A stretch of 34,224 nucleotides of DNA from contig CAZGWN010000036.1 in NCBI GenBank assembly GCA_964528755.1, forward strand, positions 1 through 34,224. Reading direction: 5' to 3'. The stretch comes from an uncultured Propionibacteriaceae bacterium. GTDB lineage: Bacteria; Actinomycetota; Actinomycetes; Propionibacteriales; Propionibacteriaceae. This document shows positions 1 to 34,224 of this stretch, one piece after another. Under the pieces are notes generated by a model, which was given only the letters and a program-made list of their open reading frames with translations, was not told the DNA's origin and searched no databases. A program made the position numbers and the translations under genes. Positions within the stretch are counted from its first letter, which is position 1; each line of letters starts with the position of its first letter.

Positions 1-231
1 CGTGGCCCGGCCGGGTCGAGGCCGGTGAGGCGGCGTACGTGGCCCTGCGCGACGACGGCGGCCCGGCGCAGCCCGGTGATCATCTCGCGGGCCTCGGCGG
101 CCTCGACGGATGGCCCGGCCGGGGCCAACCGCACCGCGGTGGCCGCGGCCAGCCGCCAGTCGATCAGCGGCCGGCCGTCGGTGGGCCCGCCGGCCGCAGC
201 GGCCCGGTCGAGCGACGGTGGGGCAACCATG
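1..231 (-). CDS. Hypothetical protein, 5' end only; the gene runs off the window edge
   Basis: Minus-strand ATG at 229-231 (plus 'cat') preceded by a perfect AGGAGG RBS ('ggaggcccATG'). Open frame to position 1, reading MVAPPSLDRAAAAGGPTDGRPLIDW... Lies immediately downstream of the sixA-like gene in the same orientation. Confidence 0.4.
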
Positions 232-241
232 GGCCTCCTAC

Positions 242-784
242 TCACTCCACGTGGGCGTGGGTGAGCCGTGCCCGGTCGAGGCCGGCCCACGGCCCGGTGA
301 ACTCCAGCCGCACGATCGTGCCCGGCGGGAAGCGGTGGGCGATCTGGGCCTTGGCGGTCTGATCCGAGCCGTTGCGCTCGACGAGGTCCCAGGTCAGCGC
401 GGGGATCCCGGGCGCGTGGGCAACCACGAGCGCGGTGCGGGTCGGCTCGTCCAGGAGGTGCAGGTGGTCCAGGATGGTGTCCGACCCGCAGTTGTACAGC
501 TCCTCCACAGTGCGCGCCGGGACCTGCGGCGCGACTGTGTGCAGCGTCTCCACGGCCCGTACGGCCGGGGAGCACAGCGCGAGGTCGACGGTGTCACCAC
601 GGGCGCGCAGCCAGTCGGCGACCGTCGCGGACTGGGCGCGCCCGGTGTCGGTCAGCTCGCGGTTCTGGTCGGGTTCACCGGGTCGGATCTCCTCCGCGCG
701 GGCGTGGCGCATGAGAAAGACGACGTGGCGATCCGACCCGCCGTGCTCGGGCTGCTCCGGTTGTCCCGGCGTCCCCTGGTCCAT
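242..784 (-). CDS. Histidine phosphatase superfamily protein (SixA/phosphoglycerate-mutase-like)
   Basis: 180 aa ORF with an N-terminal 'VVFLMRHARAE' catalytic RH(G/A)-type motif after a beta-strand and a later conserved His region. ATG at 784 with upstream AGGGTGGA. Confidence 0.55.
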   Translation of the reverse strand: MDQGTPGQPEQPEHGGSDRHVVFLMRHARAEEIRPGEPDQNRELTDTGRAQSATVADWLRARGDTVDLALCSPAVRAVETLHTVAPQVPARTVEELYNCGSDTILDHLHLLDEPTRTALVVAHAPGIPALTWDLVERNGSDQTAKAQIAHRFPPGTIVRLEFTGPWAGLDRARLTHAHVE

Positions 785-793
785 GGGTCCACC

Positions 794-1834
794 CTAGTCG
801 GCAGTGTGCGCGGAGGGCTTGACCGCGACCAGGACATCGCGGTGGATGGCCGAGTCGACCCGGTGGGAGAACTCCCGCCACGGTCCGTCGTCGAGCACGT
901 CCAACCCGGCGTCGGTCGCCATCGCGACGAGGTCCTCCCGGGCGAGGCCGTACGTGTTCCAGGACAGGCCCAGCGCCCCGCCGGGCTTGAGCTGGGCCGC
1001 CCACACCGGCAGGCCGCCCTTGAGCAGGCCGGCCGGCGACCGGTCCCGCTTGCCTGTGGTGTTGACCACATCGGAGCGGGACCCGTGCACGACACCGTAC
1101 GGGGCGTCGGTGACCACCGCGTCGAAGGTCCGTTTCCCCCACAGCCGACCCGACGAGCGGGTGTCCCCGGTGAACACTCCCATGGTGAGGTCGCGCTCGG
1201 GAAGATGCACGGTGGCCTCGAACTTGCGTCCCAGGCTCTTGCCCTCCCGGCGGACCGGCACCATGTCCGCGTGGTGCTTGATCCGCTTGCGCCGCAGGTA
1301 GGTCTTGAGGAAGGCCGAGAACTGTTCGACCGCCTTGGCGTCGACCTCCACCCCGGCCGCGTCCAGACCGAAGGTCCAGGCGGTGGTGAGCGTGGTCCCG
1401 CGCCCGCACAGCGGGTCGAGCACCGTGGCGCCCCGGCCGAGCGGTCGACGTACGGCGGCGAGCGTCACGTTGAGCAGCAGTCGGGTGAACTGCTCGTTGG
1501 TCTTGCCGGGATACTTCGGGATAGTGACCAGGTCGTCGTCGAAGACGTCGACCCGGGGCACCTCGATCGGACGCAGCAACCCGCCGGCATCCTCCTCGAA
1601 CAGCGCGAGGAAGGTCGACTGCCGGGCGATCCGCCGCAGCGCCGCGCCACGCCCGGGCCCGTCGCCGTCCAGCGCGTCCGACTCGAAGCCCACGTAGTCG
1701 ACCCCCGCCACCGTACGCGGCGCCACGTCGCGGGCCCCCGGCGCACAGACCGCCAGCTCGGCCACCGCCAGCGCCGTCGCCTGGCCCGCATAGACACGAT
1801 TCGCCCCGGGCCGGGCGAGCATCAGGAGTCGCAT
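794..1834 (-). CDS. SAM-dependent methyltransferase (UPF0020/m2G-m6A type)
   Basis: 346 aa. Motif I 'VLDPLCGRGTT' and motif IV 'DAPYG', in gamma-type order. Sits just upstream of ppa. Confidence 0.6.
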   Translation of the reverse strand: MRLLMLARPGANRVYAGQATALAVAELAVCAPGARDVAPRTVAGVDYVGFESDALDGDGPGRGAALRRIARQSTFLALFEEDAGGLLRPIEVPRVDVFDDDLVTIPKYPGKTNEQFTRLLLNVTLAAVRRPLGRGATVLDPLCGRGTTLTTAWTFGLDAAGVEVDAKAVEQFSAFLKTYLRRKRIKHHADMVPVRREGKSLGRKFEATVHLPERDLTMGVFTGDTRSSGRLWGKRTFDAVVTDAPYGVVHGSRSDVVNTTGKRDRSPAGLLKGGLPVWAAQLKPGGALGLSWNTYGLAREDLVAMATDAGLDVLDDGPWREFSHRVDSAIHRDVLVAVKPSAHTAD

Positions 1835-1864
1835 CCCGGCATCATCCCACGCCGGTCGAGACGA

Positions 1865-2428
1865 TCAGTAGTGGTTGACCTGCAGTTGCTCGTAGTCGGT
1901 GCCCTTGGCCCGATCCATCGACGCCCGGATCTCCGCCTCGGCGTCGTCGCGGGAGGCCCAGGTGGCGCCCTCGACCGACTTGCCGGGCTCGAGGTCCTTG
2001 TAGACCGTGAAGAAGTGCTCGATCTCCAGGAGCTGGAACTCCGGAATGTCCTCCAGGTCCTGCAGGTGGTCACGCCGGTGGTCGGCGACCGGCACGCACA
2101 GCACCTTGTCGTCGCCGCCGGCCTCGTCGCGCATCCGGAACATGCCGATTGCGCGGCACTTGATCAGGCAGCCGGGGAAGGTCGGCTCCGGCACCAGCAC
2201 CATGGCGTCCAGCGGATCGCCGTCCTGGCCCAGGGTGGTCTCGATGAAGCCGTAGTCGGAAGGGTATTGGGTGGCGGTGAACAGGGTGCGGTCGAGCACG
2301 ATCCGGCCGGTGTGGTGATCCATCTCGTACTTGTTCTTGGTCCCCTTGGGGATCTCGATGGTCACGTAGAACTCCAGCCCACTGGGCTGGGTGGCGGAAC
2401 CACCCGACACGCGGTAATCGTCAGTCAC
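1865..2428 (-). CDS. ppa: Inorganic pyrophosphatase
   Basis: 187 aa family I PPase signature ('[22 protein letters not shown]', '[10 protein letters not shown]'). GTG start at 2428 with a GGAAGAG RBS. Confidence 0.93.
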
Positions 2429-2548
2429 CTTCGGCTCTTCCTATGATGTGTCCGGATCGGTCACGGCAGACACTACCGAACCGGACCCTCGATCGGGGCC
2501 CGTCGTGCTGTCGTCCCGACCGGCGCAACGCGACGCAGGAGGCAGCCG

Positions 2549-3952
2549 ATGACCACCCACCGCCCGGCCGTGGGCTCGATCGTGCTGGCCTGCGGGGTGG
2601 TCACCTGCGCCCTCGGTCTGCTCGCCGTCGCCGTGGAGGGTGGGGTCGGGGCAGCCGTGGAGCGGTCCGTGGCCGCCGACCCGCAGCCCGCCGGGCAGAC
2701 CCCCGCGATCGGATCGTGGTCGCCCGTCCCGCTGCCCCAGGCGACTCCCGCCACCCCCGTCGCAACCCCGGTGGCGGGCACCCTGGACCCCGGGCCGTAC
2801 GCCGCCGCCCTGGACGGCGTCACCGGCTCGGGCCTGTCCGGGGACCGGTACGGGGTCGTGGTCGACCCGGTGAGCGGTGACGCGCTCTGGGACAGCGGCG
2901 CCGATGAGGCCGTGCTGCCCGCCTCGACCATGAAGCTGCTGACCTGCCTGGCCGCCCTGGACCTGCTCGGCCCCGCGCACCGCTTCCGGACCGCCGTCGT
3001 GGCCGGCGCCGACGACACGATCGTGCTGGTCGGGGGCGGGGACCCGTACCTGTCCTCGAAGCCGACCGCGAGCGCGCCGGGCCGGGCGAGCGTGAGCGAC
3101 CTCGCCGCGCGGACCGCCGGGGCCCTGCACGCCGCCGGGACCACGAAGGTGCGGGTGGCCTGGGACAACACGTTGTTCGACGAGTCCGGGTGGAACGACG
3201 ACTGGCCGACCACGTACGCCGACCAGGTCACCCCGGTCGGCGCGCTGGTCGTCGACCAGGGCCGGCTCGACGGCACCAGCCCCGGGCGGCGTACCACCAC
3301 GCCGGGCCGGGATGCCGCCGAGGCGTTCGTCGCCGCGCTGGAGGGGGCCGGGATCGACGCATCGCTGACCGACCCGGCCGAGGCACCCGAGGGCGCCGAG
3401 GAACTGGCGGCGGTGGACTCGTTGCCCCTCAGCGGGATCGTCGAGAACCTGCTGGTCCACTCCGACAACGACGCCGCCGAGATCCTCGCCCACCAGGTTG
3501 GCGTCGCGGCCGGCACGGGCGGCTCCTTCGAGGGCGCCGCCGACGGCGTCCGGCAGGTCCTGACCGAACACGACCTGTGGGACGACCACGCGGTGCTGTC
3601 GGACGGGTCGGGGCTGTCCCGGGAGAATCGGGTGACGCCGACGATGCTGGCCGGGGCGGTCGCCCTGGCCGTGACCGACGACCGCTATCGGGCCCTGCTG
3701 TCCGGGCTGCCGGTCGGGGCCGCCACCGGCACCCTCGCCGAACGGTTCGGCGCCTCGGCGGCAAGCGCCGGTCGGGGTGCCGTCCACGCCAAGACCGGCA
3801 CCCTGTCCGGGACGAGCGCTCTGGCCGGCTACGCCGTCGGCGCCGGGGACGCGCCGGTGGTCTATGCCTTCGTCGTCAACGACTCCACCGACGACGTCTC
3901 AGCGCGGGCCTGGCTCGACCGGGCAGCGAGCGCGGTGGTCTCCGCCCGATAG
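2549..3952 (+). CDS. dacB: D-alanyl-D-alanine carboxypeptidase/endopeptidase, PBP4 family (peptidase S13)
   Basis: 467 aa with an N-terminal TM/signal segment. Carries SxxK 'STMKLLT', SDN 'HSDNDAAE' and KTG 'HAKTGTL' motifs. ATG at 2549 follows an AGGAGG RBS. Confidence 0.88.
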   Translation: MTTHRPAVGSIVLACGVVTCALGLLAVAVEGGVGAAVERSVAADPQPAGQTPAIGSWSPVPLPQATPATPVATPVAGTLDPGPYAAALDGVTGSGLSGDRYGVVVDPVSGDALWDSGADEAVLPASTMKLLTCLAALDLLGPAHRFRTAVVAGADDTIVLVGGGDPYLSSKPTASAPGRASVSDLAARTAGALHAAGTTKVRVAWDNTLFDESGWNDDWPTTYADQVTPVGALVVDQGRLDGTSPGRRTTTPGRDAAEAFVAALEGAGIDASLTDPAEAPEGAEELAAVDSLPLSGIVENLLVHSDNDAAEILAHQVGVAAGTGGSFEGAADGVRQVLTEHDLWDDHAVLSDGSGLSRENRVTPTMLAGAVALAVTDDRYRALLSGLPVGAATGTLAERFGASAASAGRGAVHAKTGTLSGTSALAGYAVGAGDAPVVYAFVVNDSTDDVSARAWLDRAASAVVSAR

Positions 3953-3962
3953 CCGACCCGGC

Positions 3963-5114
3963 TCACGCGGTGAACTGTCGCGCCCACCACGCGCGCCAGT
4001 GGATCTCCTCGGCGTGCCGGTAGTACTGCAGGAGCCGTTCGGTCGACGCCCGCCAGCTCCACTTGCGGGTCTCGATCCGGGCCGCCCGACCGAAGGCGTC
4101 ACGCATGCCGGGGTCGTTGATCAGCAGCATCACCTTGTCGGCGAGTTCGCCGGCGTCGTCGGGCCGGAAGAGGAAGCCGTTCTCCCCGTCGGAGATGACA
4201 TCGGGGATGCCCCCGGCCCGCGCGCCGACGACCGGGACGCCGCTGGCCATCGACTCCAGCGCCACCAGCCCGAGTGTCTCGGTAGTGGACGGGAAGGCGA
4301 AGACGTCCGCGGAGGCGTACGCCGCGGCGAGGTCGTCCCCGGCGAGGTAGCCGGTGAAGACCGTCGGCGTGCCGGCGAAGTCGCGTTCCAACTGCTCGCG
4401 GGCCGGCCCCGACCCGACGAGGGCCAGGCGTACGCCCGGCATCCGGTCCATCGCCCGGCGCAGCACATCGAGGCACTTCTCGGGGGCGAGCCGCCCGACG
4501 TAGACCACCAGGGGGGCCTCCGGGTGCCCGTCGGTGAGCCGGGCCCGCATCGCCGCGGATCGCTTCGCCGGGTCGTACGTCTCCGTGTCGACCGCCTTCG
4601 GCCACAGCCGGACCCGCCTGATGCCGATCTCGCGTGCCGCGTCGACCATCTGCGGCGAGGTGCACAGGTTGATGTCGGCCTGGTTGTGCAGCCCGGCGAT
4701 GTAGCGCTTGGAGAAGGTCTGCAGGAACCCCAGATCCATCGCCGCCGTGTACTTGGGCAGGTCGGTGTGGAACGACGCCAGCAGCGGGACGTTGCGCCGC
4801 TTCGCCGACAGCACCCCGTACGCCGCCAGGGCCACCGGGTTGACGGCATGGACGACATCGGGGGTGAACTCCTCCAGGGTGCGCGCGATCCGCGGCGTCG
4901 GCAGCCCGACGTGGAGCTCGGGATACCACGGCTCGAGCCGGGCCGACCGCACCCGGACCACCGGGAAACCCGCATACTCGGTCAGCTCGGTCCCCGGCGC
5001 GAAGATCACCACCTCCTGGTCGAGGGCGGCCAGCTGCTCGATGGTGCGGATGAGCCGGGTGACCACCCCGTCGATCTTGGGCAGGAAAACCTCGGTGAAG
5101 ACAGCGATGCGCAC
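3963..5114 (-). CDS. GT4 family glycosyltransferase, SqdX/SQD2-like (candidate sulfoquinovosyltransferase)
   Basis: 383 aa. N-terminus 'MRIAVFTEVFLPKIDGVVTRL...NLCTSPQMV' closely resembles cyanobacterial SqdX. Has a GT-B C-terminal E-x7-E region. Lies 30 bp downstream of the sqdB-like gene on the same strand. Confidence 0.7.
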   Translation of the reverse strand: MRIAVFTEVFLPKIDGVVTRLIRTIEQLAALDQEVVIFAPGTELTEYAGFPVVRVRSARLEPWYPELHVGLPTPRIARTLEEFTPDVVHAVNPVALAAYGVLSAKRRNVPLLASFHTDLPKYTAAMDLGFLQTFSKRYIAGLHNQADINLCTSPQMVDAAREIGIRRVRLWPKAVDTETYDPAKRSAAMRARLTDGHPEAPLVVYVGRLAPEKCLDVLRRAMDRMPGVRLALVGSGPAREQLERDFAGTPTVFTGYLAGDDLAAAYASADVFAFPSTTETLGLVALESMASGVPVVGARAGGIPDVISDGENGFLFRPDDAGELADKVMLLINDPGMRDAFGRAARIETRKWSWRASTERLLQYYRHAEEIHWRAWWARQFTA

Positions 5115-5143
5115 GGCGTGACGCTACCGGGTCGCGCCGGCGG

Positions 5144-6442
5144 TCAGGCCCGCGCCGCGTCCTTGCCGTTCACCCGGGCCGGCCTCCCGGCAGACTCGGC
5201 GAGTGGTGCCGCCGGCTCGGCGGGCGCCGCGGGGGCGCCCGCGGCGTCCTCGTAGCCGGCGGGGATCCCCGGCTTCTGTTCCTTGGTCCACAGGGACCGG
5301 GCCGGGATCCGTGACAGGTCACACCGGTCGGCGTAGCGCCCGGCGATCTCGGTGACCTCCATCATCAGCCCGTCGTCGAGGGTGATCGGCCGCCACCCGT
5401 ACGACAGGAAGGTGTCGTGCGCGACGTAGAGCTCGTTCTCCTGGTCCTCCTTGCGGGGATCGGGGACGAAGGCGACCTCGGCGCCGGTCATCCCGGCGAT
5501 CTTGCGCGCGAGGTCGCGCACCCGCAGGGTCTCGGCCTGCTGATTGAGGATCTTCACCCGTTCGCCGGACTGCGGCGGATTGTCCAGCGCCATCCCGACG
5601 CAGTTCGCGGTGTCCTGGATGTGGATGAAGGCACGGGTCTGCCCGCCGGTGCCGTGGACGGTCAGCGGGTAGCGAACGGCGGCCTGCATGAGGAAACGGT
5701 TGAGCACCGTGCCGTAATCGCCGTCGTAGTCGAACCGATTGACGAGCCGATCGTCGAGCTTACACTCGGCGGTGTTGGTGCCCCAGACGATGCCTTGGTG
5801 CAGGTCGGTGACCCGCAGCCGGTCGTTCTTGGCGTAGTACGCGAAGAGCAGTTGGTCCAGCGTCTTGGTCATGTGGTAGACCGAGCCCGGGTTCGTCGGG
5901 TAGAGAATCTGCTCGGGCACCGGATCGGCGCCGTCACGCGGGATCTGGATGTTGAGGTAGCCCTCGGGGATCCGCATCCCCGCGGTGCCGTACCCGTAGA
6001 CGCCCATCGTGCCGAGATGGACGATGTGGATGTCCAGCCCGGACTCCACCACCGCGGCCAGCAGGTTGTGGGTGGCATTGACGTTGTTGTCGACCGTGTA
6101 GCGCTTGTGCGCGGAGTTGGTCATCGAGTACGGGGCCGAGCGCTGCTCGGCGAAGTGGACCACCGCGTCCGGGCGTTCCTGGCGCAGCATGGCCAACAGA
6201 CCCGCGTAATCCTGCGCGAGGTCCTGGTTGCGGAAACGGATGTCCTTGCCGGTGACCTCGTGCCAGGCGGTGAGCCGCTCACCGATGGTCGTGATGGGCG
6301 TCAGGGATTCGACGCCGAGCTCGACGTCGATCGCCCGCCGGGAGAGGTTGTCGACGATGACGACATCGTCACCGCGGTTTGACAGATGCAGGGCCGTCGG
6401 CCAGCCGCAGAAGCCGTCGCCGCCCAGAACCAGTACTTTCAC
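5144..6442 (-). CDS. sqdB: UDP-sulfoquinovose synthase-like NAD-dependent epimerase/dehydratase (SQD1/SqdB/Agl3 family)
   Basis: 432 aa. 'MKVLVLGGDGFCGWPTALHLS...VVIVDNLSRR', 'HFAEQRSAPYSM', 'LGTMGVYG', 'YHMTKTLD' and 'LNRFLMQAAVRYPLTVHGTGGQTRAFI' are collinear with plant SQD1 and bacterial SqdB over the whole length. Ala/Pro-rich C-terminal tail. Confidence 0.78.
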   Translation of the reverse strand: MKVLVLGGDGFCGWPTALHLSNRGDDVVIVDNLSRRAIDVELGVESLTPITTIGERLTAWHEVTGKDIRFRNQDLAQDYAGLLAMLRQERPDAVVHFAEQRSAPYSMTNSAHKRYTVDNNVNATHNLLAAVVESGLDIHIVHLGTMGVYGYGTAGMRIPEGYLNIQIPRDGADPVPEQILYPTNPGSVYHMTKTLDQLLFAYYAKNDRLRVTDLHQGIVWGTNTAECKLDDRLVNRFDYDGDYGTVLNRFLMQAAVRYPLTVHGTGGQTRAFIHIQDTANCVGMALDNPPQSGERVKILNQQAETLRVRDLARKIAGMTGAEVAFVPDPRKEDQENELYVAHDTFLSYGWRPITLDDGLMMEVTEIAGRYADRCDLSRIPARSLWTKEQKPGIPAGYEDAAGAPAAPAEPAAPLAESAGRPARVNGKDAARA

Positions 6443-6657
6443 AACGCCTCCAGAGGAATCTCTGCCTTGCCGCCCGAGTTTCGGGACTGCCGGCTGCTTC
6501 GACCACGATAACGCAGGATCCCCTCGGTTTCAGGGCCGTCAACCGGCGCCCCGCGGTGAGGTGAAGGGCAGGAGACAGGCCGGTGAACAGCGGGTGGCGT
6601 CGGTGCTTCGTGACAGAATGGAACGTCGCACATCCGGCCAGACAGGAAGAGGATGAG

Positions 6658-7125
6658 ATGGCAGACGTGAAGGATCGACTGCGCGCCGACATGAAGGAGG
6701 CCATGAAGGCCCACGACCAGGCCCGCCTGGGCGCCATCCGGATGGCCCTTGCCGCGATCGGCAACGCCGAGGTGGAGGGGACCGCCCACGCCCTCAGCGC
6801 CGAGGAGGAGCAGCAGATTCTCACCCGCGAGGTCCGTCAGCGCAGGGACTCCGCCGCCGCGTACGCCGACGGGGGGCGCCAGGACCTGGTCGACAAGGAA
6901 CTGGCCGAGGCCGAGATCCTCCAGGCGTACCTCCCCGAGCCACTGACGCAGACCCAGGTGGTCGGCCTGGTCGAGGAGGAGTACGCCAAGGTCGCCGCCT
7001 CGGGCCACACCCCCTCGATGCGCGACATGGGCGCCATCATGAAGGCGGTCAACGCGAAGATCGCCGGACGCTTCGACGGCTCCCAGGTCGCCGCCCTGGT
7101 GAAGGCCCGGCTGAACGCCGGGTGA
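6658..7125 (+). CDS. GatB/YqeY domain-containing protein
   Basis: Helical ~155 aa protein, 'MADVKDRLRADMKEAMKAHDQARLGAIRMALAAIGNAEV...'. ATG at 6658 with a GGAAGAGGA RBS. The longer annotated ORF start at 6583 was not adopted. Confidence 0.7.
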   Translation: MADVKDRLRADMKEAMKAHDQARLGAIRMALAAIGNAEVEGTAHALSAEEEQQILTREVRQRRDSAAAYADGGRQDLVDKELAEAEILQAYLPEPLTQTQVVGLVEEEYAKVAASGHTPSMRDMGAIMKAVNAKIAGRFDGSQVAALVKARLNAG

Positions 7126-7191
7126 CCCGCGCTGGGGCTCCCCACAGGGTCCACCCAGCCGGCTCACAGAAAAAGTGACTCGAATCACACC

Positions 7192-7223
7192 GATGCCCGC
7201 AGATCCCCGTGTCTGCGGGCATC
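7192..7223 (+). terminator. Perfect 12-bp stem hairpin (GATGCCCGCAGA-N8-TCTGCGGGCATC), candidate factor-independent terminator after the yqeY-like gene
   Basis: Perfect inverted repeat read directly from the sequence. No U-tract follows, which is common for actinobacterial terminators. Confidence 0.45.
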
Positions 7224-7341
7224 CGCACGTCATCTCCCCCACCGGCGCCGTTATCCGAACGTGACTTCAGCTTTATCGTTCCGTGATCCTGTGGTTAGTC
7301 TCAGGCGTTCGTTCATCCGACACCGGATCACCGGGAGGATC

Positions 7342-8415
7342 ATGACCACCACGTACGTTGCCCGCGCCGGCGCCCTCGGAGCGCTGCTCAGCCTCGCCTC
7401 CCTCGCCGTGGGGGCCCCGGCGCTGGCCGCGGGACCGCAGTCGCCCACCACCGGGGCCGCCGACACCTCCACGCACGCCCCCGTCGCGGCCTCGAGCGCG
7501 CCGGAGACCCGATCGGCCCAGCCGGTCGCCGCCCGACGCACGAGCTCCACCACGATCGGCGACCACGTCGTCAAGGGCCGGATCGGTGCGGCGTACCTCG
7601 CCGCCGGCGGCACGAAGTCGACCCTCGGCACGCCGACCTCGGAGGAGTACACGATCCAGGACGGGATCATCGCCCAGAACTTCTCCGAAGGGCGGATGTA
7701 CTACACCCCGCGCACCGGGGCCCACGGTGTCCGCGACCACCTCTACCCGACCTATCGGGTGCTCGGCCGCAGTACCTCGGTGCTCGGGCTGCCGACGTCG
7801 GGCCAGATCACCACCTCGTACGGCATCCTGCAGCGTTTCGAGCACGGCTCGATGACCTGGAACCGATCGAGCGACCGGGTGACGGTGCGGGACGCGAACG
7901 GCACGGTGCTGCGCCGGGGCACCTCCGACGGCACCCGTACCTCGACGGGCTCGACGTCGTCGTCGTCGGCGTCGTCGGGCACCTCGAAGTCGTCCGCGGC
8001 GAAGTCGTCCGCGGCGAAGCCGAAGCGGGCCATCACCGAGGAGTCCTCGACATCCCGGTCCTCGACGAGGGCGACCCAGAAGTCGACCACCTCGGCCAAG
8101 AAGTCCACGTCCTCGACCAAGAAGTCCACGTCGGCCAAGAAGTCCACGTCCTCGGCGTCCTCGGGCTCGTCCACCGGCTCGTCTGTCTGGGACAGGCTGG
8201 CCCAGTGCGAGTCCAGTGGCAACTGGTCGATCAACTCCGGCAACGGCTTCTACGGCGGCTTGCAGTTCACCCTGTCGACCTGGCGGGCCTACGGCGGTAG
8301 CGGGATGCCGAACCAGGCCTCCCGCGCCGAGCAGATCCGGGTCGCCCAGAAGGTCCAGGCCGGACAGGGCTGGGGCGCGTGGCCGGCGTGCTCCAGCAAG
8401 CTCGGGTTGCGCTGA
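7342..8415 (+). CDS. Secreted Rpf-like transglycosylase with LGFP repeats and a Ser/Thr/Lys-rich linker
   Basis: Signal peptide 'MTTTYVARAGALGALLSLASLAVGAPALA'. Two to three LGFP-type repeats ('LGTPTSEEY...', 'LGLPTSGQI...'). C-terminal transglycosylase-like (Rpf) domain 'CESSGNWSINSGNGFYGGLQFTLSTWRAYGG'. GGGAGG RBS before the ATG at 7342. Confidence 0.75.
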   Translation: MTTTYVARAGALGALLSLASLAVGAPALAAGPQSPTTGAADTSTHAPVAASSAPETRSAQPVAARRTSSTTIGDHVVKGRIGAAYLAAGGTKSTLGTPTSEEYTIQDGIIAQNFSEGRMYYTPRTGAHGVRDHLYPTYRVLGRSTSVLGLPTSGQITTSYGILQRFEHGSMTWNRSSDRVTVRDANGTVLRRGTSDGTRTSTGSTSSSSASSGTSKSSAAKSSAAKPKRAITEESSTSRSSTRATQKSTTSAKKSTSSTKKSTSAKKSTSSASSGSSTGSSVWDRLAQCESSGNWSINSGNGFYGGLQFTLSTWRAYGGSGMPNQASRAEQIRVAQKVQAGQGWGAWPACSSKLGLR

Positions 8416-8436
8416 GGCGCACGAACAGTCCGATCT

Positions 8437-8474
8437 CCGTGCCCGTGCCCCACGTCCCTGGGGCCCGGGCACGG
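8437..8474 (+). terminator. Hairpin terminator downstream of the rpf-like gene (16-bp stem with one mismatch, 6-nt loop)
   Basis: CCGTGCCCGTGCCCCA-cgtccc-TGGGGCCCGGGCACGG, 22 bp after the stop codon. Confidence 0.4.
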
Positions 8475-8742
8475 CTGCGTTCGGGGAGAACCCGAAGCCC
8501 GAGCACCGACGGAGGCGGGGCGACAGACAGCCAGGAGCCCTCACCCCCGCGAAAGCGACCCACCCCCCGGCAATGGACCCTGTGGACGCCCGGGCGGCTC
8601 GGACGGCCCCGGAACGGGCCCGGTCCGGCGGGCACGAACCGCAGGCGCACCTCAAGCACGCGCCCGGGTAGGTGGAGGGCAGGGGTTGGGCGCCGGGCCG
8701 GATGTCAGGACGGCCTCGTCGTGGCCGATCACCCGGTGAGCA

Positions 8743-8818
8743 TGGAGCCACCTACCGGAATCGAACCGGTGACCTACGCTTTACGAGAGCGTCGCTCTAC
8801 CTACTGAGCTAAGGTGGC
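8743..8818 (-). tRNA. tRNA-Thr (anticodon CGT)
   Basis: The reverse complement folds as a canonical cloverleaf. Acceptor GCCACCT/AGGTGGC, D-arm GCTC-AGTAGGTA-GAGC, anticodon stem ACGCT/AGCGT with loop CTCGTAA, T-arm ACCGG-TTCGATT-CCGGT, and an encoded CCA. Confidence 0.9.
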
Positions 8819-8913
8819 CTGTCGCTGCGGGCGGAGCCCGACAGACAAGCGACAACTATAGCGGCCGAGCGGATGGGCGCCAACCGGGCCGCGCCCACCG
8901 CTTGCCGTCACGA

Positions 8914-9753
8914 TCAATCACGCCGCCCCTCGTACGCCTTGCGGGCCGGACAGACATCGGCCTGTGGGCAGCGGGACACCTCGCCGGTCGCATCCATCCG
9001 GACCACCACCGACTCCGACGGGACCGACAGACCCACCACCTTGCCGTCGCCGTCGGGCGTCCGCACCCGGGAGCCGACCTTCGGGGCGGACCTGAGGAAC
9101 TCCTGGTAGAGCGGATGCTCGTACTTCAGGCAGCACATCAGCCGCCCGCAGGCGCCCTGGATCCGCATCGGGTTGGCCGGCAGGTCCTGATCCTTGGCCA
9201 GCCGAACGGCGATCGGCTCGAACCGGGTCAGGTGGGTCGCGCAGCACAGTTCGCGGCCGCACTGCCCGATCCCCCCGGTGATCCGGGTGGCGTCCCGGTC
9301 GCCGATCTGACGCAGGTCGATCCGCGCCTGCAAGGTCTTGGCCAGGTCGCGTACGAGTTGACGGAAGTCGACGCGGTGCGGCGCGGTGAAGTAGACGACC
9401 ACGAGCCGGTCGTAGTCGTCGGACCGGTCCAGATAGTCGATGCCGATCACCTTCATCGGCAGCTCGTGGCGCCGGATGAGTCGGTGGGCGACAATCCGTG
9501 CCTCCGCCCGGAAGCGCCGGTTGGCGCGGTCCCGGGCCAGATCCTTCTCGGTGGCCGGGCCCAGACACGCCGGCAAGGACCCCCAGTCCGCACGCGGCGA
9601 CCGCTCCGGGGCCCACACGCACTGGGCGACCTCGGGGCCCTCGTCGGTGGCGACCATCACCCAGTCGCCGACCGCCACCCGGTGTCCGGCCGGATCCACA
9701 TAGTGGAGCTGGCCGTACCGCTCGAAGGTGACCGCCATGACCTGTTGCACCAT
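8914..9753 (-). CDS. PSP1 C-terminal domain protein (YaaT/RicT-like)
   Basis: 'MVQQVMAVTFERYGQLHYVD...' with PSP1 cysteine motifs ('CGRELCCATHL', 'CGRLMCCLKYE'). Lies downstream of holB as in the Bacillus tmk-holB-yaaT arrangement. The annotated 325 aa ORF is an upstream extension. Confidence 0.75.
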   Translation of the reverse strand: MVQQVMAVTFERYGQLHYVDPAGHRVAVGDWVMVATDEGPEVAQCVWAPERSPRADWGSLPACLGPATEKDLARDRANRRFRAEARIVAHRLIRRHELPMKVIGIDYLDRSDDYDRLVVVYFTAPHRVDFRQLVRDLAKTLQARIDLRQIGDRDATRITGGIGQCGRELCCATHLTRFEPIAVRLAKDQDLPANPMRIQGACGRLMCCLKYEHPLYQEFLRSAPKVGSRVRTPDGDGKVVGLSVPSESVVVRMDATGEVSRCPQADVCPARKAYEGRRD

Positions 9754-9823
9754 CCCAGGGTAGAGGACCCGGCCCCCAGGACCAGCGTGGAGAAGAGTCG
9801 CGGGGTGGGGCCCGGCGACGCCC

Positions 9824-11248
9824 TCAGATCTGCTGAAGGTCCCACTTCGCGCGGCGGCGCTGCAGCCGGCTCTTGCGAACGGCCGCGTCAATACCCCACG
9901 ATCCCCCGCCGATCAGCAACAGGAGCAGGCCGACGCCGGCGAGCAGCAGCTCCAGTTCACCGTGGAAGCCGGCCACTCCCGACTCGAACGGCGACCTCCA
10001 CCAGTAGACGAAGGTCAACGCGCCCGCAGCGATGGCCACGGTCCCGACGCCGGCCACCCGTACGAGCAGCCCGAAGACCAGCGCCACCGCGATGAGGACG
10101 GAGGCGCAGGCCGTGACCCATGCGGCAATCTCCGGGTAGGGCAGCGCCGTGGCCGAGAAGGTCTGGATGGTCGTCGGCATGTCGAGCAGTTGCTGTGCAC
10201 CGCGGATCCCCATGATGGCAGCCACCACCAGACGCAGGGCGAACAGACCGAAGGCACCCGCCGGCCGGTCCGTGGTCCGATCGAGCCTGGTGGAGGGCGG
10301 CTGGGGAGCCACCTCGGGTTCGGGCGCGGGGCGGCGCCGGCCCAGCGCCCGGTCGCGGGCCTCACGTTCGGCGAGCCAGGCGGCCCGGCGTTCCAACTCG
10401 GCCGCATCGGCCGCCGAATCGGCGTCGCTCACCCCGGCCGCCGATGGGGCGAACGGCGCGGCGCGGCGCGGGGCCGCGGCCGGGATCACCTCGGTCGGCT
10501 GGGCGTCGGTCGTGGGAAGTACGCCGGTGGGCTGGGCATCCTCCTCACTGGTGACGACCCGGCGCGGGGACAGCGGGACCGTCGGTGCGGGCTCCACCGG
10601 TGCCGGCTCCGCTGGGGCGGGCTCCGCCGCGGCGGCCGGCTCGGGTGGAGCCTCCTCGGCAGCCTCCTCAGCGGACTCCTCGGCGGCTTCGTGCGAGTCC
10701 GGCGCCGAGGCAGGGGAGTCCGCCCCGCCGTCCCCCGCCGTCGGGGTGACCGCCGTCGGATGGGCCGTTCTCAGCAGAGGCTCGGGGGGCGTCGCCGGGA
10801 CTGCCCCGGGGCCTTCACGTGGCGGCTCCGTCACCGCCCCGCCCGGCTCGACATCGGCTTCGTTCGGCTCCGCGGCGGCCCAATCGGCCGCGGTCCGGGG
10901 GGTGGGCTCGGGAACACCCGGCCCCGCCGGGCTCTGCGGCCCGTCGTCGACCTCATCGGCACCACGGTCCTCCGATGCCGGCGCCGCCGTCGGAGTCCGC
11001 TGGCTCGCCGCATCCTCCGCAGGGGCATCGGCGCCGGGGCTGCTCGGGGTCGACCCCGCCCGGGAGGTGGCGCCGAACGCGGCGGGTGCCGACGGCGTCC
11101 GTTCGGATCGCGGCGCGCCGACCGAGCGCACCTCCTCACGGTCGATGCGGATGATCGTCGGTTCGTTCTCGTCCTGGACGCCGAACTCCTCGAGGGGGTC
11201 GGTCGCCGGGGACGGCGAACCATCGTCGTCATTGTCACGAGAGGTCAC
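9824..11248 (-). CDS. Membrane protein with a long Pro/Ala/Glu-rich disordered N-terminal region and a C-terminal 4-TM DoxX-like domain
   Basis: The C-terminal ~150 aa have four hydrophobic helices ('LVVAAIMGIRGAQ...', 'IAAWVTACASVLIAVALVFGLLV', 'VGTVAIAAGALTFVYWW', 'LLLAGVGLLLLLIGG'). Candidate GTG start at 11248 with AGGAC upstream, but the start is uncertain because of the low-complexity region. In frame within a larger 780 aa ORF whose upstream part overlaps holB. Confidence 0.5.
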   Translation of the reverse strand: MTSRDNDDDGSPSPATDPLEEFGVQDENEPTIIRIDREEVRSVGAPRSERTPSAPAAFGATSRAGSTPSSPGADAPAEDAASQRTPTAAPASEDRGADEVDDGPQSPAGPGVPEPTPRTAADWAAAEPNEADVEPGGAVTEPPREGPGAVPATPPEPLLRTAHPTAVTPTAGDGGADSPASAPDSHEAAEESAEEAAEEAPPEPAAAAEPAPAEPAPVEPAPTVPLSPRRVVTSEEDAQPTGVLPTTDAQPTEVIPAAAPRRAAPFAPSAAGVSDADSAADAAELERRAAWLAEREARDRALGRRRPAPEPEVAPQPPSTRLDRTTDRPAGAFGLFALRLVVAAIMGIRGAQQLLDMPTTIQTFSATALPYPEIAAWVTACASVLIAVALVFGLLVRVAGVGTVAIAAGALTFVYWWRSPFESGVAGFHGELELLLAGVGLLLLLIGGGSWGIDAAVRKSRLQRRRAKWDLQQI

Positions 11249-11337
11249 GGCTGAGGTCCTAACAGTCGGCGGGTACCACGCCCATTGTCCCCACCCGAAC
11301 GGCTCCGACGGCACAGGGCGGCGGGGAGTGTCGCGGC

Positions 11338-12531
11338 TCAGGCAACGGTCCCCTGCCGTCCGAGGATGACCATCATCGCCTCCACCGCCAGCAATGGCGC
11401 CACATTGCCGGCGAGTGCCTCCCGGCAGGCGAGGATGGCGTCGATCCGTGCGATGGTTCGATCCGGGGTGGTACGCGCCGCGTCGACCCCGATCCCGTCG
11501 GCCAGCGCGATGTTGACCAGCTCCGCCCCGGAGTGCAGTTGCACGCTCAGCACGTCCCGATACCACGTCGTCAGCTCGGTCAGGGCCCGGTCGATCGCGT
11601 CGCGTTCCAGTCGCTTGACCCGCAGCTTCTGCTCGGCGGCAAGATCCTTCAGCGCCGCCTCGGTGTGCCGGGGCCGCGCGCCGCGGGTGCCCATGCCGAG
11701 CGCCTGCTCCAGCTCCGCCCGCTCGCGGACCTCGATGTCGGCGGTCTGTTCGGCCGCCTCCTCCTGCGCCGAGGCCATCACCACCGAGGCCGCCCGCAGG
11801 CAGTCGGCCACCGTCGCGAGCCGCATCGGGATCCTCAGCACGTCGTCGCGTCGGGCGCGGGCCTTCTCGTCGCGGGCCAGGTGGCGCGCCCGCCCGATGT
11901 GTCCCTGGGCGGCTCGTGCCGCCTGCTCGGCCGTCTGCGGATCGATGCCGTCCCGGCGTACGAGCAGCGCGGCCACCTCGCTCACCGCGGGAGTGGTCAG
12001 GGTCAGGGAACGTGCCCGGGAGCGGATCGTCACGATGACGTCGTCGGGGGTCGGCGCGCACAGCAGCCACACGGTGGCCGGCGCCGGCTCCTCGATGCTC
12101 TTCAGCAGGGCGTTCGCACCGGCCTCGGTGATCCGGTCGGCATCCTCCACGACGACGATCTGCCATCGGCCGACGGTGGGCGACATCATCGAGCGGCGGG
12201 CGAGGTCACGGACCTCCTTGACCCCGATCGACAACTGCTCCGTGCTGACCAGGGTCACGTCGGGATGGCTGCCGCCGAGGACCATACGGCACGAACGGCA
12301 CCGACCGCAGCCACCCTGGTCGCACTGCAGGGCCGCGGCGAAGGCGCGAGCGGCGTTCGAACGGCCCGATCCGGGTGGGCCGGTGATCAGCCAGGCATGG
12401 GACATGGCGTGGGTGTCGCCGCGGACGGCGCGCTGCAGCACGGCGACGGCGGCGGACTGGCCGACCAGGTCGGACCACACCCCGGTCAGCGGCGAGGCCT
12501 CGGCGGTGGGATCAACCACGGGTGTGCTCAC
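11338..12531 (-). CDS. holB: DNA polymerase III subunit delta'
   Basis: 397 aa AAA+ clamp-loader. Walker A 'GPPGSGRS' and zinc module 'CDQGGCGRCRSCRMV'. GTG start overlaps the tmk stop (GTGA). Confidence 0.88.
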   Translation of the reverse strand: MSTPVVDPTAEASPLTGVWSDLVGQSAAVAVLQRAVRGDTHAMSHAWLITGPPGSGRSNAARAFAAALQCDQGGCGRCRSCRMVLGGSHPDVTLVSTEQLSIGVKEVRDLARRSMMSPTVGRWQIVVVEDADRITEAGANALLKSIEEPAPATVWLLCAPTPDDVIVTIRSRARSLTLTTPAVSEVAALLVRRDGIDPQTAEQAARAAQGHIGRARHLARDEKARARRDDVLRIPMRLATVADCLRAASVVMASAQEEAAEQTADIEVRERAELEQALGMGTRGARPRHTEAALKDLAAEQKLRVKRLERDAIDRALTELTTWYRDVLSVQLHSGAELVNIALADGIGVDAARTTPDRTIARIDAILACREALAGNVAPLLAVEAMMVILGRQGTVA

Positions 12532-13181
12532 CGCTCCAGTGTGCCCTCCCCGGCTGACACCTTCGGCAGCCGCTCCTCGATCGCCGCCACAATCCGACGC
12601 CGCAGTTCGTCGCGGTCTCCGCGAGCGTACAGCACCATGTATTGCTCCGGGGCGGTCGCGGCCAGGGCCCGGAAACCCGCCCGCACCCGGCGGTGGAACT
12701 CCTCGCCGGAGTCCTCCAGCCGGTCCGGGCTCTCCAATCCGGCCATCGCCACGGTCGGGTCGAGGTCGAGCAGGACGGTCAGGTCCGGCTCCAGCCCGCC
12801 CGTCGCCCAGTGTGCCAGCCGCGCGACGTCCTCGGCGGCCAGCACCCGCCCGGCCCCCTGATAGGCGATCAGCGAGTCGACGTAGCGGTCGCAGACGACG
12901 ATCGCGCCGCGATCCAGCGCCGGTCGGATCACCTCGGCGACGTGCTGGGCCTTGTCGGCGGCGTAGAGCAGGGCCTCGGCACGCGGATCGAGATCCCCGG
13001 TGGACGGGGACAGCAGCAGGTCGCGGATCACCGTCCCGGCACGCGTGGCGCCGGGTTCACGGGTGCGGACGACATCGTGGCCGCGGGCGGCCAGTTCGGC
13101 GGCGACCAGGGTGACCTGGGTGGTCTTGCCGACCCCGTCGCCGCCCTCGAAGACAACGAACAGCCCGCGTCGCTCAGACAT
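12528..13181 (-). CDS. tmk: Thymidylate kinase
   Basis: P-loop 'FVVFEGGDGVGKTTQ' and a DRY-like 'CDRYVDS' motif. ATG at 13181 with a GAGGACGG RBS. The longer ORF to 13211 is possible. Confidence 0.88.
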   Translation of the reverse strand: MSERRGLFVVFEGGDGVGKTTQVTLVAAELAARGHDVVRTREPGATRAGTVIRDLLLSPSTGDLDPRAEALLYAADKAQHVAEVIRPALDRGAIVVCDRYVDSLIAYQGAGRVLAAEDVARLAHWATGGLEPDLTVLLDLDPTVAMAGLESPDRLEDSGEEFHRRVRAGFRALAATAPEQYMVLYARGDRDELRRRIVAAIEERLPKVSAGEGTLER

Positions 13182-14685
13182 GACCGTCCTCGTCAGCGGC
13201 CCGGTGGGCACCCGCCTCCGCGATCGGTTCGGTCAGCGCGATCCCCACCCCGAGGCGCTCCAACAGGTCGGTGCCGGCGGCGCGCAGCTTGCGGGCATCC
13301 TTCGCCCAGTGGTCGACGTACTCGGCGCGGGCATCCGCCCGATTGTCGGCGAGCGCGGCATAGCGCCGGCCGATCCCGAATGCCTCCTCGGCGCTGGTTC
13401 CGGCCAGCGAGGCGCGCAGCTCGACCAATTCGTCGTTGTCGCAGGCGGTCAGCCCGTCGAGGAGGTCGTTGGCCCGCGACCGCAGCCGCTTCGCCTGCTT
13501 GGGGGCCAGCAGGACCGCGATCTCGGCGACGGCCCGCAACCGCTCGGCGGCCCGGGCGGCCTCGCGCCAGCCGGAGTCGTCGGCGGAGTGCGGCGCCGCC
13601 CGGCCGACCCGCAGCATCTCCTCGGTGGCAACCACCACCATGCCCGCGATCTCCTCGCGAGCCGCGCCGTGGCCGAGCCCCTCGGCGGTCGGCGGGCGGC
13701 GCAACTGCGCGACCCGGTCGAAGATGCCCAGATAGCGGTCGCCGGTGAGGATGACCTGCTGGTCGTCGCCGAAGGTGCCGTCGAGTTCGTCGGCGGCCCA
13801 GCGCACCTCGGCCAGCAGGTCGTCCAACGTCTCGGGTGCCAGCACCGGGGCGACCACCGGCAGGTCGTTGGCGAAGGAACGCAACGCCCGTACCAACGGT
13901 TGCACCTTGCGGGTCCGCCCCGAGCGGATGTTGAGATCGGCTTTCAGCACGTCGCGGGCCTGCTCGGCGATGAACCGGCCGACGATGTCGACCATCGTCG
14001 CGTCGGCGGGCGCCGGCTCGACCGGCCCCACCCCGAACGTGTCGACCCCTCCGGCCCGGTCCGGATCGGCGAGGATCCTCAGCCGCGCCGGCAGCGGCAC
14101 CTGCCTGTCGACCTGGACCCCGTCGACACCGCGGATGACGTCGTCGGCCCAGGCGATCTGCTCCCGGGTCATCGTCCCGGTGTCGATCGTCACCTCCCGG
14201 TACTGGGTCAGCACCTGCCCGTCGCGGCGGATGGTCACGTGGTCGTCGATGACTGTGCCGAGCGACTCGCGGTCGAGGTTGCGTACGAGGTAGGTGCTGC
14301 GGACCCGATGCCGGGTCCCGGCCGGTGCCAGGGGGGCATGCCGCAGCAGCGGGGAGAGCAGGGCCAGCATCGCATCGGGCACCTCCCCCGAGGTCATCGC
14401 CTCGACGTACTCGGCCGGCAGTTGGGGCCGCCATCCGGGCGCCGCGAGCAGCCACTCGCCCTCCCCGTCCATGGCCCGGTGCGCCAGGACGATGCCGGCC
14501 CGCAGCAGACGTCTGTCGGGGGTGTCGAGGATGGTGAGGTCGCACACGGCGGGCCTGGGGCTCACGGCCGCGGGGTTGGCCAGCCCGAGGTCGGGGTTGG
14601 CAAATCTCGGCGCGGCGGCCAGGTCACGCATCTCGTAGCGGCGCACAGCATTCCCTTCGGACGTACCCACAAGTGGATCGTCCAT
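13174..14685 (-). CDS. CYTH and CHAD domain-containing protein (triphosphate tunnel metalloenzyme-like)
   Basis: N-terminal CYTH-like 'DLTILDTPDRRLLRAGIVLAHR' motif followed by a long Ala/Arg/Glu-rich helical region typical of CHAD. ATG at 14685 (GGTGGGA upstream), or possibly 14724. Confidence 0.5.
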   Translation of the reverse strand: MDDPLVGTSEGNAVRRYEMRDLAAAPRFANPDLGLANPAAVSPRPAVCDLTILDTPDRRLLRAGIVLAHRAMDGEGEWLLAAPGWRPQLPAEYVEAMTSGEVPDAMLALLSPLLRHAPLAPAGTRHRVRSTYLVRNLDRESLGTVIDDHVTIRRDGQVLTQYREVTIDTGTMTREQIAWADDVIRGVDGVQVDRQVPLPARLRILADPDRAGGVDTFGVGPVEPAPADATMVDIVGRFIAEQARDVLKADLNIRSGRTRKVQPLVRALRSFANDLPVVAPVLAPETLDDLLAEVRWAADELDGTFGDDQQVILTGDRYLGIFDRVAQLRRPPTAEGLGHGAAREEIAGMVVVATEEMLRVGRAAPHSADDSGWREAARAAERLRAVAEIAVLLAPKQAKRLRSRANDLLDGLTACDNDELVELRASLAGTSAEEAFGIGRRYAALADNRADARAEYVDHWAKDARKLRAAGTDLLERLGVGIALTEPIAEAGAHRAADEDGHV

Positions 14686-14728
14686 TATCCCACCGCCGCC
14701 GCCCGTACGCCCGGGATCCGTCAACGAC

Positions 14729-17611
14729 TCAGTCGCCCGGCGTGTCGCCCCCGGCGGCCGGATCCGCCGTCGTCTTCTTCGTGGTCGTCTTCTTCGCCGT
14801 GGTCTTCTTGGCGGCCGTCTTCTTCGCCGTGGTCTTCTTGGCGGCCGTCTTCTTCGCGGTGGTCTTCTTGGCGGTCGTCTTCTTCGCGGTGGTCTTCTTC
14901 GCGGTCGTCTTCTTGGCGGGCCGCCGGGTCGACGGCCCCTTGGCCCGCTTCTCGGCGAGCAGTTCGGCGGCCCGCTCCGCGGTCAGGGTCTCGATCGCGT
15001 CGGTCCGCCGCAGGGTCGCGTTGGTCTCCCCGTCGGTGACGTAGGGCCCGAACCGGCCGTCCTTGACCACCATCGGCTTGCCGGTCGCCGGGTCGGCACC
15101 GAGTTCCTTCAGCGGGGGCCTGGCCGCGGCCCGTCCGCGCTGCTTCGGCTGGGCGTACAGGGCCTCGGCCTCCTCCAGCGTGACGGTGAAGATCTGGTCC
15201 TCGCTCGCCAACGACCGTGAATCGGAGCCCTTCTTCAGATACGCCCCGTAGCGACCGTTCTGCGCGGTGATCGTCTCCCCGTCGGCGGCGGTGCCGACCA
15301 CCCGCGGCAGGCTGAGCAGCCGCTGGGCGTCCTCCAGCCCGACGGTGTGCAGGTCCATCGACGCGAACAGCGATGCGGTTCGCGGCTTGGCGCCCTTGGG
15401 CGCGTCCTCGGGCAGGACCTCGGTGACGTACGGGCCGAATCGACCGGCCCGCGCGACGATCGGGTGCCCGGAGGCCGGGTCGAGCCCGAGCGCCCGCTCC
15501 TCCCCCATCGGCCGCGCGAGCAGTTCGCGGGCCTTGTCGACGGTGAGTTCGTCGGGGGGCAGGTCGTCGTCGACGTTGGCGCGCTTCTCGGTCGCGACCT
15601 CCTCCACGTACGTCCCGTAGCGGCCGACCCGCACCACGATGCCCGAATCCAGGTCGCCGATCGGGAAGGTCGACAGGGCGCGGGCGTCGATGTCGCCGAG
15701 CTGGTTGACCAGGTCGTGCAGACCGGCATGGTCGAGGTGCCCGGTCGCCGCGCCGGGGTCGCCGGCGTCACCACCCCAGTAGAACTCGTTGAGCACCTGC
15801 AGCCGCTTGGCCTGACCCGTGGCGATCTGGTCCAGGTCCTCCTCCATCGCGGCGGTGAAGGTGTAGTCGACCAGCTTGGAGAAGTGCTCCTCCAGCAGCC
15901 GCGTCACCGCGAACGCCAGCCAGGTCGGCACCAGCGCCTGCCCCCGCTTGAACACGTAGTCGCGGGTGGTGATGGTCCGGATGATCGAGGCGTACGTGGA
16001 CGGTCGCCCGATCTCCAGCTCCTCCAGCTTGGCGACCAGCGACGGCTCGGTGTAGCGGGCCGGCGGCTTGGTGGAGTGGCCCTGCGCCGCCAACTCGGCG
16101 ATCGCCACCTCGACCCCCTGCACCAGCCGCGGCAGCCTGCGCTGCGAGTCGTCGGCGGCCCCCTCGTCGACCGATTCGACGTACGCCCGCAGGAACCCGG
16201 GGAAGGTGATCGTCCGGCCGCGGGCGGTGAAGCCGGCGACCGTCCCGGAGGCGCCGGTCGCCTCCAGCGTGATGGTGGCCGACTCCCCGCGCGCGTCGGT
16301 CATCTGGGAGGCGACGGTCCGCATCCAGATCAGTTCGTAGAGCCGGCGCCGATCCCCGCTGAGCCCGGTCGCGTCCGGCGCGCGGAAAGTGGACCCGGCG
16401 GGCCGGATCGCCTCGTGCGCCTCCTGTGCGTTCTTCACCTTCGACCGATAGACCCTGGGCTGGTCGGGGACGTAGTCGGGCCCGTAGAGGCTGCGCGCCT
16501 GCGTCCGGGCGGCCCGGATCGCCTCCCCGGACAGCTCCACGGAGTCGGTCCGCATGTAGGTGATGAAGCCGCCCTCGTACAGCTCCTGGGCGACCGACAT
16601 CGTCCGCTGGGCGGTGAAGCCGAGCTTCCGTCCGGCCTCCTGCTGCAAGGTGGTGGTCCGGAAGGGCGCGTACGGGTGGCGGGTGTACGGCTTGGCCTCC
16701 ACCTCGACGACCCGGGCGCTGACACCCTCCAGGTCGGCGACGAGGGTCTCGGCCCGGGCCTGGTCGACGTGGGCGAGTTGCTCGTCGGTGCGCAGTCGGC
16801 CGCCGGAGTCGAAGTCGCGGCCCTGGGCGACGCGCAGCCCGTCGAGGCGGGTCAGCCGGGCGGTGAAATGCGGCGGCTCGGCGTCGGGGCCGGCATCCAT
16901 GGCGGCCTCGAGGTCCCAGTAGCCGGCCGGGACGAAGGCGATCCGTTCCCGCTCGCGGTCGACCACCAGCCGGGTGGCCACGGACTGGACGCGGCCGGCG
17001 GACAGCCGCGGCATGACCTTCTTCCACAGCACCGGCGAGACCTCGTAGCCGTAGAGCCGGTCGAGAATGCGGCGGGTCTCCTGGGCGTCGACGAGGTCGG
17101 TGTCGATCTGTCGGGGGTGGGTGACGGCGTCGCGGATGGCGTCCTCGGTGATCTCGTGGAAGACCATCCGACGGACCGGGACCTTGGGCTTGAGTTCCTG
17201 CTGCAGGTGCCAGGCGATCGCCTCGCCCTCGCGGTCACCGTCGGTGGCGAGGTAGAGCGCACTGGCACCCTTGAGGGCCTCCTTGAGGTTGCGCAGGGTG
17301 GCGCGCTTGTCGGGGGCGACGACGTACAAGGGGGCGAAATCGTGGTCGATGTCGACACCGGTGCGCGCCCAGGACTCTCCCTTGTACTTCGCGGGCACCT
17401 CCGCGGCGCCGGTGGGCAGGTCACGGATGTGGCCGCGGCTGGACTCCACCACATATCCCGGGCCGAGGTAGTCCTGGATCTTCGTCGCCTTCGTCGGTGA
17501 CTCGACGATCACCAGGTTGTGCCCGGGGGCAGAGGCGACCCCTCCGCCTGCCGTCTTGCCCGACCGCCCACCGGATCGGGCCGAGGTGCTCCCCGCGTCC
17601 TTGCTCGCCAC
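14729..17611 (-). CDS. topA: DNA topoisomerase I with a Lys-rich C-terminal tail
   Basis: 960 aa. Toprim 'LVIVESPTKATKIQ', catalytic-Tyr region 'GFITYMRTDS', and the actinobacterial C-terminal '(KKTTA)n' basic repeats. GTG start with a GAGAGAAGGA RBS. Confidence 0.95.
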   Translation of the reverse strand: MASKDAGSTSARSGGRSGKTAGGGVASAPGHNLVIVESPTKATKIQDYLGPGYVVESSRGHIRDLPTGAAEVPAKYKGESWARTGVDIDHDFAPLYVVAPDKRATLRNLKEALKGASALYLATDGDREGEAIAWHLQQELKPKVPVRRMVFHEITEDAIRDAVTHPRQIDTDLVDAQETRRILDRLYGYEVSPVLWKKVMPRLSAGRVQSVATRLVVDRERERIAFVPAGYWDLEAAMDAGPDAEPPHFTARLTRLDGLRVAQGRDFDSGGRLRTDEQLAHVDQARAETLVADLEGVSARVVEVEAKPYTRHPYAPFRTTTLQQEAGRKLGFTAQRTMSVAQELYEGGFITYMRTDSVELSGEAIRAARTQARSLYGPDYVPDQPRVYRSKVKNAQEAHEAIRPAGSTFRAPDATGLSGDRRRLYELIWMRTVASQMTDARGESATITLEATGASGTVAGFTARGRTITFPGFLRAYVESVDEGAADDSQRRLPRLVQGVEVAIAELAAQGHSTKPPARYTEPSLVAKLEELEIGRPSTYASIIRTITTRDYVFKRGQALVPTWLAFAVTRLLEEHFSKLVDYTFTAAMEEDLDQIATGQAKRLQVLNEFYWGGDAGDPGAATGHLDHAGLHDLVNQLGDIDARALSTFPIGDLDSGIVVRVGRYGTYVEEVATEKRANVDDDLPPDELTVDKARELLARPMGEERALGLDPASGHPIVARAGRFGPYVTEVLPEDAPKGAKPRTASLFASMDLHTVGLEDAQRLLSLPRVVGTAADGETITAQNGRYGAYLKKGSDSRSLASEDQIFTVTLEEAEALYAQPKQRGRAAARPPLKELGADPATGKPMVVKDGRFGPYVTDGETNATLRRTDAIETLTAERAAELLAEKRAKGPSTRRPAKKTTAKKTTAKKTTAKKTTAKKTAAKKTTAKKTAAKKTTAKKTTTKKTTADPAAGGDTPGD
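14769..14925. repeat. Tandem 15/30-nt coding repeat (gtcgtcttcttcgcggtggtcttcttggcg...) encoding the topA KKTTAKKTAA tail
   Basis: About 10 near-identical 15-nt units are visible in the sequence. They lie in frame within topA. Confidence 0.85.
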
Positions 17612-17765
17612 GTCCTTCTCTCTCCCTGTCCCCCCGCAGCCGGGCGGATCGGGCCCGGCACCGGAGTCACCCTAGCCCAGAACCGGAACCGGGCAACCGG
17701 TCATCGATCGTACGGCGACCACCGACACCCCGGTTCGGACCCCCGATCGCGCGATCCCGAGTAGC

Positions 17766-17786
17766 CTTGAGCGTAGGCGACTCAAG
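17766..17786. promoter_or_regulatory. HAIR-like inverted repeat (CTTGAGC-N7-ACTCAAG), putative HspR operator upstream of hsp20
   Basis: Matches the HspR-associated inverted repeat consensus CTTGAGT-N7-ACTCAAG at 13/14 positions. Lies ~110 bp upstream of the hsp20 ATG in the topA/hsp20 divergent intergenic region. Confidence 0.55.
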
Positions 17787-17896
17787 TTTCCCCGGTTTCG
17801 GGAATAGTCTCCCGGGCCGGCTCGTTCTACTGCACGAGTGGTCGAGAGAACGGCAGGCTCGGCCACCCGACGCTCCACTGCCGCAGGAGATGCATC

Positions 17897-18370
17897 ATGG
17901 CCCGTACCTTCGATCCGTTCCGCACGTTCGACGATCTGTTCGCCCAGTCCTTGCGTACGCCGACCTCGGTCGCCATGCCGATGGACCTCTATCGCGAGGC
18001 CGACAACTACTACGTCAAGATCGACCTGCCGGGTGTTGACCCGTCCACGATCGACGTCGACCTCGACGACCAGACCCTCACCGTCCGCGCCGAGCGCAAG
18101 CCGCAGGCCACCAAGGACGCCGAGTGGCTGACCCGGGAACGTCCGGCGGGCACCTTCGCCCGTCAGCTGACCCTGGGCACCGGGCTCGACGCCGAGCACA
18201 TCAACGCCGAGTACACCGACGGTGTGCTCGTGCTCACCATCCCGGTCGCCGAGCAGGCCAAGCCGCGCAAGATCTCGGTGGCCCACAAGTCCTCCGCCAT
18301 CGAGGGACAGGCGGAGGAGCAGCCCACCGAGACCGCCCAGCCCGTCCGGCAGCCGGTCGCCGCGAAGTAA
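17897..18370 (+). CDS. Hsp20/alpha-crystallin family small heat shock protein
   Basis: 157 aa. The ACD core 'YYVKIDLPGVDPSTIDVDLDDQTLTV...AEYTDGVLVLTIP' ends in the small-HSP I-x-V-type motif (here 'KISV'). GGAGATG RBS. Confidence 0.88.
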   Translation: MARTFDPFRTFDDLFAQSLRTPTSVAMPMDLYREADNYYVKIDLPGVDPSTIDVDLDDQTLTVRAERKPQATKDAEWLTRERPAGTFARQLTLGTGLDAEHINAEYTDGVLVLTIPVAEQAKPRKISVAHKSSAIEGQAEEQPTETAQPVRQPVAAK

Positions 18371-18451
18371 CGCCATAGCGCGCCCGCGCAATCACCGCTC
18401 CGTGAGTCGCCGTGGGCGGAGCGGTGCGCGTGAATCCGGCACAGCAGACAC

Positions 18452-18482
18452 GGGCCCGACCCCAGGGGTCGGGCCCGTTTTC
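18452..18482 (+). terminator. Intrinsic terminator: GGGCCCGACCC-cag-GGGTCGGGCCC followed by GTTTTCT
   Basis: Perfect 11-bp GC-rich stem plus a T-tract, 80 bp after the hsp20 stop. Lies between the convergent hsp20 and GT87 genes. Confidence 0.75.
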
Positions 18483-18518
18483 TGCGTTCGGGCGGCTCGG
18501 CGGGGGCCGGCGGCGGGC

Positions 18519-19754
18519 TCACTGGTGCCGGTGGGCACCGCGTCCCACCAGCTCCGTGACCAGCACCGCCACGAGCAGCGCCGCGCCCAGCAGCGGGGTG
18601 GCGGCACTGAGCAGGACCTGCCCCGGGGAGTAGTCGAGTTCCTGCATGCCGCCCGCGGGCAGGATCTGATAGGGCGCGATCCAGACCCACAGGACGAGAA
18701 CGGCGCCGATGCCGAGCACCCACCCGGACTGCGCCGGGTGTGCCTCGCGGCGGACGCGCTGGACGAGCAGGACGGCCAGCGGCACGATCCACACGAAGTG
18801 GTGGGTCCACGAGACCGGGGAGACCAGGGCACTGGTGAGCCCGACGAGCACGATGCCCAGCGCCTCCTCCCCTCGCCGGCGGAGGACGAGGGCGGCGGCG
18901 ATGCCGAGCACCAGGACGATCACCGAGACCGCCGTCCCCACGGCCGGTCCCGTGGTCAGCCCGAACGCCCGCATCGCCGCGCCGGTGAAAGACTGGTTGT
19001 CCAGATAGATCGGGTCGGACTCGAACCCGACCGAGTGCGTCGTCGCCAGGCGGTGCCAGTAGAACGCCGAGTAGCCCGGCAGCACTGCCCACCCGATCGC
19101 GGTGAGTACGGCCGCGGTGACGATGGCGACCAGCGCCTCGCGCCGGCGCCGGGCGAGCAGCAGGTAGACGATGAACAGGCCCGGCGTCAGCTTGATCGCG
19201 GTCATCAGGCCGACGATCCAGCCGGCCGGCAGACGACGACGCCCCGGCGCCCCCGGCATGATGTCCAGCAGGATCAGACAGGTCAGCAGGATCTCGACCT
19301 GTCCGAGAGCCGTGGACAGGGTCACCGGCACCGCGGTGGCGATGGCGGCCGCCGCGACCAGTGAGGCCGGCCGGCCCCGCAGCCCGCAGCGGTGCACCAC
19401 GGCGATGATGCCCGCCCAGCCGGCGATCGCCCACAGGATTTTCCACCCGGCGGTGGGTCCCAGCAGGAAGACCATGAACCCGATTGCGGCGATCGGCGGG
19501 TAGACGAAGGCATTCGGGCCGTCGCGATAGAGCTCCCCGCCGTGCAGCGCGGCCCTCGCCCCGTCGACGTAGATGCCGAAGTCGGCCATCGCGCCGGCGA
19601 GCCCGTCCGGGGACAGCGCCTGCGGGATGAGCCAGGACACGAGGCCGGCCACGATCGGCAGGCCGAGCTGGGCGAGGACCCGGATCCGCGCACGCCGGTC
19701 CTGCGGCCCCGGCCGTTCGTACGTGTCGGTGCGGGTGTCCACGGTTGCCTCCAC
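18519..19754 (-). CDS. GT87/DUF2029 family integral-membrane glycosyltransferase (polyprenyl-phosphate-sugar dependent, GT-C-like)
   Basis: 411 aa with ~10 TM helices and an 'AIKLTPGLF' motif typical of DUF2029 mannosyltransferases. GTG start. Confidence 0.65.
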   Translation of the reverse strand: MEATVDTRTDTYERPGPQDRRARIRVLAQLGLPIVAGLVSWLIPQALSPDGLAGAMADFGIYVDGARAALHGGELYRDGPNAFVYPPIAAIGFMVFLLGPTAGWKILWAIAGWAGIIAVVHRCGLRGRPASLVAAAAIATAVPVTLSTALGQVEILLTCLILLDIMPGAPGRRRLPAGWIVGLMTAIKLTPGLFIVYLLLARRRREALVAIVTAAVLTAIGWAVLPGYSAFYWHRLATTHSVGFESDPIYLDNQSFTGAAMRAFGLTTGPAVGTAVSVIVLVLGIAAALVLRRRGEEALGIVLVGLTSALVSPVSWTHHFVWIVPLAVLLVQRVRREAHPAQSGWVLGIGAVLVLWVWIAPYQILPAGGMQELDYSPGQVLLSAATPLLGAALLVAVLVTELVGRGAHRHQ

Positions 19755-19882
19755 GGGCCCATCCTGTCATCTCCGAGTCCGGGCCCGGCGGCGCGGACAG
19801 CGACCCGCTGACCCGTCGCCGGGCATCCTGGTCGATGATCGTTCAGGAGACCGTCCGCCCCCACGAGCAAGGAGACATACCC

Positions 19883-21334
19883 ATGGGGACTGCTGTTGTT
19901 GTCGGCATCATCGCCGTCGTCGTCGTCGCTGCGGCCATCGCGGTGCCGATCATGGTCCGCGGCTGGATCAAGGTGGCCCGCGCCGACGAGGCGCTGGTCA
20001 TCTCGGGACGGCGCCAGAAGACCGAGACCGGGGACTCGCCGGTCACGGTGATCGTGTCGGGTCGGGCGGTGGTCAACCCGTTCCTGCAACGGGCCGAGTT
20101 GATCTCGCTGCGATCACGCCAGGTGGCGATGACCGCCGAGGCGCAGTCCGAGGACAACGTGACCCTGCAGGTGGAGGCGGTCGCGATCGTCAAGGTCGGA
20201 TCCTCGGCCGAGCTGGTCCGCCGGGCCGCCGAACGGTTCGCCTCCCAGGACGCCGCGATCGAGCACTTCACCACCGAGCAGCTGGAGGGCGCCCTCCGCG
20301 GGGTCGTGGCGACCCTGCCGGTCACCGGGCTGATGCGCGACCGCAAGAAGTTCTCCGAGCAGATCGCCTCCGACGTCGCCACCGAGCTGGCCGAGCAGGG
20401 GCTCATCCTGGACTCGTTCCAGATCAAGGGCATCACCGATCAGGTCGGCTACATCTCCTCGCTGGGCATCCCCCAGGTCGAGGCGAAGCGGCGCGAGGCC
20501 GAGATCGCCCAGACCGACGTGAAGCGGGCGATCACGGCCCGCGAGATCGCCACCGCCGAGGAGAACCTGATCGAGCAGACCCGGCTGGATCAGAACCGGG
20601 CGAACGCCGCGGCCGAGGTCGGCAAGGCCCGCGCCGAGGCGGAGCAGGCCGCCGCACTGGCCCGGGCCAGCGCCGAACAGTCGGTGCTGGTGCAGGAGGC
20701 CGAGAACCGGCAGGCGCAACTGGACGCGGACGTCAAGCGGGTCGCCGACGCCGAACGATACAAGCGTCAGCAGGCCGCCGAGGCGGCCGCGTTCGAACAG
20801 GCCAAGAAGGCCGAGGCCGCCGCGAAGGTGGCCCAGGCCGAGGCCGACGCGGCCCGCTACTCGCGTGCGCAGGCCGCCGAGGTGGCCGCGTTCGAGGAGA
20901 TCAAGCGCGCCGAGGCGCTGGCCCGCTCGGCCACCGCCGAGGCGGAGGCCACCCGCCAGAAGGCCCAGGCCGAGGCGGAGGCGGTCCGGCTGGCCGGTCA
21001 GGCGAAGGCGGACGCGATCGAGGCCGAGGCGGCCGCCCTCGCCCGCAACCAGGAGGCGCTGCTGGCCCGCCAGGCCCTGGACCAACTGCCCACCCTGATG
21101 GAGGCCTTCGCCGCCGGGTACGCCAAGGTCGGGTCGGTGACCGTGATCGGATCCGGCAACGACACGGCACCCGGCGCCCGGATGGCCGCCGAACAGGGGG
21201 TCGCCCTGGCCGGGGTCTTCGAGTCGGTCAAGGCGACGACCGGGCTCGACCTGGGTGAGTTGATCGCGGGCCGGGCCACCGGGCGGGCGATCGGCGAGGC
21301 CGTGTCCGGCTCCGGCTCCGGCTCCGGCAACTGA
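19883..21334 (+). CDS. Flotillin/SPFH (band 7) domain protein, YuaG/FloT-like
   Basis: N-terminal TM 'MGTAVVVGIIAVVVVAAAIAVPIMVRGWIKVARADEALVISG', an SPFH domain, then a long Ala/Glu-rich coiled coil (EA repeats). AAGGAGA RBS at 19868. Confidence 0.82.
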   Translation: MGTAVVVGIIAVVVVAAAIAVPIMVRGWIKVARADEALVISGRRQKTETGDSPVTVIVSGRAVVNPFLQRAELISLRSRQVAMTAEAQSEDNVTLQVEAVAIVKVGSSAELVRRAAERFASQDAAIEHFTTEQLEGALRGVVATLPVTGLMRDRKKFSEQIASDVATELAEQGLILDSFQIKGITDQVGYISSLGIPQVEAKRREAEIAQTDVKRAITAREIATAEENLIEQTRLDQNRANAAAEVGKARAEAEQAAALARASAEQSVLVQEAENRQAQLDADVKRVADAERYKRQQAAEAAAFEQAKKAEAAAKVAQAEADAARYSRAQAAEVAAFEEIKRAEALARSATAEAEATRQKAQAEAEAVRLAGQAKADAIEAEAAALARNQEALLARQALDQLPTLMEAFAAGYAKVGSVTVIGSGNDTAPGARMAAEQGVALAGVFESVKATTGLDLGELIAGRATGRAIGEAVSGSGSGSGN

Positions 21335-21356
21335 GAGCCCGCCCCGCGTACACGGC

Positions 21357-21713
21357 TCAGTGTCGCCCGCGCAGTTCGTCGATCTGGCGACGCTCCTTCT
21401 TGGTCGGCCGTCCGGCCCCGCGGTCCCGGCGGGCCACCGGCGCCGACAGGTACGCCGGGCGTTCCGGGGAGTGATCGACGTACGCCTTGACGGCCAACGG
21501 CGCCCCGACCCGCTTGTCGAGGAGCTGGACGACCTCGAACTCCCGGTCCCAGCCGGGCGTGCGGATGACCACCCGGTCGCCCGGATGCAGGCTCTGGGCC
21601 GGCTTGGTCGGGGCGCCGTTGACCCGGATGTGCCCGCCTTTGCAGGCCTCGGTCGCCTGGGAGCGGGTCTTGAACAGGCGCACCGACCACAGCCACGCGT
21701 CGACCCTGGTCAT
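21357..21713 (-). CDS. S4-domain RNA-binding protein (Hsp15/HslR-like)
   Basis: 'MTRVDAWLWSVRLFKTRSQATEACKGGHIRVNGAPTKPAQSLHPGDRVVI', an S4 fold of the ribosome-associated heat shock protein 15 type. Strong CAGGAGGTG RBS. Starts 22 bp after the MazF-like stop. Confidence 0.7.
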   Translation of the reverse strand: MTRVDAWLWSVRLFKTRSQATEACKGGHIRVNGAPTKPAQSLHPGDRVVIRTPGWDREFEVVQLLDKRVGAPLAVKAYVDHSPERPAYLSAPVARRDRGAGRPTKKERRQIDELRGRH

Positions 21714-21735
21714 CGGCACCTCCTGGGGCTCACCA

Positions 21736-22107
21736 CTATTGCCTCCTGCCCATGGAGTCGGCCGCACCATGGGTCGATGGCGGCTCACAATCGACCGCCG
21801 CGGCCAGGGCGGCGCACAGCTCACGCATCCGGCTCCCATCGAGCCGGCCCAGCCTTGACACGAGGAGCCCCACCGACACTCTTTCGACGAAGTCGAGGCT
21901 GACCACGCACGGCTGCGGTACAGGGTCGCGGCCCGGCTCGAGCGCGACCTCGGTCACCAGATCGCGGACGTTCGTCGTGCACGGAGCGACCAGCGCCCTC
22001 CCGAGCCGAGGGATCACCACATCTCGGCTCAACACCACGACCGGCCGACGTCCGATGTCCGGCGGCTCACACCACCAGACGTCCCCGCGGCTGACTCGAC
22101 CCCTCAC
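21736..22107 (-). CDS. Type II toxin, MazF/PemK family endoribonuclease
   Basis: 123 aa. 'MRGRVSRGDVWWCEPPDIGRRPVVVLSRD...APCTT' matches the MazF/PemK hallmark motifs RGD(I/V)WW and RP(A/V)LV(V/L)S. Its start overlaps the upstream antitoxin stop by 4 nt. Confidence 0.8.
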   Translation of the reverse strand: MRGRVSRGDVWWCEPPDIGRRPVVVLSRDVVIPRLGRALVAPCTTNVRDLVTEVALEPGRDPVPQPCVVSLDFVERVSVGLLVSRLGRLDGSRMRELCAALAAAVDCEPPSTHGAADSMGRRQ

Positions 22108-22340
22108 GACGCACCGGCCGCCTCGCCGAACGACGCCAGGTCACCCCACGCGTCGGGGGTGTCGATCGGCACGCGATCGTACGCCTCGAAGGTCGCGTCC
22201 ACCGCAGCCCGTCGGTGCTGCGTCAGCAGAGCCGTCAGGGCCGCCTCCACCATGGAGGCATCGGTCTCTCCGACATGCAGATCCCTGGCCGCCGCCAACA
22301 AGTCACGGTCCACGGTCGTGCTCAGCCTCACCTTTACCAT
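22104..22340 (-). CDS. Cognate antitoxin, ~78 aa MazE/RHH-like
   Basis: 'MVKVRLSTTVDRDLLAAARDL...' is a small acidic C-terminus protein. It overlaps the toxin gene by 4 bp and is preceded by an operator-like inverted repeat. The annotated 138 aa ORF is an upstream extension. Confidence 0.65.
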   Translation of the reverse strand: MVKVRLSTTVDRDLLAAARDLHVGETDASMVEAALTALLTQHRRAAVDATFEAYDRVPIDTPDAWGDLASFGEAAGAS

Positions 22341-22366
22341 GCCACGATCATGCCACTGTCGTGGCA
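22341..22366. promoter_or_regulatory. Inverted repeat GCCACGA-N12-TCGTGGC at the start of the antitoxin gene (candidate TA autoregulatory operator)
   Basis: Perfect 7-bp arms read from the sequence. Lies in the 41-bp gap between the DUF218 stop and the antitoxin start. Confidence 0.4.
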
Positions 22367-22381
22367 CTGGATCAAGGGCGC

Positions 22382-23023
22382 TCAGCAGCCGGGCTGGAAG
22401 CGCGATTTGAGCCATGCCCCGGACTGGTAGGCGAACGAGAACAGCCATTGCCCGACCGAGTGCGGCTGACGGAACTCCCACACCTCGACCGTCGGGCCGT
22501 CGACGCACCGGTTCATCCACATCCGGGCCCGGGCGACGTGAGCGGTGGTGGTGAGCACGGCGACGTGGTCCCAGCCGCGCTCGGCGGCCACCCGGTTGAG
22601 CAGGCGGGCCTCACCCCTCGTCGTGTACGGGTCCGGGTCGACGCACTCGATGATGATGTCGGGCAGGCCCGGATAGCCGGCACAGTAGTCCCGCGGATAG
22701 CGTTCACCGGTGCGTGGGTCGACCGACACCGTGGTCAGGATCGTGGCGGTCAGGCCACTCCGCGCCAGGTCGATCGCCAGCGGCATCCGCTCCTCGGCAG
22801 GCCCGATGACGTACAGGGCGTCGACCGGCTGGGGCTGATCCACCCGCGGGTGGACGACGAAGCGCCAGCACAGTCCGAGCCAGACCAGGACGGCCGCGAC
22901 CAGCGCGATCAGGATGATGAGGAATGTACGCACCCGGTGGCGTCGCCGGTCAGGTCGCTCTCGCGGGTACGCATGGCGGCCTCCGCCGATGCCCATCGGT
23001 GTTTCGGCCCCAGGCTCCGCCAC
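22382..23023 (-). CDS. DUF218/YdcF-SanA-like membrane-anchored protein
   Basis: 213 aa. N-terminal TM 'FLIILIALVAAVLVWLGLCW' followed by a DUF218-like core ('DALYVIGPAEERMPLAIDLARSG', 'VAVLTTTAHVARARMW'). Confidence 0.6.
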   Translation of the reverse strand: MAEPGAETPMGIGGGRHAYPRERPDRRRHRVRTFLIILIALVAAVLVWLGLCWRFVVHPRVDQPQPVDALYVIGPAEERMPLAIDLARSGLTATILTTVSVDPRTGERYPRDYCAGYPGLPDIIIECVDPDPYTTRGEARLLNRVAAERGWDHVAVLTTTAHVARARMWMNRCVDGPTVEVWEFRQPHSVGQWLFSFAYQSGAWLKSRFQPGC

Positions 23024-23032
23024 AGGCCCAGC

Positions 23033-23905
23033 CTACTGGCGGCCGCGGGCGAGTTGTTGGAGGAGGTAGGTGCCGTAGCCGGACTTGACCAGGCTCTCGG
23101 CCCGGGCGCGCAACTCGTCGTCGGACAAGAACCCCATCCGCCAGGCCGCCTCCTCCGGACACCCCACCTGCAACCCCTGCCGGGCCTGCAGGGTCCGCAC
23201 ATAGTTGCCCGCATCGTTCAACGAGTCGAACGTGCCGGTGTCCAGCCACGCCGTCCCCCGCGGCAACACCTCCACCTGCAGGCGACCCGCACGCAGATAG
23301 TGATCGTTGACGTCGGTGATCTCGTACTCCCCCCGCGCCGACGGCTGCAAGGATCGCGCGATCTCGACCACCTGGTTGTCATAGAAATACAGCCCCGGCA
23401 CCGCAAAATTCGACCGCGGCACCGCCGGCTTCTCCTGCACCGACAACGCCCGCCCCGACCCGTCGAACTCGACCACCCCGTACGCGGACGGGTCGGCCAC
23501 CCAGTAGGCGAACACCGCCGCACCCTCCAGACTCTCAAACCGGCGCAGCCGGGTCCCCAGACCCGGACCGTAGAAGATGTTGTCACCCAACACCAACGCG
23601 ACCCGATCGGACCCGATGAACCCCGCCCCGATCGTGAACGCCTGCGCCAGACCCCTCGGCTCCGGCTGCGTCGCGTAGGACAGCGACACCCCGTAGCGCG
23701 ACCCGTCACCCAACAACCGCTCGAACGCGGGCGCGTCGGCCGGGGTGGTGATGATCAAAATGTCGCGGATCCCCGCCAGGATCAGCGTCGTCAACGGGTA
23801 ATAGATCATCGGCTTGTCATAGACCGGCACCAACTGCTTCGACACCCCGATCGTGATCGGATGAAGACGCGTACCAGCCCCACCAGCCAAAATGATCCCC
23901 CGCAT
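23033..23905 (-). CDS. rmlA: Glucose-1-phosphate thymidylyltransferase
   Basis: '[38 protein letters not shown]...' is the canonical RmlA N-terminus. ~290 aa. The annotated 396 aa ORF is an upstream extension. Confidence 0.9.
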
Positions 23906-24093
23906 AAACCCGACTCTGGCAGCCCGGCCGAGGAGCCGCAAGTCGGGAGCCACCGGCGGTCGCGCCCGGGACCACCGTCGGTCCGCAGGAAGGGAAACCC
24001 AACTTGGCGCGGCCGCCGCACCCTGATAGTTTCTGACCCGGATGCTCGGGAGCATCCGGTCGGAAAGCAAGACGCAAACCTTGGGGGACGTCC

Positions 24094-24648
24094 ATGCGCA
24101 GTGAACACAGGTCAACTCAGGCGGCCACGTCACGGCCGTCACGCCGCACCGTCGTGCAGGGAGCCGCGTGGGCCACGCCGGCGATTGCGCTCGGCAGTGC
24201 CGTGCCCGCCATGGCCGCCTCACCGACTCCGGGCGAGTGCCTGGTGTTCTCCCTGGCCGGTGACTCCTGCAAGTGGCCCGGCTCGGGGAGCAAATGGTCG
24301 TACCACCTCGTTCTTTGCGTGGCGAAGTCCCCCTCCTGCGCTGACACCGGCGAGGCGACGCTCACAATCACCCGCCTCACGAACAACGCCGATAAGCCCC
24401 TGACGTCTTGCGGTGACACCCCGTTCCCGCTGACGTTGACCGTGCCCGCGACCGGCCAGATCTGCCGCGACCTCGGCGCCTTCCGCTCTGAAAGCTCCGC
24501 CAGCAAGATCGTCATTTACGGCAGCGCGGGCGGCACCGGGACCGTTAAGCTCGGGGAAGTAGACGCCCCCCGGATTGCGGCGAGGACGACGAGAGCCCCT
24601 GCGCCTCCTGAGCCCCGCGGTCGCGCCGGCGGCTACCATGCTGACTAG
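24094..24648 (+). CDS. Small secreted Cys-rich hypothetical protein with a Tat-like signal ([12 protein letters not shown])
   Basis: 184 aa. Twin-arginine motif plus hydrophobic segment, with predicted AMA-ASP cleavage. Seven Cys in the mature part. GGGGGACG RBS. Divergent from rmlA. Confidence 0.45.
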
Positions 24649-24686
24649 GTTCGGCCGTCCGTGCCGCACATACACTCGGGGGATGC

Positions 24687-26522
24687 ATGCGCACAGGCAG
24701 TCCTGAGGGACCGGCCTGGCTGAGGAACGTTCAGAGGGTCAGGCGGCCGCTCACACTGGTTCCGTGGCGGATGCGCGGGAAGCTCTTCCTGCTGGGCGCT
24801 GCCAGTGTCCTGTCCGCGCTCCTGGATCTGGCGGGCGTGCTGGCCATGATGCCGCTGATGCAGCTCCTCACAGTGCCGGACTCGGTGCCCGGCGTCCTGC
24901 AGCGTTTCCTGGTGCCGGTCGTCGGCACGGACAACCGGCGGACCCTCCTGCTGGCCACCGCGCTGTTTGTCGGCCTCATGTTCATCCTCAAGAACGTGAC
25001 GATGGTCGTCCTGCGCTGGTGGAGCATCGGGGTCACCTCCCGAGCGTCGGCAGCCGCCCAGGCCACGTTGCTCGACAAGTACGTCCACGCGTCGTACGCC
25101 TCCCACCGCCAGCGCACCAAACCCAAGATCATCCAGGCCGTCACGGGGGCCGTGGACTCCTACTTCGCCGGGGTGCTGCTCGGCGTCATCGGGATCCTCA
25201 CCGACCTGGTCACGGCCGCCGTCCTGCTGATCTCGCTCCTCGTTCTCGCCCCCGTGGCGTCACTGGTGGCCGCCGTCGTCTTCTGTGGTGCCGCGCTGTT
25301 CATGGTTCGTGTCCTCAAGCCGTACGCCATCCGCCTCGGACTCCGCGGTCTCGAGCTCAGCACGCGCATGTGGAGCTATCTCAACCCGGCCATCGAAGGA
25401 TTCCGGGAATCCCGCATCTTCGGACGCGAGGACTTCTTCGTTCAGCAGTTCCGAGCGAATCGCTTCGAGTCGATCAACCCCAAGCGGGGCAATCAGGTGC
25501 TGGGCGAACTGCCGCGGTACTTCATGGAGATCGTCATGATCTTCGGGATCCTCGCCGTCGCCATCCTCGTGTTCTCCACCCGTCCCGACGGCGAGGCCTT
25601 CGGCCTGTTGGCGGTCTTCGCCGCGGCATCGGTCCGGATCGCCCCTGCGCTGAACCGGGTGGTCGCCGCGGTCAACGGGCTGCGCTCGAGCGCGGCGTCG
25701 CTCGACATGCTCCTCGAGGAAATGACCAACCTCGACTCCGAGGACTCCACCGTCACCGAGGCCACGGACGATGTCCAGACGATTCCCGACGGCGACATCG
25801 ACGTCGCAGACGTGAGTTTCCGCTACCCCGACGCGTCAACCGACGTCCTCACCGACATCACCGTCACCATCCCTCGCGGTCGCACCATCGCCCTCGTCGG
25901 ATCCTCCGGCGCAGGCAAGACGACGTTCGCCGATCTGCTGCTGGGCCTGCTGGTCCCGACATCGGGCACCATCTCGGTGAGCGGCATCGACGTTTCCCGC
26001 CACCCGCATGCCTGGCGCCGAAGCGTCGCGGCCGTCTCCCAAAAGGTCTACCTGTGGGACGCCCCCGTCCGCGACCTCATCACCTTCGGACAACCCGCCG
26101 ACGACGTCGACCACGAACTGCTGACCCAGGTGACCCGACAGGCCCGCCTCGAGGACATCATCGCCTCGCTCCCACACGGACTCGACACCTACGTAGGCGA
26201 AGGCGGCACCCGCCTCTCCGGCGGCCAGGCCCAACGCATCGGCATCGCCCGCGCCCTGTACGCCCAGCCGCACGTGCTGATCATGGACGAGGCCACCAGC
26301 GCCCTGGACAACGAAACCGAACATGAGATCACCTCCACGATCGACGCCCTGCACGGCCAACTCACCGTCATCGTCATCGCCCACCGCCTCTCCACGGTAC
26401 GCAACGCCGACCAGATCCTGTTCTTCTCCCAAGGCCGCCTCGCCGACCGCGGCTCGATGTCCTCACTACGCCAGACAAACGCCGAATTCGCCCACCTCGT
26501 CGAACTCGGGCAGTTGGCGTAG
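24687..26522 (+). CDS. ABC transporter, fused permease/ATPase (type I exporter)
   Basis: Six N-terminal TM helices. Walker A 'GSSGAGKTT', signature 'LSGGQAQRIGIARAL', Walker B 'LIMDEATSALD', H-loop 'IAHRL'. Start uncertain between 24687 and 24771. Confidence 0.85.
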   Translation: MRTGSPEGPAWLRNVQRVRRPLTLVPWRMRGKLFLLGAASVLSALLDLAGVLAMMPLMQLLTVPDSVPGVLQRFLVPVVGTDNRRTLLLATALFVGLMFILKNVTMVVLRWWSIGVTSRASAAAQATLLDKYVHASYASHRQRTKPKIIQAVTGAVDSYFAGVLLGVIGILTDLVTAAVLLISLLVLAPVASLVAAVVFCGAALFMVRVLKPYAIRLGLRGLELSTRMWSYLNPAIEGFRESRIFGREDFFVQQFRANRFESINPKRGNQVLGELPRYFMEIVMIFGILAVAILVFSTRPDGEAFGLLAVFAAASVRIAPALNRVVAAVNGLRSSAASLDMLLEEMTNLDSEDSTVTEATDDVQTIPDGDIDVADVSFRYPDASTDVLTDITVTIPRGRTIALVGSSGAGKTTFADLLLGLLVPTSGTISVSGIDVSRHPHAWRRSVAAVSQKVYLWDAPVRDLITFGQPADDVDHELLTQVTRQARLEDIIASLPHGLDTYVGEGGTRLSGGQAQRIGIARALYAQPHVLIMDEATSALDNETEHEITSTIDALHGQLTVIVIAHRLSTVRNADQILFFSQGRLADRGSMSSLRQTNAEFAHLVELGQLA

Positions 26523-26726
26523 CCGCCCGGCCGCCACTACCCGGGGCCGCACGAACGCCCTCTCGCACTCCTCGCCCTGGCTCGAAAGTCGTCTGACAGC
26601 GACGTCACTGGCAACCCATCGCCCTCCACACCGATTCGCGTCGATCACAGAGAATTCATTAGTAAAGACACCAACCTTCCAAGGAACCCGCAGAAGGTCC
26701 ACTAGTGTCGCGTTTCCGACAGTGGA

Positions 26727-28105
26727 GGGTCTGTCCGGTAAACGGTGTGTGGGGTCCGGCGGTTTTCAGTGAGTGGCTCTCTCGAACCGTCCGGCGAAGG
26801 TGATCGCGAACGCGTTCAGCGCGGGCTTCCACCTCATCACCCAGCGTGCCCTGCCCCCGCCGGTGGGGTCAAGCGACCTCGTCACGAGATAGAGGCACTT
26901 GAGCGCGGCTGCCTCGTTCGGGAAGTGGCCGCGCGCCCTGACTGCCCTGCGGTATCTCGCGTTGATCGACTCGATCGCGTTGGTCGTGCAGATCACTCGC
27001 CGGATCTCGACGTCGTACTCCAGGAACGGCACGAACTCTGCCCAGGAGCTGCGCCAGAGCTGGATGATCGCCGGATACCGCTCACCCCACTCGGTAGCGA
27101 ACTCCTCGAACCGGTCCTTCGCCGCTTGCTCGGACGGAGCCGTATAGACCGGCTTGAGGGACTTTACGATCGCGCCCCGGTGCTGCCGTCCGGCGTAACG
27201 GAAGCTGTTGCGGATCAGGTGGACGATGCACTGCTGCACGACCGTCTGCTCCCAGGTGGTGTTGATCGCCTCCGGCAGCCCCTTGAGGCCGTCGCACACC
27301 GCGATCAGCACGTCCTCGACTCCGCGGTTCTTCAGCTCGCTGAACACCGGCAGCCACAACCTCGCCCCTTCCGCGCCGTCACCGGCCCAGATACCCAGGA
27401 TGTCGCGTTCCCCGTTCGTAGTGACGCCCATGACGACGTAGAACGGGGTGTTGCGGACCTGCCCGTCACGGACCTTCACCACGATCGCGTCGACGAAGAT
27501 CACCGGGTAGATCGCATCCAGCGGCCTGCTCGACCATTCGGCGAGTTCCCCGGTGACCTTCTCGGTGATCGGGCTGATCGTGTCCTTGGAGACCTTCGCC
27601 CCATAGACCTCGTCAAAATGCGCGGCGATCTCTCCGGTCGTGAGCCCTCTCGCGGTCAGCGACAGCACGATCTGATCGATCCCGTCCAGCCGCCGTTTGC
27701 GCTTCGGGACGATCACCGGCTCGAAGGACCCGTCACGATCCCGGGGAACCTCGATCTCGACGGGCCCGATCTCGGTGAGCACGGTCTTCGTCCGGCTCCC
27801 ATTGCGCATGTTCACCCCCAGCGGGGTCTCGCCGTGCTCGTGGCCGAGATGCTCGGTCAGCTCAGCGTTCAGCGCGGTCTCAAGCACGTTCTTCGAGAGC
27901 TGGTTCAACAGGCCACCAGGCCCGACCAGGCTCACACCCTGCTCCTTCGCCTGCGCAAGCAAGCGCTCGGCAAGGTCCTTCTGATCGATGATCCCTCCCG
28001 TCACGGGGTCAATCATCTCGTCGTCCAGCCGTTCGGTCGTGTCAGCCACGGCCGTCTCCTTTCGGATCAGGCCGGACCCTCACACACCGTTCTTCTGACA
28101 GTCCC
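26727..28105 (-). mobile_element. IS256-family insertion sequence, apparently intact (~1.38 kb) with imperfect ~30-bp terminal IRs
   Basis: Left end GGGTCTGTCCGGTAAACGGTGTGTGGGGTCC. The right-end reverse complement GGGACTGTCAGAAGAACGGTGTGTGAGGGTCC shares the core AACGGTGTGTG. Encloses a complete 427 aa transposase. No clean direct repeat at the flanks. Confidence 0.8.
26766..28049 (-). CDS. IS256-family (mutator-type) transposase
   Basis: 427 aa with DDE-type mutator-family motifs ('IYPVIFVDAIVVKVR', 'VLIAVCDGLKGLPEAI', 'VVQQCIVHLIRNS', 'RRVICTTNAIESINARYRR'). Confidence 0.9.
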   Translation of the reverse strand: MADTTERLDDEMIDPVTGGIIDQKDLAERLLAQAKEQGVSLVGPGGLLNQLSKNVLETALNAELTEHLGHEHGETPLGVNMRNGSRTKTVLTEIGPVEIEVPRDRDGSFEPVIVPKRKRRLDGIDQIVLSLTARGLTTGEIAAHFDEVYGAKVSKDTISPITEKVTGELAEWSSRPLDAIYPVIFVDAIVVKVRDGQVRNTPFYVVMGVTTNGERDILGIWAGDGAEGARLWLPVFSELKNRGVEDVLIAVCDGLKGLPEAINTTWEQTVVQQCIVHLIRNSFRYAGRQHRGAIVKSLKPVYTAPSEQAAKDRFEEFATEWGERYPAIIQLWRSSWAEFVPFLEYDVEIRRVICTTNAIESINARYRRAVRARGHFPNEAAALKCLYLVTRSLDPTGGGRARWVMRWKPALNAFAITFAGRFERATH

Positions 28106-29208
28106 AAAGTTGGTTGATGGTTCGCTTTCCTGAGGATTTCGTCGGCGGTCTTGGTCCAGATGAAGGCGTGTTTGCGGTCGTTCCAGCCGGTGATGAATTG
28201 CCGGATCTTGGCATTGAGGTCTTTCACGCTTGTGAACACGCCGCGGCGGATCGCTTGCTTGTCGATGATCCCGAACCAAACTTCGACGAGGTTCAGCCAC
28301 AACCCGGATGTCGGGGTGAAGTGCACGTGGAAGCGGGGATGCTTCTGGAGCCAGTCGTCGACCTCGGGGGTCTTGTGGGTGGCGTAGTTGTCCATCACCA
28401 GGTGCAGGTCCTGGTCCCGGTAGGCGCGATCCAGCTGGCGGAGGAAGGCAAGGAACTCCTGGCGGCGGTGCTTCGGCTTGACCGCGCCGGTGACGTGCCC
28501 GGTCGCGATCTCCAGCGCCGCGAACAGTGTCGTCGTGCCGTGCCGCTCGTAGTCGTGGGTGCGTTTCTCCGCATCGCCCGGCCGCATCGGCAGCATCGGC
28601 GCGGTGCGGTCCAGCGCCTGAATCTGGCTCTTCTCATCCACGCACACCACGACCGCGTTATCCGGCGGCGCCACATACAGGCCGACGACGTCGGTGACCT
28701 TACCGACCAACTCCGGGTCGGTGGGGAACTTGAACGTCTCGGCCCGCCAGGGCTGCACCCCGTACGTGCGCCACGCCCGCGCCACCGTCGCGTTCCCGAT
28801 TCTCAAGTGATCCGCCAACAGCCGCGACGACCAGTGCGTCACCCCGAACTTTCTCGGCGGCTGCTGCAGTGTCGCCGTGATGATGCGCTCGTCATCGACG
28901 TGCTTGGGACGCCCCGCACGCGGCGCGTCGACCAGGCCCGCCAGCCCCGCCTCGGCATACCGGTTCCGCCACGTCCACACCGACGTCGTCGTCGTTCCCA
29001 CCTCGGCCGCGATCCGCGCATTCGCGATCCCCTCCGATGCGAGCAGCACGATCCGGGCCCTCCTCGCCAGCCCCGCACCGATTGCCGTGGACCGCGTCCA
29101 CGACATCAACTCATCCCGATCACCATCCCAGAGCACCAACGCCGGAGCAGGAGAACTCGCCACAACCAAACTCTCCCAAACCACCAAACACTCACGAACT
29201 AACGGCAC
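28042..29208 (-). CDS. IS630-family transposase; the last ~21 codons are read-through into IS256 sequence
   Basis: N-terminal HTH ('LVLWDGDRDELMSWTRSTAI...ARRARIVLLASEGIANARIAAEVG') and a DDE domain ('VVCVDEKSQIQAL', 'LHLVMDNYATHKT', 'HFTPTSGLWLNLVEVWF'). The frame runs across the IS256 junction. Confidence 0.75.
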   Translation of the reverse strand: MPLVRECLVVWESLVVASSPAPALVLWDGDRDELMSWTRSTAIGAGLARRARIVLLASEGIANARIAAEVGTTTTSVWTWRNRYAEAGLAGLVDAPRAGRPKHVDDERIITATLQQPPRKFGVTHWSSRLLADHLRIGNATVARAWRTYGVQPWRAETFKFPTDPELVGKVTDVVGLYVAPPDNAVVVCVDEKSQIQALDRTAPMLPMRPGDAEKRTHDYERHGTTTLFAALEIATGHVTGAVKPKHRRQEFLAFLRQLDRAYRDQDLHLVMDNYATHKTPEVDDWLQKHPRFHVHFTPTSGLWLNLVEVWFGIIDKQAIRRGVFTSVKDLNAKIRQFITGWNDRKHAFIWTKTADEILRKANHQPTLGLSEERCVRVRPDPKGDGRG

Positions 29209-29240
29209 GAGACACTAGAAGGCCGAGATGCTCCGACCTG
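28106..29240 (-). mobile_element. IS630-family element whose 3' end is interrupted by the IS256 insertion
   Basis: Contains the IS630-type transposase ORF. The native C-terminus and right IR are displaced by IS256 at 28105/28106. The outer boundary near 29240 is approximate. Confidence 0.55.
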
Positions 29241-29279
29241 CTGACTGGACCCGGATCGTTTCCGGTTCCTGGGAGCTTG

Positions 29280-30392
29280 TCACAGCCCAACATGCTCCAT
29301 TGTCCGCGAGAATGCGGACTGGCAGGCTGTTGCATTAGCCCGTGAGGGCAGTTGGTGACGTTCGCCATACACATCCGCGACAATCCCGGCAACATCACCG
29401 TCCGCTGCCAGGTGGACGACCGGGGGTTCTGGACAGGCCGCAAGCGCATCCGCTGTCTTCGCGATCTTGGGAACCACGACAGGCGTTCCGACGCAGGTCC
29501 CAACAATCGCGGCGTGCATACTGGTCGTGAAGACCGCTCCCGCCGCAGCCAGCACATCGGTAATCTCCGCAGCCTTCAAGTTTGTCAGAACTGGCACCTG
29601 CTCCTGTTGGGCCACCGCCTTCAGGACCTGGTCTTCCCCGGCGTAGCGGCCGAGAGGCAGATTGACCACCGGAAGCGGCTTCAGGCTGCGAACAACCGCA
29701 CTAATCCGATCCGGCGACCACCCGTGGAACTCGGCGGCCTGCACCACGATCGGGGCTCTGTCCACGCCCCATCGCTGACGCAACAGCTGTCTCCCCCTCG
29801 CACGCAGCGGGTCGGGGTCCCGGAAGGCAGCCGTGGCAAAGACCGCATCCGGCGCTGCGACCGTCAGCTGCTCGTCCATCCCAACTTCTTGTAGGCGGTC
29901 TCGGCCGACCGCCGTCCGCACCCAGGCAGAGCTGATATGCGACACAGCCGCACGGACATCCTCCGAGGGCGCCAACTCGTGAACGCCAACACTGACGAAG
30001 GCCGTAGGGGCGTCGCCCCATCCAAGCCGAGGAAGCCATGGACCCGCTCCCGCAGGAAAGCTCCGCATCCGGAACAGTCGACCACGAACCCGAGACAGCC
30101 GCGAGCCGCGCCTGCCCGAGGGGATATTGAGGTGGTCCTTGGCGATCGTGCCAATGTCCGTGCGAATCAGATCGCCACCGCCGACGAGTACCGCATCCGG
30201 GTGCACGCGCGCCAACTCCCGCAGTGGTCGAATCCGTTGTCCACCCGGCGTTCTCCCCTCAAGAGGGGCAAAGTATTCGATGTGACCATCAAAACCGCAG
30301 TCGCGCAACAACCCGGAGACGACCTCCGGGTACAACTGGTCACCATAGTTGTCCACGGAAAAGTCACCCACATGCGCAATAACCCGAACCAT
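29280..30392 (-). CDS. Polysaccharide pyruvyl transferase (CsaB/WcaK/PssM-like, PF04230-type)
   Basis: N-terminal 'MVRVIAHVGDFSVDNYGDQLY' matches the pyruvyl transferase G-x-x-N-x-G-D motif. ~371 aa. ATG at 30392 with a GGAGAGGTG RBS. The longer ORF start at 30497 is an extension. Confidence 0.65.
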   Translation of the reverse strand: MVRVIAHVGDFSVDNYGDQLYPEVVSGLLRDCGFDGHIEYFAPLEGRTPGGQRIRPLRELARVHPDAVLVGGGDLIRTDIGTIAKDHLNIPSGRRGSRLSRVRGRLFRMRSFPAGAGPWLPRLGWGDAPTAFVSVGVHELAPSEDVRAAVSHISSAWVRTAVGRDRLQEVGMDEQLTVAAPDAVFATAAFRDPDPLRARGRQLLRQRWGVDRAPIVVQAAEFHGWSPDRISAVVRSLKPLPVVNLPLGRYAGEDQVLKAVAQQEQVPVLTNLKAAEITDVLAAAGAVFTTSMHAAIVGTCVGTPVVVPKIAKTADALAACPEPPVVHLAADGDVAGIVADVYGERHQLPSRANATACQSAFSRTMEHVGL

Positions 30393-30648
30393 GCCGCACC
30401 TCTCCAAGCCGCCGTGACGTCCAAGACCACCGACGGCACGCCTTACGAATGACCGATTGGGCCCCCTGCCGAATTGCATTGAGCACTTCTCCAGCACAAG
30501 ACCAGGCCAGCCCCCACCTGCAGCCGTGGCCCTGCAACATCAAGGGACGTGCGCTGCACAGGCAGGCACTTGCCCGGGATGATCCTACGGCCGGCACTCC
30601 GACGGGCGCGAACTCGGGAGCCGGCCTCAATCCTTCACCGGTTGGGCT

Positions 30649-30931
30649 GGGTCTGTCCGGTAAACGGTGTGTGGGGTCCGGCGGTTTTCAGTGAGTGGCT
30701 CTCTCGAACCGTCCGGCGAAGGTGATCGCGAACGCGTTCAGCGCGGGCTTCCACCTCATCACCCAGCGTGCCCTGCCCCCGCCGGTGGGGTCAAGCGACC
30801 TCGTCACGAGATAGAGGCACTTGAGCGCGGCTGCCTCGTTCGGGAAGTGGCCGCGCGCCCTGACTGCCCTGCGGTATCTCGCGTTGATCGACTCGATCGC
30901 GTTGGTCGTGCAGATCACTCGCCGGATCTCG
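30649..30931 (-). mobile_element. Truncated second copy of the IS256-family element (left IR plus 3' end of the transposase gene, 283 bp)
   Basis: 100% identical to 26727-27009 over 283 bp and diverges abruptly after CGCCGGATCTCG. Encodes the last ~80 aa of the transposase ('RRVICTTNAIESINARYRR...FERATH'). Confidence 0.85.
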
Positions 30932-32112
30932 CCGGCGAGCGCGACGAACTGGCACCAGATCCGGTTCTGGTCGAACCCGTGCAACGGCAGGTTCGTCAGG
31001 CCGGTGTCCTTCGCGTTGCGGATCGGCGTCCTCACACCTCGCCCGACGCCTGTGACGGACCTCCAAGTCGGTGAGCTGACCCCGGGTGGCGTTCGTGGCG
31101 AACGCGGTGAGGCGGTAGCCGTCCACGTCGTCGAACCGCAGCTGGGCGCCCGGATGCGGTCGTTCCCGGCGGACGATGACGCGCATCCCGGCCAGGTCGC
31201 CCAGACCGGTGAACTCGGCCACGTCGGCCCCGTCGCGGGGCCGACCATCGGTGTTGTAGGCCGACTCCAAGATGTTCTCCGGGATCAGTCGATAGAGCTC
31301 TGGGGTGTTCATGGGCAGGGTGAACCCGACCAAGTACGCCACCCGTCGGTTCGTCAGGGTGGCGATGGTGCCCTTGGTCGACCCGGCACCGTCAATCCCC
31401 ACCAGCACCTTCCGTCCAGGCCGTGCCCCCAGGCCGATCTGGCCGAGCGCGTCGGCGATCCCCGTGCGGTGATCCTCCGCCGTGTCGGATCCGGCCTTGC
31501 CGGGCCGCAACAGGATCGTCAACGGCTCCCCGGTCCCCTCGGGGCCGTGGTCGTTGAGGCGCGCACAACGGGTGAAACCCGAAGCCCTTCTTGAACGTCG
31601 CACGCGCCCATTCCTTCTCACTGTGGGCGCTGACCAGCGTCGCGTCCAAGTCGACCACCAACGGATCCGCCACCCTCGCCCGCCGGGCCGGCGACGCGTC
31701 CCCGGCACGTGCCCAGGCGGTCTGCCGGGGCGGTCTTGCGGGCCCGCCCGATCGCGGCGACCGCCCGCTTCGCATCCCTCGCGAGCAGCCTGATCAGCCG
31801 CGAGACGGTCGGGTCAGACGCGACCCGCCCGTAGAGGCCGGGCTCGTCCCGCAACTGGGCGAGGTCGGCAAGGCAGTCACCACCCAACGCCAACGTGAGC
31901 GCCAGGTCGCAGAGGATCTTGCCCGGATCGTGCACCGCCAACGGTTTGCGCCAGCCCGCCAGCTCTGTCGAGAGGGCCCGGTCCAGGCCGGTCGCCCGGA
32001 CGGCCTCGACGAGCAGCAGGCCGCCGGCCTGCCCGACCGCCGCGACGCCGGCCCGGTCACTATGGACGCGTGGGTAGGAGCCGGTATTCTTCACCTCGAA
32101 GGTGCTCCTCAC
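30932..32112 (-). pseudogene. IS1380-family transposase pseudogene (at least 3 frameshifts, 3' end removed at the IS256 fragment junction)
   Basis: IS1380-like segments lie in three minus-strand frames. The N-terminus (32112 downward) reads 'GGLLLVEAVRATGLDRALS...HDPGKILCDLALTLALGGDCLADL'. The middle reads 'LVVDLDATLVSAHSEKEWARATFKKGFGFHPL'. The next segment reads 'HGPEGTGEPLTILLRPGKAGSDTAEDH...RRERPHPGAQLRFDDVDGYRLTAFATN'. The last reads 'NAKDTGLTNLPLHGFDQNRIWCQFVALAGEI' and is fused directly to the IS256 fragment. Confidence 0.75.
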
Positions 32113-32515
32113 TACGGGCCAGAATGTGACCTAGACACTCCCATTCTCCCTAGCCAGGAGCACTTTCACATCCCCGGCCCCAGCAATCAAGACGACCCCG
32201 CATGAAAGGGGCAGGCCAAGTCGCGGATCGCTTCGTTCTCGAACAGCCCGATCGCGGACCAGTCAGGCGTTGTCATATGCATCGCCGATCAAGCCCTCCG
32301 CACCGACGCCGACCCTGACCCAGGAGCTTGGCTCGCTGTCGTCAACGAAGACGTGACCTGCGTCCTTCGACACCGATCGCGGATCATCGACTATAATGAT
32401 CAAGGCCATGCTGGAAGCGCTATGACAACGGGATGAGTTTGGCGCTTCGGCAAGGCGCAAGGCCCTAGACTCGGGATTCTGGGGTCTTGCATGACGGAAC
32501 CGAGAGGAGACAACG

Positions 32516-33406
32516 GTGGCGGCCAACTCACTTGACGCAGCGCGACAGGTCAAACACCGAGCGTGGACAGTTTGGCCGCACACGCGGTCGGTCTATCGCC
32601 GGACGATCGACCTAGGGTATAGGACGCAATCAGCAATTAGGCCATATCACTTCGACCTCGATCGACATCGCGACGCCTACGGCGATGTTCCCCGGATGTA
32701 TTTCCTACACCGGTCTGCGCCGGATCGCCCTCAGCGTTCCAAGACCGTTCGGCAGCGAATATTCTGCTTCTGGACAGGAGACAACGCACTGACCCCAGGC
32801 CGCAAGCGAGGCCTACAAGCGTTGCGATCCAGCCAGCCAGATACCGAAGTAGTCTTGGTGACAGCTCGGACGTTGAAAGACTGGATTCTTCCGGATCACC
32901 CGCTTCACGTCTGCTACGAAAGTCTGTCTCTGGTTCATCGATCTGATTATCTCCGAGCGTACTTCATGGCGTATTTCGGCGGCGGATACACAGACATCAA
33001 GCGCCCAACCGGCAATTGGCTTCAGAGGTTTGAAATGTTCCGAGATCCCACCGTCTGGCTCGCCGGCTATGCCGAGAAGTCATCAAGATCGTGTGGCGGA
33101 GACGATCATACCAAGCTCGGACAAGATATCCATCGGAACTACGGCAGATTAGTCAGCATCAGCGCCTTTATCATGCGATCGGGAACTCCATTCGCATGCG
33201 AATGGCTCCAAGAAGTCGAGCGCCGACTCGACTACTATCAGGAAGATCTGCTCCAGCACCCCGGAGGAACCTGGGGAGACGAGCCTGGCTACCCGCTTCG
33301 CTGGATAGAAATCGGATCAGACGTGTATCACCCGCTCCAGCTGAAATGCTTGGAGCACGTGAGGCGATCGCAAGCACTCCTTCCGGTGCTTGAGGGTCAT
33401 CGCTGA
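32516..33406 (+). CDS. GT32-like glycosyltransferase (OCH1/capsular-polysaccharide-synthesis type), lower-GC and probably horizontally acquired
   Basis: 'IFCFWTGDNALTP' and 'HRSDYLRAYFMAYFGGGYTDIKR' match the GT32 motifs (IWxG, and the a-x-x-D-x-x-R-Y-x-x-L-Y-x-Y-G-G-x-Y-x-D-x-D DXD region). GTG start at 32516 with a GAGAGGAGA RBS; ATG 32696 is an alternative. Codons are rich in A/T third positions, unlike the rest of the window. Confidence 0.55.
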   Translation: MAANSLDAARQVKHRAWTVWPHTRSVYRRTIDLGYRTQSAIRPYHFDLDRHRDAYGDVPRMYFLHRSAPDRPQRSKTVRQRIFCFWTGDNALTPGRKRGLQALRSSQPDTEVVLVTARTLKDWILPDHPLHVCYESLSLVHRSDYLRAYFMAYFGGGYTDIKRPTGNWLQRFEMFRDPTVWLAGYAEKSSRSCGGDDHTKLGQDIHRNYGRLVSISAFIMRSGTPFACEWLQEVERRLDYYQEDLLQHPGGTWGDEPGYPLRWIEIGSDVYHPLQLKCLEHVRRSQALLPVLEGHR

Positions 33407-33849
33407 GAAGCGGGCGCCAGAATTCCAGGGCAACCATGCAGTCCAACATTCGGGAAAGTCGCCCATGACATCTCTTGACGTCGACTAGAGCGGGCGGTAC
33501 GAACTGTTGACATGGGATGTCCCGTAGTTCCATTTCGAGAACAGGCCGTAGAATGAACGCATGGCGCCACAACGTCCGCCGGGCACCTCGTCGACCCTCA
33601 GGCCCAGATCGGTCTGCTAGTCTTCCCGCTCTGGCTCCTGCTGACGGGGCTCGAGTCCTTCGACCGATATCCCACTGATGTGCACCGGAAAAGCGCAAAG
33701 CGATCGATGCGGCCGTCGAAACCGCGCCATCTCGTCAGGTCATCTATCACCTCGGCGTAGAGCTGGCCCGTAGTTGCTCACCGAGAATTCACCCACGCAG
33801 AAATCACCATCATCGCCAACTCCCATCAACTGTCGAAGCTCTCGACCGC

Positions 33850-34194
33850 ATGGCCCAACCGGGAACGAAAATGACTACCCCACCCCCACGTCTTCCGCAA
33901 TCTGGCGATACTCGCCCCATGAGATGCATAGTCTCGACGGCCCGTAGGTTTAATGCCGTCACACCTCGGTTCGTCCCCCGACCTACCCATCCACCCGTCG
34001 TGGCGGTCTGCGTCTACCGGGCACACAACGAAGCCAATATTCTCAAGCTGATGAGGCAACTGCCGCGGCGAACCGAATACCACCTGCACGCCCTGGACGA
34101 ACCAACCGATCTCCTCGACCAATGGACGGAGTCGACGGGCCGAGGCGGTCGGATGCCGCTGCTCCAAACCGGCTCATCGCAATCGGGGGTGTAG
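33850..34194 (+). CDS. Hypothetical protein (weak call)
   Basis: 114 aa ORF in the lower-GC tail with no recognisable motifs. A competing minus-strand ORF (33826..34167) overlaps it. Confidence 0.2.
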   Translation: MAQPGTKMTTPPPRLPQSGDTRPMRCIVSTARRFNAVTPRFVPRPTHPPVVAVCVYRAHNEANILKLMRQLPRRTEYHLHALDEPTDLLDQWTESTGRGGRMPLLQTGSSQSGV

Positions 34195-34224
34195 GCGGGG
34201 TGTGAGCAGGTCCGGCGCGTCGGT

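Follow-up and report, generated by a model that had tools for sequence, protein, structure and literature searches.

The 34,224-nt stretch of DNA analysed here (hereafter the window), from an uncultured Propionibacteriaceae bacterium, carries a two-gene sqdB-sqdX operon. The host is a Raineyella-like, non-phototrophic member of this family, and the product of the operon is probably (at roughly 75%) the anionic, phosphorus-free membrane lipid sulfoquinovosyl diacylglycerol (SQDG). By sequence type, the operon joins an alpha-proteobacterial-type SqdB to a cyanobacterial/plant-type SqdX, and it widens the host range of a known SQDG pathway. The first-pass annotation had proposed a sqdB-sqdX-like operon for synthesis of a sulfoquinovose lipid or glycoconjugate in an actinobacterium, and this proposal stands: the SqdB residues are intact, the glycosyltransferase is closest to SQD2/SqdX, and the two genes are linked across genomes. 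Both open reading frames lie on the same strand and have the boundaries and lengths originally assigned to them:

3963..5114, minus strand: sqdX-like GT4 glycosyltransferase, 383 aa, a predicted UDP-sulfoquinovose:diacylglycerol alpha-sulfoquinovosyltransferase
5115..5143, minus strand: 29-nt spacer from the sqdB stop to the GT4 start
5144..6442, minus strand: sqdB, UDP-sulfoquinovose synthase (EC 3.13.1.1) by sequence matches, 432 aa, alpha-proteobacterial 'GTMGVYGYG' type
5147..5260, minus strand: Ala/Pro-rich, low-complexity SqdB tail (residues 395-432), species-specific

The 432-aa protein had been described as collinear with UDP-sulfoquinovose synthase, and the alignments agree. It matches the PDB structure of Arabidopsis SQD1 with E = 1.5e-91 (residues 2-387 on 3-384) and shares 62% identity over its full length with the genetically validated SqdB of Sinorhizobium meliloti; the Raineyella homologue is 84% identical and that of Truepera 70%. 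Its extended SDR fold is recognised by Pfam Epimerase (80 bits), and its top NCBIfam match is UDPsulfquin_syn at 324 bits, compared with 65 bits for GalE and 42 bits for RmlB, so that the generic epimerases and dehydratases named beforehand as possible contrary best matches do not take that place. The sequence motifs cited at first pass are all found, namely GGDGFCGW (residues 7-14, the N-terminal GxxGxxG NAD-binding motif), HFAEQRSAPYSM, LGTMGVYG and YHMTK. In particular, the catalytic triad proposed for checking by alignment is conserved throughout: T145, Y189 and K193 correspond to SQD1 Thr145, Tyr182 and Lys186, whose roles have been described (PMC4388408), and all three are invariant in the homologue alignment. 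Residues H96, R101, M146, H190 and Q216 are likewise invariant, the last two being equivalent to SQD1 His183 and Gln209. Mutagenesis of Agl3 showed that the equivalents of His95/96, Arg101 and Met145/146 are needed for activity (PMC4388408).

Two features of the protein could suggest another UDP-sugar 4,6-dehydratase or epimerase-type SDR, one that feeds a 6-deoxy or 6-modified sugar to the glycosyltransferase. The position of SQD1 Glu148 is occupied by Val (LGTMGVYG), and the corresponding E147A mutant of Agl3 is strongly impaired (PMC4388408); additionally, SqdB scores 324 bits against the 575-bit equivalog cutoff of NCBIfam NF041015. However, 119 of 120 close homologues carry the same Val, as does the validated S. 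meliloti SqdB, for which reason we rejected this residue as the mark of an inactive or different enzyme. The NF041015 cutoff is also missed by the crystallised and assayed SQD1 (485 bits), by S. meliloti SqdB (332) and by Leptolyngbya SqdB (471). Because validated enzymes score below it, the cutoff does not define the enzyme class, and a lower score was discarded as an argument against SqdB membership. Together with the identity to S. meliloti SqdB, the invariance of the remaining catalytic residues, and a gene for PAPS reductase, which makes sulfite, directly after the 68%-identical SqdB homologue of Pelagovum, these comparisons make a different SDR activity very improbable. A sulfite-supply gene (cysH) was sought; it is absent from the window and was found only on the Pelagovum plasmid.

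The C-terminal extension of SqdB had been called atypical. It is real, with 15 Ala and 5 Pro in the last 38 residues, but it is no family feature, since it is missing from the other Raineyella proteins. In the alignment the tail is absent from the R. antarctica, Truepera, Pelagovum and S. meliloti homologues, and SqdB homologues are mostly 398-412 aa long.

The GT4 protein has the two-domain GT-B architecture (Pfam Glyco_transf_4 plus Glycos_transf_1) with both UDP-binding motifs intact, GRxxxEK as GRLAPEK at 207 and EX7E as FPSTTETLGLVALE at 274. Its N-terminus reads MRIAVFTEVFLPKIDGVVTRL, as quoted when a resemblance to SqdX was first suggested, and the resemblance extends to the whole protein. 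Specifically, its identity is 49-51% to the cyanobacterial SqdX of Thermosynechococcus and Leptolyngbya and, end to end, 40-43% to authentic plant SQD2 (E ~1e-91 to 1e-93), and it scores 303 bits, covering 2-374 of 383 residues, against an SQD2 HMM made from 90 authentic SQD2 sequences. The SQD2 references were named database entries, and the cyanobacterial ones came from Leptolyngbya, Thermosynechococcus and a Synechococcales MAG. The runner-up families are GlcN_PG_synth (176 bits), MshA (107) and MGlcDAG synthase (83), and any PDB GT4 scores at most 82.5; authentic SQD2 has the same runner-up, GlcN_PG_synth. Three other assignments were rejected. The UniRef name 'D-inositol 3-phosphate glycosyltransferase' (MshA) given to the homologues is an over-annotation, with 107 bits against a TIGR03449 cutoff of 462.5. 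Agl16 (NF041010) reaches 44.9 bits against a cutoff of 575 and matches the C-terminal domain only, and the Agt/GTcp glucuronosyl-DAG synthases form a different, shorter GT4 clade.

The GT4 subfamily and its linkage to sqdB are direct observations, and the donor and acceptor, which a GT4 sequence does not reveal, are predicted from them. UDP-sulfoquinovose might thus be made and its sugar passed to an acceptor other than diacylglycerol, such as a lipoglycan anchor, a cell-wall glycopolymer, a polyprenol-linked glycan or a protein glycan (cf. Sulfolobus Agl3/Agl16), yielding a sulfonated envelope glycoconjugate. In the tree, the clade of the window enzyme (Actinomycetota plus Trueperaceae) forms its own branch apart from cyanobacterial SqdX and plant SQD2, and envelope genes (dacB, Rpf-like, GT87) lie near the pair in the window. 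Our literature search found no report of SQDG or other sulfoquinovose lipids in Actinomycetota or Trueperaceae, although the SqdB phylogeny of Villanueva et al. 2014 may already include actinobacterial sqdB. On the other hand, the end-to-end identity of 40-51% is to SQD2 and SqdX, which use diacylglycerol, and the next-closest family, GlcN_PG_synth, is also one of lipid glycosyltransferases. The operon has only two genes, with neither flippase nor polymerase, and the Trueperaceae context includes a GT21-like lipid glycosyltransferase. We therefore consider an acceptor other than diacylglycerol unlikely. The first-pass annotation had left a sulfoglycolipid and a sulfoquinovosylated glycoconjugate side by side; the Agl16 score (45 bits against 575) speaks against an Agl16-type glycan, and SQDG is the most likely product.

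A related idea concerns the clade as a whole: the SqdX-like enzymes of Actinomycetota and Trueperaceae may go beyond SQDG, or make none, and place sulfoquinovose on another envelope acceptor. We regard this as distinctly unlikely. By analogy with Corynebacterium and Micrococcus, whose lipomannans are anchored by glucuronosyl-DAG and dimannosyl-DAG, such a product may be a sulfonated glycolipid anchor extended into a lipoglycan. If it were true, Gram-positive heterotrophs would have a previously unknown sulfonated cell-envelope polymer.

Gene order across genomes favours SQDG synthesis by the pair. Among the 35 loci with sufficient upstream sequence and a GT at least 54% identical, about 29 encode SqdB directly upstream of the glycosyltransferase and on its strand. 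The linked genomes include Kocuria, Citricoccus, Brevibacterium, Corynebacterium, Ornithinimicrobium, Gulosibacter and Trueperaceae, and adjacency is also seen in Leptolyngbya PCC 6406 (L041), Alicyclobacillus and Planococcus. In Trueperaceae the pair is adjoined by a GT2/GT21-like gene, from a family of processive DAG glycosyltransferases. The 29-nt spacer in the window, and gaps of 12-161 nt on one strand in homologous loci, are consistent with co-transcription of sqdB and the GT4 gene.

No SqdB lies within 8 kb of five close GT homologues (L016, L019, L030, L033 and L073), and the GT can thus apparently work, or persist, without an adjacent SqdB. Glycosyl-DAGs are common in Actinomycetota, and SQD2 also synthesises glucuronosyl-DAG. 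Taken together, these points are compatible with a GT4 that is mainly a glucuronosyl- or glucosyl-DAG synthase using UDP-GlcA or UDP-Glc, its adjacency to sqdB reflecting a shared phosphate-starvation regulon and not a pathway. Such an enzyme, however, would leave UDP-sulfoquinovose without a transferase: a tblastn search with S. meliloti SqdD found no SqdD homologue in the window or in any fetched locus except S. meliloti's own. The near-universal sqdB-GT order with short gaps indicates a one-pathway operon, and the dedicated Agt and GTcp enzymes, less than 25% identical to other GT4s, belong to a different clade. A primary role in glucuronosyl- or glucosyl-DAG synthesis is thus highly unlikely, and synthesis of SQDG remains our preferred reading of the pair.

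The neighbours reported for the pair are indeed a dacB-type Peptidase_S13 gene (2549-3952, plus strand) and a YqeY gene. Four Raineyella genomes keep the operon beside yqeY, with proteins 81-85% identical; dacB, ppa, yqeY, PSP1 or holB flanks are shared by 0 of 80 other genome loci. The operon is therefore fixed within Raineyella and found in other contexts elsewhere, and is not core at the level of the phylum. Its patchy occurrence in many other Actinomycetota and in Trueperaceae, in differing contexts, suggests horizontal spread. This distribution, and several transposases in the window, would also fit a recently acquired, silent or decaying passenger that contributes nothing to the cell envelope. 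The transposases, however, are more than 20 kb from the operon, both ORFs are intact, and their GC3 (0.91 and 0.94) is host-like and typical of genuine genes in a window of 70% GC. The operon and its yqeY-side position are, moreover, kept in the four Raineyella genomes together with a ribosome-binding site and a -10-like block, which makes a decaying passenger extremely improbable. An Rfam scan of the window found one tRNA and zero rRNA.

Three elements lie upstream of sqdB:

6447..6451, minus strand: GGAGG ribosome-binding site, 4 nt upstream of the sqdB GTG
6503..6512, minus strand: GTTATCGTGG block with -10-like TATCGT, a candidate sqdB promoter (function inferred)
6560..6588, minus strand: PHO-box-like element GTTCACCggccTGTCTCCtgccCTTCACC of three 11-nt direct-repeat units, a candidate PhoP operator on the basis of its motif

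At the ribosome-binding site, TGGAGGCGTT is conserved in four of four Raineyella loci, and GTTATCGTGG is invariant in the alignment of the same four intergenic regions. The PHO-box-like element occurs once in the window and is matched in 0 of 100 shuffles. Against the first six positions of the core (GTTCAC), its units show 0, 3 and 1 mismatches, the middle unit being degenerate; published PHO boxes consist of 11-nt repeat units with the consensus GTTCACC (PMC4415409). At the homologous site R. antarctica has GTTCACCtggcATTCACCcctgCTTCGCC, a better match to the consensus, and in two of the four Raineyella loci the element is deleted. Additionally, the regions upstream of actinobacterial sqdB (Kocuria, Citricoccus, Brevibacterium) show an enrichment of about 50-fold for a two-unit PHO motif. 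The GTTCACC repeats suggest induction by phosphate starvation. The earlier argument that the operon belongs to the core genome and is hence constitutive finds no support, given a context kept only within Raineyella and an upstream element that suggests phosphate regulation.

We propose the following pathway, in which the identity of SqdB comes from its sequence and its chemistry from analogy with SQD1 and Agl3. SqdB, an extended SDR with tightly bound NAD+, would oxidise UDP-glucose at C4 and then eliminate water to give a 5,6-ene intermediate, to which sulfite would be added at C6, forming UDP-sulfoquinovose. The GT4 enzyme, a retaining GT-B glycosyltransferase of the SQD2/SqdX subfamily, would then move sulfoquinovose from UDP-sulfoquinovose to sn-1,2-diacylglycerol, giving alpha-SQDG. 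A promoter between yqeY and sqdB probably drives expression, which, judging from the sequence motif only, is probably raised under phosphate limitation via the putative PhoP-type operator, so that SQDG could replace phosphatidylglycerol.

About 10 Pg of sulfoquinovose is produced each year; in current reviews its makers are phototrophs, and heterotrophs figure only as degraders. Heterotrophic Actinomycetota and Trueperaceae may be an unrecognised source. If Kocuria, Brevibacterium, Corynebacterium, Citricoccus, Raineyella and Trueperaceae make SQDG, part of the sulfoquinovose pool would be heterotrophic, which would matter especially in dark or phosphate-poor habitats, and SQDG would no longer be a clean phototroph biomarker. 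The five actinobacterial genera among these are common inhabitants of soil, skin, cheese rind and sediment. The Actinomycetota would also gain a phosphate-sparing membrane strategy undocumented in that phylum, and the 'unidentified glycolipids' of actinobacterial species descriptions might include a sulfolipid.

Comparison with known systems reveals similarities to each on different points. In the cyanobacterial operon (Synechococcus elongatus PCC 7942, Guler et al. 2000; Leptolyngbya PCC 6406), sqdB and sqdX come in the same order and share a strand, separated by a short gap. An alpha-proteobacterial-type SqdB, as in the window, occurs in clade-C cyanobacteria such as S. elongatus (Sato 2021), whereas that of Leptolyngbya, which is of the other ('GTMGEYGTP') type, is only 44% identical to the window protein. 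Unlike cyanobacteria, the window host is a non-phototrophic Gram-positive without thylakoids or photosystem II, and the lipid therefore cannot serve photosynthesis. Arabidopsis SQD1 aligns over its full length with the catalytic residues kept, and SQD2 is the closest characterised family to the window GT; the plant proteins differ in having transit peptides and unlinked genes, and SQD1 is of the other SqdB type, with Glu148 and without the 2+2+3-residue insertions.

The alpha-proteobacterial sqdBDC plus sqdA pathway (Rhodobacter sphaeroides, S. meliloti) has the same SqdB type as the window; alpha-proteobacterial SqdB is 62-68% identical and shares the GTMGVYGY motif and the insertions. S. meliloti SqdB sits in the known sqdB-sqdD operon, and the pathway serves non-phototrophs under phosphate limitation, the role proposed here for the window operon. 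After UDP-sulfoquinovose the routes diverge: in alpha-proteobacteria the GT8-like SqdD, SqdC and SqdA acylate sulfoquinovosyl-glycerol, whereas the window encodes a GT4 SqdX instead and no SqdD. In Sulfolobus acidocaldarius, Agl3 catalyses the same UDP-sulfoquinovose synthase reaction and its mutationally defined residues are conserved in the window SqdB, but Agl16 belongs to another GT family and the archaeal product is a protein N-glycan and not a lipid. Finally, the SQDG-producing Firmicutes (Bacillus coahuilensis, Marinococcus, Salinicoccus) are likewise non-phototrophic Gram-positives with adjacent sqdB-sqdX. They belong to a different phylum, and the Firmicutes pairs of Alicyclobacillus and Planococcus combine a plant/cyanobacterial-type SqdB, 41-46% identical to that of the window, with a more distant GT (41-46%).

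At the sequence level, an intact gene for a predicted UDP-sulfoquinovose (UDP-SQ) synthase, SqdB, and an intact gene for a predicted SQD2/SqdX-family GT4 glycosyltransferase (GT) are arranged as an operon, laid out with its neighbours as follows.

2549-3952, (+): Peptidase_S13 (dacB-type) gene, convergent to the GT gene
3963..5114, (-): GT4 ORF, 383 aa
5144..6442, (-): sqdB ORF, 432 aa
6560-6588, (-): PHO-box-like element GTTCACCggccTGTCTCCtgccCTTCACC, farther 5' of sqdB than the GTTATCGTGG block
6583-7125, (+): yqeY ORF as mechanically called, divergent from sqdB

The first-pass annotation had placed both ORFs here, adjacent on one strand and flanked by dacB and yqeY-like genes, and all of this is borne out, as are the protein motifs it quoted; the two ORFs are 29 nt apart. 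GC3 values of 0.91 (sqdB) and 0.94 (GT4) mark both as real genes for this window of roughly 70% GC, and the GTG start of sqdB is preceded by a GGAGG ribosome-binding site 4 nt upstream. For both, the nearest proteins belong to Raineyella, of the Propionibacteriaceae, at 84-85% identity. Beyond the operon, the window holds genes typical of actinobacterial housekeeping regions (ppa, Rpf-like, PSP1, holB, tmk, topA), and its far end is rich in transposases and lower in GC.

The 432-aa protein is predicted to be a UDP-SQ synthase. Its residues 2-387 align with the Arabidopsis SQD1 crystal-structure sequence (E = 1.5e-91), and its best NCBIfam match is UDP-sulfoquinovose synthase at 324 bits, against 65 bits for GalE and 42 bits for dTDP-glucose dehydratase; the generic epimerase or dehydratase that the first-pass annotation had named as the best match that would speak against its reading is thus far behind. 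A tblastn search of a plasmid collection retrieved a record of S. meliloti carrying the known sqdB-sqdD operon, whose role in synthesis of sulfoquinovosyl diacylglycerol (SQDG) is established, and the window protein is 62% identical to this SqdB over its full length and 68% identical to a Rhodobacterales homologue from Pelagovum. The SDR triad T145, Y189 and K193 (window numbering), which the earlier reading had proposed to check by alignment, is invariant in the aligned homologues, as are His96, Arg101, Met146, His190 and Gln216, the equivalents of which in Agl3 or SQD1 are catalytic or essential. That the protein is not an SQ synthase ranks third among four alternatives, and the two objections that could be raised on its behalf were dismissed. 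Specifically, SQD1 Glu148 is replaced by Val, yet Val is common to 119 of 120 close homologues and to S. meliloti SqdB, and Val versus Glu separates two clean SqdB types: 'GTMGVYGYG' in alpha-proteobacteria, Actinomycetota, Deinococcota and Verrucomicrobiales, and 'GTMGEYGTP' in plants, Leptolyngbya, Firmicutes and Chloroflexota. Likewise, 324 bits is below the NCBIfam cutoff of 575, but so are the biochemically validated SQD1 (485) and S. meliloti SqdB (332), so that membership of the enzyme class does not hinge on this cutoff. The C-terminal extension rich in Ala and Pro, earlier singled out as atypical, is real (38 residues); it is a species-specific low-complexity tail that other Raineyella SqdB proteins do not carry.

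Other SqdB loci showed features of their own. The S. meliloti record (CP090106.1) is labelled 'plasmid pSymB', yet spans 3.7 Mb with tolQR, ruvAB and sqdB, and looks like a chromosome under a wrong label in the source record. On the Pelagovum pacificum plasmid (NZ_CP065916.1, 41 kb), a phosphoadenylyl-sulfate (PAPS) reductase gene (cysH), whose product makes sulfite, the substrate of SqdB, lies directly 3' of sqdB, and no SqdD or SqdX is annotated beside sqdB. A Rhodococcus qingshengii linear plasmid (NZ_CP054208.1) carries a 57% identical SqdB in a different sulfur-themed cluster, in the order SulP anion transporter, SqdB, 639-aa hypothetical protein, 624-aa glycosyltransferase and alkyl sulfatase; this cluster contains no SqdX-type GT4 and may represent a distinct plasmid-borne SQ-glycoconjugate pathway.

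The second enzyme is, by its family relationships, a predicted SQD2/SqdX-type GT4, in line with the SqdX-like reading made earlier. It has the Pfam two-domain GT4 architecture with intact UDP-binding motifs GRLAPEK and FPSTTETLGLVALE. None of the curated bacterial families in NCBIfam claims it: the best match, the lipid glycosyltransferase GlcN_PG_synth, reaches 176 bits against a cutoff of 480, followed by MshA (107 bits) and Agl16 (45 bits), and no solved GT4 structure exceeds 82.5 bits. A provisional SQD2 query (40% identical to the GT) served solely to find authentic SQD2 proteins in the database; it matched an Arabidopsis lyrata/arenosa protein at 99% identity, and dozens of its matches are named 'sulfoquinovosyl transferase SQD2'. 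The window GT aligns with authentic SQD2 end to end at 40-43% identity (E about 1e-91 to 1e-93) and reaches 303 bits with a profile built from 90 SQD2 proteins; for authentic SQD2, too, the runner-up family is GlcN_PG_synth (135-148 bits). Additionally, when 185,579 species genomes were scanned with a GT alignment, the cyanobacterial SqdX proteins recovered (Leptolyngbya PCC 6406, Thermosynechococcus and a Synechococcales MAG) were 49-51% identical. Agt/GTcp, the dedicated glucosyl/glucuronosyl-diacylglycerol (DAG) synthases, were rejected as its family, being a different GT4 clade.

The GT scan returned 80 loci, of which 35 were informative (a GT of 54% identity or more, and sufficient sequence 5' of it). 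In about 29 of these 35, SqdB is the gene immediately 5' of the GT, in the same orientation and separated from it by 12-161 nt; among them are Citricoccus, Kocuria, Gulosibacter, Ornithinimicrobium, Zimmermannella, Corynebacterium, Actinomycetota MAGs, Trueperaceae/Deinococcaceae and one Verrucomicrobiales MAG. At two further loci, a contig edge cuts through SqdB. The pairing also occurs in Brevibacterium daeguense and Truepera radiovictrix and, more distantly, in Leptolyngbya, Alicyclobacillus and Planococcus. No SqdB was present within 8 kb of the GT at five loci (L016, L019, L030, L033 and L073), which shows that the GT can apparently be retained where no SqdB neighbours it. The donor and acceptor of the GT are predicted from its family and form the main residual uncertainty of the proposal. 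A donor sugar other than UDP-SQ, for which the SqdB-less loci speak and against which the frequent pairing speaks, ranks second among the alternatives. The leading alternative is an acceptor other than DAG; here, the Trueperaceae share a conserved cluster of a GT2/GT21-like protein (about 405-424 aa), SqdB, GT4 and a GNAT acetyltransferase, and since the processive DAG glycosyltransferases make up GT21, this neighbourhood favours a lipid as the acceptor. Two Trueperaceae loci (L016 and L073) keep the cluster with the SqdB gene missing between the two GTs, and the cluster may represent a glycolipid island whose head-group chemistry varies.

The divergent yqeY/sqdB-GT4 layout is kept in three Raineyella genomes, those of R. 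fluvialis and R. antarctica among them, with a variable gene downstream of the operon (dacB in the window, LigB or catalase in Raineyella), and no flanking gene of the window recurs at any of the 80 other loci. Raineyella thus has the operon at a fixed place and other genera have it in other contexts, so that its earlier assignment to the core genome is not supported. In neighbour-joining trees, Actinomycetota and Trueperaceae cluster together for both proteins. The variable context, together with identities of 70% (SqdB) and 61% (GT) of the Raineyella-like proteins to those of Truepera, points to horizontal spread of the operon.

Upstream of sqdB, the ribosome-binding site and the GTTATCGTGG block, which looks like a candidate -10 region, are common to all four Raineyella loci. 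The called yqeY start is probably too early: the ORF matches Pfam YqeY from residue 30 onward and the YqeY proteins of Raineyella have 155-156 aa, so that the true start is likely the ATG at ~6658 (MADVKDRL), which leaves an intergenic region of ~215 nt and puts the PHO-box-like element in non-coding DNA. This element occurs once in the window and in 0 of 100 shuffles. R. antarctica carries GTTCACCtggcATTCACCcctgCTTCGCC at the homologous position, and the remaining two Raineyella genomes have a deletion of this segment. Both elements match the Streptomyces PHO box, with its GTTCACC core and 11-nt direct-repeat units (PMC4415409). A scan for GTTCAC-N5-GTTCAC with at most one mismatch found five occurrences in 3.6 kb 5' of actinobacterial sqdB (three in Kocuria, one each in Citricoccus and Brevibacterium), out of nine in these loci taken in full (306 kb), and none 5' of the Deinococcota copies. 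These repeats are suggestive of candidate PhoP control, which would fit the classical role of SQDG in replacing phosphatidylglycerol when phosphate is limiting; the constitutive expression assumed earlier is therefore probably incorrect. That the operon is a silent passenger is the last-ranked alternative, set against the GC3 values and the shared upstream elements.

The remaining features of the window are as follows.

7261-8415, (+): Rpf-like protein carrying LGFP repeats, a long low-complexity linker rich in Ser, Thr and Lys and, at the C-terminus, a transglycosylase-like domain
8746-8818, (-): tRNA gene (Rfam, 72 bits)
about 9824-11250, (-): long ORF between PSP1 and holB, with a very Pro/Ala-rich N-terminal part and a multi-pass hydrophobic end
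18519-19754, (-): GT87-family mannosyltransferase, PIM/lipomannan type
23033-24223, (-): RmlA (glucose-1-phosphate thymidylyltransferase), 467 bits, above cutoff
26766-32112: three transposase genes (Mutator family; DDE_3 with HTH domains; DDE_Tnp_1_4)

Raineyella counterparts of the Rpf-like protein are of the SH3_3 + Transglycosylas type (about 242-252 aa), and the window copy thus differs in N-terminal architecture. The PSP1-holB ORF, mechanically called at 780 aa and overlapping holB, is certainly over-extended; in R. fluvialis, a DoxX-family gene occupies the equivalent position. The GT87 gene, about 13 kb from the operon, shows that the organism has mannolipid or lipoglycan machinery, and no link between it and sqdBX was found. 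The gene at 23033-24223 was rejected as a GalU-type UDP-glucose source for SqdB, being RmlA; the match begins at residue 108, and the ORF either starts ~107 codons too early or has an unusual N-terminal extension. Between 23000 and 34224, GC drops from about 0.72 to values of 0.58-0.65 and the GC skew becomes strongly negative, and this transposase stretch at the end of the contig is probably a mobile or foreign segment. The tRNA is the sole Rfam match, with no rRNA in the window, though GC is lower at its end.

Taken together, we propose from the characterised families that SqdB would convert UDP-Glc and sulfite to UDP-SQ via NAD+-dependent oxidation, dehydration and sulfite addition, and that the GT would transfer SQ onto DAG with retention to yield alpha-SQDG; judging from the motif, phosphate starvation may induce the operon. 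In the literature searched, reported non-phototrophic SQDG producers are Rhizobiaceae, Caulobacter relatives and a few Firmicutes only, searches on SQ in Actinobacteria/Actinomycetota, Corynebacterium and Deinococcus gave catabolism or unrelated work only, and a 2026 review continues to present SQ as a product of phototrophs. Some homologues are already named 'UDP-sulfoquinovose synthase' by automated pipelines. The prediction of an SQDG operon is well supported, ecologically relevant and easily testable. By analogy, the operon would work in the manner of sqdB-sqdX in cyanobacteria and SQD1/SQD2 in plants, and pairing of type-2 SqdB with SqdX has been reported in clade-C cyanobacteria; it has an alpha-proteobacterial-type SqdB but lacks the SqdD/C/A route of those bacteria. 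What would be new here, going by the literature searched, is the host range of a known pathway rather than its mechanism.

Follow-up and report, generated by a model that had tools for sequence, protein, structure and literature searches.

The stretch of DNA analysed here, which we call the window, is 34,224 nucleotides long, and at the locus of interest it carries three neighbouring open reading frames on the minus strand, all of them real, as a preliminary description of this DNA had it. They are an antitoxin gene (22104-22340; 78 aa, ATG start), a toxin gene (21736-22107; 123 aa, GTG start, TAG stop at 21738-21736) and an S4/Hsp15-like gene (21357-21713; 118 aa, counted from the ATG at 21713). 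A gene for a DUF218-like membrane protein, whose start codon is uncertain, lies upstream on the same strand (22382-23023). The antitoxin and toxin genes overlap by 4 bp as had been described, but the overlap reads GTGA and not ATGA, because the start codon of the toxin is GTG. The spacer between the toxin and S4 genes (21714-21735, minus strand) is exactly 22 nt long and holds the ribosome-binding site AGGAGG (21724-21719), 5 nt ahead of the S4 ATG, so that this part of the description is accurate. A scan found no terminator-like site between the cassette genes and the S4 gene, and a search of Rfam gave no match to an RNA family here. A 27-nt similarity of 74% between the start of the S4 gene (21693-21719) and the 3' part of the antitoxin gene (22146-22172) lies away from the junctions and was judged to be due to chance.

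The toxin is, on the evidence of its sequence, a protein with the PemK/MazF-type endoribonuclease fold. It scored 52.8 bits with the Pfam PemK_toxin model (PF02452), whose cutoff is 23.1, over profile positions 2-107 of 109, and the MazF/PemK hallmarks recognised earlier in the 123 aa frame are there (RGDVWW, RRPVVVLS and APCTT). The search returned 3167 homologues, all listed ones with PF02452 and the top ones 66-77% identical to the window toxin. The closest solved structure was M. tuberculosis MazF3 (PDB 5uct; E 2.9e-10, residues 20-107, about 40% identity over 88 residues). In the HMMER alignment with MazF3, R21 of the toxin falls on Arg13 and T44 on Thr36, which together with Asp10 we take to be the key residues of MazF-mt6. 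An AF2 model built from an alignment of 33 sequences, which was too shallow and too uniform, reached a pLDDT of 41.6, and because this model failed the catalytic residues were placed from the sequence alignment. The catalytic Arg and Thr of MazF have been described (PMC11394972), and at the sequence level their equivalents (Arg29/Thr52 in E. coli MazF) are kept in the window toxin. R20, R21, T44 and T45 are invariant across the 33 aligned family members, and all 37 invariant columns are kept in the window. These four residues lie in the family-conserved core (21784-22107, minus strand; residues 1-108), which is followed by a C-terminal extension of 15 non-conserved codons and the TAG stop (21736-21783). 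In 63 of the 69 homologous loci the toxin is 107-109 aa long and ends directly past ...AVDC. A DNA comparison found no similarity between the extension and the intergenic region of Raineyella sp. L001, one of the closest relatives.

In nearly all of about 70 related metagenome loci, which occur in unrelated neighbourhoods, the small antitoxin gene stands directly upstream of the toxin gene, the same translationally coupled arrangement as in the window with its 4-bp GTGA overlap, and the two genes are also adjacent in the contigs that we looked up. Judged by gene arrangement and similarity, the two genes are a MazE/MazF-type type II toxin-antitoxin (TA) pair with its putative operator at the antitoxin start, as originally proposed. 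For the antitoxin we found 74 homologues of 78-79 aa, and the window protein keeps all 22 invariant columns of this family, for which no adequate Pfam or NCBIfam model exists. The VapB_antitoxin model (PF09957) was touched by 30 of 32 family members at E <= 1, with a best E of 4e-6; the window antitoxin itself reached E 0.17 with this model and E 0.15 with CcdA, and had no Pfam match at E <= 0.01. In the PDB, phmmer found nothing for the antitoxin, and a profile search returned the Rv0298 antitoxin alone, weakly (E 0.34). The AF2 model (pLDDT 77) is extended over residues 1-11 and helical over 12-21, 27-56 and 68-77, a secondary structure compatible with a strand-helix-helix N-terminus. Foldseek found nothing below E 3 for this model in the PDB, and its weak matches, including NikR, PrpA, ParD2 and MazE-mt1, prove nothing. 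The sequence comparisons weakly support a ribbon-helix-helix (RHH) fold for the family. The N-terminal part, an RLSTTV strand followed by two helices, is probably an RHH DNA-binding domain, and the conserved C-terminal motif P.D..D.WGDLASF is presumed to bind the toxin.

The inverted repeat reported at the antitoxin start is present, with arms GCCACGA (22365-22359) and TCGTGGC (22347-22341), but its spacer is 11 nt long and not 12. The arms can be extended to 8 bp (TGCCACGA/TCGTGGCA, 22366-22340); in this form the repeat ends with the A of the ATG. Because the window holds 154 perfect 7-bp inverted repeats with a loop of at most 20 nt (about 4.5 per kb), the inverted repeat alone is not beyond chance. 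The tandem repeat GTGGCATG-N3-GTGGCATG (22338-22356), unique in the window where 0.04 would be expected at up to two mismatches, is beyond chance, and conservation in 48 homologous loci adds weight to it. From the sequence and a position matrix of 48 distinct homologous loci, we place the promoter-operator of the cassette at 22340-22375 on the minus strand. Its elements are a -35-like TTGATC (22375-22370), a first half-site in inverted form, GTGCCAC (22367-22361), a second half-site GTGGCAT (22356-22350), a -10 box CATGAT (22352-22347) and a third half-site GTGGCAT (22345-22339), which overlaps the antitoxin ATG at 22340. Three GTGGCA(T) half-sites at 11-bp spacing thus cover both the -10 box and the start codon of the antitoxin, a layout common to the 48 loci; in the matrix the repeats occupy -27 to -21, -16 to -10 and -5 to +3, with A at -11 and T at -7 in 47 of the 48. 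At nearly all informative positions the operator in the window agrees with the consensus of its family, and its -10 box is CATGAT as against the canonical TANNNT. No hit came from a generic promoter scan here.

This conserved layout of half-sites points to a leaderless, autoregulated promoter. The antitoxin mRNA is predicted to be leaderless because no Shine-Dalgarno sequence is present. Of the 37 TA pairs in M. tuberculosis for which there is a primary transcription start site, 32 are leaderless, with a TANNNT -10 box (PMC3898074), and mycobacterial TA operators are centred on the -10 box, where the RHH antitoxin MazE6 binds (PMC9477884). As we read it, the cassette is made up of a promoter-operator of 35 bp and two genes, a mazE-like one for the antitoxin and a mazF-like one for the toxin. 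What is known of the family suggests how these parts may work together. An antitoxin dimer, alone or with the toxin, would bind the three half-sites, which follow each other at intervals of one helical turn and extend over the -10 box and the predicted start point of the leaderless mRNA, and the operon would thereby be repressed. The WGDLASF region at the C-terminus of the antitoxin would block the toxin, and once the antitoxin is lost the MazF-type endoribonuclease would cut RNA by means of the conserved Arg21/Thr44 pair.

Compared with the family consensus of at least 90%, the window toxin is divergent at four positions (V5, S70, F73 and R76), and with these changes and its 15-aa tail it could be weakened. 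It is conceivable that the cassette is a decaying remnant, its toxin reduced in activity or dead, and that the two genes survive only as a neutral passenger or in the role of an antitoxin-regulator. Apart from the four departures, such decay would agree with the loss of the usual stop of the family, by which the 15 residues were gained, and with a comparison of two strain variants in which the amino acid was changed by 4 of 7 substitutions in the toxin gene compared to none of 3 in the S4 gene. However, the numbers of substitutions are much too low to test for selection, and both reading frames are intact in both variants. Moreover, complete retention of the invariant columns (37 of 37 in the toxin and 22 of 22 in the antitoxin) and an operator that fits the family consensus are not what a remnant would be expected to show, and we consider decay quite improbable.

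The third gene has an S4 domain (Pfam, 46.3 bits), and the Hsp15 structures 5z81, 1dm9 and 30qz matched its product nearly end to end, over residues 2-111, with E from 3e-13 (5z81) to 2e-8. These matches bear out the earlier assignment of an S4-fold, Hsp15-like gene. Like E. coli Hsp15 (HslR), the protein combines an S4 domain with a basic C-terminal extension, and it aligns more weakly with B. subtilis RqcP/YabO. It differs from Hsp15 in that it scores 42.2 bits with the NCBIfam equivalog model NF007673, below the cutoff of 148, and in that its gene lies outside the TA module. On these comparisons it is a relative in the Hsp15 family, with orthology not demonstrated. Its orthologues in Raineyella and other Propionibacteriaceae are 65-78% identical and occur without the TA pair.

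If the S4 protein were a functional partner of the toxin, as the preliminary description suggested, the two should recur together. Neither TA family was found in any of 80 S4 loci (tblastn, and HMMs over 593 kb), and about 80 TA loci in other organisms likewise lack an S4 gene nearby; the S4 gene stands next to the TA family solely in copies of the same organism. The co-occurrence expected of a three-component TA system is thus absent for the S4 gene. This gene also keeps its syntenic place in relatives that lack the TA pair, a finding that the preliminary description had named in advance as one against the partnership. Because the TA and S4 genes co-occur in none of the other loci, their pairing looks like an accident of insertion and not like a conserved functional partnership.

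The flanks of the cassette agree with this. The gene upstream is present as described, but its match to Pfam DUF218 is below threshold (25.1 bits vs 27.6); with the gene that immediately precedes S4 in Raineyella sp. L001 it shares 50% identity. In the closest relatives the gene directly before S4 is either DUF218 (L001) or rmlA (L002 and L003). DNA homology with L001 stops at 22376, and blastn found homology to L001 and L003 to resume at 21722-21724, so that a cassette of 653 bp stands here in place of 165 bp of intergenic DNA in L001. Direct repeats or target-site duplications were looked for at the borders of the insertion and none was found. Gene orders and boundaries together support an insertion of the cassette into a pre-existing rmlA-DUF218-S4 row, as the preliminary description had allowed in an alternative reading; nothing shows that this row is the stress operon it was then called. 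The DUF218-like gene would be resident as the upstream flank, and the S4 gene would be resident and ancestral to the locus. The gain is deduced from about four close and 15 more distant relatives, compared without a phylogeny, and in principle the pattern could come from loss elsewhere instead of gain here. We suggest, with a probability of about 0.85, that the locus is a self-contained type II TA cassette of about 650 bp, inserted between the DUF218-like and S4 genes in one Propionibacteriaceae lineage, with the S4 gene as a bystander.

The insertion may nevertheless have changed how the bystander is transcribed. A TA(G/C)NNT hexamer stands at most 100 nt from the S4 ATG in each of the 19 relatives, and in ten of them the -10 box is 27-38 nt ahead of that codon. 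Neither this hexamer nor TANNNT occurs in the 100 nt upstream of the S4 gene in the window, and it appears that the -10 box kept by all 19 relatives has been lost here, the native upstream region of the gene having presumably been replaced by the cassette. Because no -10 box stands ahead of the S4 gene, it is probably transcribed by read-through, most likely from the TA promoter or from the upstream rmlA-DUF218 genes, and its co-transcription with the TA genes is likely to be a by-product of the insertion. A weak hexamer, AATAGT (21740-21735), overlaps the toxin stop 21 nt ahead of the S4 ATG and could give the gene some transcription of its own. If it did so fully, the S4 gene would still have a promoter to itself, within the 3' end of the toxin gene, and the two units would be transcriptionally independent despite the 22-nt gap. 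The hexamer has A as its second and T as its sixth letter, and its distance from the ATG may be set beside the position of the -10 box in the ten relatives. However, AATAGT is not TANNNT, the box found in 19 of 19 relatives is missing here, and a generic scan returned no promoter-like site; we regard such independence as rather unlikely.

With read-through, the opposite view has to be weighed, namely that toxin, antitoxin and Hsp15-like protein form a selected three-gene unit in which the S4 protein deals with stalled ribosomes or 50S subunits that result from the action of the toxin. E. coli Hsp15 binds 50S subunits, and the S4 protein matches Hsp15 structures. The toxin of the nearest solved relative, MazF3 (MazF-mt6), cleaves 23S rRNA within free 50S subunits (PMC5408214). 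The short gap without a terminator-like site and the missing -10 box make co-transcription likely, and the arrangement is retained in a variant of the locus (L158) that is 98.7% identical. This variant, however, is so similar that it cannot serve as independent evidence, and the target of the window toxin cannot be deduced from MazF3 because the identity is about 40% over 88 residues. None of the three genes contains a UUCCU or UCCUU site, an absence that is uninformative here. Against such a unit also stand the orthologues of the S4 gene, which work without a TA pair in all relatives, and the 80 S4 loci without one, and we give it very little credence. A related idea is that the insertion placed the S4 gene behind an autoregulated promoter that is derepressed under stress. 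The Hsp15-like protein would then be induced as the antitoxin is degraded and a MazF-mt6-like toxin becomes active, and the rewiring was perhaps kept since Hsp15 helps with toxin-affected 50S subunits; this we hold to be a long shot.

Known systems place the cassette, as we read it, among common TA modules. M. tuberculosis MazEF3 (Rv1103c/Rv1102c; toxin MazF-mt6; PDB 5uct/5cca), the best solved-structure match of the toxin, is likewise a small actinobacterial two-gene operon with the antitoxin upstream; both toxins have the short type of beta1-beta2 loop, and the Arg of RP(V/L) and the Thr of AP.TT align. It is a distant relative, however, whereas the window toxin, with its additional 15-aa tail, belongs to a separate and very large clade of proteins of 107-109 aa, which share 65-77% identity with it, and the specificity of MazF-mt6 (UU^CCU, 23S rRNA helix 70) is not transferable to it. 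The MazE6 operator complex of M. tuberculosis (PMC9477884) resembles the window in the strand-helix-helix N-terminus of the antitoxin and in an operator over the -10 box that gives a leaderless TA transcript, both predicted here. Its operator is a single 18-bp non-palindromic site, in contrast to the three half-sites in the window, the last of which lies over the start codon. Pairs annotated in RefSeq as PemK/MazF toxin and antitoxin, with 59-67% toxin identity, occur on five large mycobacterial plasmids, and these annotated copies show the toxin family to be one already recognised and present on mobile DNA. Those pairs differ in being plasmid-borne and in having other neighbourhoods, none of them adjoining an S4 gene.

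The locus matters little beyond annotation, as one more member of a very large actinobacterial MazEF clade, in which the tempting link between a toxin and a ribosome-rescue gene appears to be a local accident. The sharply conserved 30-bp promoter-operator with its three GTGGCAT sites may offer a simple system for antitoxin-DNA recognition on leaderless promoters. If read-through occurs as we suppose, the locus is also a clean case from nature in which a TA cassette captures the transcription of a resident gene. In four of six contigs of the same locus from other samples no toxin had been called, and a pseudogene was considered; their DNA is 100% identical to the window, and the missing call is thus an omission of gene calling.

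The locus is a MazEF-type toxin-antitoxin (TA) cassette from a large, already recognised actinobacterial clade, and its site before a resident Hsp15-like gene is a new placement. The minus strand carries, in order, rmlA (23033-23920; NTP_transferase, 240 bits), a DUF218-like gene (22382-23023; 25.1 bits, slightly below the Pfam cutoff), an antitoxin ORF of 78 aa (22104-22340), a toxin ORF of 123 aa (21736-22107) and an S4-domain ORF of 118 aa (21357-21713), which faces a convergent flotillin-like gene on the plus strand (19745-21334). The preliminary description was correct on the ORFs, on the toxin motifs and on the 22-nt gap between the toxin and S4 genes with its AGGAGG site (21724-21719). 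The overlap of antitoxin and toxin had been read as ATGA; the four shared bases are GTGA, because the toxin start codon is GTG.

The toxin scored 52.8 bits against Pfam PemK_toxin (threshold 23.1). A word-indexed database search returned 3167 homologues, the top ones 66-77% identical and several of them bearing the source names 'mRNA interferase MazF' or 'PemK/MazF family toxin'; five large mycobacterial plasmids also carry homologues (59-67% identity) annotated as PemK/MazF toxins. The nearest solved structure was M. tuberculosis MazF3 (Rv1102c, MazF-mt6; 5uct; E 2.9e-10), and in the alignment to it R21 and T44 of the toxin correspond to Arg13 and Thr36. In MazF enzymes, the recognised catalytic residues are a conserved Arg, which serves as general acid/base, and a Thr, which serves as transition-state stabiliser (PMC11394972). 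Since the structure model of the toxin had a pLDDT of 42, the catalytic residues were assigned from sequence only. The toxin retains all 37 invariant columns of a 33-member alignment, R20, R21, T44 and T45 among them, and departs from the consensus of at least 90% at four positions (V5, S70, F73 and R76). Homologues typically end at 107-109 aa, directly after ...AVDC (63 of 69), and these lack the 15 non-conserved C-terminal codons found in the window (EPPSTHGAADSMGRRQ region, 21736-21783, minus strand). The ORF appears to read through the usual end of the cassette into this 15-codon extension, and its stop is a TAG 22 nt 5' of the S4 gene.

The antitoxin had no match in Pfam, NCBIfam or PDB at default thresholds. 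In its family (74 members found, 78-79 aa, 51-73% identity), the N-terminal strand RLSTTV is invariant, two helices follow, and the motif P.D..D.WGDLASF is conserved at the C-terminus. When 32 members were scanned singly, 30 matched the ribbon-helix-helix family PF09957 at E <= 1 (best 4e-6) and fifteen matched CcdA; against the PDB, the family profile reached the Rv0298 antitoxin at E 0.34 only. In the AF2 model (pLDDT 77), an extended N-terminus is followed by helices 12-21 and 27-56, and a disordered linker leads to a C-terminal helix (68-77); this layout would resemble that expected of a ribbon-helix-helix monomer with a toxin-binding tail. A Foldseek search with the antitoxin gave nothing significant. 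We consider a ribbon-helix-helix fold probable.

Antitoxin and toxin are a fixed two-gene module. The antitoxin gene lay directly 5' of the toxin in nearly all of about 70 metagenome loci, which were retrieved by the toxin, and the contigs that we looked up held the same pair with a 4-bp overlap in neighbourhoods unrelated to one another. The 183-kb contig Ga0272427_1000121 (loci L083 and L110) has a TA cluster with two copies of this MazEF family about 2.6 kb apart and Phd/ParE and Phd/PIN pairs between them. The toxin gene is uncalled in the public annotation of several contigs (L159-L162, which have the same region as the window, and the TA loci L082 and L085); their DNA is identical to the window or contains a toxin frame of 63-70% identity. 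Such missed calls make the antitoxin look orphan, a gene-calling artefact that is relevant when 'solo' antitoxins are counted.

At the antitoxin start, an inverted repeat (GCCACGA/TCGTGGC) had been proposed with a spacer of 12 nt; the repeat exists, but the spacer is 11 nt, and the arms reach 8 bp when T22366 and the A of the ATG are counted in. By itself a 7-bp inverted repeat is unremarkable in the window, which has 154 perfect ones with a short loop. The operator signal emerged from a comparison of the 70 nt 5' of the antitoxin start at 48 distinct loci, where GTGGCA(T) occurs three times, at -27..-21, -16..-10 and -5..+3, one helical turn (11 bp) apart, the third copy taking in the ATG. 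Upstream of -27, conservation was at background. The orientation of site 1 varies between loci, and the inverted repeat arose because the window has the inverted form, GTGCCAC. The tandem GTGGCATG-N3-GTGGCATG occurs a single time in the window, with 0.04 expected. An A at -11 and a T at -7, found at 47 of the 48 loci, occupy the second and sixth places of a hexamer that spans -12..-7 (CATGAT in the window), so that transcription is predicted to start about the A of the antitoxin ATG, before which there is no Shine-Dalgarno sequence. The layout on the minus strand is TTGATC (22375-22370), 17 nt, CATGAT (22352-22347), 6 nt, ATG. M. tuberculosis uses TANNNT as its -10 motif, and of the 37 TA pairs that have a primary TSS there, 32 are leaderless (PMC3898074). 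In mycobacteria, the -10 box is usually the centre of a TA operator, and it is there that the ribbon-helix-helix antitoxin MazE6 binds (PMC9477884). We conclude that the cassette has a putative autoregulated leaderless promoter, in which the operator is conserved and the binding and the transcription start are predicted. The reading as a MazE/MazF pair with its operator is supported by the Pfam match, the fixed pair and the three sites conserved over 48 loci. To our knowledge, a three-site GTGGCA(T) operator has not been described.

It had also been suggested that the TA module was inserted into an existing gene row, and this is supported by comparison with Raineyella sp. (L001). DNA homology extends past the DUF218 stop to 22376 and restarts at 21722, within the S4 ribosome-binding site, and the window has 653 bp where L001 has 165 bp. 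At its left edge the cassette extends 8 nt beyond the operator conserved in the family and so came with a minimal promoter; the 3' junction is at or just past the normal toxin end, because homologues end after ...AVDC and the window ORF continues. No flanking direct repeats were found at the insertion. A 27-nt direct similarity (74%) between the S4 start region (21693-21719) and the 3' part of the antitoxin gene (22146-22172) stems from GTGCCGAT and GACGCGTGG, with D-A-W encoded in both proteins; it is probably due to chance and lies away from any insertion junction. The transposase genes closest to the cassette (IS256 family and IS630-like, 26766-29214) start about 4.4 kb off and do not adjoin it.

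The S4 protein is a relative of the Hsp15 family. It contains a Pfam S4 domain, and its residues 2-111 align with Hsp15 structures (E 3e-13 to 3e-9); its 42 bits are far below the NCBI Hsp15 equivalog cutoff of 148. When one genome per species was scanned, 80 loci had a relative; the closest, in Raineyella and other Propionibacteriaceae (65-78% identity), place the window in that bacterial family. Toxin and antitoxin were absent from all 80 S4 loci (tblastn, and a 593-kb search with family HMMs). The reverse search, with an HMM of the 80 S4 proteins, had no match in the TA loci L082-L157, its sole match being L081, an identical copy of the window organism from another sample; two further TA contigs list no S4-domain gene. 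The preliminary description had offered a functional partnership of toxin and Hsp15 as one possibility, with S4 synteny without the TA pair in relatives as part of what would count against it. Such synteny is what we found, since the gene directly 5' of S4 is DUF218 in L001 (185-bp gap) and rmlA in L002 and L003, with rmlA and a membrane protein 5' of it in L004. The partnership therefore has no comparative support among the S4 and TA loci compared. The uncultured Propionibacteriaceae contig L003 has two tandem S4/Hsp15-like copies (504-859 and 1386-1736) 3' of rmlA, the first apparently split by a frameshift near residue 91.

The insertion may have changed how the S4 gene is transcribed. A TA(G/C)NNT hexamer lies no more than 100 nt upstream of the S4 ATG in all 19 Propionibacteriaceae relatives (L001-L019). 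Seven of these (L005-L011) have it as close as 6-8 nt to the ATG, a distance that implies an S4 mRNA with no leader; the gene seems to be leaderless in some Propionibacteriaceae and to have a Shine-Dalgarno leader in others. In the window, the corresponding 100 nt contain no TANNNT, the sole candidate being a weaker AATAGT that overlaps the toxin stop, and there is no terminator-like site between the genes. This points to a probable loss of the S4 gene's own promoter; the likeliest source of its transcription is now the TA promoter or the rmlA-DUF218 genes upstream. Hsp15 binds 50S subunits. MazF-mt6 cleaves 23S rRNA in free 50S subunits (PMC5408214). With both acting on 50S, there is a small residual possibility that the promoter capture may have become useful, but the toxin is about 40% identical to MazF3 and the MazF-mt6 target is not transferable to it.

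Identity over the region is 100% in six contigs from other samples, the toxin gene being merely uncalled in four, and every ORF is intact in a 98.7% identical variant (L158). This variant and the window differ in the toxin by 7 nucleotides and 4 amino acids and in S4 by 3 and 0, too few for a selection test. An active TA pair is favoured by the intact ORFs, by the retention of the invariant residues and by an operator close to consensus; the toxin's four unusual residues and its tail leave some room for attenuation.

In the region 26766-29214, an IS256-family (Mutator) transposase gene overlaps an IS630-like DDE_3 gene, and there is a further DDE transposase fragment (transposase regions 26766-29214 and 31618-32130). 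GC falls from about 0.72 to 0.58-0.65 toward the right end of the window, a trend suggesting that a variable or acquired region begins about 4.4 kb from the TA cassette. On the other side, an Hsp20 small heat-shock gene (17777-18370, plus strand) is 3 kb from the Hsp15-like gene (21357-21713, minus strand), with GT87 glycosyltransferase and flotillin genes between them; L158 and L159 share these neighbours. A 602-codon open frame without a Pfam match (13174-14982, minus strand) has a coding-like GC3 of 0.84 and overlaps the 3' end of the topA frame (14729-17671).

Follow-up and report, generated by a model that had tools for sequence, protein, structure and literature searches.

Nested and decayed insertion sequences within a cell-wall polysaccharide locus of a Propionibacteriaceae bacterium

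The window analysed here is a stretch of 34,224 bp (assembly GCA_964528755.1, contig CAZGWN010000036.1) from an uncultured Propionibacteriaceae bacterium, which host and synteny comparison places near Raineyella. It contains an IS630 element, two IS256 copies, a broken IS1380 element and an ISL3 element, stacked in spacers among cell-wall sugar genes (Table 1). Every element recognised in the initial annotation is present where it was placed, and a chance match is excluded for all of them. The cluster was taken to end at 32200; it does lie there, but the IS1380 remnant reaches approximately 32219. The ISL3 element, beginning at 34171, is a fifth IS added to the original list.

Table 1. Coordinates of the features at the locus (positions in the window).
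Feature	Position	Strand	Evidence and remarks
TA flanking IS630 right end	26703..26704		sequence; TA directly before GTGTC... also in relatives L004 and L005
IS630 terminal 15 bp, GTGTCGCGTTTCCGA	26705..26719	-	separated from remainder by IS256; matches L004/L005 end GTGTCGCGTTTCTGA and inverted repeat 29201-29215
7 bp extra, CAGTGGA, left IS256 junction	26720..26726		not in either DNA relative (L004, L005); no second copy in window
Complete IS256-family element, copy A	26727..28105	-	1379 bp, with ends GGG...CCC and imperfect inverted repeats of 28 bp; relatives aligned along their whole length over these coordinates
IS256 transposase gene, intact, 427 aa	26766..28049	-	NF033543 382 bits; PF00872 410 bits
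IS630 transposase ORF as now read, 373 aa	28042..29163	-	NF033545 260 bits; same 373-aa gene called in L018
2 bp extra, AA, right IS256 junction	28106..28107		split may be 8+1 instead
IS630 body including left inverted repeat	28108..29215	-	82-83% DNA identity to Rhodococcus and Pseudonocardia plasmid copies; inverted-repeat alignment
TA flanking IS630 left end	29216..29217		sequence
Polysaccharide pyruvyl transferase gene, intact	29280..30479	-	PF04230 29.8 bits; called 399 aa; P0121 100% identical
IS256 copy B, terminal 283 bp only	30649..30931	-	one inverted repeat and last 81 transposase codons; 100% identical to copy A
IS1380-family pseudo-element	30932..32219	-	three frameshifts; 3' end missing from ~codon 396/465; left end ~32219 (+/-3 bp)
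ISL3-family element, first 54 bp (GGCTCATCGCAATCGG...)	34171..34224	+	contig ends inside; L015 and L016 continue into PF01610 transposase

Copy A encodes a Mutator-type DDE transposase recognised by both NF033543 (cut-off 150 bits) and PF00872, and its length and imperfect terminal inverted repeats, identical at 22 of 28 nt, are those of the IS256 family (~1.3-1.5 kb). The GGG...CCC ends are shared by ten relatives, and the ends match those of relatives of 83-88% identity. The mechanism of this family and its 8-bp target duplication have been described (PMC7780238). The initial annotation had noted that the full IS256 lacks a target duplication, and indeed no duplication of 8-9 bp surrounds copy A, the flanking 8-mers being ACAGTGGA and AAAGTTGG; this concerns one insertion event and not the identity of the element. 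No second copy of the flanking 8-mer or 13-mer is present elsewhere in the window. The two 8-mers, identical at 5/8 positions, were considered as a degenerate duplication, which was rejected: given 283 bp of 100% identity between the two IS256 copies, three changes in 8 bp are implausible. Same-clade relatives of copy A do make 8-bp duplications, and half of the full-length relatives in metagenomes have none. These duplication statistics come from a scan of JGI metagenomes for degenerate IS256 ends, which returned 50 loci, none above 94% identity, and no partner junctions; a scan of GTDB representative genomes for the exact ends gave no match. P0171, a 427-aa cluster mate of the IS256 transposase, was discarded since the elements are only 85% identical.

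The IS630 element has a transposase of the expected type (HTH plus DDE_3, above the NF033545 cut-off of 100 bits), inverted repeats reading GTGTCGCGT.. and GTGTCTCGT.., and a length of 1123 bp once the 9 extra bp at the IS256 junctions are subtracted, within the ~1.1-1.2 kb of the family. TA stands directly outside the inverted repeats at both ends, and presumably represents the duplicated target. The IS630 reading frame (28042-29163/29208, minus strand) continues through the junction, as had been noted, and runs 64 nt into IS256. Compared with the C-termini of homologues, its last 5 native codons (SETRH) are gone and 21 codons are supplied by IS256 instead. That IS256 is nested in IS630, first suggested from this junction, is now proven, because the IS630 terminal repeat and a TA stand on the far side of IS256.

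Canonical IS256 transposition accounts neither for the missing 8-bp duplication nor for the 9 extra bp at copy A. The extra bases could be a native in-frame insertion of three codons in this IS630 copy, into which IS256 landed, losing its duplication in some other way. Their length is divisible by three, the inverted-repeat alignment is about equally good with or without them, and the closest IS630 homologue is merely 88% identical. However, the 9 bp are found in none of the ten homologues retrieved (80-88% identity), each of which has PTSETRH at its C-terminus, and a length of 357 aa prevails among the 120 listed, as against 360 aa for the reconstruction here. A native origin would moreover demand a chance strike of IS256 on a 9-bp target in 1.1 kb and would leave the missing duplication unexplained; we consider it unlikely. 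An uninterrupted IS630 copy reading TTTCCGAAGTTGG would mark the 9 bp as insertion-associated, and one carrying CAGTGGAAA would mark them as native. We are equally doubtful of two further proposals, namely that the 7-8 unrelated bp at one end of copy A represent the spacer, derived from a flank, of a circle junction of IS256, or that the 3.9-kb unit delimited by the direct repeats of 283 bp excises or amplifies and so switches the pyruvyl transferase gene. Spacers measure 5-8 bp in the IS256 family, and one could be brought in by aberrant integration without target duplication.

Copy B repeats the end of copy A exactly (26727-27009 against 30649-30931), as previously described, and the identity ends abruptly on both sides. 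Since the identity starts exactly at the IS end, copy B is a real insertion. At its truncated side it meets a pseudo-element whose IS1380-type DDE transposase is aligned by tblastn with residues 3-396 of the ISRer1 protein (E = 3e-116). On NF033539 the pieces reach 75 and 63 bits; the cut-off of 180 applies to a whole protein, and a shortfall is expected for fragments. Comparison with two intact transposases, that of ISRer1 and a Pseudonocardia one, together with frame translations, resolves four frame segments; at least three frameshifts had been anticipated, and there are exactly three, at ~31727-31730, ~31559 and ~31027. The right end is deleted and the left end was placed from an alignment of five relatives, and the full family set of two inverted repeats and a 4-5 bp duplication is not present; the IS1380 sequence is a remnant rather than a complete member.

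The joint between copy B and IS1380 lies inside both elements, at a CGAG(ATC) microhomology. Insertion of IS1380 into copy B was rejected, as IS1380 is itself truncated at the joint. The joint had been ascribed to IS256 activity, which is not supported: copy B ends inside IS256 and meets the interior of IS1380. It is assigned to illegitimate recombination because a transposase-mediated deletion starts at an IS end and homologous recombination leaves a whole IS.

The same geometry bears on the more general proposal of the initial annotation, that homologous recombination between IS256 copies, or IS256-mediated deletion or inversion, produced both the duplication-less copy A and the 283-bp fragment. 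Copy A does lack a duplication, and the half of full-length metagenome relatives in the same state would indicate that such exchanges are common. However, both flanks of copy A come from a single IS630, in which they adjoin but for the 9 extra bp; exchange between copies joins unrelated flanks and therefore does not explain the missing duplication. Neither homologous exchange nor end-initiated deletion yields the fusion of an internal end of copy B to the IS1380 interior, and the partner 8-mer is absent from the window. We regard this proposal as very unlikely; it would be revived if, elsewhere in the genome, ACAGTGGA were found to follow an IS256 right end and AAAGTTGG to precede a left end.

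The short-read assemblies cannot span the 283-bp repeat, and one low-coverage contig, L001 (ERZ27252300), joins it otherwise, attaching the flank on the pyruvyl transferase side to the body of the full IS256. The window could in that case be misassembled, the true order being the ABC exporter, a 22-bp IS630 end (15 native plus 7 extra), the 283 bp of IS256 and IS1380, with the 3.6-kb segment elsewhere. The repeat indeed exceeds the assemblers' k-mers, and L002, L003 and L018 stop 83-141 nt inside it. However, all four repeat edges are present in independent metagenome assemblies, which reproduce every junction and all three frameshifts. L002 and L003 reproduce the junction 26726/26727; L018 reproduces 26927-30789 entire, including both flank/repeat joints of that segment; the IS1380 pseudo-element recurs in L016 and L015. 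L016, from another assembly, equals 30649-34224 at 100% without gaps, so the frameshifts and junctions persist in independent data. No pairing other than that in the window restores a single coherent IS630 with a complete IS256 inside it, and the alternative demands a 3.9-kb circle without a replicon. The L001 joint is also explained by missing edges in that sample, L003 dead-ending 119 nt into the repeat and L015 beginning at 31109. An assembly artefact is, in our judgement, extremely improbable. The L001 contig could also be read as the junction formed when the 3922-bp unit (26727-30648) between the direct repeats excises as a circle or amplifies in tandem in part of the population. It carries exactly the junction expected, and direct repeats of 283 bp are good substrates for RecA. 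However, this is a single contig from the poorest-coverage sample, with no such contig from a better-covered one, and we give this reading scarcely any credence.

The only non-IS gene inside the cluster is, as annotated, the pyruvyl transferase gene, which appears intact. Its full-length product, above the PF04230 gathering cut-off of 25.3 bits, is a predicted polysaccharide pyruvyl transferase that aligns with a Microbacterium terricola homologue across residues 34-374 (49% identity, one gap); translation probably begins at the ATG at 30392 (370 aa). Neither the 405-aa reading of this ORF nor the 305-aa IS1380 ORF has an exact match among called proteins, probably owing to different start codons in the gene calls; P0121 is the match to the former. 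IS remnants occupy the shared promoter spacer of this gene and the gene for a 296-aa protein. A promoter and terminator scan of 26500-32600 found nothing above chance. The cluster had been interpreted as the likely boundary of a horizontally acquired glycan island. That position is not borne out: the cluster is internal to a variable polysaccharide locus, because glycan genes flank both sides (rmlA and the ABC exporter on the left, the 296-aa gene on the right) and the variable part in Raineyella begins directly after the rml genes. Beyond the 296-aa gene, the related contig L014 carries GT4 and GT2 genes. A scan for related loci with the flotillin gene returned only a Kocuria MAG, at 59% identity and without synteny. 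The ISL3 assignment rests on the continuation in L015, which scores 192 bits on PF01610, and on the end GGCTCATCGCAATCGG, which agrees with the ISL3 consensus (a GGCTC... terminal repeat). The uninterrupted ISL3 site is present in L014, from another sample (SRR23852796).

The best explanation of these data, to which we assign a probability of roughly 0.85, is that a strain-variable locus for cell-wall polysaccharide has accumulated successive transposition and decay events in two of its intergenic spacers. The region has been rearranged repeatedly, as originally read. An IS630-family element would first have entered a TA in the spacer where the ABC exporter and pyruvyl transferase genes converge, and there its two ends and flanking TAs are observed. 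An IS256-family element then entered 15-16 bp inside the IS630 end; the replaced codons, the absent duplication and the 9 unrelated bp are all seen at this site. A sister IS256 copy, with a real IS end and full identity to copy A, would have inserted ~170-260 bp upstream of the pyruvyl transferase gene, probably recently. The neighbouring IS1380-family element gained the three frameshifts that are observed in it, and an illegitimate deletion at 4-7 nt of microhomology would have joined nt 283 of copy B to ~codon 396 of IS1380, removing ~1.1 kb of IS256 and ~240 bp of IS1380; the joint itself is observed. Finally, the ISL3 element later broke a gene at 34171, and its absence from one other sample is observed. 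Uninterrupted sites were found for none of IS630, the two IS256 copies and IS1380, so the order of these insertions follows from nesting logic only. Copy A, which is intact, presumably remains active; the other elements are crippled or dead.

The cluster represents ordinary insertion-sequence biology, with unnamed members of known families. The IS256 element shares with IS256 of Staphylococcus and ISCth4 a single Mutator-type DDE transposase, a length of 1.38 kb and imperfect inverted repeats. Its closest DNA relatives are on Arthrobacter, Citricoccus and Rhodococcus plasmids and in soil metagenomes, and as no full-length relative found exceeds 88% DNA identity, the element counts as unnamed; it departs from the family in the state of its two copies, one flanked by unrelated bases and the other a stump. 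The IS630 element resembles the ISMsm5-like actinobacterial group (HTH and DDE_3, TA ends, ~1.12 kb, a stop codon overlapping the terminal TA) but is at best 88% identical in protein, is split by IS256 and has a foreign 21-aa tail. The IS1380 remnant shares 58-73% protein identity over residues 3-396, the leader and the left-end motif GAAAGnnnnAGGnnAA with ISRer1 (Rhodococcus erythropolis pBD2), and differs in its frameshifts, in the deletion of its 3' 69 codons and right inverted repeat, and in a DNA identity of ~67%. As in Tn4001-type composite transposons, IS256 sequences stand on both sides of a cargo gene. However, the copies here are direct and not inverted, and copy B, without transposase and outer end, keeps only its cargo-facing end; a composite transposon has two usable outer ends, and this arrangement cannot move as a unit. 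In its stacking in spacers of a low-GC, strain-variable glycan cluster the locus differs in nothing essential from the IS nests ("graveyards") of variable surface-polysaccharide loci, including in having one insertion polymorphic between samples.

These results supply the exact ends of three unnamed insertion sequences, which has little import beyond annotation, and illustrate how a nested insertion is combined with a microhomology deletion. The 283-bp repeat is a warning that this locus is ambiguous in short-read assemblies. For research on copy-out/paste-in transposition, the duplication-less insertion with 9 extra bp is a minor curiosity; a circle-junction spacer, if such it were, would preserve in nature the trace of an off-pathway event of this kind. 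For the organism, the cluster indicates that the surface-glycan locus of a Raineyella-like bacterium is under remodelling.

Four ORFs or ORF fragments between 26.7 and 32.2 kb of the window match transposase models of the IS256, IS630 and IS1380 families. In a self-comparison of the window, the single long repeat links 26727-27009 to 30649-30931 (283 bp, 100% identity), and identity is lost abruptly at both sides. The ORF at 30688-31248 is a fusion, with IS1380 at its start and the IS256 C-terminus at its end. A pyruvyl transferase gene (PF04230, 29.8 bits, cut-off 25.3), probably starting at the ATG at 30392, occupies the space between the elements. It looks intact, since it aligns with a Microbacterium terricola homologue over residues 34-374 with one gap. 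The initial annotation, which reported both the identical IS256 duplicate and the trapped pyruvyl transferase gene, thus described the IS cluster accurately.

The complete IS256 copy (copy A) has DNA relatives of 83-88% identity on Arthrobacter, Citricoccus and Rhodococcus plasmids and in metagenomes. Their alignments cover exactly 26727-28105, and their ends, GGG(A/T)CTGTC...GACAGTCCC, are also those of copy A. A short distance to its left lies GTGTCGCGTTTCCGA (26705-26719), preceded by TA. This segment matches the terminal repeat of two DNA relatives of the IS630 element, L004 and L005 (TA/GTGTCGCGTTTCTGA...), as well as the inverted repeat GTGTCTCGTGCC... at 29215, itself followed by TA. 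The missing end of IS630, and therefore its full extent, is thereby located, and copy A sits 15-16 bp inside it. When the two IS630 parts are joined, the native ORF reappears, with its TAG stop overlapping the terminal TA; in its present form, the ORF lacks the 5 native codons at its end and continues for 21 foreign codons into IS256. The nesting of IS256 within IS630, previously noted from ORF read-through only, is proven. Nesting recurs in this IS630 group: an IS3-family element interrupts the IS630 relative on L005 (Pseudonocardia pFRP1-1, 1663-3010).

Coordinates of features in the window
Feature	Position	Observation
DNA topoisomerase I tail repeat	14736-14945	15-nt periodicity; HC2-like match (PF07382)
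Flotillin/SPFH gene	19745-21334 (+)	between GT87 gene and rmlA
MazF/PemK-like toxin gene	21736-22140 (-)	PF02452, 52 bits; between flotillin-like gene and rmlA
rmlA	23033-23923
IS630 element	26705-29215	ends from terminal-repeat matches; NF033545, 260 bits, cut-off 100
Extra bp, left junction	26720-26726	CAGTGGA; in neither the two DNA relatives nor the ten protein homologues
IS256 copy A	26727-28105	1379 bp; NF033543, 382 bits, cut-off 150
Extra bp, right junction	28106-28107	AA; in neither the two DNA relatives nor the ten protein homologues
IS1380 transposase		NF033539, two fragments, 75 and 63 bits
ISRer1 residues 3-123	32091-31729
ISRer1 residues 124-179	31727-31560
ISRer1 residues ~170-362	~31590-31028
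ISRer1 residues 364-396	31023-30925
IS1380 frameshift 1	31727-31730	1-nt gain in run of four C
IS1380 frameshift 2	~31559	after HPLCA
IS1380 frameshift 3	31027	extra G after RCED
ISL3-family element	34171-34224	3063-4597 of matching contig L015; window contig ends 54 nt in

Perfect 8-bp duplications (ggcggcga, gcagttcc, atgtcccg, gtccatcg) flank four independent insertions of the IS256 relatives, in agreement with the description of the family (PMC7780238). Copy A has no such duplication, as first noted: its flanks, ACAGTGGA and AAAGTTGG, do not repeat each other. Recombination between IS256 copies, leading to deletion or inversion, had been proposed as the cause. This is not borne out, since the two flanks come from a single point of a single IS630, and the missing duplication therefore did not arise by exchange between distant copies. 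The restored IS630 protein has 360 aa and ends in ...KANHQPT-FPL-SETRH; its homologues mostly have 357 aa (among 120 matches listed), and PTSETRH closes the sequence in all ten that were retrieved (80-88% identity). Both DNA relatives read TTTCTGA/AGTTGG where the window reads TTTCCGA-CAGTGGA-(IS256)-AA-AGTTGG. These comparisons place 9 extra bp exactly at the two copy A junctions; searched for across the window, they duplicate nothing in it. Since circles of IS256-family elements contain 5-8 bp spacers of flanking DNA (PMC7780238), a size shared by the left extra piece, one speculation is that the 9 bp are a carried-over circle-junction spacer; another is that they are filler from end-joining repair. 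Insertion without duplication but with 9 extra bp is the one oddity of the cluster.

The second IS256 piece (copy B) lies upstream of the pyruvyl transferase gene, at a distance of about 170-260 bp. It originated as a real insertion, because its identity with copy A starts exactly at the IS256 terminus, at 30649. Identity stops at IS256 nt 283, internal to the element, where the IS1380 remnant begins. The frames of the latter were assigned by tblastn, with two transposases as queries: that of ISRer1 (465 aa, pBD2) and an IS1380 transposase from Pseudonocardia. Four collinear segments were obtained in frames -1, -2, -3 and -1, which amounts to three frameshifts, in line with the minimum of three first reported. 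The left end of IS1380 lies at ~32219, the leader up to GAAAGnnnnAGGnnAA being common to five relatives. The protein ends at residue 396 of 465, and so ~240 bp are missing, the right inverted repeat included. The joint 30931/30932 falls inside both IS256 and IS1380, with CGAG(ATC) common to both. This position rules out a product of transposition and speaks against the IS256-mediated event initially suggested. An illegitimate, microhomology-associated deletion would account for the joint.

The window is a complete contig of 34,224 bp, and its sequence recurs at 100% identity in contigs of other assemblies (ERZ27252300, ERZ27252301, SRR10872652 and SRR23852796). Contigs L002 and L003 span 26726/26727 and end 141 and 119 nt into the 283-bp repeat, respectively; L018 spans 26927-30789. 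L016, from another assembly, spans 30649-34224 without gaps; it carries the same fusion of IS256 with IS1380 and each of the three frameshifts. These independent contigs establish that the four edges of the repeat are all real; their phasing is beyond any short-read contig. Only with the pairing in the window do the IS630 parts form a coherent element around a whole IS256. In the metagenome contig L001 (ERZ27252300, k141_318003), the body of the full IS256 is connected to the sequence flanking the 283-bp copy on the pyruvyl transferase side, a junction that a 3.9-kb circle or a tandem copy would produce. However, the graph of this low-coverage sample lacks the other two repeat edges: L003 stops within the repeat, and L015 begins at 31109. 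Given the absence of these two edges, the simpler reading of L001 is a chimeric path through the repeat.

TopA is 83-84% identical to that of Raineyella (Propionibacteriaceae); its Lys/Thr/Ala-rich C-terminal tail is encoded by a short-period repeat. The order topA, GT87 gene, rmlA is the same in two Raineyella genomes as in the window, hsp20 being called in just one of the two. No flotillin/SPFH gene occupies the corresponding place in their syntenic block, and the sole relative found among GTDB representatives is from a Kocuria MAG (59% identity). A MazF/PemK-like toxin gene follows the flotillin-like gene in the window. In both Raineyella genomes, rmlCD, rmlB and strain-specific polysaccharide genes come after the block. 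Compared with these loci (L075 and L076), rmlCD and rmlB are absent after rmlA in the window (23924-24700), which leaves the dTDP-rhamnose pathway incomplete on this contig. Here rmlA is followed by a secreted protein gene, an MsbA/PglK-like ABC exporter, the IS630/IS256 nest, the pyruvyl transferase gene, the IS256/IS1380 remnant, a gene of 296 aa with a weak Caps_synth match and the gene cut by ISL3. GC content drops from ~0.72 to 0.58-0.68 from ~22 kb onward.

The ISL3-family element interrupts a 276-aa gene. In L014 (2021 onward), from another sample (SRR23852796), the site is empty and the gene uninterrupted, with GT4/GT1 and GT2 glycosyltransferase genes beyond it; the ISL3 insertion is thus polymorphic between samples. 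Every insertion within 26.7-32.2 kb is in an intergenic spacer. Lying between the ABC exporter and further glycan genes (GT4 and GT2 in L014), the IS cluster is internal to a variable glycan locus and does not mark the island boundary previously proposed. The insertion sequences, all unnamed, belong to the IS256, IS630, IS1380 and ISL3 families; identity to the nearest relatives found goes from 88% (IS256 DNA, IS630 protein) down to ~67% in DNA (IS1380). As a phenomenon, such a pile-up of insertion sequences is routine.

Follow-up and report, generated by a model that had tools for sequence, protein, structure and literature searches.

The O-antigen, capsule and cell-wall polysaccharide clusters that lie next to rml genes are characteristically low in GC, flanked by insertion sequences (IS) and hypervariable, and horizontal exchange of such surface-glycan loci is the norm. 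The locus at the end of the DNA stretch analysed here (the window; 34,224 nucleotides from an uncultured Propionibacteriaceae bacterium) resembles them in occupying a fixed site with other genes in each relative, in a GC content below that of the genome and in its IS and pseudogene debris. It differs in that its host is a little-studied member of the Propionibacteriaceae, and in that export relies not on a Wzm/Wzt pair but on a fused ABC protein of the MsbA/PglK type. Among characterised glycosyltransferases (GTs), the pneumococcal WciE (PF05704) is described as a retaining GT-32 enzyme which adds a branching α-Galp on the cytoplasmic face (PMC10462825). The 296 amino acid GT encoded in the tail of the window is, like WciE, a soluble single-domain GT-A enzyme from a surface-polysaccharide locus, and the role of WciE is the one we infer for it. 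It scores, however, below the cut-off for the PF05704 profile and belongs to a family of its own with a long N-terminal helix, a conserved K-H and an invariant D-[ILV]-K motif, the named members of which are all actinomycetes. Yeast Och1 (GT32; PDB 9N3S), which shares approximately 12 % identity with the window protein, has an aspartate (D189) where the latter has a lysine, and is a Golgi type II membrane protein, whereas the window protein is bacterial and cytoplasmic without a signal anchor. The toxin-type GTs (YeGT, TcdA/TcdB, SetA and PaTox; GT44 and relatives) are secreted, glycosylate host proteins and have a DxD-Mn2+ site. In contrast, the window protein, at 10-15 % identity, is encoded in a glycan locus and lacks delivery domains, so that its context is not toxin-like.

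Judging by its core genes, the host of the window is a Raineyella-like member of the Propionibacteriaceae. Its TopA protein shares 83-84 % identity with that of Raineyella, and Raineyella W15-4 and LH-20 show synteny with its core gene order (PSP1-holB-tmk-CHAD-topA-GT87-S4-rmlA). In 1 kb windows the GC content ranges from 0.70 to 0.76 at positions 1-22000, from 0.63 to 0.68 at 23000-31000 and from 0.57 to 0.60 at 32000-34000, while 200 bp windows show a fall from 0.72-0.75 (31600-32099) to 0.60 (32100-32299), with a minimum of 0.535-0.555 within the 296 aa ORF. A preliminary description of this DNA had noted a drop in GC beyond an IS1380 remnant, and sliding-window analysis bears this out, locating the step at approximately 32150, with 0.72 before and 0.54-0.61 after it. 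The low-GC tail which it had placed at 32200-34224 is likewise real, but only approximately 2 kb are this low. The patch (32151..34170; GC 0.54-0.63) extends from the end of the IS1380 remnant to an ISL3 insertion, where the GC content is rising, and contig L001, which continues beyond the window, returns to 0.65-0.69 past its own position 2000, approximately 100 bp beyond the last unique base of the window.

The composition and codon usage of the 296 aa ORF (GC 0.567; GC1/2/3 of 0.62/0.47/0.61) differ significantly from those of the host core. Seventeen core genes served as reference (GC3 0.900 ± 0.031; codon adaptation index, CAI, 0.704 ± 0.049), against which the ORF has a GC3 of 0.609 (z -9.3) and a CAI of 0.310 (z -8.0), in agreement with the earlier statement that its codon usage is unlike that of the housekeeping genes. 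Codons ending in A or T make up 39 % of the ORF versus 9.6 % in the core genes (chi-square 247, p about 1e-55), with TAT, GAT, GAA, CGA, GGA and TCA strongly over-represented. The many A/T-ending codons reported previously are thus present, although TTC, which had been listed among them, does not end in A or T. Lower deviations are seen in other genes of the same locus, including a pyruvyl transferase (GC3 z -6.9), a gene here termed gX (-5.3), a GT4 gene (-3.9) and a GT4+GT2 fusion (-3.5), while the rml genes have native GC3 values (0.82-0.96) and the ABC exporter is near-native in composition. Rfam and tRNA scans yielded a single tRNA gene, tRNA-Thr at 8743-8818, which is distant from the tail, so that no tRNA-linked island is indicated.

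The preliminary description had viewed the GT gene as a lone import beside an IS graveyard. It is instead part of a locus which spans at least 17 kb (the contig spans added together), deviates in composition over its whole length (GC3 z -3.5 to -9.3) and is situated between native rmlA and native rmlB-rmlCD. The inner anchor is rmlA (glucose-1-phosphate thymidylyltransferase; 23033..23905, minus strand), the product of which is 80-82 % identical to Raineyella RmlA. This is followed by the fused ABC exporter with transmembrane and ATPase domains (24687..26522, plus strand), homologues of which adjoin GT32-like genes in other actinomycetes, and then by IS256 and IS630 elements, a polysaccharide pyruvyl transferase gene (PF04230; 29280..30497, minus strand; GC3 0.685), an IS256 fragment, the IS1380 and IS3 remnants and a gX fragment (gX'). 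The order continues with the GT32-like gene, a pyruvyl-transferase remnant, gX with its ISL3 insertion, the GT4 gene and the GT4+GT2 fusion. Contig L001, 99.95 % identical to the window, begins at window position 32151 and runs on into gX, GT4 and GT4+GT2, the latter two intact. It is overlapped over 4.19 kb, at 99.98 % identity, by contig L032, which extends to rmlB (73-75 % identical to Raineyella; GC3 0.91) and rmlCD (68 %; GC3 0.96). The advice to look for further glycan genes beyond the end of the window has thus been borne out. As expected of an ABC-transporter-dependent glycan assembly locus, GT genes occur together with those for an ABC exporter and for nucleotide sugars, the exporter and rmlA lying in the window and GT4, GT4+GT2, rmlB and rmlCD in L001 and L032. 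A Pfam scan of genes in the window, L001 and L032 revealed no priming (polyprenyl-phosphate) transferase, which may be encoded elsewhere in the genome.

In Raineyella W15-4, LH-20 and MAG 3C_43, the glycan genes that adjoin rmlB or the ABC exporter are different ones, the exporter of MAG 3C_43 being a 68 % orthologue. Homologues of the GT gene were found neither beside rmlB in W15-4 and LH-20 nor beside the exporter in MAG 3C_43, with 10 kb flanks covered in these three genomes, which may carry a copy elsewhere. Together with the continuing contigs, the differing genes beside rml place the GT gene in a variable glycan locus. The anomalous composition, the lack of a counterpart in the Raineyella stretches and the glycan genes beyond the window make a foreign origin the best reading, and horizontal origin of the GT gene is likely. 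Taken as a whole, the tail is probably best explained as the 2 kb with the strongest compositional deviation in a cell-envelope polysaccharide locus that varies between strains, is eroded by IS elements and encodes a GT32-like enzyme, the gene having presumably arrived through horizontal transfer or locus replacement from a lower-GC gene pool common to actinomycetes.

As the GC step coincides with the end of an IS and the window is a metagenome-derived contig, the tail could alternatively be an assembly artefact, in which the DNA of a lower-GC organism was joined to a Raineyella-like contig via a common IS. A 283 bp exact IS256 repeat (30649-30931 = 26727-27009) lies between core and tail, and the case of L032 demonstrates possible ambiguity in joins made across ISL3. 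However, two further assemblies (L002 and L003) cross the junction between IS1380 and the GT gene at 100 % identity, and L001 and L032 tie the gene, independently of that junction and in L001 without an IS, to an rmlB-rmlCD pair which has native GC3, resembles that of Raineyella and follows the Raineyella gene order. Furthermore, the ISL3 target duplication TCCAAACC agrees between the left flank in the window and the right flank in L032. A false join is therefore very improbable.

Relatives of the 296 aa protein were identified in at least 559 representative clusters, and every named relative belongs to the Actinomycetota, with identities of at most 60 %. The highest values are those of metagenome proteins (60 %), followed by the Micrococcales genera Kocuria and Sinomonas (57 %), ahead of Nocardioides (47 %). 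Its 90 % cluster has one other member (P0121), which differs from it solely in a V instead of the initial M. The taxonomy of the relatives gives no exotic source, and the notion of a mainly eukaryotic enzyme, sporadic in bacterial capsules, that was imported into an actinobacterium does not hold. A protein search of 72,556 plasmids returned no homologue, and there is accordingly no sign of plasmid carriage. Neighbours of the family recurrently include GT2, GT4 and ABC exporter genes, as in Sinomonas, Ornithinimicrobium and two metagenome contigs (L017, L024, L029 and L030 in all), and the Sinomonas cluster also includes a priming transferase (Bac_transf). The homologues in Kocuria (L025 and L028) stand outside any glycan cluster. 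Seven of ten long family members are GT2 fusions, and L030 encodes one such fusion.

A low GC content is shared by homologues from other high-GC hosts, for example the L029 gene (0.553) and the Sinomonas cluster (0.56-0.64, versus flanks of 0.71-0.78), so that it may belong to such loci permanently and need not signal that the gene arrived recently. While horizontal acquisition, as originally proposed, remains the likely origin, that it was recent cannot be shown, since the closest homologue is at 60 %, no donor is identifiable and these low-GC homologues exist. The same observation lends something to the idea that the gene has long been a native resident, with a GC content and codon bias that arise from the regime of the locus through weak expression, relaxed selection in an IS-rich region, AT-biased mutation or selection on glycan loci. 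Both homologues and entire glycan clusters lie below host GC in Sinomonas, Ornithinimicrobium and L029, and the near-native ABC exporter has its orthologue in the Raineyella MAG. Such an origin is nevertheless improbable, considering that the drop in GC at the IS end is a sharp step (0.72 to 0.60 in approximately 200 bp), that GC1 and GC2 are depressed besides GC3, and that rml genes of the same locus keep their native GC3. Moreover, homologues are lacking in the stretches examined of three Raineyella genomes, and the best named matches are in the Micrococcales and not the Propionibacteriales.

The GT gene itself (32516..33406, plus strand) is intact, and profiles, structure prediction and alignment place its product in the D-[ILV]-K family within the PF05704/PF04488 (GT32-like) group. 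The Shine-Dalgarno-like sequence GAGAGGAG (32502..32509, plus strand), as read from the DNA, lies 6 nt before its GTG start, while promoter and terminator scans remained at background level, with no convincing promoter. The protein matches PF05704 (Caps_synth) over residues 73-159 with 22.0 bits (E 1.2e-4; gathering cut-off 24.5) and PF04488 (Gly_transf_sug) with 17.1 bits (cut-off 23), both below threshold. Some of its relatives exceed the cut-offs, with 34.8, 28.0 and 26.9 bits for PF05704 and 26.7, 24.9 and 23.9 bits for PF04488, the alignments to the latter ending at profile position 75 of 93 in all cases shown. Across a set of fifty-nine family members, PF04488 matched 50/59 and PF05704 45/59 (E<=0.01 for PF05704). 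An NCBIfam search with the protein gave no match, and a profile search of PDB sequences returned a chance match only. The structure was predicted with high confidence (pLDDT 95.6) as a GT-A fold, and the closest solved structures to the model are toxin-type retaining GTs and Och1, which places the fold near a solved GT32 structure.

The residues of note in the protein are D144, R147, G155-G156, D160 and K162. Of the GT32 motifs noted in the preliminary description, the SD..R...GG.Y.D portion is present, but the DxD position reads D160-I161-K162, with the second Asp replaced by Lys, and a canonical DxD is thus absent. Upstream of D160, S143-D144-Y-L-R147 has the D-x-x-R register of GT32, with D144 invariant and R147 nearly so among fifty-nine aligned sequences. 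The spacing of D144/R147 to D160 is sixteen residues, equal to that between the donor-binding D171/R174 and the DxD aspartate D187 of Och1 (PMC12312940). All fourteen invariant family residues are retained. K162 is invariant across the fifty-nine-sequence alignment, and among 266 family sequences D-[ILV]-K occurs in 234/242 of those in which a looser pattern found the motif, a stricter pattern giving Lys in 220/220 matches. The second Asp of the DxD is therefore replaced by an essentially invariant Lys in this family, and a side chain, in place of Mn2+, may thus neutralise the diphosphate leaving group. Literature and structure searches returned no characterised member or solved structure for the D-[ILV]-K family. 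As a tentative proposal, which is possible but rather doubtful in its entirety, these proteins might constitute an unstudied metal-independent retaining GT-A family, in which the invariant Lys replaces the DxD-bound Mn2+ and which, often fused to GT2 domains, supplies the α-linking half of two-domain enzymes that polymerise cell-wall glycopolymers for ABC export.

For enzymology, the interest lies in a family which numbers several hundred representative clusters, is often GT2-fused and has exchanged the second Asp of the GT-A DxD for an invariant Lys. For annotation, the window supplies a worked example, from a Propionibacteriaceae lineage that has received little study, of a variable locus for cell-wall glycan, where native rml genes surround a mosaic of foreign-composition transferase genes under erosion by IS elements of at least five families. 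Current understanding is not overturned by either point, sideways acquisition being ordinary for such loci.

The GT32-like protein would be a retaining enzyme that adds an α-linked sugar to a polyprenyl-linked glycan, as a branch or as half of a repeat unit. The GT2 and GT4 enzymes encoded nearby would assemble this glycan, with some of the sugars coming from the dTDP-rhamnose pathway, and the finished glycan would then be exported by the ABC exporter. Retention is suggested by the fold neighbours, which are all retaining, and by the hydrophobic middle residue of the motif. The sugar and the acceptor, like the stereochemistry and the independence from metal, are properties that we infer for the protein. 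The pathway may be broken in the window strain, given that gX is cut by ISL3, that a priming transferase was not seen and that the promoter scan was uninformative. The GT gene could then be a stranded relic, its ORF still open but inactive in this strain after IS insertions and deletions destroyed the pathway. The interruption of gX, three pseudogene fragments in the patch (IS3, gX' and the pyruvyl-transferase remnant), an IS1380 remnant 365 bp upstream of a gene with no convincing promoter and the priming transferase not seen in the window, L001 or L032 are consistent with this. On balance it appears unlikely, though less so than a native origin, as the 296 codons are uninterrupted, all invariant residues are kept and the ribosome-binding site is good. 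In addition, gX is intact in L001, so that the ISL3 insertion is polymorphic, and the GT4 and GT4+GT2 genes downstream are intact. Loss of activity would concern present function only and is compatible with the preferred account of horizontal arrival in a variable locus.

The left edge of the low-GC patch is formed by a frameshifted, 3'-truncated IS1380-family transposase remnant (30791..32150, minus strand). Next to it, BlastN and tBlastN identify an internal, frameshifted IS3-family transposase remnant (32196..32289, minus strand; ..IGDAYDNA.. / ..IGLFENEAIRD..), which at the DNA level matches a Citricoccus plasmid over 97 nt with 79.8 % identity, in an IS3-type ORF that lacks annotation, and these 97 nt are the sole match in the plasmid DNA search. 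The adjoining gX' (32290..32424, plus strand) is a pseudogene fragment of a paralogue of the DUF707-like gX (codons 106-150, DDD changed to NED; tBlastN 56 % over 45 aa). Positions 32290-32394 form a 105 bp imperfect direct repeat with gX nt 316-419 (BlastN 82.7 % over 104 nt, E 1e-27). An assignment of this segment to minus-strand IS3 DNA was rejected on account of its 83 % DNA identity to the part of gX encoding the family-invariant DDD. Campbell-type integration via the 105 bp repeat, giving a chimeric gX, was set aside, the GC3 values of gX (0.66 in codons 1-105 versus 0.78 in codons 106-283) being merely suggestive. Two minus-strand ORFs (32263-32583 and 33171-33698) were also rejected as genes, as they have no family matches, have GC3 of 0.47-0.65 and overlap real features.

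In the spacer 3' of the GT gene, tBlastN with the 29280-30497 protein points to a probable N-terminal, frameshifted remnant of a second polysaccharide pyruvyl transferase (33670..33796, minus strand), comprising two adjacent pieces of 47 % and 69 % identity with a joint E of 6e-6, a weak value given the small search space. The first 107 codons of gX follow at 33850..34170 (plus strand); the whole gene, intact in L001 and cut by ISL3 in the window, encodes a 283 aa DUF707-like putative GT-A transferase with an invariant DDD. The GT segment is thus bordered by IS elements, with the IS1380 and IS3 remnants to the left and ISL3 to the right, none of these being an evident carrier of the gene. The left end of the ISL3-family element, with the inverted repeat GGCTCATCGCAATCGGGGGTGTAG, occupies 34171..34224 (plus strand), and the contig ends within it. 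The 8 bp target duplication TCCAAACC lies at 34163-34170 and the corresponding site is empty in L001, and the ISL3 insertion is thus polymorphic in the population.

The GT32-like gene (32516-33406, + strand), which starts with a GTG codon 6 nt downstream of GAGAGGAG, is intact and lies, together with conserved partner genes, in a glycan locus. The window is an entire contig, the longest contig that encodes exactly this protein measuring 34,224 bp. In 1-kb windows, the GC content lies at 0.70-0.76 in the first 22 kb, at 0.63-0.68 between 23 and 31 kb and at 0.57-0.60 from 32 kb onwards. The step is visible in 200-bp windows, with values falling from 0.72-0.75 (31600-32099) to 0.60 (32100-32299) and 0.535-0.555 inside the ORF. 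The drop noted in the preliminary description for 32200-34224 is thus real, but very low GC spans just ~2 kb. Compared to a core reference of seventeen genes (GC3 0.900 ± 0.031; CAI 0.704 ± 0.049), the ORF has a GC3 of 0.609 (z -9.3) and a CAI of 0.310 (z -8.0), while 39% of its codons end in A or T, as opposed to 9.6% in the core genes (chi-square 247), and its GC is reduced at all three codon positions. The codon statistics therefore show a real compositional anomaly, far beyond chance, although TTC, previously listed among the A/T-ending codons, does not belong there. The other glycan genes deviate less in GC3, with z values of -6.9 for the pyruvyl transferase, -5.3 for the DUF707-like gene gX at the window end, -3.9 for GT4 and -3.5 for a GT4+GT2 fusion, while the ABC exporter is close to native (z -0.6).

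Pfam scans place a series of genes, in the order ppa, dacB, GT4, epimerase, yqeY, PSP1, tmk, topA, hsp20, GT87, flotillin-like, S4-domain, DUF218-like and rmlA, ahead of a fused ABC exporter (24687-26522), which is followed by IS256, IS630, a pyruvyl transferase (29280-30497), an IS256 end fragment, a frameshifted IS1380 remnant and the low-GC tail. TopA shares 83-84% identity with Raineyella species and 69-74% with the next best matches, from other Propionibacteriaceae, and the order PSP1-holB-tmk-CHAD-topA-GT87-S4-rmlA is common to the window and Raineyella sp. W15-4 and LH-20. The 567-aa flotillin/SPFH-domain gene (19631-21334), between the GT87 and S4-domain genes, is missing at the equivalent position in LH-20 and in W15-4, where an acyltransferase is found instead. 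Relative to both Raineyella genomes (L026 3927-5407; L027 6091-7488), rmlA and the DUF218-like gene (22382-23905) occur in the opposite order. The rmlA-containing ORF is also extended upstream by 150 codons, and a portion of this extension is similar to DNA close to rmlB in LH-20. The sole RNA gene detected with ARAGORN and Rfam, a tRNA-Thr (CGT; 8743-8818, minus strand), lies in the core region and has no relation to the tail.

Further glycan genes occur past the window end. Contig L001 (99.95% identical), which begins at window position 32151 and extends beyond the window, encodes a GT4 and a 721-aa GT4+GT2 fusion downstream of gX. Contig L032, which overlaps L001 by 4.19 kb (99.98% identity), continues after the fusion with rmlB (73-75% identity to Raineyella; native GC3 0.91) and the start of rmlCD (68%; native GC3 0.96), arranged as in Raineyella. 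An identical GT32-like protein is encoded in four other assemblies, and contigs L002 and L003 cross the junction between IS1380 and the GT32-like gene with 100% identity. L001 and L032 tie the low-GC gene to the native rmlB-rmlCD on its far side without crossing an IS1380 or IS256 repeat, and an assembly chimera is therefore very unlikely. This linkage also means that the entire stretch from rmlA to rmlB is a single glycan locus. The rmlB-rmlCD-DUF218-rmlA-S4 genes of Raineyella form one uninterrupted, co-directional run, with the variable glycan genes outside it, past rmlB (a Wzx-type flippase in W15-4; GT4/GT4/GT2 in LH-20). In the locus described here, the variable genes are instead enclosed by rmlA and rmlB, which are divergent. 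A single inversion could account for this difference.

The 296-aa protein scores below the Pfam cut-offs for PF05704 (22.0 bits; cut-off 24.5) and PF04488 (17.1 bits; cut-off 23), and had no match in an NCBIfam scan. Among the aligned family members, 50/59 match PF04488 and 45/59 PF05704, and certain relatives exceed the cut-offs. A database search gave 274 homologues, the top non-identical one sharing 60% identity, and the named matches were all Actinomycetota (Kocuria, Sinomonas, Nocardioides, Micrococcus, Agromyces, Cryobacterium, Ornithinimicrobium and Dermatophilaceae). Profile searching of 1.84 billion representatives yielded 559 matches at E ≤ 1e-30 and 1633 at E ≤ 1e-3. One member, P0297 (281 aa), is rich in Lys, Asn and Ile, as in low-GC organisms, and the family may thus extend beyond the Actinomycetota. 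Invariant residues are W86, R96, L137, H141, S143, D144, Y145, Y149, G155, G156, D160, K162, W230 and Y259, and, of 266 family sequences, 242 have the motif located by a looser pattern, 234 of these carrying D-[ILV]-K. WciE, a pneumococcal enzyme and the one characterised PF05704 member found in a literature search, is described as a retaining GT-32 which adds a branching alpha-Galp (PMC10462825), while residues D171, R174, D187 and D189 have been positioned in Och1 (PMC12312940). D144-x-x-R147 and D160 align with D171-x-x-R174 and D187 of Och1 at equal spacing, but D189 is replaced by Lys. Metal independence may reasonably be inferred by analogy, since certain GT-A enzymes without DxD, such as the GT14 core-2 GlcNAc transferase, employ basic side chains in place of the metal; the Lys would play this role here.

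Homologues recur among similar genes. In Sinomonas, the homologue lies at the edge of a low-GC cluster (0.56-0.64 versus flanks of 0.71-0.78) encoding an ABC exporter, GT4, GT2, priming transferase and epimerase, while a 34% relative in Ornithinimicrobium neighbours an ABC exporter (54%), a GT4 (44%) and separate GT4 and GT2 genes. Contig L029 carries a homologue (GC 0.553) alongside a second paralogue, a GT4+GT4 fusion, GT2 genes and rmlA, and in L030 a homologue is divergent from an ABC exporter, with a second copy fused to a GT2 domain. The homologue is solitary in one Kocuria genome and in contig L028. Among ten long family members, seven are GT2 fusions and one an FkbM methyltransferase fusion. 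Natural fusions of an N-terminal GT2 to a C-terminal D-x-K domain were observed in L030 (1924-3684), P0268, P0270, P0278, P0281, P0307, P0319 and P0367, with an FkbM-type methyltransferase replacing GT2 in P0363. The predicted structure of the 296-aa protein is a GT-A fold of retaining type. On the cytoplasmic side, the protein may modify a lipid-linked glycan by attaching an alpha-linked sugar, acting together with its GT2 and GT4 partners, and the ABC exporter would receive the product.

Horizontal acquisition or locus replacement is favoured as the origin of the GT32-like gene, on the basis of the sharp compositional step, the lowered GC at all three codon positions, the IS boundaries, and the absence of a homologue from the examined stretches of three Raineyella genomes, together with best named matches belonging to a different order than the host. 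A plasmid search for a homologue found none. The preliminary description had read the tail as a recent acquisition; its observation is confirmed, and its interpretation holds in part. Recency is not demonstrable, since no close donor emerged and genes of this kind have a low GC in other hosts as well. The region is a variable surface-glycan locus of an ordinary kind, of modest interest for its D-x-K glycosyltransferase family, which is so far unstudied.

The 2-kb low-GC patch also contains an IS3-type transposase remnant (~32196-32289, minus strand), a fragment of a gX paralogue (32290-32424; 56% protein identity to gX and 83% DNA identity over 104 nt) and a probable pyruvyl-transferase N-terminal remnant (~33670-33796). 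Upstream, the 3' end of IS256 is duplicated exactly over 283 bp (30649-30931 = 26727-27009). The second copy overlaps the IS1380 remnant at its 3' part, a pattern suggestive of nested insertion and subsequent deletion. Similarly, a 38-bp same-strand overlap of the IS630 and IS256 transposase ORFs (28042-28079) suggests that one element inserted at the extreme end of the other. The 283-aa gX, of a rare family (19 matches, some with DUF707; DDD invariant), is interrupted after codon 107 by an ISL3 element, the left inverted repeat of which forms the last 54 bases of the window (left, GGCTCATCGCAATCGGGGGTGTAG; right, GGCTCTTCACAATCCACGGTGTAG; 8-bp target duplication, TCCAAACC). This clean insertion of ~1.43 kb (window 34163-34224) is present in the window, L002 and L032 (1317-2750), and the site is polymorphic, being empty in L001 (2012-2020), which derives from a different sample. 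The left flank of ISL3 in L032 is not gX but an IS3 element, an arrangement that the assembler probably created by joining across a repeated IS. The junction of the IS3 remnant and the gX-paralogue fragment (32289/32290) and the ISL3 insertion (34170/34171) fall at the same gX codon (~105/106), within ~3 nt, where GC3 rises from 0.66 (codons 1-105) to 0.78 (codons 106-283); this agreement could be due to chance, to a hot spot or to a recombination history in common. Over 33850-34170, the window and L001 differ at a single position, which alters gX residue 56 (L001 1865-1867); this residue is Tyr in the window, as in the family consensus (YCVYR), and Asp in L001.
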